A stretch of DNA of 64,000 nt from positions 4,340,001 to 4,404,000 of the forward strand of contig NC_089434.1 in the NCBI RefSeq assembly GCF_026210795.1, written 5' to 3'. Positions 1 through 64,000 of the stretch are shown piece after piece. The stretch is from Rhizophagus irregularis (lineage: Eukaryota). Both the position numbers and the translations under genes were made by a program. The notes below the pieces were generated by a model. It searched no databases. It was not told the origin of the DNA and worked only from the letters and a program-made list of their open reading frames with translations. The stretch's first letter is position 1. Every line of letters begins with the position of its first letter.

Positions 1-1759
1 GTCAATGTAACTTCACGTCATTATCTTTCGTGACAGCTAAAAAAGTGATTTCTTCCGCGGATATACTCTTTATTCTCTCTGGTCTAAAGATGGATAAAAC
101 ATAATTCTACAGTACATAGCCTTTGCGAATGCTCCATCAGATTTTTGCCCACTGTCTTGTAGCTCATTATCAAATAGAAACACTTTTTCTTTAAAATTAT
201 TTCATTGCATTGGGTTGAAACCACACTATCGGTAAGTTGACTATTTCATTCTCTTGTCATGTTGATAATTGATACGAACGGGTTGGAAAAAAAAGTTTAA
301 AATGAATTTTCTTTCCATTTTGATCAATAAAAAATATGTGATATAAATAGAGATAACGTCAAATAGTTAAAAGATATATATTACTGGAACTTGTGAATGT
401 AGAAGTTGTCGGTACATTATAGCAAAAAGAAATCAGAGAACTATTTTGCGTAAAAGAAATTCATTAAAGGTTAGAAAAATGCTACATATAAAAAATTTCT
501 TTAAAAAAACCTATTCCATGTTGTGAAAGCATAATCATGTGGTTATGGTCATGATAATCGGCAAATCTCATTACCCAATATGATAGATAGCGTAGCCATG
601 TACTTTCGTTCTTCACGTTGTTTTGAAATTTCCATAATGGACATACCTTTCACCTTTAAAATAACTACAAAGCCTAGTAAATAAAAGAAATTTTATGTTA
701 ATTTTTTTAAATACTATAATTTCGTAGTTAGCGCTTTTGTTCAAATCAAAATCAGCAGGTGCGAAAAACTTTGGATTAACTCCAGAATCAAAAGAAATAC
801 CTCAAAAGTAAATAAAGAATTTTACTTGGTAAAGCCTTTATGATTTCGTCACGAGGATCATGTTGCATTATAGCCTTCGTATGTTAAGGTCAGAAAGATG
901 TAACTTATTCTAATGAGGATCAGCTGTTAAAAGTTCGTTAGAACTAGATAGAACTGGTTAGAACTGATTAAATTTCTCCCAAGACTCAAAAATCAAAAGC
1001 CTCTAAATCTAAAGCTTAAGAAACTTTCCGATACAATTACTTCAGTCGTTTCACCTGCCTCATCTAAACCGCGCAATTATTGGCAGAACATATCGCAAAG
1101 ATCTCGGAGATTAAGTGGCAATCAAAATCTCTTGAAAGATTTAGATAGTAGTTCAAATTTAATGGCTTCATTGTTAACTACCGGAATTAGTAAAACATCA
1201 TTATACAAATACAAGGGTACAACTGAAGGTGATTGAGTTTAATGCTAGTTGGTACTCAGAACGAAAAATTTTGTCCTTTAACAAAATATCACTACCTACA
1301 AAGCTTCGAGTACAAATGAGACTACAAAAAAAACACATCTTAAGGGATTAAATCGATGATATACTTGCTGGTGATCATGGTATCGCTAAACTAATTCAAT
1401 TGACCAAGAAAATAAGTAACCGTCGTTTGCATCTGTAATGACATCAACGTTCAAAAACTCAAACGTTGGGCTCTATTGCCGTAAGGTGAAGTTCAGGATA
1501 CCTCAAATGAACAAGTCAGATCAAGAATTATAAGAAAGAATTTACAAATTCAATTTAACAAATATGAAACGATCTCATAGGGAAGCTAATTGTGAATTAA
1601 TCGTCTTAAATTTGTTGCCAAAGTTATTTTTGAAAAATTTGCAACTATAGGATCTTTTGTAAAGCTGCTGATGCAATATCTTACTGAAATATAGTTGACA
1701 AGAATTTCTTTCTATTGTGCCTGCATGGTTATAGTAAAGGAGGTGTAATATCTTAATGA

Positions 1760-3780
1760 AGATCAAGAGTGTTTTGCGTGTAACGAGGAAAATAATTTGA
1801 TGTATTTTTTTCTTTCTTATCTTGTGTAGTTAGGGAATATGTGAAAATATGTGTTGATAGGTAGCGTATAATAGAGTGTGTGAAGGAATGTCAAATTTTC
1901 TATGAAGTGTTTAGTGTAGGACGAGTATTATTATTTGATGTGTTTGTAGTTAAAAGAGATTGGAGGGTTTACGAGTTGATGGGTAGCATATAATAGAGTA
2001 TGTTCTATTTATTCCCTGATTATATAATGTGGAAAGAACGAGATCGGTAGTGTTTGATGTGTAACATCGATTATTATTCGATGTATTTTTTCTTTTTTTT
2101 GTCTTCTATAGTTAGGGAAGATGAAAAAATACTGTATATGAGTTGATGGATAGTATATAGTAGGATCGTTCTGTTTATTTTTTTTGTCTTGTAGGGAACG
2201 TTAAATTCCTTATTGATGAAATTGAGATCAAAAATGTTTGATGTGCAACAAGAATTATTATTTGATGTATTTGTAGTTAAGGAGCTGTAGTATTAGTGCT
2301 GGAAATTCTTATGAAGTTGAGATCAAGTTTTCTGACGTGTGACGAAGAATATTATTTGATGTATTTTTTCCTTTTATCTTGTGTTATTAAAGTAGATGGA
2401 AAAATATGAGTTGATGGATATTGTATATATGGATAAATATATAATAAGATGTGATCTATTTATTTCTTTGACGGAGGGACGTTAAATTCTTTATTGACGA
2501 AGTTGAAATCAAGAGTGTTTGGTGTGCGACGAGGACTATTATTTGATGTATTTGCCGTTGAAGGAGATGGCGAAGGTGTATAAGTTGGTGAAGGTGTATG
2601 AGTTGGTGGATAGCGTATAATTGAGGTATGTCATGTATGTAGTTTTTATGTCTTAGCTTGGAACGCTATTTTTTATGAAGTCGAGATCAAGTGTTTGTGG
2701 AACGAAAATTACAGTATTATTTGGTGTATGTTGTTCTTTTTTACTATTAAATTTCTTATTGATGAAGTTGAGATCAAGAGTGTTTAGTGTGTAATGAGAA
2801 TTATTGTGATATTTTTTTTTTGTCGTAGATAAAGAAAATACTTAGATTGATGGTAAATGATTAGGGTGAGACGTCGCCTAATTAATCAAAACTATGTCAG
2901 CAACATTGATTATTTTACTATAATCAGATTTTATACTATGCAAAACTATAAAATTTATTAAATAAACAAATAAAACTCAAGACTCTAAAAATTTCTTGCA
3001 AATATTGTGTACATTTTTCAACTTTCTTTTGGTTGAAAACTGTTCTTAAGAACCATCTCGAAGTAATTACGTTTTTTTTTTTACAAAGGTTTTAAAAATG
3101 ATTTGATATATTTGCTTAAAAGAAAATTTGAACTAATAAAGCACCGAATCTCTAAAGTTTATATGATAAAGAGAAATATTTGAACGTAACTTTGTTCTTA
3201 AACCATCTATAGACTTGTCATAAAAATTTGAAGGTAAACCCATGTTTTCATCATGCGGTGAAACATTTTAAAATGCGTCAATTGTATTATGATGCTATTC
3301 AGGAAAATATTGAAGATGATTGTGAAAAAAAAGCAAACATATTATTTGATAATTTATTTGGTCAAAAATAATTTAATTTTACGTTAAAAGTGATCATTTA
3401 AAATTTGCTTAACGGACAAATTTAAAAATTTAAAAAAAATTGATCCGTGTAGTAAAATAATCAATGTTGCTGACATAGCTTTGATTAATTATAGTAAATG
3501 ATGGTAGTGTGGTCATTCCGGTCACGTGATTTATATGAACGTGTTAGATCAAGAATGTTTGGTTTGTAACGGGAATTATTATTTAATGTATTGATTTCTT
3601 TTTTATATATCTAGCTAGAGAAGATAGGAAAATATACGAGTTAATGGATAGTGATCTATTTATTTTTTAGTCATGTAGTGTGGAAGGAACGTCAAATTCC
3701 TTATTGAAGTTGGGATCAAGGTGTTTTGAGTATAACAATAATTATTGTTTGACGTTTTTTTTCTTTTTTATCGTGTGGGT
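1760..3780 (-). repeat. Degenerate repeat region, possibly a decayed LRR-type coding sequence
   Basis: Recurrent motif gaagttgagatcaagagtgtttg(a/g)tgtg..ga..attattatttgatgt; its reverse complement can be read as NTLDLNF (LxxLxL-like). No intact ORF. Confidence 0.3.
2862..3493. mobile_element. Non-autonomous foldback/MITE-like element
   Basis: taattaatcaaaactatgtcagcaacattgattattttacta (from 2879) is inverted at ~3450-3491; direct repeat gtaaatgat at 2853-2861 and 3494-3502 looks like a target-site duplication. Confidence 0.6.
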
Positions 3781-4325
3781 ATATGAATTGAAAGTGGTGT
3801 ATTAATGAAGAGAGATTAAGAAATAGACTATGTGAAAGATTTTCTTAAGTTAAAATTATTGTATTATCTGTTTTTGTTGTTCTATCAACATGAAAATAAT
3901 AAAAAATATTTGAATAAGAATGTAGGGAATATAAATTAGTGTGAATTGGAATTGTTCATTCATATTAAAGGCCGTATCAATTTAGAAGTTTATTACCCTA
4001 AATTCATAATATATTCAATATCTTAATGATCTTTAAAAATTATGATAGTTTTCGTGTATAAGTTAATTGATATTTAAATAATCCAAGATCACAATGGTGG
4101 TACTACAGTATTAGTATAAATATTTAAAGTAAATTTAGATTTTGTGCTTTATGCACCCCAGCATATTTTTTTTGTGTGCAAATTTTATAAGTTTATTTGT
4201 CGGATATTTGTGATCATCACATGATTTATCCAAACTTTTAATAAGCTTTTATAAGCTCCATTTTTCTTTCCCACGCTCTCCTTATTATCTTTCTTTTCTC
4301 TCGTTTATTTTTTACGGCTTTAACA

Positions 4326-4690
4326 ATGTCAATGAGTGATATTGAATCTATGTCAAGTGATTGCTCTGATAGTGACCTTTTACTGAAGAATTTCTTGAGA
4401 ATATTCCAGATGACAGTGACTTAAGTGATAATGAAGTCTGCCTTGATAACACTGCGGAAACATATACAAAGAATTAGACCAGCCTAATAATAAGAATAAC
4501 CTATCAGAATTTGATCAGGAAAATGTTAGAAATCCCGTGATAGACATCCAAAGGGAAGACCTTTATGACTCTAATAAAATCACTAATGGGCGGACTCAAA
4601 ATAAATGTAGTTATTGTAATAATAAAGGACATATTCATGCTACTTGTCCGTCAAATCACTGTCAAAAGAAAAAAAAGAATGATGAATAAA
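4326..4690 (+). pseudogene. Transposase-like remnant: acidic N-terminus and terminal CCHC zinc knuckle
   Basis: Broken frames give MSMSDIESMSSD... and GRTQNKCSYCNNKGHIHATCPSNH; no catalytic core seen. Confidence 0.4.
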
Positions 4691-4727
4691 AATTCTAATT
4701 GGTAAGTCATTATGAGTTAGCGCTGGC

Positions 4728-4935
4728 TTAGGGTTAGGGAGTTGGTTTAGGGTTAGGAGTTGGCTTTATTAACTTAGGGTTAGGGGGTCAGTGATGGTTG
4801 GTTTAGGAAAAAAAATGTTAATTCTAATCTTTCTTTTTAATTATGTAGGATTTTGCGTTAACTTAGGGTTATGCATTAGCTTCGGGTCTAGGAAGTGGTC
4901 TAGGAGTTGGCTTAAGTTTAGACATTGGCTTAGAA
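4728..4935 (+). repeat. Degenerate interstitial TTAGGG-like repeats
   Basis: ttagggttagggagttggtttagggttaggagttgg...ttagggttagggg, with further variants to ~4935. Confidence 0.6.
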
Positions 4936-5197
4936 TATTAACAGATTCAGGAAAAAATGAGTTTTTGCCTTTCACTTTTATATAGGATTGTTAATTGACA
5001 TTTATGAAAATAAATCGTTAACTTATCATTGTTTTAATTATAGATATTGTAGTCGCAATATTTAAAGTTTCATTTTATCGATAATTGTATTATTATTAGG
5101 GATACGTAATAAAAAAATATGTGCACTCAGATAAATTTTATAAATTTTAATAAAATTTCATATAATGCGTAAAATTGTAAATTTTTTATAATAAATT

Positions 5198-6296
5198 TCA
5201 AATCTCCTGTTTTTCAAAATACCCTTGAACCCGTTTCTTTTTTTTCGACGGTTCCCTCTCAACCTCTAACCTATCCTTCAGTAACCCAACAATGACCTCC
5301 ATCACCTGCTTCACGTTTTTACACAACTCCTTTTCGGCCTCCGAATTCTCATTCAAGGCAGATCTGACAAGCCGGATGTTGAGTGGATCTTGACTTGTGC
5401 AGGAAATTTTTCCCGTAGTATAAAGGATAAAATACCACTCAGTGGCCGTTGTGACAATTCCATAGATATAGTCGAAGTTATCCTCGAGGGTTTTACGTTT
5501 CTTCTTGTTAACTTGCAAAGCACTCTCGCATTGGATCAGATTCTGAGCGAAGCTAATGTTCACCTGATATGATTTCCCTTCCGTGATGCAGATAAGCTCT
5601 TCAAGAGCCTTGATCGCATAATCGACATGACTGGTACTTTCTTCACCAATGACTTCAAAGTGGGTTCCAAGATAAGGTCCTTTTTAGTTACTCTCTTAAC
5701 AATATGCAGCGAAGCATGGAGGATTACTGAAATATATTCACATCGCATGGCTTCGTTACTATCTGCTACAACACTCCCCATATTACTCAATCGTCGCTTT
5801 AATTCCCTTATGCATTGTTTCAATTCCTTGTCTTCATTTTCGAGTGAATATGTTTCTTTGCAAATGGAACGAAATAGTTAGTATGCATATAATACTTCTG
5901 GGTCGCAAATGTAATACTTACTTGGCGGAAATTGACTAATTGCTCCTATCCCGTTACCATCGATCCCATACTTTCGCAACACCTCACTTAAATCCTTCTT
6001 AGTCTTGTACGAGGAGAAGGCCCTCAACTTTCTTTCCTTACACTCCTTGGCAAATTCTACGAGCGTTGTTGCAGGTCCCAATTTCATTCCATGTCGTTCG
6101 AGTTCGTCTTTGGTTATCTTGAAGAAGGTACGGCCATTAACCCTTTGCTTACGAATTATTTCCAAATCCTCTTCTACAAGTTCAAAGTTCTGCAACTGCA
6201 AGAACGAGATAAGTTCAGTCGTTTTATATGTTTAATTTCTTCCGCTAGTGCAAAAGGGTCAGTAACAGAAGTGGTGGAAACTGGGGTATCTGACAT
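5198..6296 (-). pseudogene. SAM-like N-terminus plus Crinkler-type restriction-endonuclease-fold C-terminus, frameshifted
   Basis: ATG at 6294-6296 (MSDTPVSTTS); SAM-like VNGRTFFKITKDELERHGMKLGP; gtaagt donor near 5920; VDYAIKALEELICITEG, FAQNLIQCESA and YGIVTTATEWYF motifs are spread over different frames. Confidence 0.7.
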
Positions 6297-6357
6297 AGTA
6301 ATTTGTTTTTTTATTTGGTTTTGGGCCTGGAATAAATAATGAAAAAGTATCAGCCGC

Positions 6358-7780
6358 CGTTTATCAACATTATCTCAGAATTTTCTTGAAATGTTAGATG
6401 ATGATAAATATTGTGATATTACTTTCGAAGTTGGCAATGACCCTTACATAAAAGTTTTTCATGTTCATATGGTTATTTTAAATTATCGTTCTCCTTATTT
6501 TCGAAAAATTTTATCAACTGACATTAATAAAGATGAAAATGACGGAGGCTTACCATACCAAATATTCGACCGGAAAATTTCGAAACAATATTGAGGTAAG
6601 AGAAATAATAAATTATGACGACTTTTTTTGTTTAAAAATAAACACCATATTGAATTTTTTTCATTTTAGATATATCTATGGAGGGAGAATTTCTTTAGAG
6701 GAATATAATACTTCGGATATCATTAAAATTTTAGTTGTTTCCAGCGAACTAGGTCTTAAAGAATTAATCGATCATTTACAATTGTTTTTGATTGAAAATA
6801 AAGAAGATTGGATGAAACAAAATTTTAACCTGATATATAAAACAAGCTTTGAAAATGATTCTTTCTTGGAATTACAAAATTTTTGTACTTAAAAATCCCA
6901 AAAAATTTTTAATTTAATCGATTTTCCTTCACTTTCAGAAAAATGTTTGTACAACATTTTCAGCGTGATAATTTTCAGCAATTGAATGCTTTTAAAGTTT
7001 GGGAAAATATACTTAAATGGATTATTGCTCAATTCCCAAACCTTCCTTCGAATCCTTCTTTATATTTTAAAGATGATGTCAATGTATTTTGCAACGATTT
7101 ATTATATATATTAAATTCTTTAATTTGAATTATAATGAATTTATAACTAAAGTTTATCCGTATAGAAAGATTTTATCAAAAGATTTACGTGAAAGTTTAG
7201 TCAATCATTTTATTAAAAATCCAAAACCAAAAATTACTAAAGAAATTAGATCAGAAAGTATTGATTCAAACATCATCACAATCCAACATGTTGAATTAAT
7301 CTCTAGGTGGATTGATAAATTAAGAGTTACCGACAAAACAAAAAATGTGTATGAGTTTAATTTAATTCTTCGTGGATCACGTGATGGATTTTCTCCTAGT
7401 AAATTTCATGAGATTTGTGATAATAAATATCATACAATTTCAATTATTAAAGTGAAAGATAGTGATGAAATTCTTGGAGGATATAATCCGGAAATGTGGA
7501 AATCTAATTTTAGTGATAGCAATACTAATGATAGTTTTATATTCTCATTTAAGAATAAAGAGAATATTGAAGATTATATTTTAAGTCGAGTATGAAAGTT
7601 ATGCTATATGTAATAGCGTTAACATGGGTCCTTCATTTGTGGTGGTGATCTTAATTTGTATGGAGACAATTGTTATTGTCAGAGTAATTGCTATAAATTT
7701 GATTATGAAGAATCAATTAGAGATACCGAAGATTTCTTTTCTGTAGAAGAAATCGAAATATTTCAAATTATGAAGATTAA
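6358..7780 (+). pseudogene. BTB/POZ-BACK-TLDc protein, 5'-truncated and frameshifted
   Basis: LSQNFLEMLDDDKYCDITFEVG..HMVILNYRSPYF (BTB), intron from ~6596, YIYGGRISL, then TLDc LILRGSRDGFSPSKFHEICD..ILGGYNP..DSFIFSF; several frame breaks and stops. Confidence 0.85.
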
Positions 7781-9691
7781 TTGAGAAAAATTTAAAGAAT
7801 ATTTTTGTGAAAATTATCATGTATATATTCTTTATTTTTAAAAATAAAAAGATGAAACTATTACATATTTTTGCAAAATAATTTTTTAATTATATAACCA
7901 TAATTTAATATTATTGCTAGTGTGATAATGTATCAGCAACATATTAACTCTTTGGAAGCCAATGACGTTAAGAATCTTTATATGATATTATACAAATTGG
8001 ATGGATAAATAAATAAATTATATAATTGTAAATTGCTTTAAATTGTTATTATAATTCTAGTTTTTTACGCATTACCGTATGACTTACGTATGAATCTTTG
8101 GATATCAATCTAATTTATTTTTATCATAGTTCTGAAAAGTTTTAAACGATGAAAAAAAGGTCTTTTACGTATTAATATTCATTAAACATTATTTAATTCA
8201 ATTAATAATTTCATATGAGCGGTTTTAAACATTACAGACGTAATATATTGTATAAAAAAAAATTCAAATAACTAATAGAAGACTAAAATGAGAAAAGTAA
8301 AGGTATATTTATACTTTTTACAAGTAAATTTATTGTTCATAAATAATGCGGGGATAGTTTATGTATTCTATTTAGTTACGAGGAGATCAAAATTATATTT
8401 AGTTATAATTATTGCGTTCAAAAGTTTTTTTTTTACAATAACTCTAAGAAATTCTAATTTAATACAATATAGACGTAAAATATCTAGTCAATAAAGTAAC
8501 TTAACTAGACTACAAATCAAATAAGAAATTTCTAGAGTAATAAATACAGAAATACAGAAAATTATAAATCCGACAACTCTACCGATGTCCAAACACCTCA
8601 CTATATCCTAACTATCAAATACAAATCGATCTTTTGACGTGTTGATTAATTCTGCCATCTCGAATTAAAGTACGATATCCTTTACTAGATCGTTTGTAAT
8701 AAATACCATTACTTCTTTCCCAAATATTCATTTCTTCGCATCGTAATACCCAAATATATGTTTTACTCCGTTCGCAAGTTTATTGTTGTGTGACAAAAAA
8801 AACAAAATTTTTTTTTAAATAAAAATAAAAAAGTATTAAAATAATTTTTCATAATCATTTCCCCGAAAGCAATGTCGCCGAAGCCATTTCGCCGAAGGGA
8901 TGTTTCACTGAAGGGAAAGGACGTTTCGCTGAAAGTGCATTTTATCAATTCCTTCTCAACGATTGAATACTTACTAATCATTTTCTGGCTTGAAGTTTTA
9001 ATTTCCAAGCCGACAAACGATTGGAATGTGGAAACCAAGATCCAATTTCACCTTGTTCTTTTATACAAATGGAATTAAAGGAAATATGTAATCGTATAAT
9101 ATAATAATTATAATTATATATTTAAAAATTGTTGAATACTTACTAGCCACTTTCCGGTCTGAAGTATAACTTCCAAGACGATAAAGGCTTGAAATGTGGA
9201 AAAGGACCTCATTATACCTTGTTATTCTATACAAATTTACATATTAACAGTCAATTTAAATTATACAGTTATTTATGGTTTTGACAATAAATCTTCACAA
9301 TTAAAATAAAAAGCCATTACATCAACTTTTTATACAATGAAAACAATGAAAACTAATGATTGACATGATATAAATGGAAATAGACATTAATATGTAATCG
9401 AATAATAATTATATTTAGTAGTATAGTTACTTAGTATTTCGGCTTGAAGTAATAGGATTAACGGTGGCATTTGTATATTTCAAATTTAAAATAATGTGCG
9501 GGACGTGCATTTGTGCAGTATTTTGTGCATAATCATAAAATTTGGCAAATTTATCGTTCTTGACCCACTACGTGGCGGTCGTGGCGCTAACATAACCCGC
9601 ATACAATAAGGGGTCAAGATGATGCCCAAGGTTAAGTTCAATACTTTTGCGTAAACAAGCATAACAAACAATAAACAACGAATATAACGTA

Positions 9692-10641
9692 CAGTGGCCT
9701 ACAAAAAGTCAGTGAGTACCTGTAAAATACAATAATCATTATGCAAATATGCTCCAATGTAAAGTTTTTTTTTATTAATTGACCCACCTTTTGTATTATA
9801 AGTAAAGTTGATCACCAAGTTGAATTACACCTACTCTGAAAATTACACGAACTTCTAATTAAAATTGATTTTTGTATTTAAAATTTATTGGAAAAAAATT
9901 AGATTTTTAATAGAAATCTTTTAGTATTAATACAACGATAAACTAACTTATTTGATCATATTTTATTTTTTAAATAAATTATTTTCCATAATTTATAACA
10001 TTATATGAAGTATCTATCATCAGTATTAACGCAATGATCAGCAAGTTACAACATTTTTACTGGCATTTGCCGATCATTTGTAGATCACTACCAGATTATT
10101 TACCGGAATTTAGCAAAACTAGTGCATTAAATTTAGCCAAATTTTTTTTGTATGAATGTTGGAAATTTTGACTATTTGTTTCTAACTTTTTTATTATAAT
10201 CATAATATAAGATCATGATTTATTCTTTATTTAACAATTTACAAATAATTAATAGATGCCAAATATCTTTGCCAAATGTGTGTAACTTGCTAATTATTTT
10301 GTTAATGTTGATGATACTTCGTGATCATTATGCTGTAAATTATGACAAATAATTTTATTAAAAAAAAATTAAGTGTTTTAAAGCAAATATTTTAATGCTA
10401 AATTATTACCATAGATTTCCATTAAAATATCTAAATATTTTAATAAATTTCAAAATATAACAATTAATTTTAATCAGAAATTCATGTAATTTTCAGAGTA
10501 AGCATAATTCAACTTGGTAATCAACTTAACTTATAATACAAAAGGTGAGTCAATTAATAAAAAAAAAACTTTACATTGGAGCATATTTGTGTAATGATTA
10601 TTATATTTTACGGGTACTCACTGACTTTTTGTAGGCCACTG
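9692..10641. mobile_element. Tc1/mariner-type non-autonomous element with long TIRs
   Basis: TA|cagtggcctacaaaaagtcagtgagtacc ... ggtactcactgactttttgtaggccactg|TA; imperfect inverted similarity extends several hundred bases inward. Confidence 0.9.
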
Positions 10642-11762
10642 TACATATACACAGTATGCGTGACAGTCGTAACACTACATAATAATTTAAATTCTAAAAT
10701 TGAGGGTTACTTGGTTTACGGATTTGTAATAGCAAAAAAATTTTTTTTAACGCTTGCTATATTAATAATGCTAATTTTACGTTCAAGTATTTATAAATAC
10801 AAAAACAATAGTTAGTTGTTTTTCATCAAAGTTTTGGGCTTTTGTTTTTCTTTCTCTGTGCATTAATTTTTGGACAAAAATTGATCTACTTCTGTATCAC
10901 GTTATCAGGAGCTGTGTCACACGTGACATTCAGCCAATAATATCTCAAGTGATTCAAATTTCCGCCGTAACAACGTAAATGAAAATCATCTGTTTCAGGT
11001 GGTTGTATTTAGAATATTTAATAATCAATTATTATAAATTAAAATTGCGAAACAATAAATAGCCTTTTTGACCTTTTCTCAACGGCTAAAGTCTTTTTAC
11101 TATTAATAAATTTATAATAAAATAATATATTAGATTTTTTAATCATCAAGGTTCTGACAATGCATATGAAACATTTTAGACAAGAAACAATATTTATTTA
11201 TGTTACAAAAAAGTCGTCATTGAGGTATTCAGTTGTATAAAATTGTAAACAATAAAATCTATGAAACAGTTATTTCGTTTAATACTCAAGTCGGGTATTA
11301 AACGGATATTAAACGGATATTAATATTTCCTTCCATTTACTAATTCCGTAAAATTATATTTTAAAAATATGAAAGAATCATTTCTTTAAGGAGATTAAAG
11401 AATATTAAGAAAATTTAAATAAAATTTTATTAATTTAATTAATGCATGATTTCACGGTATATTTTACGATATTGAAAATTATATTGAATTTTAGTATCTC
11501 ATAACAAATTACTAAAATATTAACTGAACGGAGTGAGGCATTCTTCATTCTATATAAAATTTATAGAAACATCAACATGAACTAAAATTCATTAATAACA
11601 AGAAATTAAATTCTTTCAATAGGACCCTAAATGAAAAATAAAAACTGTGTTTGGATCAATGTAAAATTTCTTAATTAATACGATATGTCAAACAATAAAA
11701 TATTAATTTTTGACACAAACTGGTTTATTTCCTAATTGAACTCCAAACAAAGCTTCGGACAC

Positions 11763-11896
11763 TCGTATATTACGGGCCATAGTACCCCATGTATAATAAT
11801 ACACTAATTATTTTATAAGTTTTAACCACCCTCTATTAATAGTAAAAATTCGCGTAATACCGAAATTTACGGAGTACTGTGGCCCGCGATATACGG
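11763..11896. mobile_element. Small MITE-like inverted repeat
   Basis: cgtatattacgggccatagtacccc pairs with ggagtactgtggcccgcgatatacgg, followed by TA. Confidence 0.5.
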
Positions 11897-12229
11897 TAAT
11901 TACAGCCAACAGAATATTCTTGTGTGTCAAAATTTCATATGATCAGATTTCATCATAAATGTTACAAAAAATTAAGTACTTTCAATAGAATCTTAAATGG
12001 AAGAGAAAACAAATAAATCATTGCTTATTCGATCAATGATAATCTTTCATTAGATAACATTTATAATAGTAATTTATGACTTAACTAATAAAAATTATAT
12101 AAATATCGATTATTTTCCTGTTAGCTTCGATATTGATTTTTCTTATTATTTATTGTTCATATATCATTTTAAATATATATACCAATATTCCTTTTTATAT
12201 TATTATTTTAGTCTTTATCTCTATTCATA

Positions 12230-13630
12230 ATGGTACAACTAGTTGAAGACGTTCTCTTGCTAATTTTCATCGAATTGCAAAATGATCCCGCTTCCTTATA
12301 TTCATGTATTTTAGTTAATAAAACATGGTGTCGAATAGCTGTACCTATATTATGGAAATATTTTTCCTATGCTTACAAAAACCCTTACAATCATAAACGA
12401 GAATCGCGTGAAAAACTTTACAATGTTATTGCGCATTTCTTACCAAATAGCTCAAAAGATAAATTGGCTAAAAATGACATCAAATTACCCTTAAATCTGA
12501 TTTCAAATATGTTATTGTTTAATTACATGGAATTTTTTACTCGTCTCACATCTGCTTTGATTGAAGATATGGCACGACTTTTAATTAAGGAGAATTCTAA
12601 TTATAAAATAAATTTGGTAGAGAATGAAATTTACAACTTAATTTTTAATAGATGTAAAAATATTAGGCATTTCAATTGGAATACTCAGGCACAATTATAC
12701 TTATGTCCAAATGCAGAAGAATTTTTTTCTAATATACGTTCATTAGAATTTAATTTTTTATTCATAACTCCAGTAATGTTACTTAAACTTGCTGTGATTT
12801 GTCAAAATATAACGGATCTTAAGATACACGATTGTGATGAAGACAGTTTAGATTTGGTTCTATTTATTAAAATGCAAAATAATTTGCGGTCTTTGAGTTT
12901 AAATTTTAATAACAAGGAAGAACAATACATACAATTAAGCAATATTATTGGTCAAAAAGCTGTTTTATTAAAAAAAATTTCATTAGGACCGGTGATTACA
13001 TTAATTCGACCTACGTTTTTTCCATCATTAACATATTTGCAATATTTGTTCCTAAATAATAATGATTGTGATTTATATGAGAGCGTGAACTGGCAAGAAT
13101 GGGAACACTATATAAATATGACCACTTTTCCATATCTTCAATACCTTAAAACTTTATATTTATTAAGTAGTATTGAATGTTTAATAATTGAAAGATCTGG
13201 AGAAAAAATTTTAGAAATTGATGTATACCATCCACTTAAGACCCAGGATTATCCAACTGAAAATAAAAAATTAATTAAAATGATCTCTCTACGTTGTCCA
13301 AAGATAATAAAGTTAACTTTGGACGTTGATCCTGATAATTTAGAAGAAATCAGTAATCTTCTTTCAAATTGTTCATTGTTGGAAAAAATATATTTTACAA
13401 CAAAAAACTATATATATCCTAATGGAGATAAACTACTAAAAATTATGAGCAATAAATCACCTGCTACATTGCGAGAATTTTCATTTGTAGACAAATGGAA
13501 TTTCTCATTAAAAGGATTAGAGTCATTTCTTGAAGATTGGAAAAATAAAAATCAATTTCCAATCAAATTTACTCATTATTACAAGGAATTCCCAAAAAGT
13601 TTTTGTTGGGTTTTTGTAAAAAAAATGTAA
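12230..13630 (+). CDS. F-box domain / LRR (RNI-like) protein
   Basis: 466-aa uninterrupted ORF; F-box LVEDVLLLIFIEL..SLYSCILVNKTWCRIAVPILW followed by LxxLxL repeats. Confidence 0.85.
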   Translation: MVQLVEDVLLLIFIELQNDPASLYSCILVNKTWCRIAVPILWKYFSYAYKNPYNHKRESREKLYNVIAHFLPNSSKDKLAKNDIKLPLNLISNMLLFNYMEFFTRLTSALIEDMARLLIKENSNYKINLVENEIYNLIFNRCKNIRHFNWNTQAQLYLCPNAEEFFSNIRSLEFNFLFITPVMLLKLAVICQNITDLKIHDCDEDSLDLVLFIKMQNNLRSLSLNFNNKEEQYIQLSNIIGQKAVLLKKISLGPVITLIRPTFFPSLTYLQYLFLNNNDCDLYESVNWQEWEHYINMTTFPYLQYLKTLYLLSSIECLIIERSGEKILEIDVYHPLKTQDYPTENKKLIKMISLRCPKIIKLTLDVDPDNLEEISNLLSNCSLLEKIYFTTKNYIYPNGDKLLKIMSNKSPATLREFSFVDKWNFSLKGLESFLEDWKNKNQFPIKFTHYYKEFPKSFCWVFVKKM

Positions 13631-13879
13631 GATAAATTAATATAACAAATTTAGTACAATTATAAAATGTTTTCGTATGGCATTTAAAATAAATTTGTTA
13701 CAAATATGCATTAGCATTTGATTTTGCACTTTATATTGCGTTTTTGGTTCATTCTTCCAAATTTGAGTATTGTAGTTCCATGGAAATCAAAGACTAATTT
13801 GCATACTTGGAATTACATTCAAATAATGAATCTAAATAAAATGCATTTATAATGGATCAAATTATTTCATTCTAATTTA

Positions 13880-14060
13880 AGAAAAAAGAAGAATGGAAAT
13901 TTCATTTTTAAGAAATATTTTCAGAATTTATGTGGAAAGATTAATTTAAATGTTGAAAATGCTTCAGGTGTTTTGACTTTATTAACAACAGCAAATGAAT
14001 TTGAATTATATTCACTTGTTAAGAATTTTTAATTATATGATAATCAAAAAGAATTTATTA
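13880..14060 (+). pseudogene. Short BTB-domain gene fragment
   Basis: Translates to LCGKINLNVENASGVLTLLTTANEFEL, resembling the BTB segment of the 6.4-kb gene family. Confidence 0.35.
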
Positions 14061-14949
14061 AAACAAGTTTATGCTTTATACTGTGCTTTAGTTGAGCTAG
14101 CTATTGTACTATTATTATTTAAAAATACTATTTTTGCCACTTATATCTTTTGATACGAACCACAGACTTTTGAGTCGAATTATGCTACGAAAAATCATGA
14201 CATCCATGAAATAATAAAAATATTTTGGTTTTGTCCTACATTTATCAAAAAAAAAATTCCATGTAGTCGATAATAGGAAATAGAATTAATGGAATTGAAT
14301 ATAAAATATTTAATTTATTATATTTGAAATGTTTGTAAATGTTAGAAATGATGTCATTTATCTTACTTTTTACATTTTAAAATTTTGTATTGTAAAATTG
14401 TATAGCTAAGCAGAGTAAAATTATGAAGAGTAAGTTACTTACTTATTTACTGTTTTTATTCCGTTTAAAATTTTATATTGATAATATTTTTTGTTTAATA
14501 TTTGTATCATATTTTATAACAAATTAATATGAATAATTGTTTATAGTTGTTAATAATTTTAGGAGGAAAAGTTTTTTTGAGAGTTTAAAAAATAAACTCA
14601 ATCCTTATTTGGCAAGTATTGCCGGGAGAGAAGATTTCAATTAACTAATAATTCTTCATCAGCGCTTTTCAAACGATTAAAATAATTCAGCCCACGCATT
14701 CGCAGTAAAAGGTTTCAACAATTACTAGATTATTTAATTACGTCATATTGTAGTCACATTGGGATCTATTTACAAAATCTCTTTTTTTTTAGAATGACAT
14801 ATATTAGTATATTAGATATAGTAACAATAATTCAAATATGACATAAAGTAATAAGTTGTTAATGATTTAATGAAACTTTTTTTTTATTGCATTTTCTTTA
14901 ATAATAAAGCAATCTGTCTAATCAACTAAGGTTAGAATTCATGTTTATT

Positions 14950-17733
14950 TATCTATTTTAATAATAAGTTTAAACCTTTTTCAGCTTCTTGGCATCCATT
15001 TTCTGCTGCTTTTTTGTACCAATAAATGGCATTCTCAACATTTTTTTCGGTTCCTTCTCCCCGTTCATATAAAGATGCGAGGTTGTATTGTGCATCAACA
15101 TTTCCTCCTTTTGCAGCCATTGTAAAATAATTAAATGCTTTTTCTTTATCAATAACGATTTGAATTCCATAATTATAAATATACCCAACTTTATATTGAG
15201 CAATTATATATCCTTGATCAGCCGATTTCTTATAGAATTCAAATGCTCTTGTTTCATTTTGACGAATACCTTTACCTAATTCATAAAATTCACCTAATTA
15301 ATACAATGCAATTTTATTGTCATTTTCTGCAGCTTTATGATACCAATAATTGACTTTGTCTAAATCATTCACTATTTCATCATCATTTTTAATAAAATTA
15401 ATTTGGATGTTTAGTATATAATTCAAACCCCTTTTCTTTATTAATTTCAGTTCCTATTCCATTTACGTAATAATATCCAAGTATAAATTTTGCACCTATA
15501 TATCCACTTACAGCCGATTTTTTATAAAATTCAAATGCTTTAATTTCATCTTTATTTACACCTTTTCCCAACTCATACCATTCTCCTAAATTATTTTGTG
15601 CAACTTCATCACCATTTTCTGCTGCTTTTTGGTACCAGTAAAGAGCTTTTTAATATCCCTATCAATTCCAATTCCACATGAATAATAATATCCAAGTTGA
15701 CATTGAGCATCTACATTACCTTTTCCAGCTAAATCTTTAACTAATTCAACCGCTTTTTTCTCATTTTTATCAACCCCTTTTCCGAATTGATAACATTTAC
15801 TTAAATTGTATTGTGCATTAGTGTTTCCTTTTTCAGTTGCTATACTATATAATTCAAATGCTTCTGATTTGTTAACTTCAGTTCCAATTCCTTTATCATA
15901 ATAATATCCAAGCTTAAATTGGGCATCTGCATTACCTTTTCCAGCTAAATCTTTTATTAATTCAAATGCTTTTTTCTCATCTTTATCAACTCCTTTTCCT
16001 AATTGATAACAGTTACCTAAATTGTATTGTGCACCAATATTCAGCAGCTGCTTTGTATAATTCAAATGCTTTTGATTTATTAATTTCAGTTCCAATTCCT
16101 TTTGAATAATAATATCCAAGTTGGCATTGAACATCTACATCACCCTTTTCAGCTAAATCTTTTATTAATTCAAATGCTTTTTTTCCATTCTTATCAACTC
16201 CTTTTCCAAATTGATAACAATTTGCAAGATTAAATTTTGCACTTGTATTTTCATTATTAGCTGCTTTCTGATACCAATACACTGATTTTATAGTATTTTG
16301 TGCAATTCCAATACCAAATTCATAGCAATTCCCTAAATAAAATTGAGTAATAATATTACCACTTTCTGCAGATTTTTGAAACCAATTAAATGCTAAATTA
16401 TGATTACATTCAATTCCATATCCACCATCATAATAACATTTTCCAAGATAAACTTGTGCAAATGAATAATTATTTTCAGATGCTTTTAAAAATAGTTCAT
16501 AATAAAGTAATCCAAGTAAATAAACATATTGTGGATTTACTTGATTAGATAGCCATTTAATGAGATCGTCCAAGCTTTGATTTAATTCTAATACTTGTTG
16601 ATTAATAAATTGCTTAATATCTTGAAAATTAATACCTTCCCTATCATGTTTGCTGTTTATTTCTTCAACTAAATTTTCAACAACTATATTGTTTACCTTA
16701 TCAAATGTCGACCCATATGAAAAATATTGATGAATTTGTTTGAATTGTTGTATTTGATAAATTTTTCTCAGCATCCATTAAATTTAATCCAGTATTTGAC
16801 ATCAATTCATTATTTAAATCCATGGTCCCAATTGATTCTATTAGTTGATTGTTTTCTTTTTCTTTATTAACAGTATCAATAACTATATCATCTTGTTTAG
16901 GAAATATTAGTTTATAAAGGATTGAAACGACATTTTGTATATTTGGGCGTTCATCTGGCTCATATAACCAACATTCTAGTTATTTAAATATTGTTAAACT
17001 TTCTTTCAAGAAATTTATTAATTTATAAAATTATTAATATAAATTACCTGTATACAAATTACTATACTCTTTAGGAGTATTATCAATAATTTCTTCTCGC
17101 TTTCCATTTGCTATGGATAAGATTAAGCTTACATCATAATTATAATTAAAAAATGGTCGACGGCCACTTGAAATTTGCCACATTAAAACTCCTATTCCAT
17201 ATACATCAGATTTTTTGTTTAATTTGTAACCTTGATCATTTAACTTTTTGGGGTCAATGAAAGGTATTACGCCAAGTATTTTTGATACATTGCTTGATAC
17301 CTCGGCGATTTTTTTTGATAAACCAAAATCCGTCAGTTCTAGATTTTTCTGATGTACAAGTATATTATCTGCATGCTATTATTATAAAGAATCTTATTTA
17401 GTAAGAATATAATCAAATAATCAAATAATCAAATAACAAATTACAAAGCTAATAATTTATTATTACCAGATCACGATGAATATTATTACAATCATGTAAA
17501 CATTCTAATGCAGTGGCTAGTTGAAATGCTAACTGATACTTATCGGTCCAAGTGAGTTCATTAAAATGCTCATTTAAATAAGTTTTTAATGTACCATTAT
17601 TAGCATATTCTAAGACTAACGAATATTTTTCTGGATACAAAGATTATATTAAAAATGAAGCTCATTCAATAATGTATAATATATATCAAACTTAAAACTT
17701 ACCATTTTCTACTTTCGTTATTCCATAAAACCG
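14950..17733 (-). pseudogene. Tyrosine-kinase-like kinase plus Sel1-repeat protein, 5'-truncated with frameshifts
   Basis: Exons give [58 protein letters not shown], then many Sel1 repeats (AQYNLGNCYQLGKGVDKDEKKAFE) in shifting frames; no start codon or Gly-loop exon found upstream of 17733. Confidence 0.85.
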
Positions 17734-17815
17734 GACAAAAATATCAAGCACGTACAGATAAAAACATCAAGCCTTTTTTTTTCTTTTTTTTTATATAATC
17801 CGATTTAGCGTGTTG

Positions 17816-18361
17816 AGCGTATAATAGAGTGTGTGAAAGAATGTCAAATTTTCTATGAAGTGTTTAGTGTAGGACGAGTATTATTATTTAATGTGTTTGT
17901 AGTTAAAAGAGATTGGAGGGTGCACGAGTTGATGAGTAGCATATAATAGAGTATGTTCTATTTATTCCCTGACTATATAATGTGGAAAGAACGAGATCGG
18001 TAGTGTTTGATGTGTAACATCGATTATTATTCGATGTTTTTTTCTTTTTTTTGTCTTCTATAGTTAGGGAAGATGAAAAAATATATGAGTTGATGGATAG
18101 TATATAGTAGGATCGTTCTGTTTACTTTTTTGTCTTGTAGGGAACGTTAAATTCCTTATTGATGAAATTGAGATCAAAAATGTTTGATGTGCAACAAGAA
18201 TTATTATTTGATGTATTTGAAATTAAGGAGCTGTAGTATTACTGCTGGAAGGAACGTTAAATTTTATGAAGTTGGGATCAAGTTGTCTGATGTGTGATGA
18301 AGAATATTATTTGATGTATTTTTTCCTTTTATCTTGTGTTGTTAAAGTAGATGGAAAAATA
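17816..18361 (+). repeat. Second copy of 1863-2406
   Basis: Near-identical direct copy, from agcgtataatagagtgtgtgaa to gtagatggaaaaata. Confidence 0.9.
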
Positions 18362-19327
18362 CTTTAATTATCCATCCAAAATAAATATATGACCGAGCTA
18401 TTTCATTTTGTAATTTATTTAATTCTATAGTAGCAATGTTCGAAAATTCTAAATAAAAATAAAGATTTTTCCCTAAGTTCACTGGCAGCCCATGCCCAAA
18501 TTTTCCAATATTAAGATGTGCCGTCGTGGAGCGTCCTTAACCTAAGGTGAGGGTGTAGACCTTTAACCTAAACTGGGATGTACGATTAAAATTTGACGAA
18601 TTTCATTGGTCAAATTTCGTTTTGTGTTTATCTTAGAAAAATTTTCGTGATGTTTTTTCGCGCAAAGAAATATTTATCTTATATAAAAAATTCTTGTACT
18701 ATAGCGTTTTAAGAAAAGAGCAAATGAAATATTTATCTAAAATAACTTTCATAATTCTTACAATTTTTATTTTATTTATAAATTTGTTGTAAATATATTA
18801 TTTATTATTTATTTTTTTTTTTAAAAAAAAAGATAAATAGACCATATTTTTGAACTAGATATTTTTACAAATAAAACATGACTAAAGAATTTATGTAAAA
18901 CTTCTATAAAAGCTTTTGGGGCTTTTAAGCTTAACACTAATAATATATTTTTACTTTTTATCCTAAGTTTTCAATAAAAAATATTTCAGTAAATTTTGTA
19001 TTTAAAAAATTACTTCAACCGCAAAATAAAATAAAAATAAAAATTAATAAATTAAAAAAGAAAGTGACATATAAATAATAATCATTTTATTATATATACC
19101 AAATCTCTAAAGCGTCGTGCCGTCGTGATTGTCCACATTACATCATCATGCACGTGACAAGAAAGTATATCCAAATTTTACGAATTTTACTATATAACAA
19201 TGCCCGTTACAACCTCTGGGTCCAAGAGGACGAGTGGTTATCAGCTCCTTTCTCCCTCTTATAAATAGACCAACTTTCATTAGGACAATACCATAGTCTT
19301 CGGCAAAAAGTATCATTCCGTCTATGA

Positions 19328-20237
19328 TAAAGATGGTCATCGGTCCTAAAAGACCGCGGTCCTACGGTCCTACACCATAAAAAGACGGACCGGTCCGTCT
19401 TAGTGTAGGACCGCGGTCTTTCGGTCCTGTATCACATATAATAAGACCGTCGGTCTTTTTAAGGACCGCAGTCTTTTTAAGACTTTTTCTTTTTTTTTTA
19501 CAAATAAAAAAATTTTTTTCCTTAACTTTATTAGGAATAGCCTTGTTTTATAAATATGAACACTAATCGGGATGTTTTTAAATATACAAATTTTTTTTTT
19601 ACAAATGATCATCACATGCGTCATGCACTTACTATTATTGTATTGGTGATAATAATCGTGATATCTCGCCATCCAGTGATTATAAAAATATGAAACTACC
19701 ACCATTCGAATCGTCTCAATGAGGCGCGTCGAATGGTATCAAAATCATTATTTTATAATCAATAGAAAAAAAATTTACATCGGCAAAACTATTTGATAAC
19801 AAATTCAATAATTTCCGGCTATCTATCGATCCTGGAAATATGATTTAGCCACCATTCGACGCGTCTCGTTGAGACGATTCGAATGGTAGTGGTTTCATCA
19901 TTTTATGATCACTGGATGACGAGATATTCCGCTTAAACGCTTTTTTGGAGTTAGCGTTTTGACAGGCAACTCTACAAGTGGGAGAAGTGATTGTCATTGT
20001 TTATTGGTTTAGAATTGGTCGGTCTTTATATTATTTTATAAAGACCTTCATCAGATTAATAGATTTATTCAATATAAAAATCATTTATTATATGAAGACC
20101 GATATGAGGACTGGTCGGTCCTCGGGACCGGTCCTACTGCGCCACAAAAAAATGCAAGACCGCGGTCTGGTCCTACAAGTCCCGGGACCGACTGGTCCAG
20201 GACCGAGTAGGACCGGTAGGACCGATGACCATCCTTA
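19328..20237. mobile_element. hAT-type non-autonomous element
   Basis: TIRs taaagatggtcatcggtcct / aggaccgatgaccatcctta, perfect 8-bp TSD gtctatga, dense subterminal GGACC/GGTCC repeats. Confidence 0.92.
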
Positions 20238-20867
20238 GTCTATGACAGTATTTACAGACGGCATTTTTCAAAATGAAAGATCAATAGTATAAAATTATCG
20301 TGAAATTATTTTTACAGGATTTTTTGTTACCCTTTGTTATTTTTTCTTTTAATATCCCTGATAGAACTGATCATGCCTAAATAGTTCGAGGTTTGTTTTT
20401 TTAGGCGGGACGTCTCACGTGTGGGATTAGGTTTCAACTATTAGAATGTTTAGTTTTATTACTTTATTTTAGAGTGATTACTACATGGTGTTGTACCTTC
20501 GTTCTGTCGTCATGTTAAAAATAAAAATAAAAATAAAAAAAAAGCCCGTTAGATACAAACTACTTTATTTAATAAAACACGAATGTTGCTAGAACTAACA
20601 ACTAATACATAAAAAAATTGCGAATATATCGTTGTTACATGATGCAAGTACAAGTAAAAACCTACTATGATAAGAAGAATTTTGGATATGAATACTACTA
20701 TAACATCTTCGTTGGTACTGTTAGCAAAGGTTTTTCTGCGGGATAAATTTAAAGAAGGAAATCATTACTTACTTCACTTTTGATGGAACGTATTGAACTT
20801 TGAATAATCGGTTTCATTTAGAAACAATAATATTCAATCATTTTTTTATTTTTTTACTTATTTATTT

Positions 20868-21221
20868 CTGGTTGTTTTACCGACAAATGGTTTACTGACA
20901 ATTTCACCAAAAAAGTGTCATTTCGACAAAAAAATTTAAATTATTTTTCTTTTTCCAGTTTTGTTCATCACAACTAAAATGATTGATTTGTAATAAAAGA
21001 TTTAAAAAATTTGGGGTTACGTATTTATAATAATCACTAAATTAGGAATACTAAAAAGATATACGATAAGACATAATAATATGGTTTTTTTTTAAAAAAG
21101 GAAAAGATTTATATTTAATTTTTATTATAACATTCAAAAATTACCATATACATACTATATATACAGTATGTCGATGAAATGATAGTCGGTGTAAGTAATT
21201 GTCTATGAATTGAATGTATCC
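20868..21221. mobile_element. Degenerate MITE-like element, related to 28235-28672
   Basis: ctggttgttttaccgacaa... with tt(t/c)accga-like subrepeats on the left, opposite-orientation gtcgatgaaatg on the right, ending tgaatgtatcc. Confidence 0.4.
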
Positions 21222-24200
21222 TTTTATTGGTTCTATAAATTAAAAAGAAATAATAAAATTTGATTTGACAGCATATTATGCTGATTCCTTTCATAAATAG
21301 ATCATCATGATTTCTTTAATGAACGCACTGTGAATTTTTTTTTTTAAAAAAATGCCACTTTACTAAAAAAGAATCATTCAACTTTTATGATGATGATATT
21401 AGAAATTGAGATCGTCAATAATTTGAAGTGACCTAAAGTTTTGTAGAATTTTTAATATTAACGTTAATTAAAAGAAAAAAAAACAAATTAGAAATTTGAG
21501 TTTATATTTATATTAGAATTGCAGAAAATACAGAAGAAATGTTTAATCATTTACTTACATTTAAGGATTTAATATTTTAATAATTTGAAAATAATTATAA
21601 TTCTCTTAAATTTATTTCTCGATATAATATGATTGATACCCCGATAGATTTTTTTTTTTTTTTGAAAATCTAGGAAATAAAAATTTCACGTCATATTTGT
21701 CATATTCGTCATATTTGGACATCAAACATCAGACCGTTCAAAAAAAAAAAGAGTTGCAAATTACGTGATCGGTTATGTTAGACAACCCTTTTCCACCATT
21801 GATCAATATTGATAAGCTCATTATGGTAGAGGTAAATCGCACATTGGTGGCACAGTTACAATTTTATTGATGTAACATTTCTGTTTTGCGCGCTTTTATC
21901 ATGTTACAAAAAATTTTTTTTTTTAAAAAAAAGTATTTATTTTTTTTAATAATAATAATAATAATAAAATACATACATATTTATTTAAAAAATTGTAATG
22001 GTTTTTAATTTAACGCTACATTTTAATAAATTAAATCGCAATATGAGTATACTTGTGAATTGTAATTTATTAATCTCAAAGAATATTAAATAGATTGATA
22101 TACAGGAAGTTTTGTGTTGAACACTAAATGTTTGGTTTATAAATTAAATATTGAATTTAAACTATGTATGTATTGTTTTGTTTATCTATTTATTGATACA
22201 GATATCAGGTGTACAATAAAAACAACACTACTAATTATTTAAGAATTATTATCATTGTGTTATCAGATTATAATAGTAGATCATGTGATTTTATAGTTAA
22301 GGATGAAAAATGTGGATAGAAATAAAATACTTAGGAAGAAAAGAATGTCCAATTTATATCAAAATTAGTATTAGTTTGTGTCATGTATTTTTAATCATTC
22401 AGTGACACCAGTGAGATCAAAAGAATTTTGCTACATACAGTATAACAACATTAAAGCCAAAGAATTATTGTAAAATAAAGTCATAGCCACAAAATCACAA
22501 TTCAATTTTTATTTTATAATTTATGTTGCTAAAAAAAACTATGTTAAAAAATGGTTGCTTTAGCTGTACATCCTGAACGCGTGAATTTATTTATGAAAAA
22601 AATCAAAAAATATATTAAATATTTTTTTAGAATGAAAAAATAATTTTGGTTAATTATTAATTCCTAAATTATTTTAAGTAAAACTATCTAACTAACATTT
22701 ATTTATTATTTTTTAAATTCAAATCATTTTTTATTATATAAATCCGCGATCACACGAATTAAATCGTAATTCGTAACCTATTTCAACTTTAAGTTTACTA
22801 ATATATTATTAACAAACATTTTGAAAATTGCGGGTGCAAATTATTTCACAAAATTAGTCATCCGAAAATTTTTTTCCTTCATGCTTGATATGAATAATTC
22901 AGTGAAATATAGAAAATCATTTTAAGTTATGCGCAGCACTTATTAATATTTTACCCCCTAGAAAATCATTTGATCATTTTAACTTGGTTAATTTTAATTG
23001 GTCATTATATATATATCATTTATGCTAGGCACGTCATATCGTCATATGACTAACTATCACATACTGTACATATAACGTGTCTACATAAAATGCAAATGCA
23101 AAGGACAAGTCATATTGCCAACACCGTTAAATAGTGCGCATATGAATGTACAGTACGGTCAATATTTTATGCGTATAAAAATTTTTTGAAGGTATCACTG
23201 CTCAAGACATACTTTCTCTATCGTTAATTAAACTAATTTATTAGTAATCAAGATTTTTTTCAAAATTTAATAAGAACACTTTTTATGATGGGTTATATTT
23301 GGTTAATATCAATAAATTAATAATGAGGCGAGATTAGTTTATGTTATCAATTAAACTAATTTAAGCATATACCTTATATACCATTTAATAATCAACTGAA
23401 TATTACGATTAAATTCATACAATTCATATGTAAAAAAAAAATTATATGTAAAAAAATGGCGTTCAAATTCAAAAAATACATAAATTTTCTTCCTCTCAGG
23501 GCCGGAATTACATAATGTCGGCTGTAATTATCAAAAAAGGAATGCACATTGTGACACAAAAGTACGATATATGAACTTCTATTTACGTATTAGTATAATG
23601 AAACACGGATTAATAATGTAGTACGGATTCATGCCAAAATAATGTAATGTCTTAGTAATAATCACGCCTGTTTAATAAAAATAAAGAATAAAAAATAATA
23701 ATAATAAAATTGAAAGTAATAATATTCACGACACGACGTTCTAAAACTATATAACGGAGAGTTCAACGGTAATTATACCTAATTCTTAATTCAAAAAAAA
23801 TATAATACAAAAACGTTACATCTAATACTCAACGTGTTACCAATAACTTGTAGATCTTATCTTTTATCTCATCGGACCGAATTTTATTATGGTTAAAAAA
23901 CTTTAACATTAACTTAGTTAGAAAGAATACATAATAAAATTTAATTCTTAATAAATTATATTAGAATTCATATGAACAACATTAATAATATTATGTGCAT
24001 TTAATTTTTTTTTTATTAAATTTTTTAGCATAATATTAATTCAGAATAAACGTTTATACCTTATTAATTGATAATCAAAATAAATATGCTTGAGGATCAA
24101 AACTTCTTGCGACATTCCGCCTTTACCGTGAAAGTTAAAAATCTTTAATTTAGATCAAAAATGTGGTTAAAAATGTGGTTATTAAGGGTTTTCCATTTAC

Positions 24201-25504
24201 GTACTAGTAAAATTAATTCGGTCAAATATAGATTTACTATATTTTTATAATTTTTTGCTTGAAAAACATTATAAAAAACATATTATGCATTGTAGGTTGT
24301 ATAGTAATTATAATATAATAGTAATCATAGCAGTTTACTGCACATTAAGGAAATTAAGTTTCTGTAAACCTACAAGAAATATAAAAGATGAGATTCTAAG
24401 AAATATATCGGAGAATATCCTCGTACCTAATTATCACTTCTTGAATGTTTCATCCGAAATTAAAAAAAAAAATTACAATGTCATAAAAATAGCAACCAAT
24501 TAGGTACTTTTATCTCATTCGAATCGAATAAACCGAATAATCGGCTTTGACTTTTTTAGACGGGCTATTAACACAATTAGAAGGTACAATTTTATATAGG
24601 AAAAAATAAACAACCTAATCTAACTTTTTATGTATTAATACTTCTGCTAATATTTTTTATGTTATCATAATAATTTCCGGTTATTGTTAAAATTTTTTAA
24701 TTCTAGAATTCACGGTCTGCAATGTAAAATCTCTTGTAACGATATTCTTAAACGAAACGCATCGAACCTCCTTGATTTACAACAATTCCAAAATAGAAAA
24801 GTTCCAACAAAGAAAATTTTCATGTTGGTTTCGCAATTTTATTCAAAGTTAACATGTAAAATTTACTAAAGCGGTTATGATATCACTGTAAGACGTTACA
24901 TATCGCAGATGATCAGTAGCCGATATATACCTAAGAAAATTTATAATTATAAGATTAAAGACGATGCAAAATTTTAAATCTTACAAATACATTTAACATA
25001 CTGCATTATTATAAATGGATAAATGGGCTTAATAAGTTATTCATATATTATAAAGATAAAAAAAGTTAACGTAATTTTGCATATCTTAAATGATTCTATA
25101 AAGAAAATAAAGATGTGTGATACAAAATACAAATTATCGTCACATCTAAAATGATAAACGTTCAACTTTATACTTATAGAAGAATCTGACGGAAGATTTG
25201 AAAATCATAATTTTCGCGTGACACTATAATTTTCGTGTGTTACCTGCACACAGGAAAAAAAAAATAATTTTATAGTTAGATGTTTATTGCTTTTTTTACG
25301 TATAAATATAGCATCTAAAACCTTCTTTTTCGAAAAAATCTTTTGCAGAGAAATAACAAAAATCAACTTGATAATTTCCTAAGCAAAAGATAAAAAAAAA
25401 ATTAAATTCTCATAATTCTCATATTAAATTCAAAAATAAAATAAATAATAAAATCGCATATTTTAAATTTTTTTTTTTATTCTTCACTAATTTATTAATT
25501 CATC

Positions 25505-27588
25505 ATGAACGTAGCACATTTAGAAATTCTTACTGTTTCAAACAACTTTCAATCTTCTCATATTAATTCTGCATCGCAGAGTATTTTCCATGATAATGTA
25601 AATTATGATTATTCTCAACAAACAGATTCTATTACCATCCCATCTCAATTATATTCTGAACATATGAATCAAAACGATTTATCAAATCAACAATATTCAA
25701 TCAATCAACAATTACTTAAAAGTATACCGATTCATCCAACCAAATTTTTTTATCAGCCGCCAAATGATCCTTTCAATTATCACATTAAATGTGAAAAAGT
25801 TTCTAACCAATCATTAAATAAGTCAATTAATAAACAATTAAAAGAAAATGAATATACGTTCTTTTATTTACAATTAAGTGACTATCAATCTTATCAGATA
25901 ACATGCGAAATGTTTACTCCTTCTTCGCCCTATAAAAAAATTGGATACGTTTTTTATAAAGTTTTTATACGATTTTTTTCCTTAGAAATAACGTATCATA
26001 ATAGGATACGGAAAAATGCACAATTCCGTATCACTAAAAATATGGTTTGGATACGGAATTTGCACGGAATTCATATGGAATTTACATGATTTGATCACTG
26101 ATTTTATCACGAAATTTATACGATTTGGTCACTGAATTTACTATTTGTATTACAGTTTACTATAATTATATTTACATAAATCTAATTTTACTTTATTAAA
26201 TTAAATAAAAAATAAAAAATAAACAAAATACAAATACATTATGAAAATTCCTCCTTATTAAAACCACCTATTGCAACCAAAATTATCTATAAGTTCAGGT
26301 TCATTTGGAGTCAAACAACCTAAAAAAAAACAAAAAAAGAAACATAAGAACGTCTAACTTAATTGGAAACAAAACCCCCCTTCATATAGTATCTGCAATC
26401 GTCCAAGTCACCAAAGGTCAGTATTCCTACAAAAAAAGAAAGAGAACTCCAGAATGTCTGACCTACATAAATGAAAAGAATTATGAAGCATCTGATGAAA
26501 AAGAAACCAAAACAACAAAATAAATCCAAAACTGACCTACAAAAAGAAGACTCTGAAGCAACAAAACCGAAACAACCTACAAAAAGAAAAGAATCTGAAC
26601 CCAACTTACAAAAAAAAAAAAGAAAATTTGAACTGACCTAAAAAAAGAAAAAAATCCTGAACAATCCTACAAAAAGGAAAGGACTCCCAAACTGATCTAC
26701 AAAAAAGAAAAAAGAAACTGAGTCTTCTCACAAAAAAAAATCTGCTGGCCTATGAAATAAAAAAAGAGATAAATATAAATAAAAAAGAAAGGGGAATAAA
26801 GAATAAATCAAAAAAAATATTTTTTTAAAAAGAGAGTAACGAAGTTAGGAAAGTTTATAAAAAATTTTTATTTTTCTAACTTTGACGTCCTCCCTTTAAA
26901 AAAAAAATTTTTTTTAAGAGGAAATAGAAATAGAAAGAAGAAAATTTTTTTTAAAAAAAAGAAGAGTGGGAATAAAAGAATAAAATCAAAAAAAAAATTT
27001 TTTTTTAAAGGAGAGAGTGATGAAAAAAAAAATTTAAAGTGAGGTACAAAAAAAATTTTTTTTTAAAAGGGGGGTGACGAAAAAAGAAGAAAAATTTAGA
27101 AAAAATAACAAAAATAAGACAAGAGAAAAGAGAAGGAAGGGAAAGACAGAAAGGAAGATCGGAAGATCAAACTCATCAAAGTAAGGGTTTATATAAAAAC
27201 AAAAAACGTATCATAACAAAACAATAAACAATCACGTGATCTCGTGTTATGATACGAGATTTTTGTAAAATTATTTTCTAAAAATATTAAGTTTAAAAAT
27301 TCCGTATACATTCCGTATGATTAATTTTTTCCGTATACATTTCGTATACATCAGTTTTTTTAAAAAATGTTCAAAAATGAATTGCTTATTAAATATACGG
27401 AATTTGTATACGGAATCTATAAAAACGTACATAAAATGTATACAAAACGTATCCTTTCCATATACATATTTCTTATAGGGTCGATTAATAATTATTTGAA
27501 TAAATATATTTATGGTATCGAAGTTGAACAGATACAAGAAGAACTTTCTATATTTACATCTTACATCTTATCACAAAGAAAATCTTAA
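25505..27588 (+). pseudogene. Hypothetical Q/S/N-rich protein gene interrupted by a transposon
   Basis: Removing 25928-27480 and one TCG joins ...EMFTPSS to INNYLNKYIYGIEVEQIQEELSIFTSYILSQRKS* in frame. Confidence 0.7.
25928..27480. mobile_element. Non-autonomous TIR element, probably CMC/CACTA-type (CCC...GGG ends)
   Basis: ccctataa...ttataggg termini, 3-bp TSD TCG, subterminal tacgg/ccgta repeats, purine-rich interior. Confidence 0.8.
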
Positions 27589-28234
27589 ATCCTATTTAAC
27601 ACAATACCTAAGTTATTATATACTTAATTAATTAATTTTGAATATTGTTATTAATTACACTATCTAATATAGAATTTTAATAGTTAATTTGTATAGTTAA
27701 TTTTGTCATTAGATTTAATCTTGAAAACATGTTCCATATATAAAATTAGTAATTTCATGTTATCACTTATCAAGTTAATAAAATAATAAAACCTTATATT
27801 GATTTTAATATTATTACTAATACCTAATGATCGCACTGATCTTAATAAAATGCTTGTTCTTATATAAAGAAGATCCAAAAATGGAAACTTTAAAACTTTA
27901 TTCGATAATCGTAGCCAAATAAATCTTTGGATTTTCAAATCTAATGTTACACCACAATAATTAACTTCGTTTCAGATCATCAGATATACCGTACTAACAT
28001 AACATGCACAACCTTATATACAGCACACTGTAACGCAAGTCATTTAAGTAATTTACGAACTGATCCACCATGGTTAACATTTACATTTTCATGTCACGTT
28101 AAAAATATTAGATACTCGAAATACCACTTTGATGGTGCCGATACTTGCAAAGTATAGTACGATACAGTACTATCAAAAATAATAGCTTATTAGTTTGGTC
28201 CTTTTAATTCTCTGTATCCTATTTCTATAGAGCC

Positions 28235-28672
28235 TGGTTAATTTTACCGTCAATTACTTCACCAACAATCACTTCAACGACAAATATTTCACCAATAGGG
28301 TGGTCATTTTGCAATAAATGTTTTATTGACTATCATTTTATTGACAGTTCATTTCGCGATAAACGTTTCATTGACCTTGACAGTTCATTTTGCTCATTTT
28401 AAAGAAAAGTAAATTACCTTTTTTTTGTTTTTGCCAGCTAAAATTACTATAAATGATATGCGATAATAATAAAAATTTGAAGCTATAATAATCACCAAAT
28501 TAGAACCATGTTAAAAAAAGAACAATTTTTGTATTTTTATACGAAAGTATATTTAATTTATATTTAATTTCATAATATTTATAAATTATATATCAGTGAG
28601 ATTGCCGTCAGCAAAATGCTTATCGATGAAATGGCTATCGATGATATGATTGTTGATGAGTTAAATGCGTCC
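28235..28672. mobile_element. Degenerate MITE-like element, related to 20868-21221
   Basis: ctggttaattttaccgtc... ttcaccaa/ttcattgac subrepeats on the left, tcgatgaaatg/gttgatga on the right, ending aaatgcgtccc. Confidence 0.4.
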
Positions 28673-30140
28673 CTTTCTGTAGCGGTTATTTTAAAGTAAT
28701 TTTTTTTATATGATTATATGTATTTGTACTTAAAAACTTTACTAATAGATTTTGAAGAAAATGTGTTTTTATCATGTGTCTATCTTTATCTACTACATTT
28801 TCGAAGTTAGTACTTTTCAAAAAAATCTTAACCAGTTAATATTAAATTTTTTTTTAGTTGCAAATAATATTATACTCACATATTAGTTGTATTTCATTAG
28901 TCTCGTTATTACTTATTACAGTTGTACGGGTCACATTAAACTGGACATTTTCCTGAAACATCCAATTTCCTGAATTCTTATTTCCCAAATCTTCTGAAAT
29001 TCGATTTACTGCCAATATTCTGAATCCTAATATCTCGAATTACAATATCATGAATCCTGAATTTGCATAAATTGCTGTTTGTTAAACAATAATTAAAGTG
29101 AGGCATTCTAGATTTCTAGTTGAATGATAACTGTTCATTCTGTGTTTGTTTCGTGAATGCATTTTTGTATAAAGTGAACTTCAATAATAAAGTTAAAAAA
29201 TTTGGGAAGAATGTGCTGAGATCAAATTTACAAAAAAAAACACTTCTGTATGTCAAGAAAATTAATTCATAACTTAAAAATTATATTAAAAATTATGCCA
29301 AGAAATTTTTTTTCCGAAGTACAAACATCAAATTAATTTTAATTTCTTTTTCCTTTGATAATGAATAAAAAAAAAATACTTGTATTATTTAGAAAAACTA
29401 GACAAATTTTTTTTATTTTACTTAGCAAAACGATTGATCACGTGATATTAGTAAGATATTTTCCAGTAATATCCCTCAATTTTATCACCTAATCATTACT
29501 TAGTGAAATGAGTCCCGATTAGCCTATATGTTATTTCATACAATATATGAGCATCAATTATGACATATACACGTTAATTTTCTTATATTTTAATAGTTTT
29601 TTTTGTTTTATTCATGCTTTTATTTATTAATTTATTCATTCGTTTATTGTTTGCTCATTTATTTATTTATTAATTAATTTGTTTGTTTATTATCAAAAAT
29701 TTCTCAATTTTTACATATAAAAAAATAAATATTGAAAAAATAAAGTATCAGAAAATTAAAAATCACATGATATGAGGTGGGTTGCCAAATATTAATAGCC
29801 TTATATTATTATTTTGATAATTTATATCTCATAATTAGAAAAGTTATAAAAAGATTTATTTAAATTACAAACTAAGAAACTTGTAAAATATTTTACTACT
29901 CTAGTCTTAGTGTTTAAATAATTCTAAGTATAATAAAAAAGTGAATATAAATACATAATCTAAAAAAAAAAGAATTATTTAAATTACAAACTAAGAAACT
30001 TGTAAAACATTTTACTACTCTAGCCTTAGTGTTTAAATAAATCTAAAAGAATAAAATAAAGAGCAATTTTTGTTGAATACATGATATTCAAATATCACTT
30101 AAAAAAAGACTATAAATCATTTTAAAACACATATAATTGG

Positions 30141-33100
30141 TTAATTTTCATCTGTTTTAATATAATAAAATAAAATTAATTTTGTATAAATAATTGCAAG
30201 ATTAAATTTTATATGTACTATATTGCATACCTAATGACTTCAAGTCTTTAATCATATAATCATTCAAATTTTCACTTACTAGCATTTCATTTACTTCTTC
30301 ATTAGCTTGTAAATCTTCGCTTTCAAGAATTTCATTCAAGTTTTCACTAGTATTTTCAACTGCTTTAATATCTAAATAATCAAATAAATAATTCATTTTC
30401 ACATAAATAATTTGCAAGATTAATATTTTATATATTATAGTATATACCTAATATTCTCAAATCTTTAACCGCACAATCATTCAAATTTTCACTTTCAAGA
30501 ATTTCATTCAATTTTTTACTAGTAAAATCAAGTAAGCGACTTGTATAATATGCTTGTGAATGAGCTTCAATAGCAAGATTGCTATGCTGCCCAATTGGAG
30601 CATTTATAAATTCCATAATGTTGCTTTTTAATTCATCATCATCAGGACGACGGTAAATCCAATCCTTAATAACTTTTTTCACTTCTGAAGTAGATGGCCT
30701 TTTTAATGGATCTTCATTCCAACATTTTTTCATTAAATTTACATAACATTGTGGAGTATTTTCAATAATTTCAGGACGTTCACCTTTACAAATACTTAAA
30801 CTAAGTTGAATATCATGTGCTCTATTATTAAATGGTGGTACCCCAGATGTAAATTCCCACATAATCATAGAAAAACTATATATATCACTAGCTGGAGTGT
30901 AAAATTTGCCTCTTAAAACTTCAGGAGCCATAAATGGTATAACACCATAAATATCATACTTTTTCAAAAACGATTTTACAGGTTGACATAATCCTAAGTC
31001 ACTAATATAAATTTTATCCTTATTCTTATCATTATGATTTAAAATATTACCATCATGAAAATCACAATGAATAAGTTTTTCTCCATGTATCTTACTAAGT
31101 CCAGAAATAATATTGTACAACATATATAATTTTTGATTCCAATTAATTTCGACTATTCTTGTTAAATTTTCTCTTAAATTACCTTTATTTGCATACTCCA
31201 TTACTACCTTATATTTTGAAGTATTTGGATCTTCTGTGAATCCATAAACATTTATAATATCACCTGAAGATAAAACACTTGCATGATATTTCCACTATAA
31301 AAAATAATAATTATTATTATATACAAATAAATTTTAATTTAAATTAATAATAGAAAATAATATACTATCATACTTCTTTTAAAAATTCATTTAAATTTTC
31401 ATTTAAATTTTCATTTAAATTCTTGGGACATTTAAGAATTACTTCTTTATCTCCATTATCCTCTAACCAAGTAGCTTTGTATATAATACCAAATCCTCCT
31501 TCATTAAGATATTCAACATTTTTAAATTTGTTATGAGGAAACCATTTTAATCTATTTTTAACAATAAAATCATCCAAAATTGCATTTCCACTTTTTCCAA
31601 ATCTATAAATTTAAATAATTAAAATTATATTGTATATTGTATTATAATTTATACAAAATAATTTATTACTTACTCTAAAATTTAAATAGGAATTTAATGT
31701 AATATAAGTCTTAGTTTTTGGATAAATACATATAATAATCTATAATTTACAACTTACCAACTAAAGTAACAGATATTTTAAATGAAAGAATTAAATTAAC
31801 AAATAAATATTATATAAAATATATAACAATAGGAATACTTACAAGCTAGATCATAAATAATTTTTTAAATAAAGAAGTTAGATAGTTTAAATTATATGTA
31901 AATATTATAACAATAAGTAATAATAGAATTAAATAAATAACTTATAACTTACGATCTATTAAATAAATAAAGAAATTAGATAGTTTAAATTATATGTAAA
32001 TATTATAACAATAAGTAATAATAGAATTAAATAAATAACTTAAGACTTACCAACTAAAATAAATTACAAAATAATTTTTTAAATAAAGAAATTAGATAGT
32101 TTAAATTATATGTAAATATTATAACAATAAGTAATAATAGAATTAAATAAATAACTTACTCCCTATATTATTTAATAATTTTTTAAATAAAGAAATTAGA
32201 TAGTTTAAATTATATGTAAATATTATAACAATAAGTAATAATAAAATTAAATAAATAACTTACCATCTATAAAATAATTTTTTAAATAAAGAAATTAGAT
32301 AGTTTAAATTATATGTAAATATTATAACAATAAGTAATAATAGAATTAAATAAATAACTTATAACTTACGATCTATTAAATAAATAAAGAAATTAGATAG
32401 TTTAAATTATATGTAAATATTATAACAATAAGTAATAATAGAATTAAATAAATAACTTACCATCTATAAAATAATTTTTTAAATAAAGAAATTAGATAGT
32501 TTAAATTATATGTAAATATTATAACAATAAGTAATAATAGAATTAAATAAATAACTTACACCCTATGTTATTTAATAATTTTTTAAATAAAGAAATTAGA
32601 TAGTTTAAATTATATGTAAATATTATAACAATAAGTAATAATAGAATTAAATAAATAACTTACCATCTATAAAATAATTTTTTAAATAAAGAAATTAGAT
32701 AGTTTAAATTATATGTAAATATTATAACAATAAGTAATAATAGAATTAAATAAATAACTTACACCCTATGTTATTTAATAATTTTTTAAATAAAGAAATT
32801 AGATAGTTTAAATTATATGTAAATATTATAACAATAAGTAATAATAGAATTAAATAAATAACTTACCATCTATAAAATAATTTTTTAAATAAAGAAATTA
32901 GATAGTTTAAATTATATGTAAATATTATAACAATAAGTAATAATAGAATTAAATAAATAACTTATAACTTACAATCTATTAAATAAATAAAGAAATTAGA
33001 TAGTTTAAATTATATGTAAATATTATAACAATAAGTAATAATAGAATTAAATAAATAACTTACTCCCTATATTATTTAATAATTTTTTAAATAAAGAAAT

Positions 33101-34449
33101 TAAGGAAAGTAGTTTAAATTATATGTAAATATTATAACAATAAGTAATAATAGAATTAAATAAATAACTTACTCCCTATATTATTTAATAATTTTTAAAT
33201 AAGAAATTCGATAGTTTAAATTATATGTAAATATTATAACAATAAGTAATAATAGAATTAAATAAATAACTTAAGGCTACCAACTAAAATAAAATTTTAA
33301 AATAATTTTAAATAAGAAAGTTAGATAGTTTAAATTATATGTAAATATTATAACAATAAGTAATAATAGATTAAATAAATAACTTATAACTTACGATCTA
33401 TTAAATAAATAAAGAAATTAGATAGTTTAAATTATATGTAAATATTATAACAATAGTAATAATAGAATTAAATAAATAACTTAAGACTTACCAACTAAAA
33501 TAAATTACAAAAATAATTTTTAAATAAAAGTGAATGATAGTTTAAAATTATATGCTAAATATTTATAACAATAAGTAATAATAGAATTAAATAAATAACT
33601 TACACCTATATTATTTAATATAGATATCATATAACTTACACCCTGTAGTATTATTAATTATTAATTAGTTAGATATAAGATAATATAAAAGTATTTACTG
33701 TAAATTATATATATATTACTTACAATCTAGTTATTTAAATTAAGTATAATTAGTTGAATTATGTAAAATATTGAACAAATAAATATAATATATATATTGT
33801 AACTTACCATCTGTAATATAATTAATTATTATATAGTTATTTAAATAAAGAATTTAAGAACTTAGTTATTTGAATAATATGTAGAATAAGATAACTTACC
33901 AACTACAGTATTATTAATCATTAAATAAATTATTTTGTTATATAGAATACAATAAAAATAATAAGTAATTCATTATATTAACTTACAAGCTAAATATTTA
34001 ATAATTTTTATATAATATAGTTAGTTTAAATTATATTTGTAGTATTTGAGTTGTTTATAAATAAAAACTTAATACTTCATCTTGTTTGATATACCTTTAG
34101 ATTCCTTGGTATCACTTCCTTCAAATTCCTCAATATTACTTCTTTCAAATTCTTCAGTGCCACTTCCCTCAAATTCTCCAGTGCTACGTTCTTCAAATTC
34201 TTCTATATTACTGGAAACTAGTTTTGTTATATTGCAAATTTGGTTTAATTATGATTACAGTATTTACAATTAAATTATAAAATTCTTAATATTTCAACTT
34301 TGTTTTGTGTATTACATTTACCTTCAGATTCTTTGGTATTACACGAAACTAGTTTTATTATATTGCAAGTTTGTTTTAAAATTTGAATAATTCTAATTTA
34401 TATTACTATTCATGTTATATACTTTACCTTTATCAATACATTGACTCAT
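30141..34449 (-). CDS. Tyrosine-kinase-like protein kinase with an N-terminal micro-exon array
   Basis: Exons 34428-34449 (MSQCIDK), 34322-34348, 34095-34217, micro-exons in 31674-33989, 31374-31602 (EGGFGIIYKA, VILK), 30448-31294 (HCDFHDGN, SDLG, MAPE, SDIYSF), 30231-30371 and a last short exon ending TAA at 30141-30143. Splice phases are mutually consistent. Confidence 0.85.
31674..33989 (-). repeat. Tandem ~90-110-bp intron units separated by 3-nt micro-exons
   Basis: Each unit on + reads acttac-NNN-ct(a/g), i.e. (t/c)ag|NNN|gtaagt on minus; the homogeneous core units have a CTAAT branch-point-like motif upstream of the AG. Confidence 0.85.
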
Positions 34450-36413
34450 TATACCAAAATTCTCCCTAATTGTAAAAGATAAAGTAAATATCTTATTTTC
34501 TTTTTTTATTATTATTAAACGCCTTTATTAGTATAAATATGGTAACAATATTTATGCAAAATACATTATGTGCAAAAATGGTGATCACAAGTACAAGTAT
34601 TGCATCATTGCAAACAAACCAGAATGTTGATCAATTAATCATTTCATCTTAAGCAATTATTAAGCACCAATGAAATAATTATCATTCATTTTTATATAAA
34701 ATTAGTTAGTTTACTTATTTTTATTTTTATTGTATTATTTTATTATATTGTTTTTAAATAAATTACAGCACTTTGAAACAAAAAAAAAAATCAACAATTC
34801 CTTTCAATAATTATTAACTTTTTTCAAAATGTAATTTTATTAAATTATAAATAGTTTTATAATGTTAGACATTAAAATAAATAATTTAATTTATGATTTG
34901 CCAACCATAGAATACATCTATGTAATAAAACAATAACCTGATGCTTCTCACTATTAAAAAGTTTTGAAATAAAATATAAAGTTATAAAAAAAAAGCATTC
35001 CAATTAAAGTGCATAATTATGGTATCACATGAATTTCAGCCACCTCCTTTTTACAAATATAAGATCATATTTCCTAATGGCTAAATTTTTGCAATTTTCC
35101 AAATTTAATTAGTAATCAGCAAAATTTTGTTCTGTATTACACTTATCATTTTATGTCACTATGGTGAAATTATGAATTTTTTAATTATCAAAATTTATAT
35201 TAATAAATGCTTGACAATCAGGCTAAATTAAGTTATATAGGTGAAAATTTTTGAGTAATGCTAGGGTCATCCACCCATACGATCAACTGGCATTTATATT
35301 TATATTTTTTTTTTGAAAAAAATTGTGAGATAGAAATAATGCTAGAGGCTGTGAATACCTGATTTTTGATTACTAAAGCTAATATTTTTTTTTTCTTTTT
35401 AAATTTTTTCTTCTTTTCTTTAATATTGCTTAACCATTATTTTTTTTTTATAAAAAAAAGTAATTAAATTTTTTCTTCTTAGATCCAGTTGGAAATCTAC
35501 ATATAAGCATACTGAATTGAATCAATAGACACTGAATTTTTATCTTCTTTTTTAATGATAATTGATTATTAATTAATTTTTTTCTAAAAAAAATTTTTTT
35601 ATCATTCTAAACAATAATGATCTAAACAATCAAATTCCTGTATATGTGATTATTTATATACATATGACCAATAATATTGGTAAAACTAATTAATTTGCAG
35701 ATGAAAAATAATTTTATCAACAATAACTACAGTCAACTCTCTTTATAGTCACACATTTGGAACAGTCCATATTTGGTGATTATAAAGAGATGTGACTATA
35801 TAAAGAATTTCTTATATTTGTATATCATAATTCTGGCCAAAAATTAACATAATTTTAGCCAGAATTATACTTAAAACTTTATTGTATCGTAACTTCGCCA
35901 ATATTAATCGTAGAGAGATGATCTTACCGCCATTTGATTCGTCTTGATGAGACGGTTCTAATGGTATAAAATACGTCGAAATCCAATCACTAGATTAATT
36001 TCCGAAATTAAAAAAATATTAATGGTTTTTGTGTAATAACTCTGTCAATATTGATCCTAGAAAGACGATCTTACTACCATTCGATTCGTCTTGATGAGAC
36101 GAATCTAATGGCATAAGATACATCGAAATCCAATCACTAGATCAATTTCCGAAATAAAAAATATTAAATGGTTTTTAAGTAATTACTCCGTCAATATTGA
36201 TCACAGAGAGATGAGCTTACCATCATTCGATTCGTCTCGATGAGGCGATTCCAACGAGCTATAAATCGTCATTTTACAATCACTAGGTACCGAGAAATCT
36301 AGCAAAATGTTAATGGCGCAGTAAACGTAAATCAAGAAATATTATAATGCCGATGTTTAACATTTTGTTGAATAACTCGTCAGTCAGTGATCGGAAAAGG
36401 ATAAAACTACCAC

Positions 36414-37645
36414 TAGGGTTGGTCACCCTATCTCGGTGGTTAATCACTGAGACCCTCATTAAGCCTGAGTATGGTGAGGTCGCAGGTTCGATTCCCTTGA
36501 CCACGGAAATAAAAAAGAATTTTACTGCGGACGCTACAACCAATAGCGTGAAGGTACAGGGATTAGTGTAGTTGGACTGCATCATGGTGAATTAGTGTGT
36601 ACGGTTAGGCCGCACATTTCAACTAAGGGTCATAGTGTCCTTCTAACGTTCCCTATGAGGCCATTGGCATGTGCGCAGTCCTGTCCTTAAGGTCACTACT
36701 ATACCTTGGGGGGACTTCCTGTCTGGGTGGTCACTCCACGATACCACTTGAAGTCAGTAATGGCTAGATGGTCGTCCTAGATGGTAAAGCTGAGAGTGCA
36801 ATGTTTTAGTGGTAGTTAGACCTTCTGTTAGGTCTTAGACCAACCAAGGTGTTCGTGCACAGAACAAGTAGCATGGTTATGGGGTTCGATTCCTATTCCT
36901 TGGGTCCTGGTTGGTGATCCCTGATGGTTGATACCCACCATAAGGGGTGATCCTAGACAGATGCCTGCTACTTCCTGTCCAAATGGTCACTACAAAGTAT
37001 ACCACTTGGGTAAACAACTGTACTATCGGTGCTAGGTAATCGTGGGCTGTAGTGGCCTTTAAGTGAGACTTAGTACCTAAAATGGTGGTATGGAAGGGTA
37101 CTAAATGGTTGATGTTACCTGTCGAAAGTCCTCCATGAAAGTAGGTGCTCTCTAAAGGTCGTAAAATAAATTGAGTACCAGTATCATGCAATGGGTATAG
37201 GATGAGTAGGCGGCGTGTACCTAGCTTCAGATCAGCCTAAAGTGGCCCGATGGGGGATGTCTTCTCTAGTGGTGCTGTTACCTGAGGAATTAAGTACTCG
37301 GTATAATGGTTGCCCAATGAAGATGATAGGACTAAGGTTGCTTGTCTAAACCTCTTCAAAATCCTACGATTAGTTTCGTCAAAATTTTACTATAGATTTA
37401 TTATAGTTTCAGCAGAGTTTTGGCAGTTTCGGCATTTATAATAAGTTTCGGCAGTTTCACCTTTTTCCAAAGTTTCGCCAGTTTTTTAATATAACTTTAA
37501 TATAGTTTCGGCAGAATTTTGCTTTTTGGCGAAATGCCATCTTGCCTAAACCCCTAGGTTTCGGCAAGCAACCTTAGATAGGACACAGACCTGAGATTAG
37601 TCTCAAAAAGAGGCAATGGGTGGTCTGGCCATAAACACTAGCAAA
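36414..37645 (+). mobile_element. GC-rich SINE-like retro-insertion with tRNA-like head
   Basis: Flanked by the 21-bp direct repeat ggaaaaggataaaactaccac (36393-36413, 37646-37666); B-box-like GGTTCGATTCC at ~36485 and again at ~36883; no convincing ORF. Confidence 0.65.
37333..37576. mobile_element. hAT-type MITE nested in the SINE-like insert
   Basis: TIRs taaggttgcttg / caagcaacctta, perfect 8-bp TSD gataggac, internal gtttcggca repeats. Confidence 0.9.
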
Positions 37646-37841
37646 GGAAAAGGATAAAACTACCACCATTCGATTTGTCTCAGTGAGACGATTCTAACAA
37701 GCTATAATACATCTTTGTACAATTATTAGATGCCAAGTTATTTAATATATTTTTTATATAACTGTGATTATAAACGGTTCTTTTTAATATAAGATTTTTG
37801 AGGACAGGTGTGATAGTGACTATAGATAGATTGTGACTATA

Positions 37842-40800
37842 TCAGTCAGTGGAAATGTCCCCAAAAATTAAATCAAATTTTATTTAATATGTTTGACAAT
37901 ATAAAAATTCTAGCGTAGCATTGTCTTCAACTATATAGTGTGTATATATAATTTAAAGTTAGCTAAAATTAGTTAAATCAATTAAAATTGCCGATCAATA
38001 AATCATAATTCTGGCCAAATTTTTGTTAATTTTGGCCAATTGCGTAATGCCAGCCTAAATTTCATTAAAATGAAATAATGCAGGTCAAATGTAACACTGC
38101 ATTTACACAATGTAACGTCTCTAACTCAAATAATAAAAGTAAAACTTAATGACCACTTTTACAATCTTATTGAAAAAAATTTCGCAAAAGTTGTTGTTAA
38201 AGGGTTGCATTTCTCAGTTACATTTTGCCTATTTTTAGTGACTAAAAAAAATATAAACTGAAATATCCCAATATAATCGCCCTCTTTTTTTACCGTTTAT
38301 TGTAAATATGTCAGAAGAAGAAAGTTTTGACGAAATTAGTGAGTCTGAAAGAGTTTCACTAAAGTTTAATGAAATAATAAATTATATTAATGATAATACT
38401 GATAATACTAGTGCCTTTAGTGACATAGACTTCGAAGAACTTGAGGATATTGATGAGAAAATCAAAGAACACGAAATTTGTGATGAAATGGATAAAGTTA
38501 TAGACGATTTAGAACAACAAAAATTTACATCATGTGTAATTATTGATTACATGGAGGAAAATTTCGGCAATGTGAAGGAACAGGAAAATTAAGACAACTT
38601 CGCAATTTAATTGGCACATGGCAAGTTGATAGGGATGCTATTAAGGAGGTTGATGGTATTTTATCGAAGTTAGGAGTATGTGATTCACACTTTCAATTTG
38701 ACAATAAATATTTACATCAATCATCAAGTAAAAAAATTAAAGATTTTAATAAAGGAATTATTCAATGGCGTCGATGTATTTCTTGCAATAAATATGTAAC
38801 TTTCTTTTCCAGAGGTGCAGGATGCGCTATACATTCTTGGTATTTAAATAAGAAAAATATTCAAGTACCATGTATTGGACAATATAAGTGTGAGGCATTA
38901 CAATCATATCCAAATTTATGTAATCGAGCTTATGAGAATATTAAAAGATCTCAAAGCATTTGTTGCATATGCTATGAAAATTTAGGAGGGCATGTTCACC
39001 ACCGCTCTGGAGTTAGAGGAAAGAGTGCAACAACGTGTATTACCGAAAAGTTACATGAAGGTGATATAACAAAAGGACTTGAATTTATAGGAAATTTATT
39101 AATAAAAATTGCACAAATGGATAATAATGAAATTAAAAAAAATATTTTAGTTAAAACTTTTGAAATTCTTCGTCCACTAGCATCTAATGATGATTTTGAT
39201 ACCACAATTCCGATTCCAATAACTAGAACGTCAATAAATTATGAAGAACAAGAAAAAATTATTCTTGATAAACCTCCTACTTTATTTATGATAAAATTTC
39301 TTTTTATAAAAATTTATAAAGAAAAAGAAGTTAAAAAAAATGAAATTAATAATTATAAGGCAAATATTTCTTATTTTTTTTTTAAAAAAAAATATTTTTA
39401 ATTTTAATTATTTTTTATTTTTTTAACAGGAATTTGGATGTACATTAGGACAAAAATTATGGGACTCACGATTAAATATCTATTCAAAAAAATCTGCTAT
39501 AGAATCTCCACAAACTATTCAAGAATATTATAATGCTTTCCCAAAATTTTTGAATGATTTTTTTTCTGGAATGATTAATGAATTATATCAGAAAAAGATG
39601 AAAGTATGCAATATTAAACGAAAAAAACATCACAAATTACCAAAAATTATAATTCCAGAAGAAATAACAAAAACTGTAACATTTATAATATCAATATTAT
39701 TAAATCTAGCTTTTCCTCAACTGAAAGTTTGGCTACCTCGAATTTTAGCTAGTTTTAGTCGTATGCCACGATTATTAGGCTATTTTCGACAATTATTGAA
39801 AGTTTGCCATGTAATATCTCATACAGATCGACGTGAACGACAACTTGCAAATATTAGAATGGATACAACAGATCCATCAAAACGTCTAATTAAAGGAAAT
39901 AATATTTGGAATTTAGCTATCATCGATAATATCGATTTTAAAGAAAAAACCTTCAAATTTGGTAATATTTACGATGTTACTCGTGGCAGTTCTCATGCAA
40001 CCCTTCGAATGGCTTTTCAAATTCAGTTGCCAATTGAAGTAAAAACTGGTCCAGAACAGGTTATTGAATTAACTGCTGAAACCTTATTATTCGGAATGAA
40101 TCAGGGTGTTGAGAATACATTAACAATATTTCAACAAATCATATGTAAATTGTTAAATTTTAAAAAAATTAATGAAGAATTCACATATAATACGAATTTC
40201 AATGCAGAAACAATTAAACATGAAATACTTAATAAGTTAGATTATGGATCTTGTGGTGAATCTCCCAATATTGTAATCCTAGAACCAGGATCAAATCCAA
40301 ATTCAGATGAAGAAATATTCCATGTTGCCGAAATGTATAAGAAAGATTTTGCAATGGAAAGTGATTCTTTTCTAGATATTGTAGCAGATGAAGCAATATT
40401 TCGCCGATTAATTAAATGTCGAGAAAAATGGCCATATATAAGACCTCTTTTAGGTCAGTGGCATACATCCAAGGACTTTTGTTCAGTATTATTGGTACTA
40501 TTCTCTAGTTATGGACTATTAAGTCTAGCATCCCGTCTAGGTGTTCATTTTTTGGATAAGTTTGAATCTGCAATAGATTATCACTCAACAGCACGGGTAT
40601 TAGATCTTATATGGGTGGCAGTAGGAGTAGCAATAAATATATACGTTAATAAAAAAGAAATATTATTTTCTGAAATAATGAATGATGAAAAAAACAAGCA
40701 CATTTGTCTTAAGGTAATCATTTTATTAAATTAACAACACAGACACTTTTTTTTCTAAAAAAATTAATATATTTATATTTCACTTGTATTCAGATCTGGT

Positions 40801-42254
40801 ATTTGTATTATAAATGGGCTGGAATTTGGAAAGCTCATCGGATGGGAATGCGCGTTGGAAATTTTGGATTACAACGAGATTCATTATCTGCAGCTGGACC
40901 CCTTTATGCAAGTGCGGCAAAATCAAACTATACAACGGCTATTGCACATTTTCTTGCCACTATAGCAGCTCATCCCCAATTAGAAGAAAAATTAAATCAT
41001 TGTAGTGCTTTCAAAATTCCACATGATATTGATGGTGGTCTACATCACGTTTGTTTTGGATTTGATGAGGCCCTTGAGACATTTGGAGTAAGGTTTATCA
41101 AAGGAAATGTAAGTGGAAATGTTATTGACGAAAAAAATCTTAAAAATCAAATAAAAGCATCCCAAAGTGAAAGAGAAAGAATAGATCTTTTAATGAGTGA
41201 GTATATTAATGATAATTCAATTTCACATAGTGAAAGGGCAATTAAATTACGCCAAGAGTCCTTATGGGAGCTCGTTAACGATCTAGTAGCAATATTTGAA
41301 ATGGATAATCCATTATCCCACCAATTATTTCAAAAATATAAACCTACAGAAATTCATCAGGAGGGGCTTGATCGTCTTATTGCATGCTATCCAAATGGAT
41401 TAGAAAGAATTAAAGGAATATATCGACAGGAAGTTTTAAAGATAGAAAATAGAAATACTAAAGGTAGAAGAGCGGTAGGAGTGGTTAGAACGAAAGTAAA
41501 AGATTACAATAACCAAAAAAAATCAATCAATCAATCTGTTACCATGTCTTTGCAATCACAACAAAGAGATACAGATGAAATTTTGAATGAAGACTACCTA
41601 CCCGATACAACCAATCCACAACTTAAACAAAAAAAGCATCGAACTACTAAGGAGAAGATGGAAATACTTTCTGCATTGAAAGTATATAAAGATAAACTGC
41701 CAGACGATGCTATTTCTTCTGTTTGTGAACATTTGTCAGAAATTTGGACTAAAAAAAAAGTAAGGGAGTGGTGGAATTATCATAAGGACAAATAAAATGC
41801 GCTTTTTTCCTAATAAAAAAATATTTATTTGTGTTAGTTATATGCTTAATTTAACTAATATTATTGCAATAAACCAAAAATTCTGCAATTGTCATAAAAA
41901 TTACTATCCCAATCACCTTTTTACGCTTAAGTAACTTGATCGGGCGTAAAAAATTGCATATAATTAGTAATATAAAATAAAGTTTAACGTTTGTTTAAGG
42001 GTTGCATCTGGGAGATAAAACCAAAAAAATAGGAGAAAAGCAGCTATAATAAAGTTTTTTGTAAAAGTATTGTATTATGAAAAAAAACATTGAAGAGTGT
42101 AGACGAAAATATAAAAAAAAAGGTTCGTTAAAAATTTTTGCCACGTTGCATAAAAAAAAATCACGTTGTATTAATCATGACTATTTAGGTATTTTATTTG
42201 CCGATCAATTTTTAATTAGTGATCAACACGTGAAATGACATTTCCGTTGACTGA
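37842..42254 (+). mobile_element. Transposase-bearing DNA transposon, Academ-like
   Basis: TIRs tcagtcagtggaaatgtc / gacatttccgttgactga flanked by tata on both sides (the TSD/TIR boundary is ambiguous); encloses one large gene. Confidence 0.75.
38308..41795 (+). CDS. Large Academ-like DDE transposase with Cys/His-rich region and C-terminal homeodomain-like segment; one frameshift
   Basis: Frameshift at ~38552, GC-AG intron 39360-39429, GT-AG intron 40714-40793; motifs IIDNIDF, IVADEAIF, LLGQWH, KSNY, FDEALET. Family assignment is from motif recall only. Confidence 0.65.
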
Positions 42255-42970
42255 TATAGGATAGATTTTAATAATAAAGTGTTTTGAACATTCAACTGGT
42301 GTGACTATATAGTAGAATGTGACTATAACGGGAGTGACTATAGAGGGAGTTGACTGTATTGCCAATTTCATGTGATTATCATTTTTTATTTGTTTTGTTT
42401 GTTGTTTACATTACAAATGCAATAAATAATAATTTTTTGTCATACTAAACAATAATAATCAAACAACTAAATTTCTTGTATAGTATGTGAATATTTACTG
42501 TATAATATTAGTAAGAGAGAATTTATTCATCGCACGTGCGATGTCATCACTACCCTTTATCACGTGATTAATTAAATTTTCATTATTTGTTTAGATAATC
42601 TTTTTTTTTTGTAAAACGTGTTTCAATTTTCAAGCTTTTTATTTATAAATTCAATATATGATATTAAAGCTAGTAAATGATACAAAAAAAGGCAAAAGAA
42701 GTGGAAATAAAAGGAATAAAAGGAATAAAAAAGGGACAATAAAGAAATGGGGAATAAAGAGAAATGAAAAAGAACTGTAAAGGGGATAAAAAAATAAAAG
42801 AAATGTAAAGGGATAAAAAGAAATAAAAAGAAATAAAAGGAAATGAAAGAGGTGAAAATAAAGGAAAGGGAATCAAAGAAACAAAATAAAGATCAAAAGA
42901 ATGAAATAAAGATTGAAAAGGAACAAAAAAAAGATCAAAGGAACAAAAAAAAAGATCAAAGGAATGAAAA

Positions 42971-44465
42971 AGGACCTCGGAAAATACTTATATAGGTAAG
43001 GTCCCAAAAATATTTTTTATTAGTAGCTCTAAGCATAGGTTTTTACTATGATCGCTAAGCATTGTTAATATCTAACCTTAAAAATTATATAAAAATAAGC
43101 AAATCAATCTTCTAACCTAATTAAATTTTTATTATAACACATATAATTTATAAAATATATTTATTAATTAATATATTTTATTAAATCCAATTTTAAATAT
43201 GTTGTGAAGCTAAACTAAACATAATATACAAGTAGATTAACAATATTCAATTAATAAAGTTAATAAACAGTAAAAGAAAAATTCGAAATTAATACTATTA
43301 CAAAAAATGTAAATTTCTCCATAAGTATTATACTTACACCCATAAAAATTAATATGTAGGTAGTTTCGACCTTGATGAACAATTTTCAATTAATTTAGAA
43401 AGTCGATTTCATTTGACCAAAGAGGTGTAATTACGCTCTGAAGTTGTAAATGGAGAAACGAAAAATTTGGAAGTTAGTACCGTTATGAAAATGCACTTTT
43501 CTCCATAAGTATTATACCCACACTCATGAAAATTAATATATAAGTAGTTTCAAGACCTTGCTGAACAATTTTCAATTAATTTAGAAAGTCGATTTCATTT
43601 GACCAAAGAGGTGTAATTACGCTCTGAAGTTGTAAACAGAGAAATGAAAAATTCAGAAGTTAGTACCGTTATGAAAAATGCACTTTTCTCCATAAGTATT
43701 ATACCCACACTCATGAAAATTAATATATAAGTAGTTTCGACCTTGCTGAACAACTTTCAATTAATTTAGAAAACCGATTTCATTTGACTGAAGTGGTGTA
43801 ATTACGCTCTGAAGTTATAAACGAAAAAGTGAAAAATTTAAAGTTATTACCGTTAAAAAAAATATGCTTTTCTATATAAATATCATACTTAGCCTTAAAA
43901 TACAAGTAGATTTAACTTGCTGAATAAACTTACTTAAACATAAAAGATAATTTGATATAACCAAAGTGGTGAGTAGTGAAATTATATTTTAAAGTAAAAC
44001 ATATTTATAGTAATTTTATTTAACAAAATAAACATGTATAATATAATAATTTTATATTAAAAATAATACACTAAGTTTAATAAAAATTCAAAAGATACTA
44101 TTGACAGATAATTAATAAAACATTGAAAAAAAAAATGAAATTTCATCAAAAAAAAAATTTTTGTTTATGTATTTATATAAAATTGTGAAATGTAGTACAA
44201 AATTAACACTTACCGTTAGTGAAAATAAATAAAAATTAATTATAAATTCAATATATAATATTTTAAAAAGTTATATAAATATGAAAAATAAGCAACTAAA
44301 AACTCTTAGTATTTTAAAATAATACCAAAAATATGCAATTTAATTATCTTACATAGTATAAAATTTTCTTAAAATTAAGCATTATAAAATTCTTACATCA
44401 TAAAACTTTACTATGTTGGCTAAGCACCTTGGTACCTTACATTTATAAGCATTTTCCGGGGTCCT
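42971..44465. mobile_element. Non-autonomous TIR element with three ~180-bp internal tandem repeats
   Basis: aggacctcggaaaatacttata..gtaaggt / accttacatttataagcattttccggggtcct; repeats at ~43300-43900; it splits an aaagatcaaaggaa minisatellite. Confidence 0.7.
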
Positions 44466-44789
44466 AATAAAAATAAAGATCAAAAGAATGAAAAAAAGAT
44501 CAAAGGAACAAAAAAAAGATCAAAAGAACAAAAAAAAAAGATCAAAGAAATGAAAATAAAATCAAAGGAATGAAAAAAAGATCAAAGGAACAAAAAAAAG
44601 ATCAAAGGAACAAAAAAAAGATCAAAGGAACAAAAAAAAAGATCAAAGGAATGAAAATAAAGATCAAAGGAATGAAAAAAAGATCAAAGGAACAAAAATA
44701 AGGGAAAAGAAGATTAAAGAAATGTAAATAAAGATTAAAGGAATGAAAGAAAAGCAAAAGGGATTAAAGAAGTAAAAAAAAAAGAAAAG

Positions 44790-45024
44790 CACTGGTCAAA
44801 AACCAATATATCGGGTAGCAGATATGTATCAGATATGTACCCGATATGTGTAGTATTAATGCAGAAAATCGGGTACCCGATATGTATATGATATGTAAAT
44901 GATATGTATATATTTACACATATCTTACACATATCGGGTACCCGATTTTCTGCATTAATACTACACATATTGGGTACATATCTGATACATATCTGCTACC
45001 CGATATATTGGTTTTTGACCAGTG
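44790..45024. mobile_element. CACTG (CACTA/EnSpm-type) MITE, near-perfect palindrome
   Basis: cactggtcaaaaaccaatatatcgggtagc ... gctacccgatatattggtttttgaccagtg; 3-bp TSD AAG. Confidence 0.92.
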
Positions 45025-45858
45025 AAGAGAAAAAAGAAACAAAAGAAAGAAAAGGGAATGAAAGAAAAATAAAGAAATAGGGGAACAAGGAATAATGATG
45101 TGAAAATAAATAAAGCCCAAATTAAAATAAATGAATCAAAACCCAAACATAAAGAAAAATCCAACCAAAAGAAAGAAGCGATGACCAAAATGATAAGAAC
45201 CTGAAATAAAAACCAAACTTAAAATTAAGGTGTATACTAAAGGGTAAATATTTTATTAATTAAATTTTTCACGCATGTTTCTATATTAAAATTCAGGTCT
45301 AATTACAGGTCTATATATACATAAATTTCCAAACTAAAAATGTTTAACATATGCTACATATTCTATATATACTATATGTTCCATATATACTACATGTTTT
45401 ATATATCCCATATATGCTACATGTTCTATATATTCTATATATTCTATATATCAGACATACACAGGTCGAAAGCTAAAAAATCGGGCATATACCCTATTGG
45501 TAACTATTAAACTAATAGGTTAGCCAAAAATTAGTAATCAATAGGGCATATACCCAATTGATAACTATGTAAAAATTTAGGCTAACCGGATTGAAAGGAT
45601 TTATTAATTTAAATAAATTAGGTAATTATTCAATAGTCATCATTTGGTTTATTACTATATGTGAAACTGAATCCAATAGGAATAAACCGATTGGTAACTA
45701 TAAATTAATCCATTGGTCTATAATACCATACATATATATTACATTATTTTACCGAATTTATAATATTTGACAATACATTTGATATGAATATTCACTAAGT
45801 ATACTTGGCAAGTATAAAATAAAATAACTGATTTATTACAATTTATTAATAATAGAAA

Positions 45859-47038
45859 TTATAAATGGAACTTCCTATTAATCGGTACTACTGCCATATA
45901 AGTTTTCGCCTTCCGTCTGCTGTTATTGTTATTGTTATTTGTTCCGATTGTAAAATTAGTAGGAATAAACTGGCTATAAATATTATGAATTGGAATTATA
46001 CTATCACGAGACATTTCATAAAATTCATTAAGTTTCCAGAGTTCAATATTAACACTGCGGTCATCGTCCTGTTCAGCTCGGCAGTAAAATCTAATTCGAT
46101 GATCATTAACCGGTAGGTACCATTTGACGTAAGCAAGTTTGTGCATTCTTTCACCAATAGTTAGAAGTCGCAATACATGCTCGAAATAAAATTGCACCAT
46201 TCCTGGGTATAATTCTATCAATTCGTTATCTTGGGTAAATTTTGCTAAAATATAAGAATTTTTCTTATATCGAGGTGCTAGCACGGATCCAAAAATTTCA
46301 GCTGCCACTCGAATTCTTCAGCATTGATTAATTATTGGTTGAACAACTACATACGAATCATTCTGTAAACCTCGACTGATCAGATTTGACATGGAGCCAA
46401 ATTCAACATCCATCTTTTCACCATAAACTTCATTATAATAAGTAATCAACTGTTCATACAAATTGTCGGGTAAATCAACACGGTTTTTAATTGGACTTAA
46501 TAAATTGCCCAGATAAATTTCACTGCCAGTGATCGTATCTTCTAATTCGCTGCAGAAAATCCGTTTGAACTGCACCAATTCTTCTGATCTGAGGTCATCA
46601 TAAGCTGCTAATGAACCAGTTGTTTGCCGAGGTTCAATTAACTTAAGACCATTAACAAGCTTCTAATTGCCCGATTGAATAGATATAAGATCATTGATTC
46701 TGCAATTCTGCACAATAATTCTTAGCAATTCCGGTTCAATATATCGTTTTGAATTGGGATAGGAACCTAAAGGGCAAATTTATGATATATTAATTAAAAT
46801 CCGAGACATTCATTGTTAAAATATTTACCTAAGATCCCATTCATTCGTTCAAATGAATAACACCAAAAAGAGTATATTGGACCATAGTCACGACAGCATT
46901 CGGCTATATGCAAAGAAAGGTGTATATTTGGTGTAATTAAATTTTCACCATAATGTTCTTCAATGAGTTGACCAATTTTGAGTAATCTGTTATGGGCCTC
47001 ATTTATTCATTGGTATTAATGATTCGGCAAACCAACAA
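45859..47038 (-). pseudogene. CACTA/EnSpm transposase, C-terminal part
   Basis: LVCRII..HLSLHIAECCRDYGPIYSFWCYSFERMNGIL, intron ~46766-46828, GSYPNSKRYIEPELL..; contains stops and frameshifts. Confidence 0.85.
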
Positions 47039-48189
47039 CACTGGTCAAAATTAATACTATCGGGTACCTATCGGGTACCTGATATGTGTACAATATATGT
47101 GATATATGTGTATGATATTTAACAATGCTACACATATCAGGTACCCGATATGTGTAGTAGAAATGTAGAAAAACGGTGACACATTATGTACATATCACAT
47201 ATACATCTTACACATATCGGGTAGTTAAATATCGGTCACATATCATAGACTTATTGGGTACCCGATATATTATGATATATATCATAAAGATATCATACAG
47301 ATATCATACAGATATCAGACGGATAGATATAGGATAATGATTTCGTATTAATACTAGTAGATTTATAATTTAATTCAGGCAAAAAAATTATAAAATGCAA
47401 TCATAATTTATATATTTTTTTAATTTTAATTCAAAACTTTATTACAATTTAAATTTATTTACACTTTTTAATTAAAAAAAAACAATTATACTAATTATAC
47501 TTGAATACTTGAATAAATATATATAATATATAACTTCTACTAAAAGTAGCATAAAAATAAAATCACTTGTTTGCTTATACCTGTTTGATTATTTAAAAGA
47601 AGCATTAATGATAAATATATTAGTGAGAGAAAAGAGAATGTTATTAAAAAATATTAGTATAGATATATAAATATAGAAAATATTAGTAGAAACATTAGCA
47701 GAAAGAAAAAGTTAGTAGAATAAAAAATGTTAGTAGAAAAAGAACGTATATCAGTAGTAATATAATATTAATAGAAAATATTAAATAGTAAAAATGTTAA
47801 TATAGTAGAAAAAAATAATAAAAAATATATTAGTAGGAGTATTAGTAAAAGAAAAGAAAGAAACGAAAAAAAATGGTAGAAAAACATTAATAAAGAAAAG
47901 AAATATTAGTAATATATACCTTTTTATGCATTTCTAGATATAACAAATAAAAAAAAATATAAAAATATGTATTTCTGGATATATTAAATAGATAAAAAAT
48001 TGTGTTTTTAAGTAAAAAAAAATTGAGAACGAAGAAAAGGTTTTAATAAGATAAACAAAAATGCGAAATGTAAATATTTAAATCATGTGATCACATGATA
48101 ACAATATTACGTAACGTAACTTATCACATGTTATTTTATAGCCTGAATACATTTATAATTAAATTTGGTAAAATTATGTCGTAAAACAA

Positions 48190-48826
48190 AAATTTCTCAA
48201 TCCAAATGACCCCTTCGATTAAAAAATTATCAAAAAAAAATCTTTCCAAATGAACCCTTAGAAAATTCTCTATCAAAAATGCCCTAAGCGATTCCCTTAA
48301 TTAAAAAATACAAAAAATAATTTTCCTAAACGAACTCTTAGAAATTTCTCTATCAAATGATACCTTCAGTTAAAAAATTCTCAAAAAATAATTTTTCCAA
48401 ACAAACTTTTAGAAAATTCTCTATCAAAAAAATTCTCTATCAAAAAATGTTCCAACAGTCCCTTTGGTTAAAAAATTCTCAAAAATAATCTCTCCAAACG
48501 AATCATTAGAAAATTCTCTATCAAAAAATGCCCTAAACGATCCCCTTAATTAAAAAATTCAAAAAATAATTTCCCTAAACACACTCTTAGAAAATTCTCT
48601 ATCAAAAAATGCCCTAAATGATTCTTTTAATTAAAAAATTCTCGAAAAACCATTTCCCAAACGAACTCTTAGAAAATTCTCTATCAAAAATGTTCCAAAC
48701 GTTCCCTTTAGTTAAAAAATTCTCAAAAATAATCTCTTCAAACGAATCCTTAGAAAATTCTCTATTAAAAAATGCCCTAAATGATCCCCTTAATTAAAAA
48801 ATTTAAAAAATAATTTCCCTAAACGA
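48190..48826. repeat. ~81-bp satellite, left part
   Basis: Repeated ttagaaaattctctatcaaaaa...ttaaaaaattc units, cut by the LTR at 48827. Confidence 0.9.
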
Positions 48827-50028
48827 TGTAAACGGTCGAATATCAAGCACGAAAAGATGATAAAATTCAACTACCAAACGTAATTGCCAAATGTTAAGAA
48901 CGAACAAATTAATTATGAATTGGCGTAGATGGATAAATAATTAGCCGAAAAGGATAAACATTTAGGAAGAGTAATGATCTACATGATGTAATATTTATCA
49001 AATGATTGACAAAGAACCAATAGGATAAATAGAGTCGATCAATTGGGGCTTAGCAATCTTTAACAATAAGAACGATAAGAAAGAATAATTATAAGCCACA
49101 AAAGATAGGTTATAAGCAAAACACATAAAGCAAGTTAAAAGAACATATAAAATAATGTCAGAAAGATTAAAGAACATAAAATAATATAAAAGATAATATA
49201 AAAAGATAGTATAAAGATGGAACGTAAAAGATAATATATTAAAAAGAACATATATAAAAAGATAATATATTAAAAAGAACATATATAAAAAGATAATATA
49301 TTAAAAAGAACATATATAAAAAGATAATATATTAAAAAGAACATATATAAAAAGATAATATATTAAAAAGAATATATAAAAGATAACATATTAAAAGATA
49401 GCGTATTTAAAATATAGATAGCATATTAGAAAGATAGTTCAAAGATAATATGTAAAAAGAATATAAAAGATAGTATATAGATAGAATAGAAAGTAGCATA
49501 AAATTTGTATAAATAGAGAACGGAATTCAAAGTAATTCCACAGTTCTCATCCACAGAACTCAATAAAAATATAAGTTTCATTTAATTATGTGTTAGTAAA
49601 GTTTAATGTTAATTAAAGGTAATAGGTTCGCCCTAAACTTTAATTAATGTTCGCTTAATTAATTTTAATTAAATAAATGAAAATTTTAAGATGAATTAAA
49701 TATATGTTTTTGAAAAGTAATAATTCGTAGCGAGAGCTATCGAATTTTGAAATTAAAGATAAAAGTGGATATAATTTGGGAAAATTTAGAGAAGTTAATT
49801 TTATTTTATATCGTTCAACGTTTTATATTACTAACGCTATTTATGTTATGAACCAAGAATGTTGTTGTATGTTGTTCGTTGATTATGTTGTTTGTTAATT
49901 ATGCTGTTGATTATTCGCTTGTTCATTTATTTGTTTGTTCGTTCGTTCATTCGTTCGTTCGACCATGAGAATGCCCTTTCGATGTGGCAACTCTGTAAAT
50001 TGATGACAGAGGGAATTGGGGGATCTCA
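48827..50028 (+). repeat. 5' LTR (1202 bp)
   Basis: tgtaaacggtcg...ggggatctca; contains a 31-bp tandem repeat with one more copy than the 3' LTR. Confidence 0.95.
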
Positions 50029-50030
50029 TA

Positions 50031-50045
50031 TGGTGCATGCTCGCA
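50031..50045 (+). promoter_or_regulatory. Primer-binding site
   Basis: TGGTGCATGC.. begins 2 nt after the 5' LTR; TGG is complementary to tRNA CCA. The tRNA identity is not determined (Gly is a guess). Confidence 0.7.
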
Positions 50046-51518
50046 AGAAAGGAAATGATCATCATCACATGATTATTATTATAATGAATATGAAAATTTA
50101 ATTTCGTTAGTAAGTCACTGATAGGTATTATTAATCAATATTTTATTTTAGAATTTATTTTTAGATTTCAGGTTTTAACGAGTTCAAAAGGAACCAATAA
50201 ATCAATAAGGATTTAATCGAGTTAGAAACTTGAAAAGGTGAAAGATTGGAGTTTGTTGTTGTGCAAGTAATCATTTAATCGATAGAAAGCACAAGAATAT
50301 TTCTTTCGGGAATAAAGTACCTGAGAAATTTTATAAGGAGATGTAGAAGCGAAAGATGAATTTTGGAATAAAGATTAATAATGGGAGAACACCAATGTAT
50401 TATCTGGGGTTCATCTGTGTAGTATGGGTTACCTCTAAGCTTGAATTTTGGATAAATGCTCTAGATTGGAAAATTTTTATTCTTCGACATTAAGGATTAT
50501 AACGTATGGGTTACGTCAAATCTGGATACCCAGCTCAATAATGCGCAAATTGCTTTGGGGACGGGGAACGAAAATTGTAAAGACACCTACTATCAAGAAA
50601 CATTGAATGGATAAAATGGGACAAACCTGTAAACTATCATGCTTTTACCCAATGGGAAAAAGATAGAGATAAGTCCAGTATAGGTCCACCAATTTGAGGA
50701 AAGATAAGTTGGTTTAGATGAGTTTTATGGATAGCTGATGACTTTTGAAACTGGATTTTGGAAGGTTAGATTCACCCGTTAAGAGACGAGTCAGCCAACG
50801 AAAGAAGAAAAGATGGATATGTTGTGTTGTTACAGGCTTTAGGCTACATTTCAGATGAGGATCCTGGTGTAGTGTGCTAAATCACGTTTTCATTACAACG
50901 TTCCGTTGAAAGAAGATAACATAGAAGGATATTTACACATTAACGAGCCGTATAATGAACATTACGTACAGTATTTAATAATAGAATAAAATCCGGAAAG
51001 AAGGACATTCGTTTAAAAAGGATATTTATTTAAAAGAAGAACATTTATTTGAAAAGAAGAATATTTATTTGAAAAGAACGACATTTTGCGTACTATAGAT
51101 TAATTTATATAATATAGAATATATAGTAAGAAGGATTTATGTGGACGATAAGAAAGATGGAAAATTCGCAAACTTTAAAAGTTATGAAAATTTTGGAGTT
51201 TGTGATATGTGATATGTGAGATTATGGATCTTGGTGACAAGAGATAAACTTTGTGGAGCAGTAAAAACCTCCGCAGTCTGAGGAGATCGTGGACCTAGAA
51301 TAATTTTTGGAAATTTTGAGGCGCAGTAAAAATTAATAGTAAAATATGGCATAGTAAATATATAAAACCGAAAGATGGAATTTAAAGATTGAAAGAAGCA
51401 ATCTATTTAAAGATAAAAGAATGTTTGGAAGATTGAAAATAGAAACGATAAGAGTGAAATATATATATATAAAAGGAGGTGAGATTTTAGTTAAGATTCT
51501 GGATGAACGATTACAACG

Positions 51519-52829
51519 ATGGAATGGTATGAAACTTGGAGGGTTGATTACGAAAACCACAAATTAAGACATGACGAAAATATCGGAAATGTAGATATAG
51601 ACGAATTAAGAGGAGAAAATATAACATGTGAAATATGTTATCCAATAAGAAATACACCAGAAGTTTTCAAGAAATTTTGGAAAATATTGCAAAAATTTGA
51701 ATATACGATAAAAGATTATAACGCAGAAACTATAAGAGCGTTATTAAATTTATTAAGTATAGATAGTGAAGAAAGAAATAATTATACAAAAGGAAGGACT
51801 AGAGATGCATTAGATGTAATGGTCGAATCGATAAGATACTTGAAACAACCAGTATTAAGAGAAAAAGGATTAAAGATAATAATAATAGTAATCGTGAGAG
51901 ATTGTATAGAGAATGATAAAGAAGATGAAACAATGGACAGATTAATAGGGAACGAAGAATTAATAAGATATGGTTATATTTTGGAAAATTGGGATGTGAA
52001 TATAAGATTTGGGGAATTTTATGAATGGTATAAAGAAGCTATAACAGATTTTATAGAATGTAAAGATAGCACTATTAGAAGATACAAAAATATATTGTAT
52101 GAGGAAGCAGAATTAAAAGAAGATGAGTCAATAGAAAAAATAGAAGCGTTCAAACAAAAGATTAGATCGATGTTGAACACAATGTACGTAAAAGGTCATG
52201 GTGGAGGAATTGCGAAAGAAGTAATTGAAAAAGTTTATGATAAGATTAGGGGGTTTGAACAATTAAATATAGATGAAACAGATAGTGATGACACACCAAG
52301 AAGTTATACTATAACAGAAACAGACGATGGGGAAGAAGAAAGTTTACCAATTAGTAAAAATGAAGAAATGTCAGATGAGGAATCTGATGAATCTAATGAA
52401 TCTAATAATGTTGAAAAAACAGAAACAACAAAGATATTCAAAGAAATAATTAGAATGGATTTGAAAAGAATGGGTTATGATGTAGAAATAACAGAAATTG
52501 AAAGAATAAGAAAATTTGGAGTAACCGCAAAGATAATAACAACGTACGAATTTATGAAGAAATATTTAACAATATGGAATCTTGAAGATGAAGAATTAGA
52601 TGAACAAATATTACAATGGAGAGTTGAAAATACAAAAGAATGCGAAAGATGTGAAATTGAAAGATTAAAGAAAGAATTTAAAATTGGAGAAGAAATTTGC
52701 GTAGAATGCGAGAAAGATGTTGAAAAAGAAGATCCAACGGATGACGAAGAGGAAATGGAAGAGGATATAAAAAAACCCGAAATTGGCTCAAGTAAAAAAC
52801 CAAAAGTAAAGAGAAAAATAAAAAATTAA
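51519..52829 (+). CDS. Extra retroelement ORF upstream of gag, unknown function
   Basis: 436-aa open frame inside the element; H-x3-H..CxxC near the N-terminus, CERC..CVEC near the C-terminus, acidic tracts, basic tail KKPKVKRKIK. Confidence 0.75.
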   Translation: MEWYETWRVDYENHKLRHDENIGNVDIDELRGENITCEICYPIRNTPEVFKKFWKILQKFEYTIKDYNAETIRALLNLLSIDSEERNNYTKGRTRDALDVMVESIRYLKQPVLREKGLKIIIIVIVRDCIENDKEDETMDRLIGNEELIRYGYILENWDVNIRFGEFYEWYKEAITDFIECKDSTIRRYKNILYEEAELKEDESIEKIEAFKQKIRSMLNTMYVKGHGGGIAKEVIEKVYDKIRGFEQLNIDETDSDDTPRSYTITETDDGEEESLPISKNEEMSDEESDESNESNNVEKTETTKIFKEIIRMDLKRMGYDVEITEIERIRKFGVTAKIITTYEFMKKYLTIWNLEDEELDEQILQWRVENTKECERCEIERLKKEFKIGEEICVECEKDVEKEDPTDDEEEMEEDIKKPEIGSSKKPKVKRKIKN

Positions 52830-52885
52830 AGGAAGTACCTATAATACCAATAATACCAGCACCACCAATAAAACTGAAGATAACA

Positions 52886-54622
52886 ATGGCAGTAACAAGA
52901 GATGAATTCAGAACAGATATAAGAGCAGTAACGAATACTATGTATGGTCATGATATTGGGCCAGATTGGAACAATTTAGCAGTACCACCAATAACATTGA
53001 CAGGATTACAAGGAGAAGTTCAAGCGAATACTAATGCAATAGGAAATTTAAACGCAAATAGGGGAGCTATTGTGGAAATACCAGCATTTTATGGTACCAG
53101 TGGAGAAGATCCAGAAGAATGGGCAGATAAATTTGAGGAGACATTTACAGCGAATGGTTTAGGGAATGATGATGCACAGAGATTTAGAATAGCAAAAGCG
53201 AGATTAATGGGAGGAGCAGCAGATTGGTTAAAGACTGAAGGAGTAAATATTGTCGATTGGAATGTTAATGGAGATCATAATTTAAGATTAAGAGAAAGAA
53301 TAATTGGAAAGTATGCAAGTGATGAAATTAAAGATAGATGGCTAGAACAATTAGAAAAGATTAGACAGGGAGACGAGAATGTAACTCAATACCTTACGAG
53401 ATTTAAGTATATGTTAAAGAGAGCGGGAGGTGATGCAGCAGTAGCAGCAAATCAGCAAAAGAGAATTTTTAATAGAGGATTAAAACCAGACTTTACTAAA
53501 GACGTAGTAATGGGAAATCCAGCAGATTTAAACGCAGCATTTCAGATAGCAAAAAACGTAGAAAGAGGTTTAGAAGCATTAACAGATAAAGTACAACCAA
53601 AAGAAATTAATGATGAACAAAGAAGACAAGGACCTATTGTTCAAGGGAATGTAAGGAATAATAGAGAGGTAAATGTAGATGAATTAACAAGCAGTTTTGC
53701 GAAGTTACAAATTAAGATATTAGAAGATGAGAATGAAAGATTAAGAAATTTAGCGAGTCAGAGTTATAGGCAATTGCCACAAAGAAACCAACCAACACAA
53801 AGAAATCAACCAATTCAAAGAAATCAGTCATTCCAAAGAAGGGTACTGACATGTTTTACATGTGGTAGAATTGGTCATTATTCAAGAGAGTGTCCGGAGA
53901 AAAGAAGGAATGTAAGAGTGAATATGATGGACGAATACAATGACCAAGAGGAATACGATTATAATGGATATGAATGTGAGGAACCACAATACGGTGAAAT
54001 GTATTATACACAAGGTTATTACGATGATTATGAAGATAGGGAATTAAATTACTATAATGAGTTATACGCAAAAGATAACGCAGTAAAACCAAGAAGACAA
54101 TCAAGAAGGACGAATCCAATAGTAGGATATAAAAATAATAATGAAGAAGGAAATCTACAAGAAGAATTAAGAGAGGCAGGAAATAGGATGGATGATAGAG
54201 AAATACCAAGTGGAACAACAGGATACACGCCTGAATGGACAGAACAAAATAATGTATACAAAGATAGTCAAAATTGGGACAATCCAATAGGACCGGAAAA
54301 TTATAATTATGGTCATCGACCTATGACAAAAGATGGAAGATTTTATAAACCAATGTTCACAAAAGGAGGCAAAGTATTCTACCCCGGAATGCGACAAGAC
54401 GAATCTGGAGAATGGGCTAGAACAAAGCCATCAGGAACAGGAAAACCCAGAGTATATGGACCGAGATTAACAGATGAAATACCACCTTACGATATTGTAG
54501 GAGACGTAAAAAATTGTAGAGCAAATATAACATATGGACAATTAATAAATGAGAATACTAAGTATCATAAGCAATTGAGAGAAGGAACATATAGACCAAG
54601 GAGCATAAATGAGAAAAATTGA
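52886..54622 (+). CDS. gag: Gag
   Basis: FYGTSGEDPEEW, IRQGDENVTQYLTRF (major-homology-like), zinc knuckle CFTCGRIGHYSREC. Confidence 0.92.
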   Translation: MAVTRDEFRTDIRAVTNTMYGHDIGPDWNNLAVPPITLTGLQGEVQANTNAIGNLNANRGAIVEIPAFYGTSGEDPEEWADKFEETFTANGLGNDDAQRFRIAKARLMGGAADWLKTEGVNIVDWNVNGDHNLRLRERIIGKYASDEIKDRWLEQLEKIRQGDENVTQYLTRFKYMLKRAGGDAAVAANQQKRIFNRGLKPDFTKDVVMGNPADLNAAFQIAKNVERGLEALTDKVQPKEINDEQRRQGPIVQGNVRNNREVNVDELTSSFAKLQIKILEDENERLRNLASQSYRQLPQRNQPTQRNQPIQRNQSFQRRVLTCFTCGRIGHYSRECPEKRRNVRVNMMDEYNDQEEYDYNGYECEEPQYGEMYYTQGYYDDYEDRELNYYNELYAKDNAVKPRRQSRRTNPIVGYKNNNEEGNLQEELREAGNRMDDREIPSGTTGYTPEWTEQNNVYKDSQNWDNPIGPENYNYGHRPMTKDGRFYKPMFTKGGKVFYPGMRQDESGEWARTKPSGTGKPRVYGPRLTDEIPPYDIVGDVKNCRANITYGQLINENTKYHKQLREGTYRPRSINEKN

Positions 54623-55135
54623 CTACACTCAGTGGGAACTATGAAAAATGAGGAAAAAATAACTACAGCAATGAGAACGGAATTAGAAGTTGAAGATCAA
54701 TTAGTGAATGTAATAATAGATACTGGAGCAGCAGTAAGCGTGATAACAGATAAATTAAGAAGAAGATTGAATATACCTATATTTGGAAAAAGTAAATTTA
54801 GATGTACAATAGCAAATGGGCAAAAGATAGTAGCATTAGGAAAGGCAAATATAACTTTAAGATACAAAGATGAATTAGAGATATTAAAAGAAGTTGAAGT
54901 GATCAATTCAGAAGAAGATGATCTAATTTTGGGAAATGACATATAGAAGTTGTATAACACAAAAATAAATTTTGAAGATCATACCTTAAGAATAGAAGAA
55001 CAGGGAGAAATAATAACGATTCCAGTAGGATATGAAAGAGAAGTAGCATATGAAAGTGAGAAGAGTGAGGACGATGAAGAATATGAAAGTAACGATGAAG
55101 AAGAGGTATTCAAAATGCACCAGAATTTTAAATAG
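54623..55135 (+). CDS. Retroviral-type aspartic protease, in frame with gag, with an internal TAG
   Basis: VIIDTGAAVSVI and LILGND motifs; TAG at 54944-54946, after which the same frame continues to 55135. Confidence 0.85.
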
Positions 55136-55170
55136 AAAGTCTTGGCTCTGAAGAGAGAGAGACGGAAAAG

Positions 55171-57252
55171 ATGCTCGAACCAAGTGAAAAATTTATGCAA
55201 AAATTAAGTATAGGGAAAGTAGAAGAACCAATTTGGGAAAATATGGTAAAATTACTATTAGAATACCAAGATATTTTGGAATACGATGAGGAAATAGAAG
55301 GAAGAACGAAAGCAGCGCAACATGAGATAAAAATAAAAGATGGGGTAGAACCAATAAAGCAAAGAAGATATAAAGAAACAGATGAAAAGGCAAAATTTAT
55401 AAGCGAAGAAGTAGATAAATTGTTAAAACAAGGAAGGATAAGGAAATCAAAAAGTCCATGGAGTTCACCGGTTACATTAGCAGGAACAAAAACGGGAAAA
55501 TATAGATTCTGTATTGATTACAGAAAGTTAAACAAAATAACTATAATGGATAGTTTTCCTTTACCAAGAATGGATGAATTGTTAGACAAATACAGAAAAG
55601 CAAAATGGTTTTCAAGTATAGATTTAGCGGCAGGATTTAATCAGGTAGAAATGAAAGAAGAAGACAAAGAAAAAACAGCATTTGTATGTTCGAAAGGATT
55701 GTTTGAATATAATGTAATGCCGTTCGGTTTAACGAATGTACCAGCAACATTTCAAAGATTAATGAATGAAATATTAGAAGAATACATAAACGATTTTGTA
55801 GTAGTATATATCGATGATATTATGATATATTCAGAAAATTTAAAAGACCATATGGAACATGTGGAAAAAGTATTAAAGAAGTTACAGGAGAATAATTTAA
55901 TAATAAAATTAAAGAAATGTAGATTTTTGGAAAGAAACATAGAATTTTTAGGACATATAGTAGGAAATGATGGATTAAGGCCAGACGATAAAAAGATAGA
56001 AAAGATAAAAGAAATGAAGGCACCAACAACAGTGAAAGAAGTAAGATCATTTTTAGGACTTTGTTCATATTACAGAAAATTTGTGAAGAATTTTTCAAAG
56101 ATAGCAAGACCAATAAGTGATTTGAGAAAGAAGGGAATACCTTTCATTTGGGGAAGAGAACAACAAGAAGCGTTTGAAAAATTGAAAGAAAAGTTAATAC
56201 AATATCCAATATTGCGACATCCAGATTGGAAGAAAGAATTTCTATTAATAACAGATGCATCAGGAAAAGGATTAGGTGCAGTATTAAGTCAAAAAGATGA
56301 AAAAGGAAAAGAAGTAGTAATAGCATATGCAAGTAGAAGCTTATTACCAGCAGAAGAAAATTATCCGATAACAGAATTGGAATGTTTAGGAATAGTTTGG
56401 GGAATTCAACATTTTCATAAATATTTGATCGATAGAAAATTTAAAGTAATAACAGATCACAATGCATTAAAAGGATTAATGAATGCAAAGATACCAAAAG
56501 GAAAAAGAGCAAGATGGGTGATGGAATTACAGCAATATAATTTTGAAGTAATACATAGATCAGGAAAAGAAAACACGAATGCCGACGCATTAAGTAGGTT
56601 ATTGAAGATAGTAGAGGATCAACCAGAAATAGTAATAATCGACAGAGTAGATGGATTAGGAAAAACAAGTATAGTACAAAATTTAATTAGAGAATGGGAA
56701 AAACAAGGATTAAAAGTAAGATTCAATACCTATAAAAGGAGAAGAAAAGATAAAGATGAATTTTATGAATCAAAGATGGAGACGGAATGGAAATTCAGAA
56801 AAGAAGTAGTGGAACAAATAAACAGAAGAATGTTAGAATATGATGAAGATACAGATATAATAATTTTAGACAAATCACCATATTGTGAATATTATTATCA
56901 AAAGACGAAAAGTTTTGACAGAGGATTAATTACTCCACATGGAAATCATGAGATGGAAAAAGAAATATTCAGATTGAAAGAAACAATAGATAAATCTATA
57001 GTGATATTTTTAGAAAAAGATGGTGATGTATGTTGGAAAAATTACATCAGAAGAGAAACGAAGAAAACGGAAAAATCATCATATCCAACATTAAAGAAGG
57101 ATGAATATTTGGACATGGTTAAAATGTTTGAAGAAAATCAGAGCGTGTACAAAAATACCAAAAGATACAGTCGAGTAAAAGTTAAAAATGACGATAATAG
57201 CTGGAGAAAAGTATTTAAAGAGGTGGAGAAATGGAGAAAAGCACAGAACTAA
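55171..57252 (+). CDS. pol: Reverse transcriptase-RNase H fused to a P-loop nucleotide-kinase-like domain
   Basis: RFCIDYRKLN, MPFGL, YIDD, TDASG, ELECL, NADALSR; then IVIIDRVDGLGKTS and ILDKSPYCEYYYQ. Confidence 0.92.
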   Translation: MLEPSEKFMQKLSIGKVEEPIWENMVKLLLEYQDILEYDEEIEGRTKAAQHEIKIKDGVEPIKQRRYKETDEKAKFISEEVDKLLKQGRIRKSKSPWSSPVTLAGTKTGKYRFCIDYRKLNKITIMDSFPLPRMDELLDKYRKAKWFSSIDLAAGFNQVEMKEEDKEKTAFVCSKGLFEYNVMPFGLTNVPATFQRLMNEILEEYINDFVVVYIDDIMIYSENLKDHMEHVEKVLKKLQENNLIIKLKKCRFLERNIEFLGHIVGNDGLRPDDKKIEKIKEMKAPTTVKEVRSFLGLCSYYRKFVKNFSKIARPISDLRKKGIPFIWGREQQEAFEKLKEKLIQYPILRHPDWKKEFLLITDASGKGLGAVLSQKDEKGKEVVIAYASRSLLPAEENYPITELECLGIVWGIQHFHKYLIDRKFKVITDHNALKGLMNAKIPKGKRARWVMELQQYNFEVIHRSGKENTNADALSRLLKIVEDQPEIVIIDRVDGLGKTSIVQNLIREWEKQGLKVRFNTYKRRRKDKDEFYESKMETEWKFRKEVVEQINRRMLEYDEDTDIIILDKSPYCEYYYQKTKSFDRGLITPHGNHEMEKEIFRLKETIDKSIVIFLEKDGDVCWKNYIRRETKKTEKSSYPTLKKDEYLDMVKMFEENQSVYKNTKRYSRVKVKNDDNSWRKVFKEVEKWRKAQN

Positions 57253-57312
57253 AAATATAGGATACATAACAAAAATAACAAATTTAGAAGTAGAATCAAT
57301 TAAAGAAATATT

Positions 57313-58557
57313 ATGGGAGAAAATAATTACAAGAGTATAATAGACAATATTGAAAAAGAGAATAAGTATGAATTGAAAGAGGGAATTTTATATAGAGTGA
57401 AAGGACAAAACAAATTTAGAGTAATCAGGGATTTTGAATACGAAGGATTAATGTATATGATGCATGATAATGAATTATCAGGACATTTTGGGATAGAAGC
57501 GACATTAGATAGAATAAAAGAAAATTATTGGTGGAAAAATATGAAGGAAGATGTAGAAGAATATGTAAAGACATGTTGGAATTGTCAGATGAGAGGAAAA
57601 CCAAGAGGAAAGAACGAATTAACGTCAATAAAGATAAATGAACCATTCGAGATGATTGGAATAGATATAGTTGGACCATTAAAAGAGACAGAAAAGGGAA
57701 ATAAGTATATTGTAGTAGCAATGGATTATTTTACAAAATGGCCCGAGGCCGCACCACTAAAAGAAGCTACGGCTAAAGAGGTAGTAGAATTTATTTGGAA
57801 GGACATAATTTGTAGACATGGGTATCCAAAGAAAATAATTAGTGATAGAGGGACTCACTTTAACAATAAAATGATGGAAGAATTAGTAGAAAGATGTGGG
57901 ATAAATCATAGATTAAGTACACCATATAGGCCACAAATGAATGGTTTGGTCGAAAGATTCAATAAAACTTTATGCGAGGGATTAGCCAAATTAGGAGAAG
58001 AAAATTGGGATAAACATATACCATCTGTATTATTTGCATATAGAACAAGGAAGCAATCATCAACAAAAATTAAACCTTTTTACGCGACATACGGAAGGAG
58101 AGCAAAACTACCATTAGATAAGGATGAAAATAAGATAACATTAGCTGATAGAGTAAAAGTACTAATTGAGGAGCTACCGGTAATAAGAAGAAAAATAAAA
58201 GAAAATGTGAAAGAAGCTCAAGAGAAACAAAAACAACAACATGACGAAAGAGGAATTAGAAAACCTAAATTTGAAATAGGAGAAAAAGTATTATTATATG
58301 AAGCATGGAGAGAGAAACAATGGTCTGGAAAATTGCAGAACAAATGGAAAGGACCATATTTAATTCACGAAGAATTTGGAAACGGAGCATATAAACTCAA
58401 AGAATTAGACGGAAGAATATTGAAAACACCACAGAATGGAGAATGGTTAAAGAAATTTTATAATCGGGAGAGATTTACACCAAAAATAGTAATTAAAGGA
58501 AAAGAGGTATTCGATAAGGGGAGTTACACATATCACGTAATATTCATTTTATTATAA
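57313..58557 (+). CDS. Integrase (HHCC, DDE core, GPY/F), separate ORF
   Basis: H..GHFG..CWNC, GIDIVGP, SDRGTHF, NGLVERFN, KWKGPY. Confidence 0.93.
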   Translation: MGENNYKSIIDNIEKENKYELKEGILYRVKGQNKFRVIRDFEYEGLMYMMHDNELSGHFGIEATLDRIKENYWWKNMKEDVEEYVKTCWNCQMRGKPRGKNELTSIKINEPFEMIGIDIVGPLKETEKGNKYIVVAMDYFTKWPEAAPLKEATAKEVVEFIWKDIICRHGYPKKIISDRGTHFNNKMMEELVERCGINHRLSTPYRPQMNGLVERFNKTLCEGLAKLGEENWDKHIPSVLFAYRTRKQSSTKIKPFYATYGRRAKLPLDKDENKITLADRVKVLIEELPVIRRKIKENVKEAQEKQKQQHDERGIRKPKFEIGEKVLLYEAWREKQWSGKLQNKWKGPYLIHEEFGNGAYKLKELDGRILKTPQNGEWLKKFYNRERFTPKIVIKGKEVFDKGSYTYHVIFILL

Positions 58558-58699
58558 ACCTTACCCCCCCCTCCTGTTAGATTTCATAACCAATCAAATT
58601 ATAATATTTATAAATCATATGATTTAAATAAGTGTAACGTAAAATTTTAACTACCCCCTCCCCCCCTATAATAATTACATAATATGTGTAAGCTCCCTA
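58516..58699. mobile_element. Small MITE-like inverted repeat (PIF/Harbinger-like) at the integrase 3' end
   Basis: aggggagttacacatat ... atatgtgtaagctccct with taa on both sides and internal C-runs; composition differs from the purine-rich element strand. Confidence 0.55.
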
Positions 58700-58784
58700 A
58701 GACCCGAGTTCGATTCGATTAAAATTATTATGGATAAGACACGAGTTCGATTCTATTAAAGTTATTTGTGAGGTCACAAATAGC

Positions 58785-58794
58785 GAAGGGGGGA
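58785..58794 (+). promoter_or_regulatory. Polypurine tract
   Basis: gaagggggga 3 nt before the 3' LTR. Confidence 0.85.
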
Positions 58795-58797
58795 TAA

Positions 58798-59968
58798 TGT
58801 AAATGGTCGAATATCAAGCACGAAAAGATGATAAAATTCAACTACCAAACGTAATTGCCAAATGTTAAGAACGAACAAATTAATTATGAATTGGCGTAGA
58901 TGGATAAATAATTAGCCGAAAAGGATAAACATTTAGGAAGAGTAATGATCTACATAATGTAATATTTATCAAATGATTGACAAAGAACCAATAGGATAAA
59001 TAGAGTCGATCAATTGGGGCTTAGCAATCTTTAACAATAAGAACGATAAGAAAGAATAATTATAAGCCACAAAAGATAGGTTATAAGCAAAACACATAAA
59101 GCAAGTTAAAAGAACATATAAAATAATGTCAGAAAGATTAAAGAACATAAAATAATATAAAAGATAATATAAAAAGATAGTATAAAGATGGAACGTAAAA
59201 GATAATATATTAAAAAGAACATATATAAAAAGATAATATATTAAAAAGAACATATATAAAAAGATAATATATTAAAAAGAACATATATAAAAAGATAATA
59301 TATTAAAAAGAATATATAAAAGATAACATATTAAAAGATAGCGTATTTAAAATATAGATAGCATATTAGAAAGATAGTTCAAAGATAATATGTAAAAAGA
59401 ATATAAAAGATAGTATATAGATAGAATAGAAAGTAGCATAAAATTTGTATAAATAGAGAACGGAATTCAAAGTAATTCCACAGTTCTCATCCACAGAACT
59501 CAATAAAAATATAAGTTTCATTTAATTATGTGTTAGTAAAGTTTAATGTTAATTAAAGGTAATAGGTTCGCCCTAAACTTTAATTAATGTTCGCTTAATT
59601 AATTTTAATTAAATAAATGAAAATTTTAAGATGAATTAAATATATGTTTTTGAAAAGTAATAATTCGTAGCGAGAGCTATCGAATTTTGAAATTAAAGAT
59701 AAAAGTGGATATAATTTGGGAAAATTTAGAGAAGTTAATTTTATTTTATATCGTTCAACGTTTTATATTACTAACGCTATTTATGTTATGAACCAAGAAT
59801 GTTGTTGTATGTTGTTCGTTGATTATGTTGTTTGTTAATTATGCTGTTGATTATTCGCTTGTTCATTTATTTGTTCATTCGTTTGTTCATTCGTTCGTTC
59901 GACCATGAGAATGCCCTTTCAATGTGGCAACTCTGTAAATTGATGACAGAGGGAATTGGGGGATCTCA
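58798..59968 (+). repeat. 3' LTR (1171 bp)
   Basis: Near-identical to the 5' LTR, with a handful of substitutions and one 31-bp unit fewer. Confidence 0.95.
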
Positions 59969-62760
59969 ACGAACTCTTAGAAAATTCTCTATCAAAAATG
60001 CCCTAAATGATCCTTTTAGTTAAAAAATTCTCGAAAAACCATTTCCCAAACAAATTCTTAGAAAATTCTCTATCAAAAATGTTCCAAACGTTCCCTTTAG
60101 TTAAAAAATTCTCAAAAACAATCTCTCCAAACGAATCATTAGAAAATTCTCTATCAAAAATGCCCTAAGCGATCCCCTTAATTAAAAAATACAAAAAATA
60201 ATTTCCCTAAACGAACTCTTAGAAAATTCTCAATCAAAAATGCCCTAAATGATCCTTTTAATTAAAAAATTCTCAAAAAACCATTTCCCAAACAAATTCT
60301 TAGAAAATTCTCTATCAAAAATGTTCCAAACGTTCCCTTTAGTTAAAAAATTCTCAAAAACAATCTCTTCAAACGAATCATTAGAAAATTCTCTATCAAA
60401 AATGCCTTAAGTGATCCCCTTAATTAAAAAATACAAAAAATAATTTCCCCAAACGAACTCTTAGAAAATTCTCTATCAAAAATGCCCTAAATGATCCTTT
60501 TAGTTAAAAAATTCTCAAAAAACCATTTCCCAAACAAATTCTTAGAAAATTCTCTATCAAAAATGTTCCAAACGTTCCCTTTAGTTAAAAAATTCTCAAA
60601 AACAATCTCTTCAAACGAATCATTAGAAAATTCTCTATCTAAAATGCCCTAAATGATCCTTTTAGTTAAAAAATTCTCGAAAAACCATTTCCCAAACAAA
60701 TTCTTAGAAAATTCTCTATCAAAAATGTTCCAAACGTTCCCTTTAGTTAAAAAATTCTCAAAAACAATCTCTCCAAACGAATCATTAGAAAATTCTCTAT
60801 CAAAAATGCCCTAAGCGATCCCCTTAATTAAAAAATACAAAAAATAATTTCCCTAAACGAACTCTTAGAAAATTCTCAATCAAAAATGCCCTAAATGATC
60901 CTTTTAGTTAAAAAATTCTCAAAAAACCATTTCCCAAACAAATTCTTAGAAAATTCTCTATCAAAAATGTTCCAAACGTTCCCTTTAGTTAAAAAATTCT
61001 CAAAAACAATCTCTTCAAACGAATCATTAGAAAATTCTCTATCAAAAATGCCCTAAGTGATCCCCTTAATTAAAAAATACAAAAAATAATTTCCCCAAAC
61101 GAACTCTTAGAAAATTCTCTATCAAAAATGCCCTAAATGATCCTTTTAGTTAAAAAATTCTCGAAAAACCATTTCCCAAACAAATTCTTAGAAAATTCTC
61201 TATCAAAAATGTTCCAAGTGTTCCCTTTAGTTAAAAAATTCTCAAAAACAATCTCTCCAAACGAATCATTAGAAAATTCTCTATCAAAAATGCCCTAAGC
61301 GATCCCCTTAATTAAAAAATACAAAAAATAATCTCCCTAAACGAACTCTTAGAAAATTCTCAATCAAAAATGCTCTAAATGATCCTTTAAGTTAAAAAAT
61401 TCTCAAAAAACCATTTCCCAAACAAACTCTTAGAAAATTCTCTATCAAAAAATGTTCCAAACGATCTCTTGGTTAAAAAATTTTCAAAAATAATCTCTCC
61501 AAATGAATCCTTAGAAAATTCTCAATCAAAAAATGCCCTAAACGATCTCCTTAATTAAAAAATTCAAAAAATAATTTCCCTAAACGAACTCTTAGAAAAT
61601 TCTCAATCAAAAAATGCCCTAAATAATCCTTTTAGTTAAAAAATTCTCGAAAAACCATTTTCTAAACGAATTCTTAGAAAATTCTCTATCAAAAATGTTC
61701 CAAACATTCCCTTTAGTTACAAAATTCTCAAAAACAATCTCTCCAAATGAATCATTAGAAAATTCTTTATCAAAAATGCCCTAAGCGATCCCTTTAATTA
61801 AAAAATACAAAAAATAATTTTCTCTAAATGAACTTTTAGAAATTTCTCTATCAAATAATACCTTCAGTTAAAAAATTCTCAAAAAATAATTTTTCCAAAC
61901 AAACTCTTAGAAAATTCTCTATCAAAAAAATTCTCTATCAAAAAATGTTCCAATGGTCCCTTTGGTTAAAAAATTCTCAAAAATAATCTCCCTAAATGAA
62001 CTCTTAGAAAATTCTCAATCAAAAAATGCCCTAAACGATCCCCTTAATTAAAAAATTCAAAAAATAATTTCCCTAAACGAACTCAGAAAATTCTCAATCA
62101 AAAAATGCCCTAAACGATCCCCTTAATTAAAAAATTCAAAAAATAATTTCCCTAAACGAACTCTTAGAAAATTCTCAATCAAAAAATGCCCTAAACGATC
62201 CCCTTAATTAAAAAATTCAAAAAATAATTTCCCTGAACAAACTCTTAGAAAATTCTCAATCAAAAAATGCCCTAAATGATCCTTTTAGTTAAAAAATTCT
62301 TGAAAACCTATTTCCCAAACAAATTCTTAGAAAATTCTCTATCAAAAATGTTCCAAACGTTCCCTTTAATTAAAAAATTCTCAAAAACAATCTCTCCAAA
62401 CGAATCATTAGAAAATTCTCTATCAAAAATGTCCTAAGCGATCCCCTTAATTAAAAAATTCAAAAAATAATTTCCCTAAACGAACTCTTAGAAAATTCTC
62501 AATCAAAAAATGCCCAAATGATCCTTTTAGTTAAAAAATTCTCAAAAAACCATTTCCCAAACAAATTCTTAGAAAATTCTCTATCAAAAAATGTTCCAAA
62601 CGGTCCCTTTAGTTAAAAAATTCTCAAAAATAATCTCTCCAAACAAATCTTTAGAAAATTCTCTATCAAAAATGCTCTAAATGATCCTCTTAGTTAAAAA
62701 AATAATTTTTCCAAACGGACTCTTAAAAAATTTCTCAAAAAAATCTATCTAAAAGTTTCT
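59969..62760. repeat. ~81-bp satellite with ~242-bp higher-order period, right part
   Basis: Three monomer variants start at ~59999, 60080 and 60161, and the first recurs at 60241 and 60483. Confidence 0.92.
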
Positions 62761-63099
62761 TAAATAAAATCCCTATTAAATATTATTCAAATGGACTTTT
62801 AAAATTTCTTAGAAAATTATTTATAAAAATTATCTAAAAAATGAATTTAAATAAAAAATTTTAGTTGAAACGGATTATATATAATACAGTACGTTGTACA
62901 AAATAAAAATCTTACGTATTAAAATTTACATATCGGGTACCTGATATGTGTAAGATAGATCAATGCCCGATATACAATATCAGTGACTAATAGCTTAACT
63001 ATCGGGTACCCGATATGTAAAAATACCCGATATTTATCCGATTAGCCACCGATATATAGGTGCCCGATATGTACCCGATAGAATTGATTTTGACCAGTG

Positions 63100-63467
63100 C
63101 AAGGAACAGGCTCTTACGAAATTTCCTAAAATTTCACGATCATTCACTGATAGCAAATCCCACATTATTGGTGTTGAATACACCAAAATGAAGGTTTTCC
63201 ACTGATCAGCAGTGAATCCAGAAAAACCTTCCCCTATCGATATTTTATTTGGAATTCGACCCATGTTGGCTGGCAGTTTAATAGCTTCCACTCATTTTTC
63301 CATAATTTTAAGATCGTCCTTAGATATTTTTCCTCCATCAATCCATAAACGTTTTACAATCCAGCTGGCAATTCCGAGAAATAAATTATGCATTGGGTCT
63401 ACGACGCAATGTCTGATTGGATTGAAGTAGGGTAATCTTAACGATTCTGTCCACCTAACAAGATTAT
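63100..63467 (-). pseudogene. CACTA/EnSpm transposase, middle part (continues at 47038)
   Basis: VRWTESLRLPYFNPIRHCVVDPMHNLFLG..GRIP..FTADQWK..GNFVRACSL; one in-frame TGA. Confidence 0.88.
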
Positions 63468-64000
63468 CACTAGTCGAAAAAGGAATATTCGGCCTTAATA
63501 CAATTTGGCCTATATTCGACTAGAATTAATAAAATTCGACTTCAATTAGTAAAGATCTACGATTAGACATATATTCAACCTAGTTGAATTATGTTAATCA
63601 AACGTTATGCATTACGCGATACGCGTATTAAAATAAAAGTTTAAAAAAGGATGATCCTTTTTTAAACTTTTTAATTTTCTTCCTTCCCTCCTCGCCCTTT
63701 CCCTTCCTTCGTTCCCCTTTTCCTTCGTTCCAGTTTCTCTTCTTCCCCTTTCCCTCCCTTCGTTCTCCTTTCCCTTCCTTCGCTTTTCCCTTCCTTACCC
63801 TTTCCCCTTTCCTTTCGTCACTTATCTCCTTCGAAGGTATACATATACCTTCGAATTTTTACTTTTTTTAACAAAACGTTTCACTAACATTTTCATTTTT
63901 TTCTTTTTTAGATTCAAAACGCCCATTTAAAAGGCTCGGGTGGGCTTCCGAAGTATGGAAAAACCAAGTTTCGTAAGTACGAAACTTGGTTTATTTATTT
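63468..64000. mobile_element. Left end of a further CACTA element interrupting the transposase
   Basis: cactagtcgaaaa starts exactly where transposase homology ends; subterminal attcgac/attcggc repeats; the other end lies outside the window. Confidence 0.7.

Follow-up and report, generated by a model that had tools for sequence, protein, structure and literature searches.

A protein kinase gene of Rhizophagus irregularis, located on the minus strand of the 64,000-nt stretch of DNA analysed here (hereafter the window), harbours 24 consecutive putative exons of 1–3 nt, namely 23 triplets and one single nucleotide, between an acidic upstream exon and the exons of the kinase domain (Table 1). This array is real, spliced at least in part and family-wide, and it has apparently been missed by public annotation. 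It likely builds a variable stretch of the kinase one codon at a time, a stretch that is likely reshuffled by the swapping of units.

Judged from its predicted protein, the host gene is a member of an expanded Rhizophagus kinase family (PF07714/PF00069). The product matches PF07714 with 117 bits (E 1.2e-33) and PF00069 with 112 bits (E 4.2e-32), and the VILK, EFLKE, HCD..GN, DLG and MAPE motifs are all present in the predicted kinase, which has no evident signal peptide. The closest relatives, 120 of 120 among the matches listed, are all named Rhizophagus, the best of them reaching 78%. A profile of exon 3 matches 32 public proteins, again all named Rhizophagus; a model from R. irregularis has 95% identity to this exon. 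The full gene model, which takes in every one of the 23 triplets as well as the 1-nt exon, comprises 31 exons and encodes 489 residues with a single terminal stop, the micro-exons supplying 70 of the 1470 coding nt.

Table 1. Features of the kinase gene and its micro-exon array, in transcript order.
Feature	Coordinates	Strand	Basis
Exon 1 (predicted): start codon, 22 nt, phase-1 end	34428..34449	-	AG/GT borders, open frame; N-termini alike in P0013, P0069
Exon 2 (predicted), 27 nt	34322..34348	-	Frame model
Exon 3: acidic 24-bp repeats, phase-1 end; upstream anchor of the array	34095..34217	-	Repeats, frame; public-protein profile matches
Five old 3-nt micro-exons (33987, 33900, 33808, 33724, 33640) with diverged 81-105-nt introns between	33640..33989	-	Letters, borders, intron comparison
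2-nt unit behind 34-nt intron, GG-class cassette flanks; probably dead	33604..33605	-	Frame models, flanks
Homogenised core, ~17 units of ~99 bp: 16 three-nt exons, 4 cassette classes, shared 67-nt intron core with branch-point-like CTAAT/CTAAC	31855..33620	-	Repeat and flank analysis
TTG unit with decayed donor GTAGCC; probably weak or dead	33281..33283	-	Letters, frame model, flanks
Micro-exon CTT, third from last	31843..31845	-	Letters; joined form in RNA loose-end consensus (mostly paralogs)
Micro-exon TTG, penultimate	31758..31760	-	Letters; paralog RNA consensus; kept in L001
1-nt exon A, required for kinase frame	31674..31674	-	Frame models; paralog RNA consensus; kept in L001
Kinase exon A: pre-kinase motif, glycine loop, VILK lysine, alpha-C glutamate	31374..31602	-	Homology, motifs
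Kinase exon B: HCD catalytic loop, DLG, APE	30448..31294	-	Pfam PF07714, PF00069; motifs
Acidic tail exon (predicted)	30231..30371	-	Gene model; RNA depth
Last coding exon with stop (predicted)	30141..30151	-	Gene model

The 23 triplets that the original prediction had placed between splice signals are all present with their letters and positions, AG preceding and GT following every one of them on the minus strand, and the two irregular units are as it had claimed: a weak donor, GTAGCC, follows the TTG unit at 33281, and a 2-nt unit at 33604-33605, in the minus-strand reading, lies behind a very short intron of 34 nt. The 1-nt unit A at 31674 is preceded by TTTTAG and followed by GTAAGT. The pattern YAG-NNN-GTAAGT has 22 matches in the whole window, all inside the array, where 100 shuffles gave 0.64 on average and never more than 3; this count is inflated because the array middle is a tandem repeat (99 bp, about 17 copies, 31855-33620) and the shuffles ignore tandem repetition. 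Spacings of 4 or 5 nt between YAG and GTAAGT gave no match on the array strand, and the 64-kb window holds no second such array. Several satellites occur in the window, and the genome is AT-rich and repeat-prone. A fairer control than the shuffle count is provided by the eight outer introns, whose bodies show 0.60-0.70 identity to the nearest neighbour as compared with shuffled maxima of 0.61-0.68; two of the eight, both at 0.70, slightly exceed what their own shuffles reach. All eight end in YAG and seven start with GTAAGT: with bodies about as dissimilar as shuffled sequence, these introns still retain their splice signals and the 3-nt spacing, as the original prediction had it. Throughout the array, YAG ends 26 of 26 introns and GTAAGT starts 24 of them; intron lengths are 71-111 nt, the 34-nt one left out, and a branch-like motif stands near the acceptor in most.

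The 1-nt exon is obligatory for an in-frame kinase. Because of a phase-1 end on exon 3 and a phase-2 start on the kinase exon, the two are out of frame when joined directly; the 1-nt exon alone restores the kinase frame, after which any number of triplets may be added. The stop-free splice translation of the original prediction was reproduced, but it needs this exon, which had gone unnamed there. The 2-nt unit, for which skipping, death or an assembly error had been considered, must be skipped because including it breaks the frame; retention of its 34-nt intron brings in a stop. The weak-donor TTG unit (33281) can be skipped with the frame kept. With the exons in phase 1, the codon of each segment residue is split between two neighbours, its first base lying in one exon and the other two in the next. 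In silico, 15 amino acids can be reached from the seven triplet types across 276 ordered pairs, and none of the 276 ordered skips makes a stop. Stop avoidance was set aside as a proof of selection, being weak (p 0.05-0.10). The E-, R- and Q-coding triplets found in public models suggest that skipping could make stops in some paralogs. The predicted segment is rich in D, G, Y and F.

Reads from two polyA RNA runs (X23 and X24; two samples of one study, about a quarter of each run) were placed on 30100-31850 at 90% likeness. Among the loose ends listed, 107 reads of X23 and 140 of X24 end exactly at 31602, the edge of the kinase exon; on the plus strand, the consensus of the loose ends opens with TCAAAAGCAT in both runs. 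From the last four units in joined form, TCAAAAGGAT is expected, which the consensus fits in 9 of 10 letters, and the joined last three (A, TTG and CTT) are fitted in 7 of 7. Other letters would be expected if the intron stayed unspliced, if there were a 5-nt exon at 31670-31674, or if the kinase exon were joined straight to exon 3. RNA depth falls from about 170-207 at 31516-31574 to about 4 at 31634-31692, and is 9-13 inside the intron at 31693-31751. The loose ends have median lengths of 41 and 37 nt and do not run into the end of exon 3 after the last units. Reads at least 99% alike to the locus number 103 of 2327 and 115 of 2701; the reads are mostly from paralogs, 90-95% alike, so the RNA speaks for the family rather than the present locus, and its reach is confined to the last three units. 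In this paralog RNA, the last three units are joined to the kinase exon; consensus letters 11-30 do not match the array locus. Agreement within the consensus is 0.62-0.63, a spread that paralogs or isoforms could cause, and the paralog dominating it is known here from RNA alone. Contigs of X15, also RNA, leave 31280-31850 uncovered. Six rows of RNA metatranscriptomes, whose shares are <0.1, were left out of the evidence. X12 is labelled RNA by guess and covers introns as DNA would; its contigs cross the last introns in numerous copies, with as many as 22 contigs at one place, and paralogs thus carry these introns as DNA.

A metagenome search over 28 of 64 parts yielded at least six loci (L001-L006), two of which, L001 and L003, show units. 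In L001, a relative with 59% protein identity, TTG and A stand as separate units at the same places with the same in-frame glutamate, and an intron core agrees with the array core at 94% over 50 nt; the last intron of L001 has no likeness beyond shuffles (0.66 vs a shuffled maximum of 0.72). L003 carries one forward and one inverted cassette. The upstream DNA of L002 amounts to 66 nt and L005 has none, and L004 and L006 belong to another subfamily without units. Prokaryote and viral collections gave nothing useful. The micro-exon reading of the original prediction is supported by the paralog RNA for the last three units, by the frame, by the diverged outer introns and by L001. An intronic satellite with inherited pseudo-splice sites, the RNA letters coming from an ordinary contiguous exon of paralogs, could draw on the fact that the RNA-dominant paralog is known from RNA and not from DNA. 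Such a satellite is largely refuted and highly improbable: without the 1-nt exon the gene is out of frame, the spacing stays at exactly 3 nt among diverged introns, the X12 contigs cross the last introns in many copies, and TTG and A are separate units in L001.

Public protein models appear to misread the segment. Some stop within intron 1, others begin only downstream of the array, and others again take the array in a different frame. When the 120 public models listed are sorted by a crude pattern, 19 end in SK before the kinase motif, five retain the last-but-one intron and splice at the donor that follows the 1-nt exon, three read through the TTG unit, 39 do something else and 54 have no usable upstream part. 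A stretch rich in I, L, G, M and V (at least 16 of 20) occurs at the segment position in 11 of 402 public proteins, all with one of two anchors, and probably reflects a phase-0 reading of the triplets that closes with a 5-nt exon. Such a 5-nt last exon is rejected by the frame and by the RNA. Triplet-like stretches of 21-43 residues are found in eight public models. A long phase-1 segment is present in none of the 402 public proteins, the six matches with E before FGKS all being short or intron read-through, and the protein searches returned no transcript-derived protein with a phase-1 segment. Models with nearly the same kinase can nonetheless differ in the segment: P0401 and P0017 are identical in 273 of 275 kinase residues and in 11 of 20 aligned segment residues, and P0013 and P0377 share 48 of 49 upstream residues, with segments that differ by single-residue gaps. 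Such differences could in part stem from gene-finder choices.

Four classes, TTG, ATY, ATG and GGW, make up the 16 core exons. A 12-nt acceptor tail of its own marks each class, as does a donor head that is consistent within the class but common to two of the four, and flanks and class are associated at p 5e-5, which is the permutation floor and concerns near-identical, non-independent copies. A 67-nt intron core is identical in 11 of 17 core introns, and 10 different neighbour pairs are seen among 15. The copied unit is thus a tail-exon-head cassette centred on the exon, which refines the proposed origin by intron-exon duplication, itself supported. Triplets that keep their own flanks around a shared 67-nt core suggest reshuffling in DNA. 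New neighbours arise from plain tandem duplication of blocks, too. Decay has affected two of 25 units. The flanks of the 2-nt unit are those of the GG class, of which it appears to be a degenerate member, and the weak donor derives by mutation from the head of the TTG class. Two dead cassettes are what birth and death would predict.

The core could have been added recently, with only the old outer micro-exons in use and the 17-unit central satellite mostly skipped, or with this copy poorly expressed. RNA that covers the kinase end only and comes mostly from paralogs, a frame that the 1-nt exon alone also keeps, and decayed units at the 5' edge of the core would all fit. We consider a skipped core improbable, given that 16 of 17 core introns start with GTAAGT, all 17 end in TAG and a branch-like motif is carried, that the loose ends, with their medians of 41 and 37 nt, do not reach the exon-3 end after the last units, that eight public models hold triplet-like stretches of 21-43 residues, and that the kinase frame is intact.

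The best explanation is probably a selected variable segment of about 24 residues before the kinase domain, diversified by gain, loss and reordering of whole units in DNA. A neutral course would instead have the micro-exons spliced constitutively and the segment grow and shrink as a tolerant linker, with selection only purging units that break the frame or make stops; it predicts all the splice-signal conservation equally well, and an AT-rich, repeat-prone genome with several satellites in the window, together with a recent homogenised expansion and two decayed units, speaks for it. Against it, the segment varies where the kinase is 99% identical, layout and core are kept in the 59%-identical relative, and the introns were not simply lost from the family, observations that are still compatible with neutrality. 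We regard neutral growth as unlikely, with an appreciable chance left to it.

The introns of the array are probably recognised singly, by intron definition, and removed one after another, because an exon of 1-3 nt leaves no room for two spliceosomes. The upstream 20 triplets would be included in the mRNA, and the decayed cassettes, i.e., the 2-nt unit and the unit with the weak donor, would be skipped. Unequal crossing-over or conversion inside the shared core may reorder cassettes, and crossing-over there would leave the splice sites unharmed. For the skipping of intact triplets to give isoforms, we see about even odds. It is rather doubtful, if conceivable, that the segment tunes which partners or substrates the kinase recognises, with nonself signalling as one such setting. 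In recursive splicing, AG is followed directly by GT at a ratchet point and nothing is kept in the mRNA; unlike such zero-length points, the array has 1-3 nt between AG and GT, and those of the last three units are retained in paralog RNA.

Arrays of codon-sized exons are in print for the nank (NACHT-ANK) genes of Tuber melanosporum, which, in the passages citing them, have tens of alternatively spliced exons of this size (Iotti et al. 2012, PMID 22289772, via PMC4986451, PMC13449251 and PMC3689799). From those passages, the two systems share tens of codon-sized exons, an expanded family, a mycorrhizal fungus as host and, as proposed for nank, a diversifying device. The present gene is a kinase in Glomeromycotina, whereas nank encodes an NLR in an ascomycete; a domain search gave kinase families only and no NACHT or ankyrin domains in the host gene, which is thus not a nank member. 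Alternative splicing is reported for nank and may occur in the Rhizophagus array; phase-1 exons, an obligatory 1-nt exon and the cassette structure are seen in the Rhizophagus array. Schistosoma micro-exon genes, according to 10.1101/2023.06.21.545858, have exons of 3-81 bp and introns of 0.2-5 kb and encode secreted proteins; short exons make up most of their coding sequence. Like the array, they form a multigene family that is variable and line up many very short exons in a row; they differ from its exons of 1-3 nt, introns of 71-111 nt, 70 of 1470 coding nt in micro-exons, and a kinase without an evident signal peptide. In Coprinopsis cinerea, isolated 1-3-nt exons are described in 89 gene models, 13 of them with a 1-nt exon, in passages of PMC12230235, which indicate that fungal spliceosomes handle such exons and that missing them breaks gene models, as here; Coprinopsis has about one tiny exon per gene, the Rhizophagus array 24. 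For brown algal receptors, repeat-exon shuffling in DNA has been proposed, with some units on the non-coding strand (Zambounis et al. 2012, via PMC13449251). As cited there, the units are similarly alike and find a parallel in the inverted cassette of L003, but each brown algal unit is a whole protein repeat and each unit here one codon's worth.

Within the literature covered, which took in few of the subscription journals, no description of such arrays was found in arbuscular mycorrhizal fungi or in this kinase family; the novelty left open by the original prediction would hold for the kinase family and not for codon-sized exon arrays as such, given those of nank. What is new is that the exons lie in phase 1 and each residue comes from two neighbours, that triplets carry their own flanks around a shared 67-nt core, and that public models appear to misread the segment. 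The long-read annotation of R. irregularis counts 2,533 kinase genes, and the passages found hold no mention of micro-exons (PMC10234402).

The purpose of the roughly 2,500 Rhizophagus kinase genes is unexplained (PMC10234402). If our reading is true, the public N-termini of this subfamily are wrong, a source of protein variation has been overlooked in a presumably clonal symbiont, and a device of the Tuber type has arisen independently in a distant fungal lineage and in another protein class. More tentatively, and against our own balance of expectation, this kinase subfamily of arbuscular mycorrhizal fungi might carry a generator of diversity that works at the level of codons: its one-codon cassettes would form a library that is reshuffled in DNA through the shared intron core and sampled by exon skipping, with a phase that makes each residue from two neighbours, so that few types reach most amino acids, and with the 1-nt exon as a frame lock. 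Its product would be a hypervariable recognition segment that differs across strains, nuclei and transcripts and is invisible to current annotations. The array also provides a natural test system for how the spliceosome handles two dozen consecutive exons of 1-3 nt.

Seven public protein models (P0378, P0380, P0384, P0387, P0388, P0391 and P0399) read at their ends into the first intron of the micro-exon array (34071-34094, minus strand). Because these models terminate inside that intron, the kinase gene is split in the annotation. At the N-terminus, the paralog model P0013 starts with MGQC, possibly a myristoylation and/or palmitoylation signal, and the window copy carries Ser at position 2 (exon 1, 34428-34449, minus strand). 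Within the kinase exon, RNA joints that connect opposite strands occur at 30795-31028, with 6-24 reads each in both raw runs; these are probably paralog or library artefacts. In L003, a related metagenome locus, an ATG cassette that carries the intron core common to these units is inverted (1-150, minus strand) and adjoins forward cassettes, and the donor of the unit preceding the kinase exon seems to be broken.

Other features of the window are listed below. Sel1-repeat, F-box/LRR and TLDc genes belong to expanded families typical of these fungi. Two of the three long adjacent frames were scanned against Pfam and neither matched; together the three are possibly a transposon-derived gene.

Features of the window outside the kinase gene
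Feature	Window position	Strand	Remarks
TLDc gene	6482-7595	+	
F-box/LRR gene	12212-13630	+	
Sel1-repeat gene	15586-16777	-	split over two frames
Three long adjacent frames	38547-41795	+	
81-bp satellite	48202-48826 and 59968-62701		flanks retroelement on either side
Ty3-type LTR retroelement	48826-59968	+	LTR pair; gag, RT-RNase H, integrase frames
~215 residues fused C-terminal to RNase H	56605-57252	+	P-loop-like motif

The LTRs of the Ty3-type element (~1.2 kb) share 96.9% identity, and it has gag, RT-RNase H and integrase frames. Pfam scans gave no match for a 440-aa frame located upstream in the element or for the RNase H-fused segment, which resembles a nucleotide kinase. Since the satellite borders both ends of the element, the arrangement suggests that the satellite was its target, entered by insertion.

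Follow-up and report, generated by a model that had tools for sequence, protein, structure and literature searches.

On the minus strand of a 64,000-nucleotide stretch of AT-rich eukaryotic DNA from Rhizophagus irregularis (the window), a protein kinase gene contains 23 exons of three bases each that are followed by an exon of a single base. In the reading favoured here, held with moderate confidence, these exons form a spliced one-codon-per-exon array that belongs to a large Rhizophagus kinase family. Unequal recombination between near-identical introns is likely to have expanded and reordered the middle of the array, so that the encoded segment would differ chiefly between genes and probably less between transcripts.

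The three-base exons are distributed from 33989 to 31758 and each is positioned between AG and GT. As stated in a preliminary description of this DNA, only seven triplets are used by all 23 exons: TTG and ATG (five each), GGT, ATC and GGA (three each), and CTT and ATT (two each). The donor sequence GTAAGT is present at 22 of the 23 exons; at 33283-33281 it is changed to GTAGCC. A search of the 64-kb window for the pattern TAG-NNN-GTAAGT identified 20 occurrences, all 20 of them inside the array, compared to a chance expectation of 0.44. When the two-base remnant listed in Table 1 is left out, the joined model of 29 exons forms one open frame of 445 residues. The micro-exons account for 70 of the 1338 coding bases and about 24 of the residues.

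Table 1. Features of the kinase gene and its micro-exon array, with positions given in window coordinates.
Feature	Position	Strand	Evidence
Exon 1 (22 nt) with the start codon, followed by a phase-1 intron	34428..34449	-	Paralog reads splice the equivalent exon to exon 2
Exon 2 (27 nt), flanked by phase-1 introns	34322..34348	-	RNA depth, loose read ends
Exon 3 (123 nt), flanked by phase-1 introns, encodes an acidic linker rich in Glu, Ser and Gly; the array starts behind its donor	34095..34217	-	RNA reads exit exactly at 34095
Five 3-nt exons (33989, 33902, 33810, 33726, 33642) that paralogs also keep; their introns are unrelated	33640..33989	-	Paralog reads, 16/17 predicted letters
2-nt remnant of a GG-class cassette, 3' of a 34-nt intron-like spacer	33604..33605	-	AG and GTAAGT flanks
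Core of 17 homogenised introns (88-111 nt); its 16 three-base exons fall into four classes (TTG, ATC/ATT, ATG, GGA/GGT), order apparently random	31846..33603	-	Sequence comparison
Final pair of 3-nt exons (31845-31843, 31760-31758), which a paralog transcript also keeps	31758..31845	-	RNA
1-nt exon (A) between a phase-1 and a phase-2 intron	31674	-	7 RNA reads; loci L001, L002
Kinase N-lobe exon with Gly-rich loop and catalytic Lys, preceded by a phase-2 intron	31374..31602	-	Homology
Main kinase exon, PF07714	30428..31294	-	E 1.2e-33

A Pfam analysis of the three largest exons returned kinase families only, with PF07714 (PK_Tyr_Ser-Thr) as identified in Table 1; neither a NACHT nor an ankyrin domain was found by Pfam in these exons. 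The catalytic loop reads HCD instead of HRD and is of the non-RD type. In plants and animals, kinases of this type are associated with recognition signalling. The best matches to the kinase exon are Rhizophagus irregularis proteins with 80-85% identity, and 1921 proteins were retrieved at E ≤ 0.001. Thus, the gene is a member of the Rhizophagus tyrosine-kinase-like (PF07714) family, which is very large at 2,533 members according to the accessible text of PMC10234402. By inspection, the amino terminus is acidic and polar and a signal peptide is not evident. The predicted product is a cytoplasmic kinase composed of an acidic linker, followed by a stretch of approximately 24 residues in which Asp, Gly, Tyr, Phe and Trp are abundant, and then the kinase. 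Transcripts and gene models of the paralogs begin with Met-Gly-Gln-Cys, a possible start for myristoylation or palmitoylation. Residue 2 is Ser in the present copy (34428-34449), which has lost this possible lipid-anchoring start.

The array is held in phase 1 by the three ordinary exons upstream of it. Joined in this phase, no pair of triplets creates a stop codon, while six pairs do so in phase 2. A phase-2 reading of the array was ruled out since it yields stops. Read in phase 0, as gene finders have chosen for the paralogs, the array becomes a hydrophobic run of 23 residues that resembles a membrane helix; this reading was ruled out by the upstream exons and the RNA junctions, both of which are in phase 1. 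The preliminary description held that all introns are in phase 1 and that the frame is always kept. The first statement is correct within the array; the one-base exon lies just outside the region originally described, and the intron behind it is in phase 2. The second statement applies to the three-base exons and not to their neighbours, as skipping of the one-base exon or inclusion of the two-base remnant (GT), which lies within the region originally described, results in a frameshift. If the donor of the remnant were used from the preceding exon, a stop would be encountered. The remnant itself may be a consensus error.

Two polyA RNA runs carrying the species label under which the locus is best represented were aligned to both flanks of the array, using about a quarter of each run. 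The mapped RNA originates mostly from paralogs, with an identity of at least 99% in 15 of 194 and 18 of 250 reads at the 5' flank. At the donor that opens the array, 63 reads of one run and 78 of the other leave the genomic DNA and continue with the predicted triplets. All 13 letters after this donor match the predicted join in one group of 15 reads, and the consensus pooled from run X23 matches it at 16 of 17 letters. At the other end, 56 reads at the acceptor at 31602 carry the one-base exon and the last two triplets (7/7 letters) before they diverge, and the diverging middle includes a run of GGC. The 71-nt intron behind the one-base exon (31603-31673) is exactly removed in 7 reads. This exon, one base between AG and GT on which the frame depends, is present in RNA, mostly that of paralogs. 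The outer micro-exons and the one-base exon are real, are spliced in phase 1, and are common to the family, as observed in RNA that is mostly paralogous. Reads that lack the last intron extend into the intron preceding the one-base exon (31603-31730) and have the appearance of intermediates in which the last intron is excised first. In the X15 reads (one of runs X15-X20, each with a small share of the locus), the junctions were not covered. A metagenome scan reduced 457 candidate stretches to four loci. None of the four contains a full array; however, two of them (L001 and L002) also present the one-base exon as AG-A-GTAAGT.

The loose ends of the reads bear on how the exons are combined. In gene-specific read groups (8-21 reads per group), the loose ends agree with one another at 0.91-1.0 over the first four to nine micro-exons, which is read as mostly complete inclusion of those exons. 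In pooled read groups, agreement is only 0.65-0.72, and either a mix of paralogs or skipping would fit. The pooled groups leave some room for a combinatorial use of the array, in which core exons are skipped in many combinations and one gene gives rise to a large set of peptides. Such a use has its attractions, as the three-base exons are all symmetric, no pair of them produces a stop, and in principle 15 residues and as many as 2.5 million distinct ordered subsets could be reached. The near-identical introns could also blur the choice of splice site, and there is precedent in the truffle NACHT-ankyrin genes (PMC9815663, as far as its accessible text goes) and in the schistosome micro-exon genes. 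Despite these points, the explanation is considered unlikely given the agreement within the gene-specific groups over the first micro-exons. Furthermore, skipping of the last three-base exon alone leads to TAA at the one-base exon, such that an inclusion of 70% would leave about 21% of transcripts stopped there.

Gene models of the paralogs were examined for the same architecture. Among the 343 public proteins compared from homolog and representative searches, none presents the phase-1 reading; instead, 20 read through the donor of the one-base exon. Nine models that read through this donor with at least 15 residues before it were assembled as a set. In eight of them, 21-53 residues resemble micro-exon arrays read in the wrong frame, and judging from their sequences these segments are probably micro-exon arrays. 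The ninth model, P0027, is not array-like and was dropped. A comparison of the reads and gene models indicates that the ends of the array are kept among paralogs and that the middle differs, with the segment varying in length and make-up. Some gene models join the acidic exon directly to the kinase. From two other sequencing runs, 613 and 329 DNA contigs map to the 5' part of the locus; the locus is not spanned by any contig, and 0.56 of its words are present in the run that represents it best. The suggestion in the preliminary description that the array is a diversity generator is thus borne out by the differences in segment length and make-up between paralogs, but is not supported as splicing diversity, in view of the agreement within the gene-specific read groups over the first four to nine micro-exons.

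It had also been stated that no order or subset of these exons can produce a stop and that the alphabet is stop-proof under any skipping or reshuffling. In phase 1, this amounts to the absence of any triplet starting with AA, AG or GA. The three-base exons conform among themselves; at the one-base exon, the seven of the 23 that end in T would give TAA if joined to it. The expectation by chance was derived from a background of 0.245 for AA, AG and GA starts, calculated from 2163 codons of seven ORFs in the window. A stop-proof alphabet would arise with a probability of 0.32 from four independent founders, 0.14 from seven, and 0.045 from eleven, the last being the maximum allowed by the cassettes (seven unique exons plus four core classes). 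Treating all 23 exons as independent lowers the value to 0.0016 and wrongly counts copies. Fully spliced mRNA already holds three of the four junction types in which T comes first, which are the risky ones.

The paralogs do not adhere to such an alphabet. Their reads include the triplets AGA and AAA after TTG, a position at which skipping might create a stop, a further argument against skipping in many combinations. In the eight gene models retained, implied AA or GA starts account for 29 of 272 residues, about half of the 0.21 background and found in six of the models. Some residues of P0022 that lie outside the array were counted as well, which makes two-fold a lower bound for the depletion. 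While this shortage is of the kind that exon skipping would favour, it represents a bias toward avoidance and not a rule, and either amino-acid preference or splice-site context could explain it equally well. With a stop possible at the one-base exon, chance probabilities of 0.05-0.32, and stop-capable triplets in use among paralogs, the idea of a stop-proof design is weak. The absence of stops among the three-base exons is mostly a consequence of the open frame and the small number of founding cassettes, and perhaps of the loss of shuffled alleles that made stops.

A comparison of the core introns suggests how the array was assembled. A 49-base middle is identical in 13 of the 17 introns. The acceptor tail varies with the class of the exon downstream, down to one base separating GGA from GGT, and a 7-base duplication in the donor marks the TTG and ATC/ATT classes. 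It had been noted that each class has its own splice-site flanks around a near-identical intron middle, which is accurate for the middles and the acceptor tails and less so for the donors, as the ATG and GGA/GGT cassettes share one donor variant. With respect to order, 10 of 16 class neighbourings are present, against 11.1 under random order (P 0.31). Since amplification of a single block would yield far fewer class neighbourings, several breakpoints in the intron middles are likely. The intron middles, the class-linked acceptor tails and the random-like order support the earlier proposal that unequal crossover shuffles whole cassettes at the DNA level via near-identical introns, as far as can be read from one array and a single allele.

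A class order indistinguishable from random would equally be expected if an old, constitutively spliced micro-exon linker were drifting in cassette number like a minisatellite, its variable residues being free of selection. The genome is AT-rich and full of tandem repeats, the kinase family is very large, and there are gene models in which the acidic exon leads directly into the kinase, all of which would fit such drift. Neutral expansion of this type is nevertheless rather improbable. The frame is open with 22 of 23 donors perfect, the outer micro-exons and the one-base exon are kept and spliced across paralogs, and the triplets retain their own acceptor tails, which pure homogenisation would have erased.

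The five core introns nearest the 5' end hold most of the private changes and a cluster of one-base losses, and three of them are without a branch-site motif. These changes may reflect decay or consensus error. Taken with the two-base remnant, the changed donor, the 34-nt spacer, the Ser at residue 2 where paralogs have Gly, and a locus that is spanned by no contig, they could indicate that the order or number of the core cassettes is partly an artefact of assembly or that the gene copy is decaying. The other twelve core introns have almost no private changes and the frame is open, making this explanation very improbable. Since the architecture is common to the paralogs, an artefact could alter details only.

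If the array varies from gene to gene by unequal recombination as favoured here, the unit of exchange would be a cassette made of an acceptor tail, three bases and a donor. From the anatomy of the array, crossover or conversion at any point within the middle that the introns share would add, remove or swap approximately one residue with the frame kept. The outer micro-exons and the one-base exon form a constant border on either side of the variable middle, as seen in paralog RNA. As a best guess from sequence, the segment may act as a variable docking or sensing part that decides which partner activates each kinase. A more ambitious version is a codon-resolution shuffling system, with the homogenised introns as recombination handles and single residues of the sensing segment added, dropped or swapped between alleles, paralogs or the nuclei of this multinucleate fungus. 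Splicing would be a second layer, and each kinase would acquire its own self/non-self or partner specificity. This extension is put forward tentatively and is doubtful at present.

The closest known system is the set of 3-bp mini-exons in truffle NACHT-ankyrin genes. In the Tuber melanosporum NACHT-ankyrin NLR family, dozens of 3-bp mini-exons are reported to be alternatively spliced (Iotti et al. 2012, as cited in the accessible text of PMC9815663). The layout is similar and includes a mycorrhizal fungus, an expanded signalling family, dozens of codon-sized exons (23 here) and a proposed role in diversifying a recognition segment; however, the kinase gene is not a member of that group. The array resides in a gene for a tyrosine-kinase-like kinase that lacks NACHT and ankyrin domains, its position is N-terminal, and the organism belongs to Glomeromycotina and not Ascomycota. 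Where alternative splicing was described for Tuber, the evidence from the kinase gene points to shuffling of cassettes at the DNA level. The micro-exon genes (MEGs) of Schistosoma also contain runs of very small symmetric exons whose skipping keeps the frame (PMC4350168, from the text accessible). MEGs are mostly micro-exonic, occur only in flatworms and have demonstrated alternative splicing; their products carry a signal peptide and are secreted or membrane-anchored. Thus, the kinase gene is MEG-like in layout and, with the small micro-exonic share given above, is not an MEG by the measure of a mostly micro-exonic coding region. The high-internal-similarity repeats of fungal NLRs (WD, ANK and TPR) resemble what is proposed for the array, in that a variable segment is reordered by unequal crossing over of near-identical units. 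The NLR repeat unit is coding and tens of residues long (PMC9815663), whereas in the kinase array the homology resides in introns and the coding unit is one codon.

Exons of one nucleotide have been described in Fusarium CYP621A and Arabidopsis APC11 (PMC12940212) and in 13 genes of Coprinopsis cinerea (PMC12230235). Like the exon at 31674, those covered in the accessible parts of these papers bridge phase-1 and phase-2 introns and are missed by gene finders. Unlike them, the present exon closes a long array of three-base exons and is common to a kinase family. No report of micro-exon arrays in Rhizophagus kinases was found in the openly accessible literature searched, which included the text of PMC10234402 and PMC3886924.

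The kinase repertoire of Rhizophagus is enormous and unexplained. If one branch of these kinases has a variable segment encoded at one codon per exon, current gene models are wrong in that segment and have hidden a candidate source of diversity in signalling or recognition. It would also place exon shuffling at its lower limit, with one codon per unit. A single array is of a size that is accessible by PCR.

Several other features were observed in the window. A second kinase gene with Sel1-like repeats (14953-17375) is apparently broken into several frames, and the three-base exon pattern is absent from it. At 35890-37400, a 147-bp tandem repeat precedes a stretch that is richer in GC and has no long ORF. 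A Ty3/Gypsy-type LTR retrotransposon with gag, reverse transcriptase (RT), RNase H and integrase is located at 48900-59940 between blocks of an 81-bp satellite, and its long terminal repeats are found at about 48.9-50.0 kb and 58.9-59.9 kb. An unassigned ORF of 440 aa (51507-52829) is present upstream of gag. The RT/RNase H frame (55132-57252) has approximately 200 extra residues at its carboxy terminus that have no Pfam match and contain a P-loop-like motif.

Follow-up and report, generated by a model that had tools for sequence, protein, structure and literature searches.

A predicted P-loop kinase of the TMK/dNK fold as a conserved C-terminal domain of the RT-RNase H ORF in a Rhizophagus Ty3/Gypsy lineage

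What is a kinase-like segment doing directly behind the RNase H of a Ty3/Gypsy retrotransposon, and is it a part of the element or an accident of one copy? The question is raised by a 64,000-nucleotide stretch of Rhizophagus irregularis DNA (contig NC_089434.1, positions 4,340,001 to 4,404,000; hereafter the window), for which a preliminary description had proposed a thymidylate kinase (TMK)- or deoxynucleoside kinase (dNK)-like domain in pol, between RNase H and integrase.

The host of this segment is a complete, recently inserted Ty3/Gypsy LTR retrotransposon at 48827-59968, all features of which lie on the forward strand. Its TG...CA LTRs, delimited by alignment to each other (5′ at 48827-50028, 3′ at 58798-59968), agree at 1165 of 1171 aligned bases (6 differences) apart from one 31-bp repeat-unit indel, and the intact pair is bracketed by an equally intact 4-bp target-site duplication, with ACGA at 48823-48826 before the 5′ LTR and at 59969-59972 after the 3′ LTR. 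Together with a likely primer-binding site that starts with TGG two bases past the LTR (50031-50044), a polypurine tract (58785-58794) and the gene order gag-PR-RT-RH-IN, these features mark the element as Ty3/Gypsy; among the solved structures of the PDB its RT is closest to the Ty3 RT (E 2e-101), the next RT-type entry standing at 1e-67. About 1.5 kb (50029-51506) with no ORF of at least 100 aa separates the 5′ LTR from ORF0 (51507-52829, 440 aa), an extra upstream ORF that displays CxxC pairs and acidic tracts and has no Pfam match. It is followed by gag (52796-54622; Retrotrans_gag, Ty3_capsid and zinc knuckle), an aspartic protease frame (54623-55135), a 706-aa RT-RNase H-kinase ORF in a different frame that ends in TAA (55132-57252), and a separate integrase ORF (57304-58557, first ATG at 57313) with an H2C2 zinc finger, an rve core and a weak SH3 domain. 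The insertion site is an 81-bp satellite (48190-48826 and 59969-62620) with a 242-bp higher-order period.

Elsewhere in the window, ATCGGGTACCCGAT-type inverted-repeat clusters at 44790-47271 and 62927-63106, including a 107-bp inverted-repeat pair at 44790-45024 that is 97% perfect, are likely the ends of a DNA transposon. Broken ORFs at 38257-41792 (forward) and 45859-46662 (reverse) gave no Pfam match where tested, and pieces of TLDc, F-box-like, Sel1-repeat and protein-kinase genes were recognized by Pfam within 7077-7592, 12212-13627, 14956-17375 and 30431-31294; these families are expanded in, and typical of, arbuscular mycorrhizal fungi.

The segment of interest (56599-57252, with the domain core from 56623) begins immediately past the RNase H terminal motif NADALSR, in frame with RT-RNase H, and codes for 217 aa followed by TAA, so that the in-frame stretch of about 215 aa noticed earlier is confirmed, and both motifs quoted at that time are found in the translation. 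The P-loop lies at 56641-56670 and a DKSPYxEYxYQ motif, which aligns with the DR motif of TMK-like kinases, at 56869-56901. The proposed location between RNase H and integrase holds as a matter of position, but there is no continuous RT-RH-IN polyprotein that the domain would interrupt: the kinase ends at a natural stop and the integrase is an ORF of its own. The purine fraction of the kinase is 0.69, as against 0.66-0.69 in six other parts of the element, and its A3 is 0.53, as against 0.51-0.63; this composition, equal to that of the rest of the element, and a dN/dS of 0.07 bear out the suggestion of a shared codon style and long residence.

The window copy itself is damaged. An Arg in its P-loop (codon 56644-56646), suspected from the outset of being a disabling change, is indeed a private lesion: at position 56644 sister copies in three runs read G at 39487/39707, 399/399 and 2027/2027 of the summed contig depth, all three RNA reads have G, and Gly occupies the Arg position in 32 of the 34 aligned family members. 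Compared with the near-identical protein P0002, the window kinase has 9 substitutions in 217 residues, and two of them are Gly-to-Arg changes directly after a C, a pattern that fits decay at methylated CG; such methylation of transposable elements does occur in R. irregularis, according to the accessible part of PMC8647823. Moreover, the protease frame of the related locus L002 is open where that of the window copy has an in-frame TAG (54944-54946). Because of this protease stop and the Gly-to-Arg change in the P-loop, the window copy is likely dead as judged from its sequence.

The kinase is not confined to this copy. Searches of 151 candidates of 119-380 aa brought 55 homologues, and searches of 977 candidates of 388-1236 aa another 38, counts that include many near-copies and hence do not represent independent events. 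The 38 long homologues comprise 31 with an RNase H Pfam domain, four with integrase only, one with a zinc knuckle, one with NUDIX and one named RNase H-like that lacks a precomputed domain. Thus, the RT-RH-kinase fusion whose presence in other copies had been put forward as a check is found in 31 of the 38, and numerous independent copies and assemblies contain the kinase. Wherever a source is named, it is R. irregularis or R. clarus, and the proteins 94-96% identical to the window kinase derive from the former. Most of the kinase is covered by 127 of 241 proteins, of which 36 are linked to RNase H by motif; 34 of these 36 end no more than 7 residues from the kinase match (two of them being truncated). 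The kinase is the C-terminal domain of the RT-RH ORF, in the window and in its relatives. Other layouts also exist: in a cluster of 47 members the kinase is joined to the N-terminus of the integrase and not to the RT, and many proteins of 250-265 aa have it without RNase H, while a search of cluster representatives found no form longer than 1236 aa.

This distribution is accompanied by purifying selection. Relative to L002, the kinase has a dN/dS of 0.069, beside 0.066 for RT, 0.12 for RNase H, 0.116 for integrase and 0.148 for protease; relative to locus L001 the value of the kinase is 0.075, and overall it falls at 0.06-0.08 in three comparisons and at 0.18 in a fourth with saturated dS (Fisher p 4e-34 in the selection test). 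At about 0.07, like RT, the kinase is under selection, which answers the dN/dS check proposed earlier. It is present across families whose RT-RH regions are ~60-97% identical, and its identity to the window copy follows that of RT-RH in most of the 19 proteins compared; two apparently chimeric gene models break the trend (RT-RH 0.66, kinase 0.87), and over 36 pairs of nine diverged rows the rank correlation is weak (rho 0.29, p 0.09). Conserved throughout the family, the kinase is a regular component of a Ty3/Gypsy lineage.

What kind of kinase is it? The predicted model (pLDDT 88.9, pTM 0.86) has a five-stranded P-loop kinase core. With this model, VIA-align places the Staphylococcus aureus TMK (Z 16.1, rmsd 2.8, 179 aligned) and human dGK (Z 15.8, rmsd 3.2, 198 aligned) in a tie. 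Foldseek ranks the Giardia deoxyadenosine kinase best, with TMKs and dNKs next and the same two families again among its viral matches. The ten best fold matches among 48161 representatives are all TMK/dNK-type kinases; in this wide search a complex I subunit of the dNK fold stands at Z 13.2, adenylate kinases at no more than 12, PPK2 at 11.7, and PPK2, PSTK and Kti12 together at no more than 11.7. The predicted fold thus leaves TMK and dNK undivided. At the profile level the best match is PHROG 761, a phage family labelled thymidylate kinase, for all six members tested (E 1.7e-13 to 3.1e-10), with an alignment that spans most of the domain in five of them. A profile-profile comparison with 25 viral P-loop kinases and three search matches, a set chosen by its likeness to the retroelement kinase family, gave a probability of 99 and E 9e-18, with the DK of the retroelements aligned to DR. 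The P-loop kinase fold on which the original identification depended is, in the predicted model, of the TMK/dNK type.

Matches to curated families are fainter. Pfam Thymidylate_kin is detected at E<=0.01 in 31 of 36 aligned members, not including the window copy, which scores 14.2 bits against a curated cut-off of 27; the fragment P0118 reaches 27.9 bits, via its P-loop alone. None of six tested members attains the NCBIfam curated TMK cut-offs, 8 of the 36 match Pfam dNK at E<=0.01, and one weak NCBIfam match concerns PPK2 (E 0.0055). The best E in a sequence-only PDB search with the kinase domain was 0.39, and with the kinase profile the solved yeast TMK came at E 0.24. The Atlas placed the homologue P0016 mostly with phage clusters (0.94) and in part with clusters having TMK domains on fewer than one fifth of their members, which is to be taken as a lead only. 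FtsY and resolvase identities, also suggested by local sequence matches to the P-loop only, were rejected given the fold results.

The motifs point to a version of this fold with features of its own. All 34 members share D18, G21, K22, R67, K92, Y100 and R152, and the P-loop D, G and K together with R152, a likely lid Arg, are kept down to 22-33% identity. In all 34 the Arg of the DR motif is replaced by Lys (DK). Sequence alignments of the kinase family revealed neither the REP motif of TMKs nor the EP motif of dNKs, whose place is occupied by a basic NxFKRRR stretch. TMK-like features are an acidic residue in the P-loop and, at +8/+9 counted from the DR position, a Y-Q pair. E97 and Y100, on the other hand, share the spacing of D114 and F117 of the Giardia deoxyadenosine kinase, which bind the base (10.1101/2023.12.18.572228, as far as the text was accessible), and this argues against thymine specificity. 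The many invariant aromatic residues, the DK and the KRRR patch are unlike either canonical family. In sum, of the TMK hallmarks the family has the predicted fold and the acidic P-loop residue with GK[TS] but not the DR Arg, REP or a score at the curated level; of those of the dNKs it has the predicted fold but, in sequence alignments, not the EP glutamate or the ER/DR motif. The TMK/dNK-like motifs reported in the preliminary description therefore stand as to the P-loop and, in prediction, the fold, but not as to a canonical DR Arg; the domain is TMK/dNK-like by predicted fold and a canonical member of neither family.

The deeper relatives offer a view of its origin. When 1.84 billion representatives were searched with a profile, 72 matches emerged, 45 of them at E<=1e-10, and the most distant clear members include the NUDIX-kinase fusions P0088, P0113, P0114 and P0176. 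These are metagenome proteins with the DK signature, 31-46% identical to the window domain where tested, and in the first three NUDIX scores above the Pfam cut-off; a further search added 28 matches, mostly near P0113. The window copy has no NUDIX domain, but in many retroelement copies the roughly 30 residues that precede the kinase are colinear, and without gaps, with the corresponding part of the NUDIX fusions in the 16 rows shown. In the model of P0088 this pre-kinase region forms a strand, a short helix and a helix, the usual end of a NUDIX fold. Alone, the match of the stub to the NUDIX profile is weak (probability 3%, E 0.014), though it beats 100 of 100 column shuffles, and a fold search with the NUDIX-kinase model had only kinases among the matches listed. 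The linker between RNase H and kinase is 14 residues long in the window subfamily versus 84-90 in stub-bearing copies; in a quick kinase tree this subfamily nests within the stub-bearing copies (support 97), and the NUDIX-kinases lie outside a 35-row clade (support 85) in a topology with long outgroup branches that does not fix the root or two stub proteins. Many retroelement copies thus likely keep a remnant of NUDIX, and the simplest reading of these sequences would be the capture of a NUDIX-kinase whose NUDIX part was later eroded, in a series from the whole domain through a stub of 30-58 aa to none in the window subfamily. A NUDIX-thymidylate kinase fusion gene is present in a 199-kb viral contig (L004, 9905-11017). 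Pattern scans, which miss distant relatives, confirmed no family member in viral contigs or in prokaryote genome contigs; one contig scan (33 of 64 parts) yielded at least 26 weak loci, mostly P-loop-only, INPHARED two weak matches, and a metagenome scan with one protein query three loci, of which none encodes a NUDIX-kinase.

The way in which the ORFs are split points to translation by an unusual scheme. Directly after the gag TGA comes CTA, and the protease continues in the gag frame, both in the window (54620-54625) and in L002 (372-377), TGA-CTA being a known stop-readthrough context. The protease and RT frames differ and meet at a conserved TTTTAAATAG (window 55126-55135, L002 881-890), where a simple -1 slip hits a stop; RT may instead be reached through an intron ending at the AG of this junction, or by a restart of translation at a conserved Met. 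Public gene models seem to assume such an intron, and an intron-type arrangement has been described for Ogre elements (PMC9289625, in the part available). At the other end, kinase stop and integrase start share bases in L002 (TAATG, 3013-3018); in L001 (1040-1047) a short extra ORF begins two bases past the kinase stop, and in the window (57250-57315) the integrase ATG lies 60 bases past that stop, behind what is apparently a shortened remnant of the L001-type ORF. This direct succession of kinase stop and ATG suggests that integrase may be made by termination-reinitiation. Poly(A) reads cover the kinase at a depth of only ~0 to 5, too thinly to weigh much on either side. The poly(A) reads peak over ORF0/gag, at ~52350-52940, with a depth of up to ~160, and are likely from related loci, since most of them show 90-99% identity and many continue into other sequence.

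As to function, the reading we prefer, to which we give somewhat less than even weight, is that of a captured dNMP kinase that would support reverse transcription as the counterpart of the dUTPase of other retroelements. Tethered to RT-RH, and so travelling or packaged with RT, it would convert ATP and dNMP to dNDP close to where cDNA is made. Such an enzyme by itself would stop at the diphosphates, and a host nucleoside-diphosphate kinase would complete the step from dNDP to dNTP; a benefit would be expected when host dNTP pools are low. The predicted fold, PHROG 761, the intact P-loops of sister copies and the RT-like dN/dS speak for such a role, and we count against it the non-canonical motifs, the tie of TMK and dNK in fold, the E97/Y100 spacing, the scores below the NCBIfam cut-offs, the weak rank correlation with RT-RH, the weak stub-NUDIX profile match, the 47-member cluster fused to integrase and, for the little that it says, the low poly(A) depth over the domain. 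A dNTP-supply role also has to reckon with yeast, in which deletion of two RNR inhibitors came without a rise in Ty1 cDNA (PMC3002893, accessible part).

The same fold could serve other ends. The best Foldseek match, the tie of dGK/dCK with TMK by Z, the E97/Y100 spacing and the eight members that match Pfam dNK would all suit a salvage kinase that makes dNMP from deoxynucleosides, likely those with the amino-bearing bases dA or dC, and that would give the element a salvage route which fungi, as far as is known, mostly do without. Yet a basic KRRR stretch stands in place of the EP glutamate, the P-loop reads GxDGxGK and not GNIGxGK, and the TMK model is the better fit for 31 of 36 members, so that we regard this role as rather unlikely. 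Doubtful, too, is a target outside the bulk dNTP supply, such as nucleotides that are modified or damaged, the ends of nucleic acids or a signal in host defence, by which the kinase would edit pools or counter defence: the deepest relatives are fused to NUDIX hydrolases, the invariant DK, KRRR patch and aromatics are unlike those of canonical families, and the domain is kept on RT-RH, on integrase or as its own ORF, but the closest folds and profiles all belong to ordinary TMK/dNK enzymes, PPK2, PSTK and Kti12 lag behind these in Z, and nothing positive points to such a substrate. That the module does no catalysis at all, and is kept as a scaffold for nucleotide binding or for regulation of RT or translation, we judge improbable; the Lys in place of a catalytic Arg and the resemblance to the dNK-fold complex I subunit, presumably non-catalytic, would agree with this, whereas the strict invariance of the P-loop D, G and K and of R152 would not. 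Finally, the damage to the window copy and the low RNA depth could have hinted at a neutral passenger, at an insertion nested in the element or at an error of assembly, but such a reading is refuted by the dN/dS results and the intact LTR pair and target-site duplication, and with many independent copies and assemblies having the kinase we give it next to no credence.

Should the preferred role as a dNMP kinase be borne out, its implications would be considerable. We tentatively propose, as a possibility that we would not press far, that this is the first retroelement lineage with a nucleotide kinase of its own: a captured phage-like NUDIX-kinase, founding a new DK subfamily of the TMK/dNK fold, would make dNTP precursors at the RT and free copying in multinucleate mycorrhizal hyphae and spores from host S-phase pools, possibly via a salvage route that the fungus lacks. 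With the kinase, a small soluble enzyme, one could then test directly whether dNTPs limit retrotransposition. Databases automatically label some family members thymidylate kinase, and such labels in Rhizophagus or soil metagenome annotations can thus denote parts of transposons. Fixed extra domains in LTR retrotransposons are called rare (PMC9289625, in the part available), and the accessible portions of PMC5408684 and PMC6431247, which describe dUTPase, DEDDy, GDSL and other cargo, make no mention of a kinase; nor does thymidylate occur in those of PMC11952901, PMC8647823, PMC11075540, PMC3248453 and PMC8778642, supplements aside. In the literature outside Repbase, GyDB, subscription journals and supplements we found no report of a thymidylate or deoxynucleoside kinase domain in retrotransposons, and the domain is apparently undescribed.

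Several known systems provide points of comparison. With thymidylate kinases (PF02223, TIGR00041, PHROG 761) the retroelement domain has in common the predicted fold (Z 16.1), the GxDGxGK P-loop and a Y-Q pair that follows the DR position, but it has DK for DR, no REP, 11-12% structural identity and scores under the curated cut-offs. With the non-TK1 dNKs (dCK, dGK, Drosophila dNK and Giardia dAK; PF01712) it shares the predicted fold and the acidic +5 and aromatic +8 residues from the DR position, but it lacks the EP glutamate and its P-loop is different. The phage NUDIX-TMK of L004 has the same two-domain layout as the fusions described above, but its kinase is of the DR type and 24% identical, making it an analogue and not a demonstrated donor. 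The orchid Gypsy elements with an AlkB demethylase likewise bear a lineage-restricted, retained enzyme as cargo, though there, according to the part of PMC9289625 available, the enzyme has an ORF of its own near host genes and proved active in vitro, whereas here a predicted enzyme is fused to pol. A further parallel is with dUTPase, which retroelements are known to carry, as the preliminary description rightly pointed out. Ty3/Gypsy (Metaviridae) elements of basidiomycetes and bdelloid rotifers and the planarian Burro likewise have a nucleotide-metabolism enzyme fixed in pol (PMC5408684 and PMC6431247, accessible portions); in these, a pyrophosphatase lies between protease and RT, whereas in the Rhizophagus lineage a predicted P-loop kinase follows RNase H and ends the ORF. 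The dUTPase, the known nucleotide enzyme of LTR elements, removes a nucleotide; a selected kinase would instead show an investment in making precursors, as in large DNA viruses.
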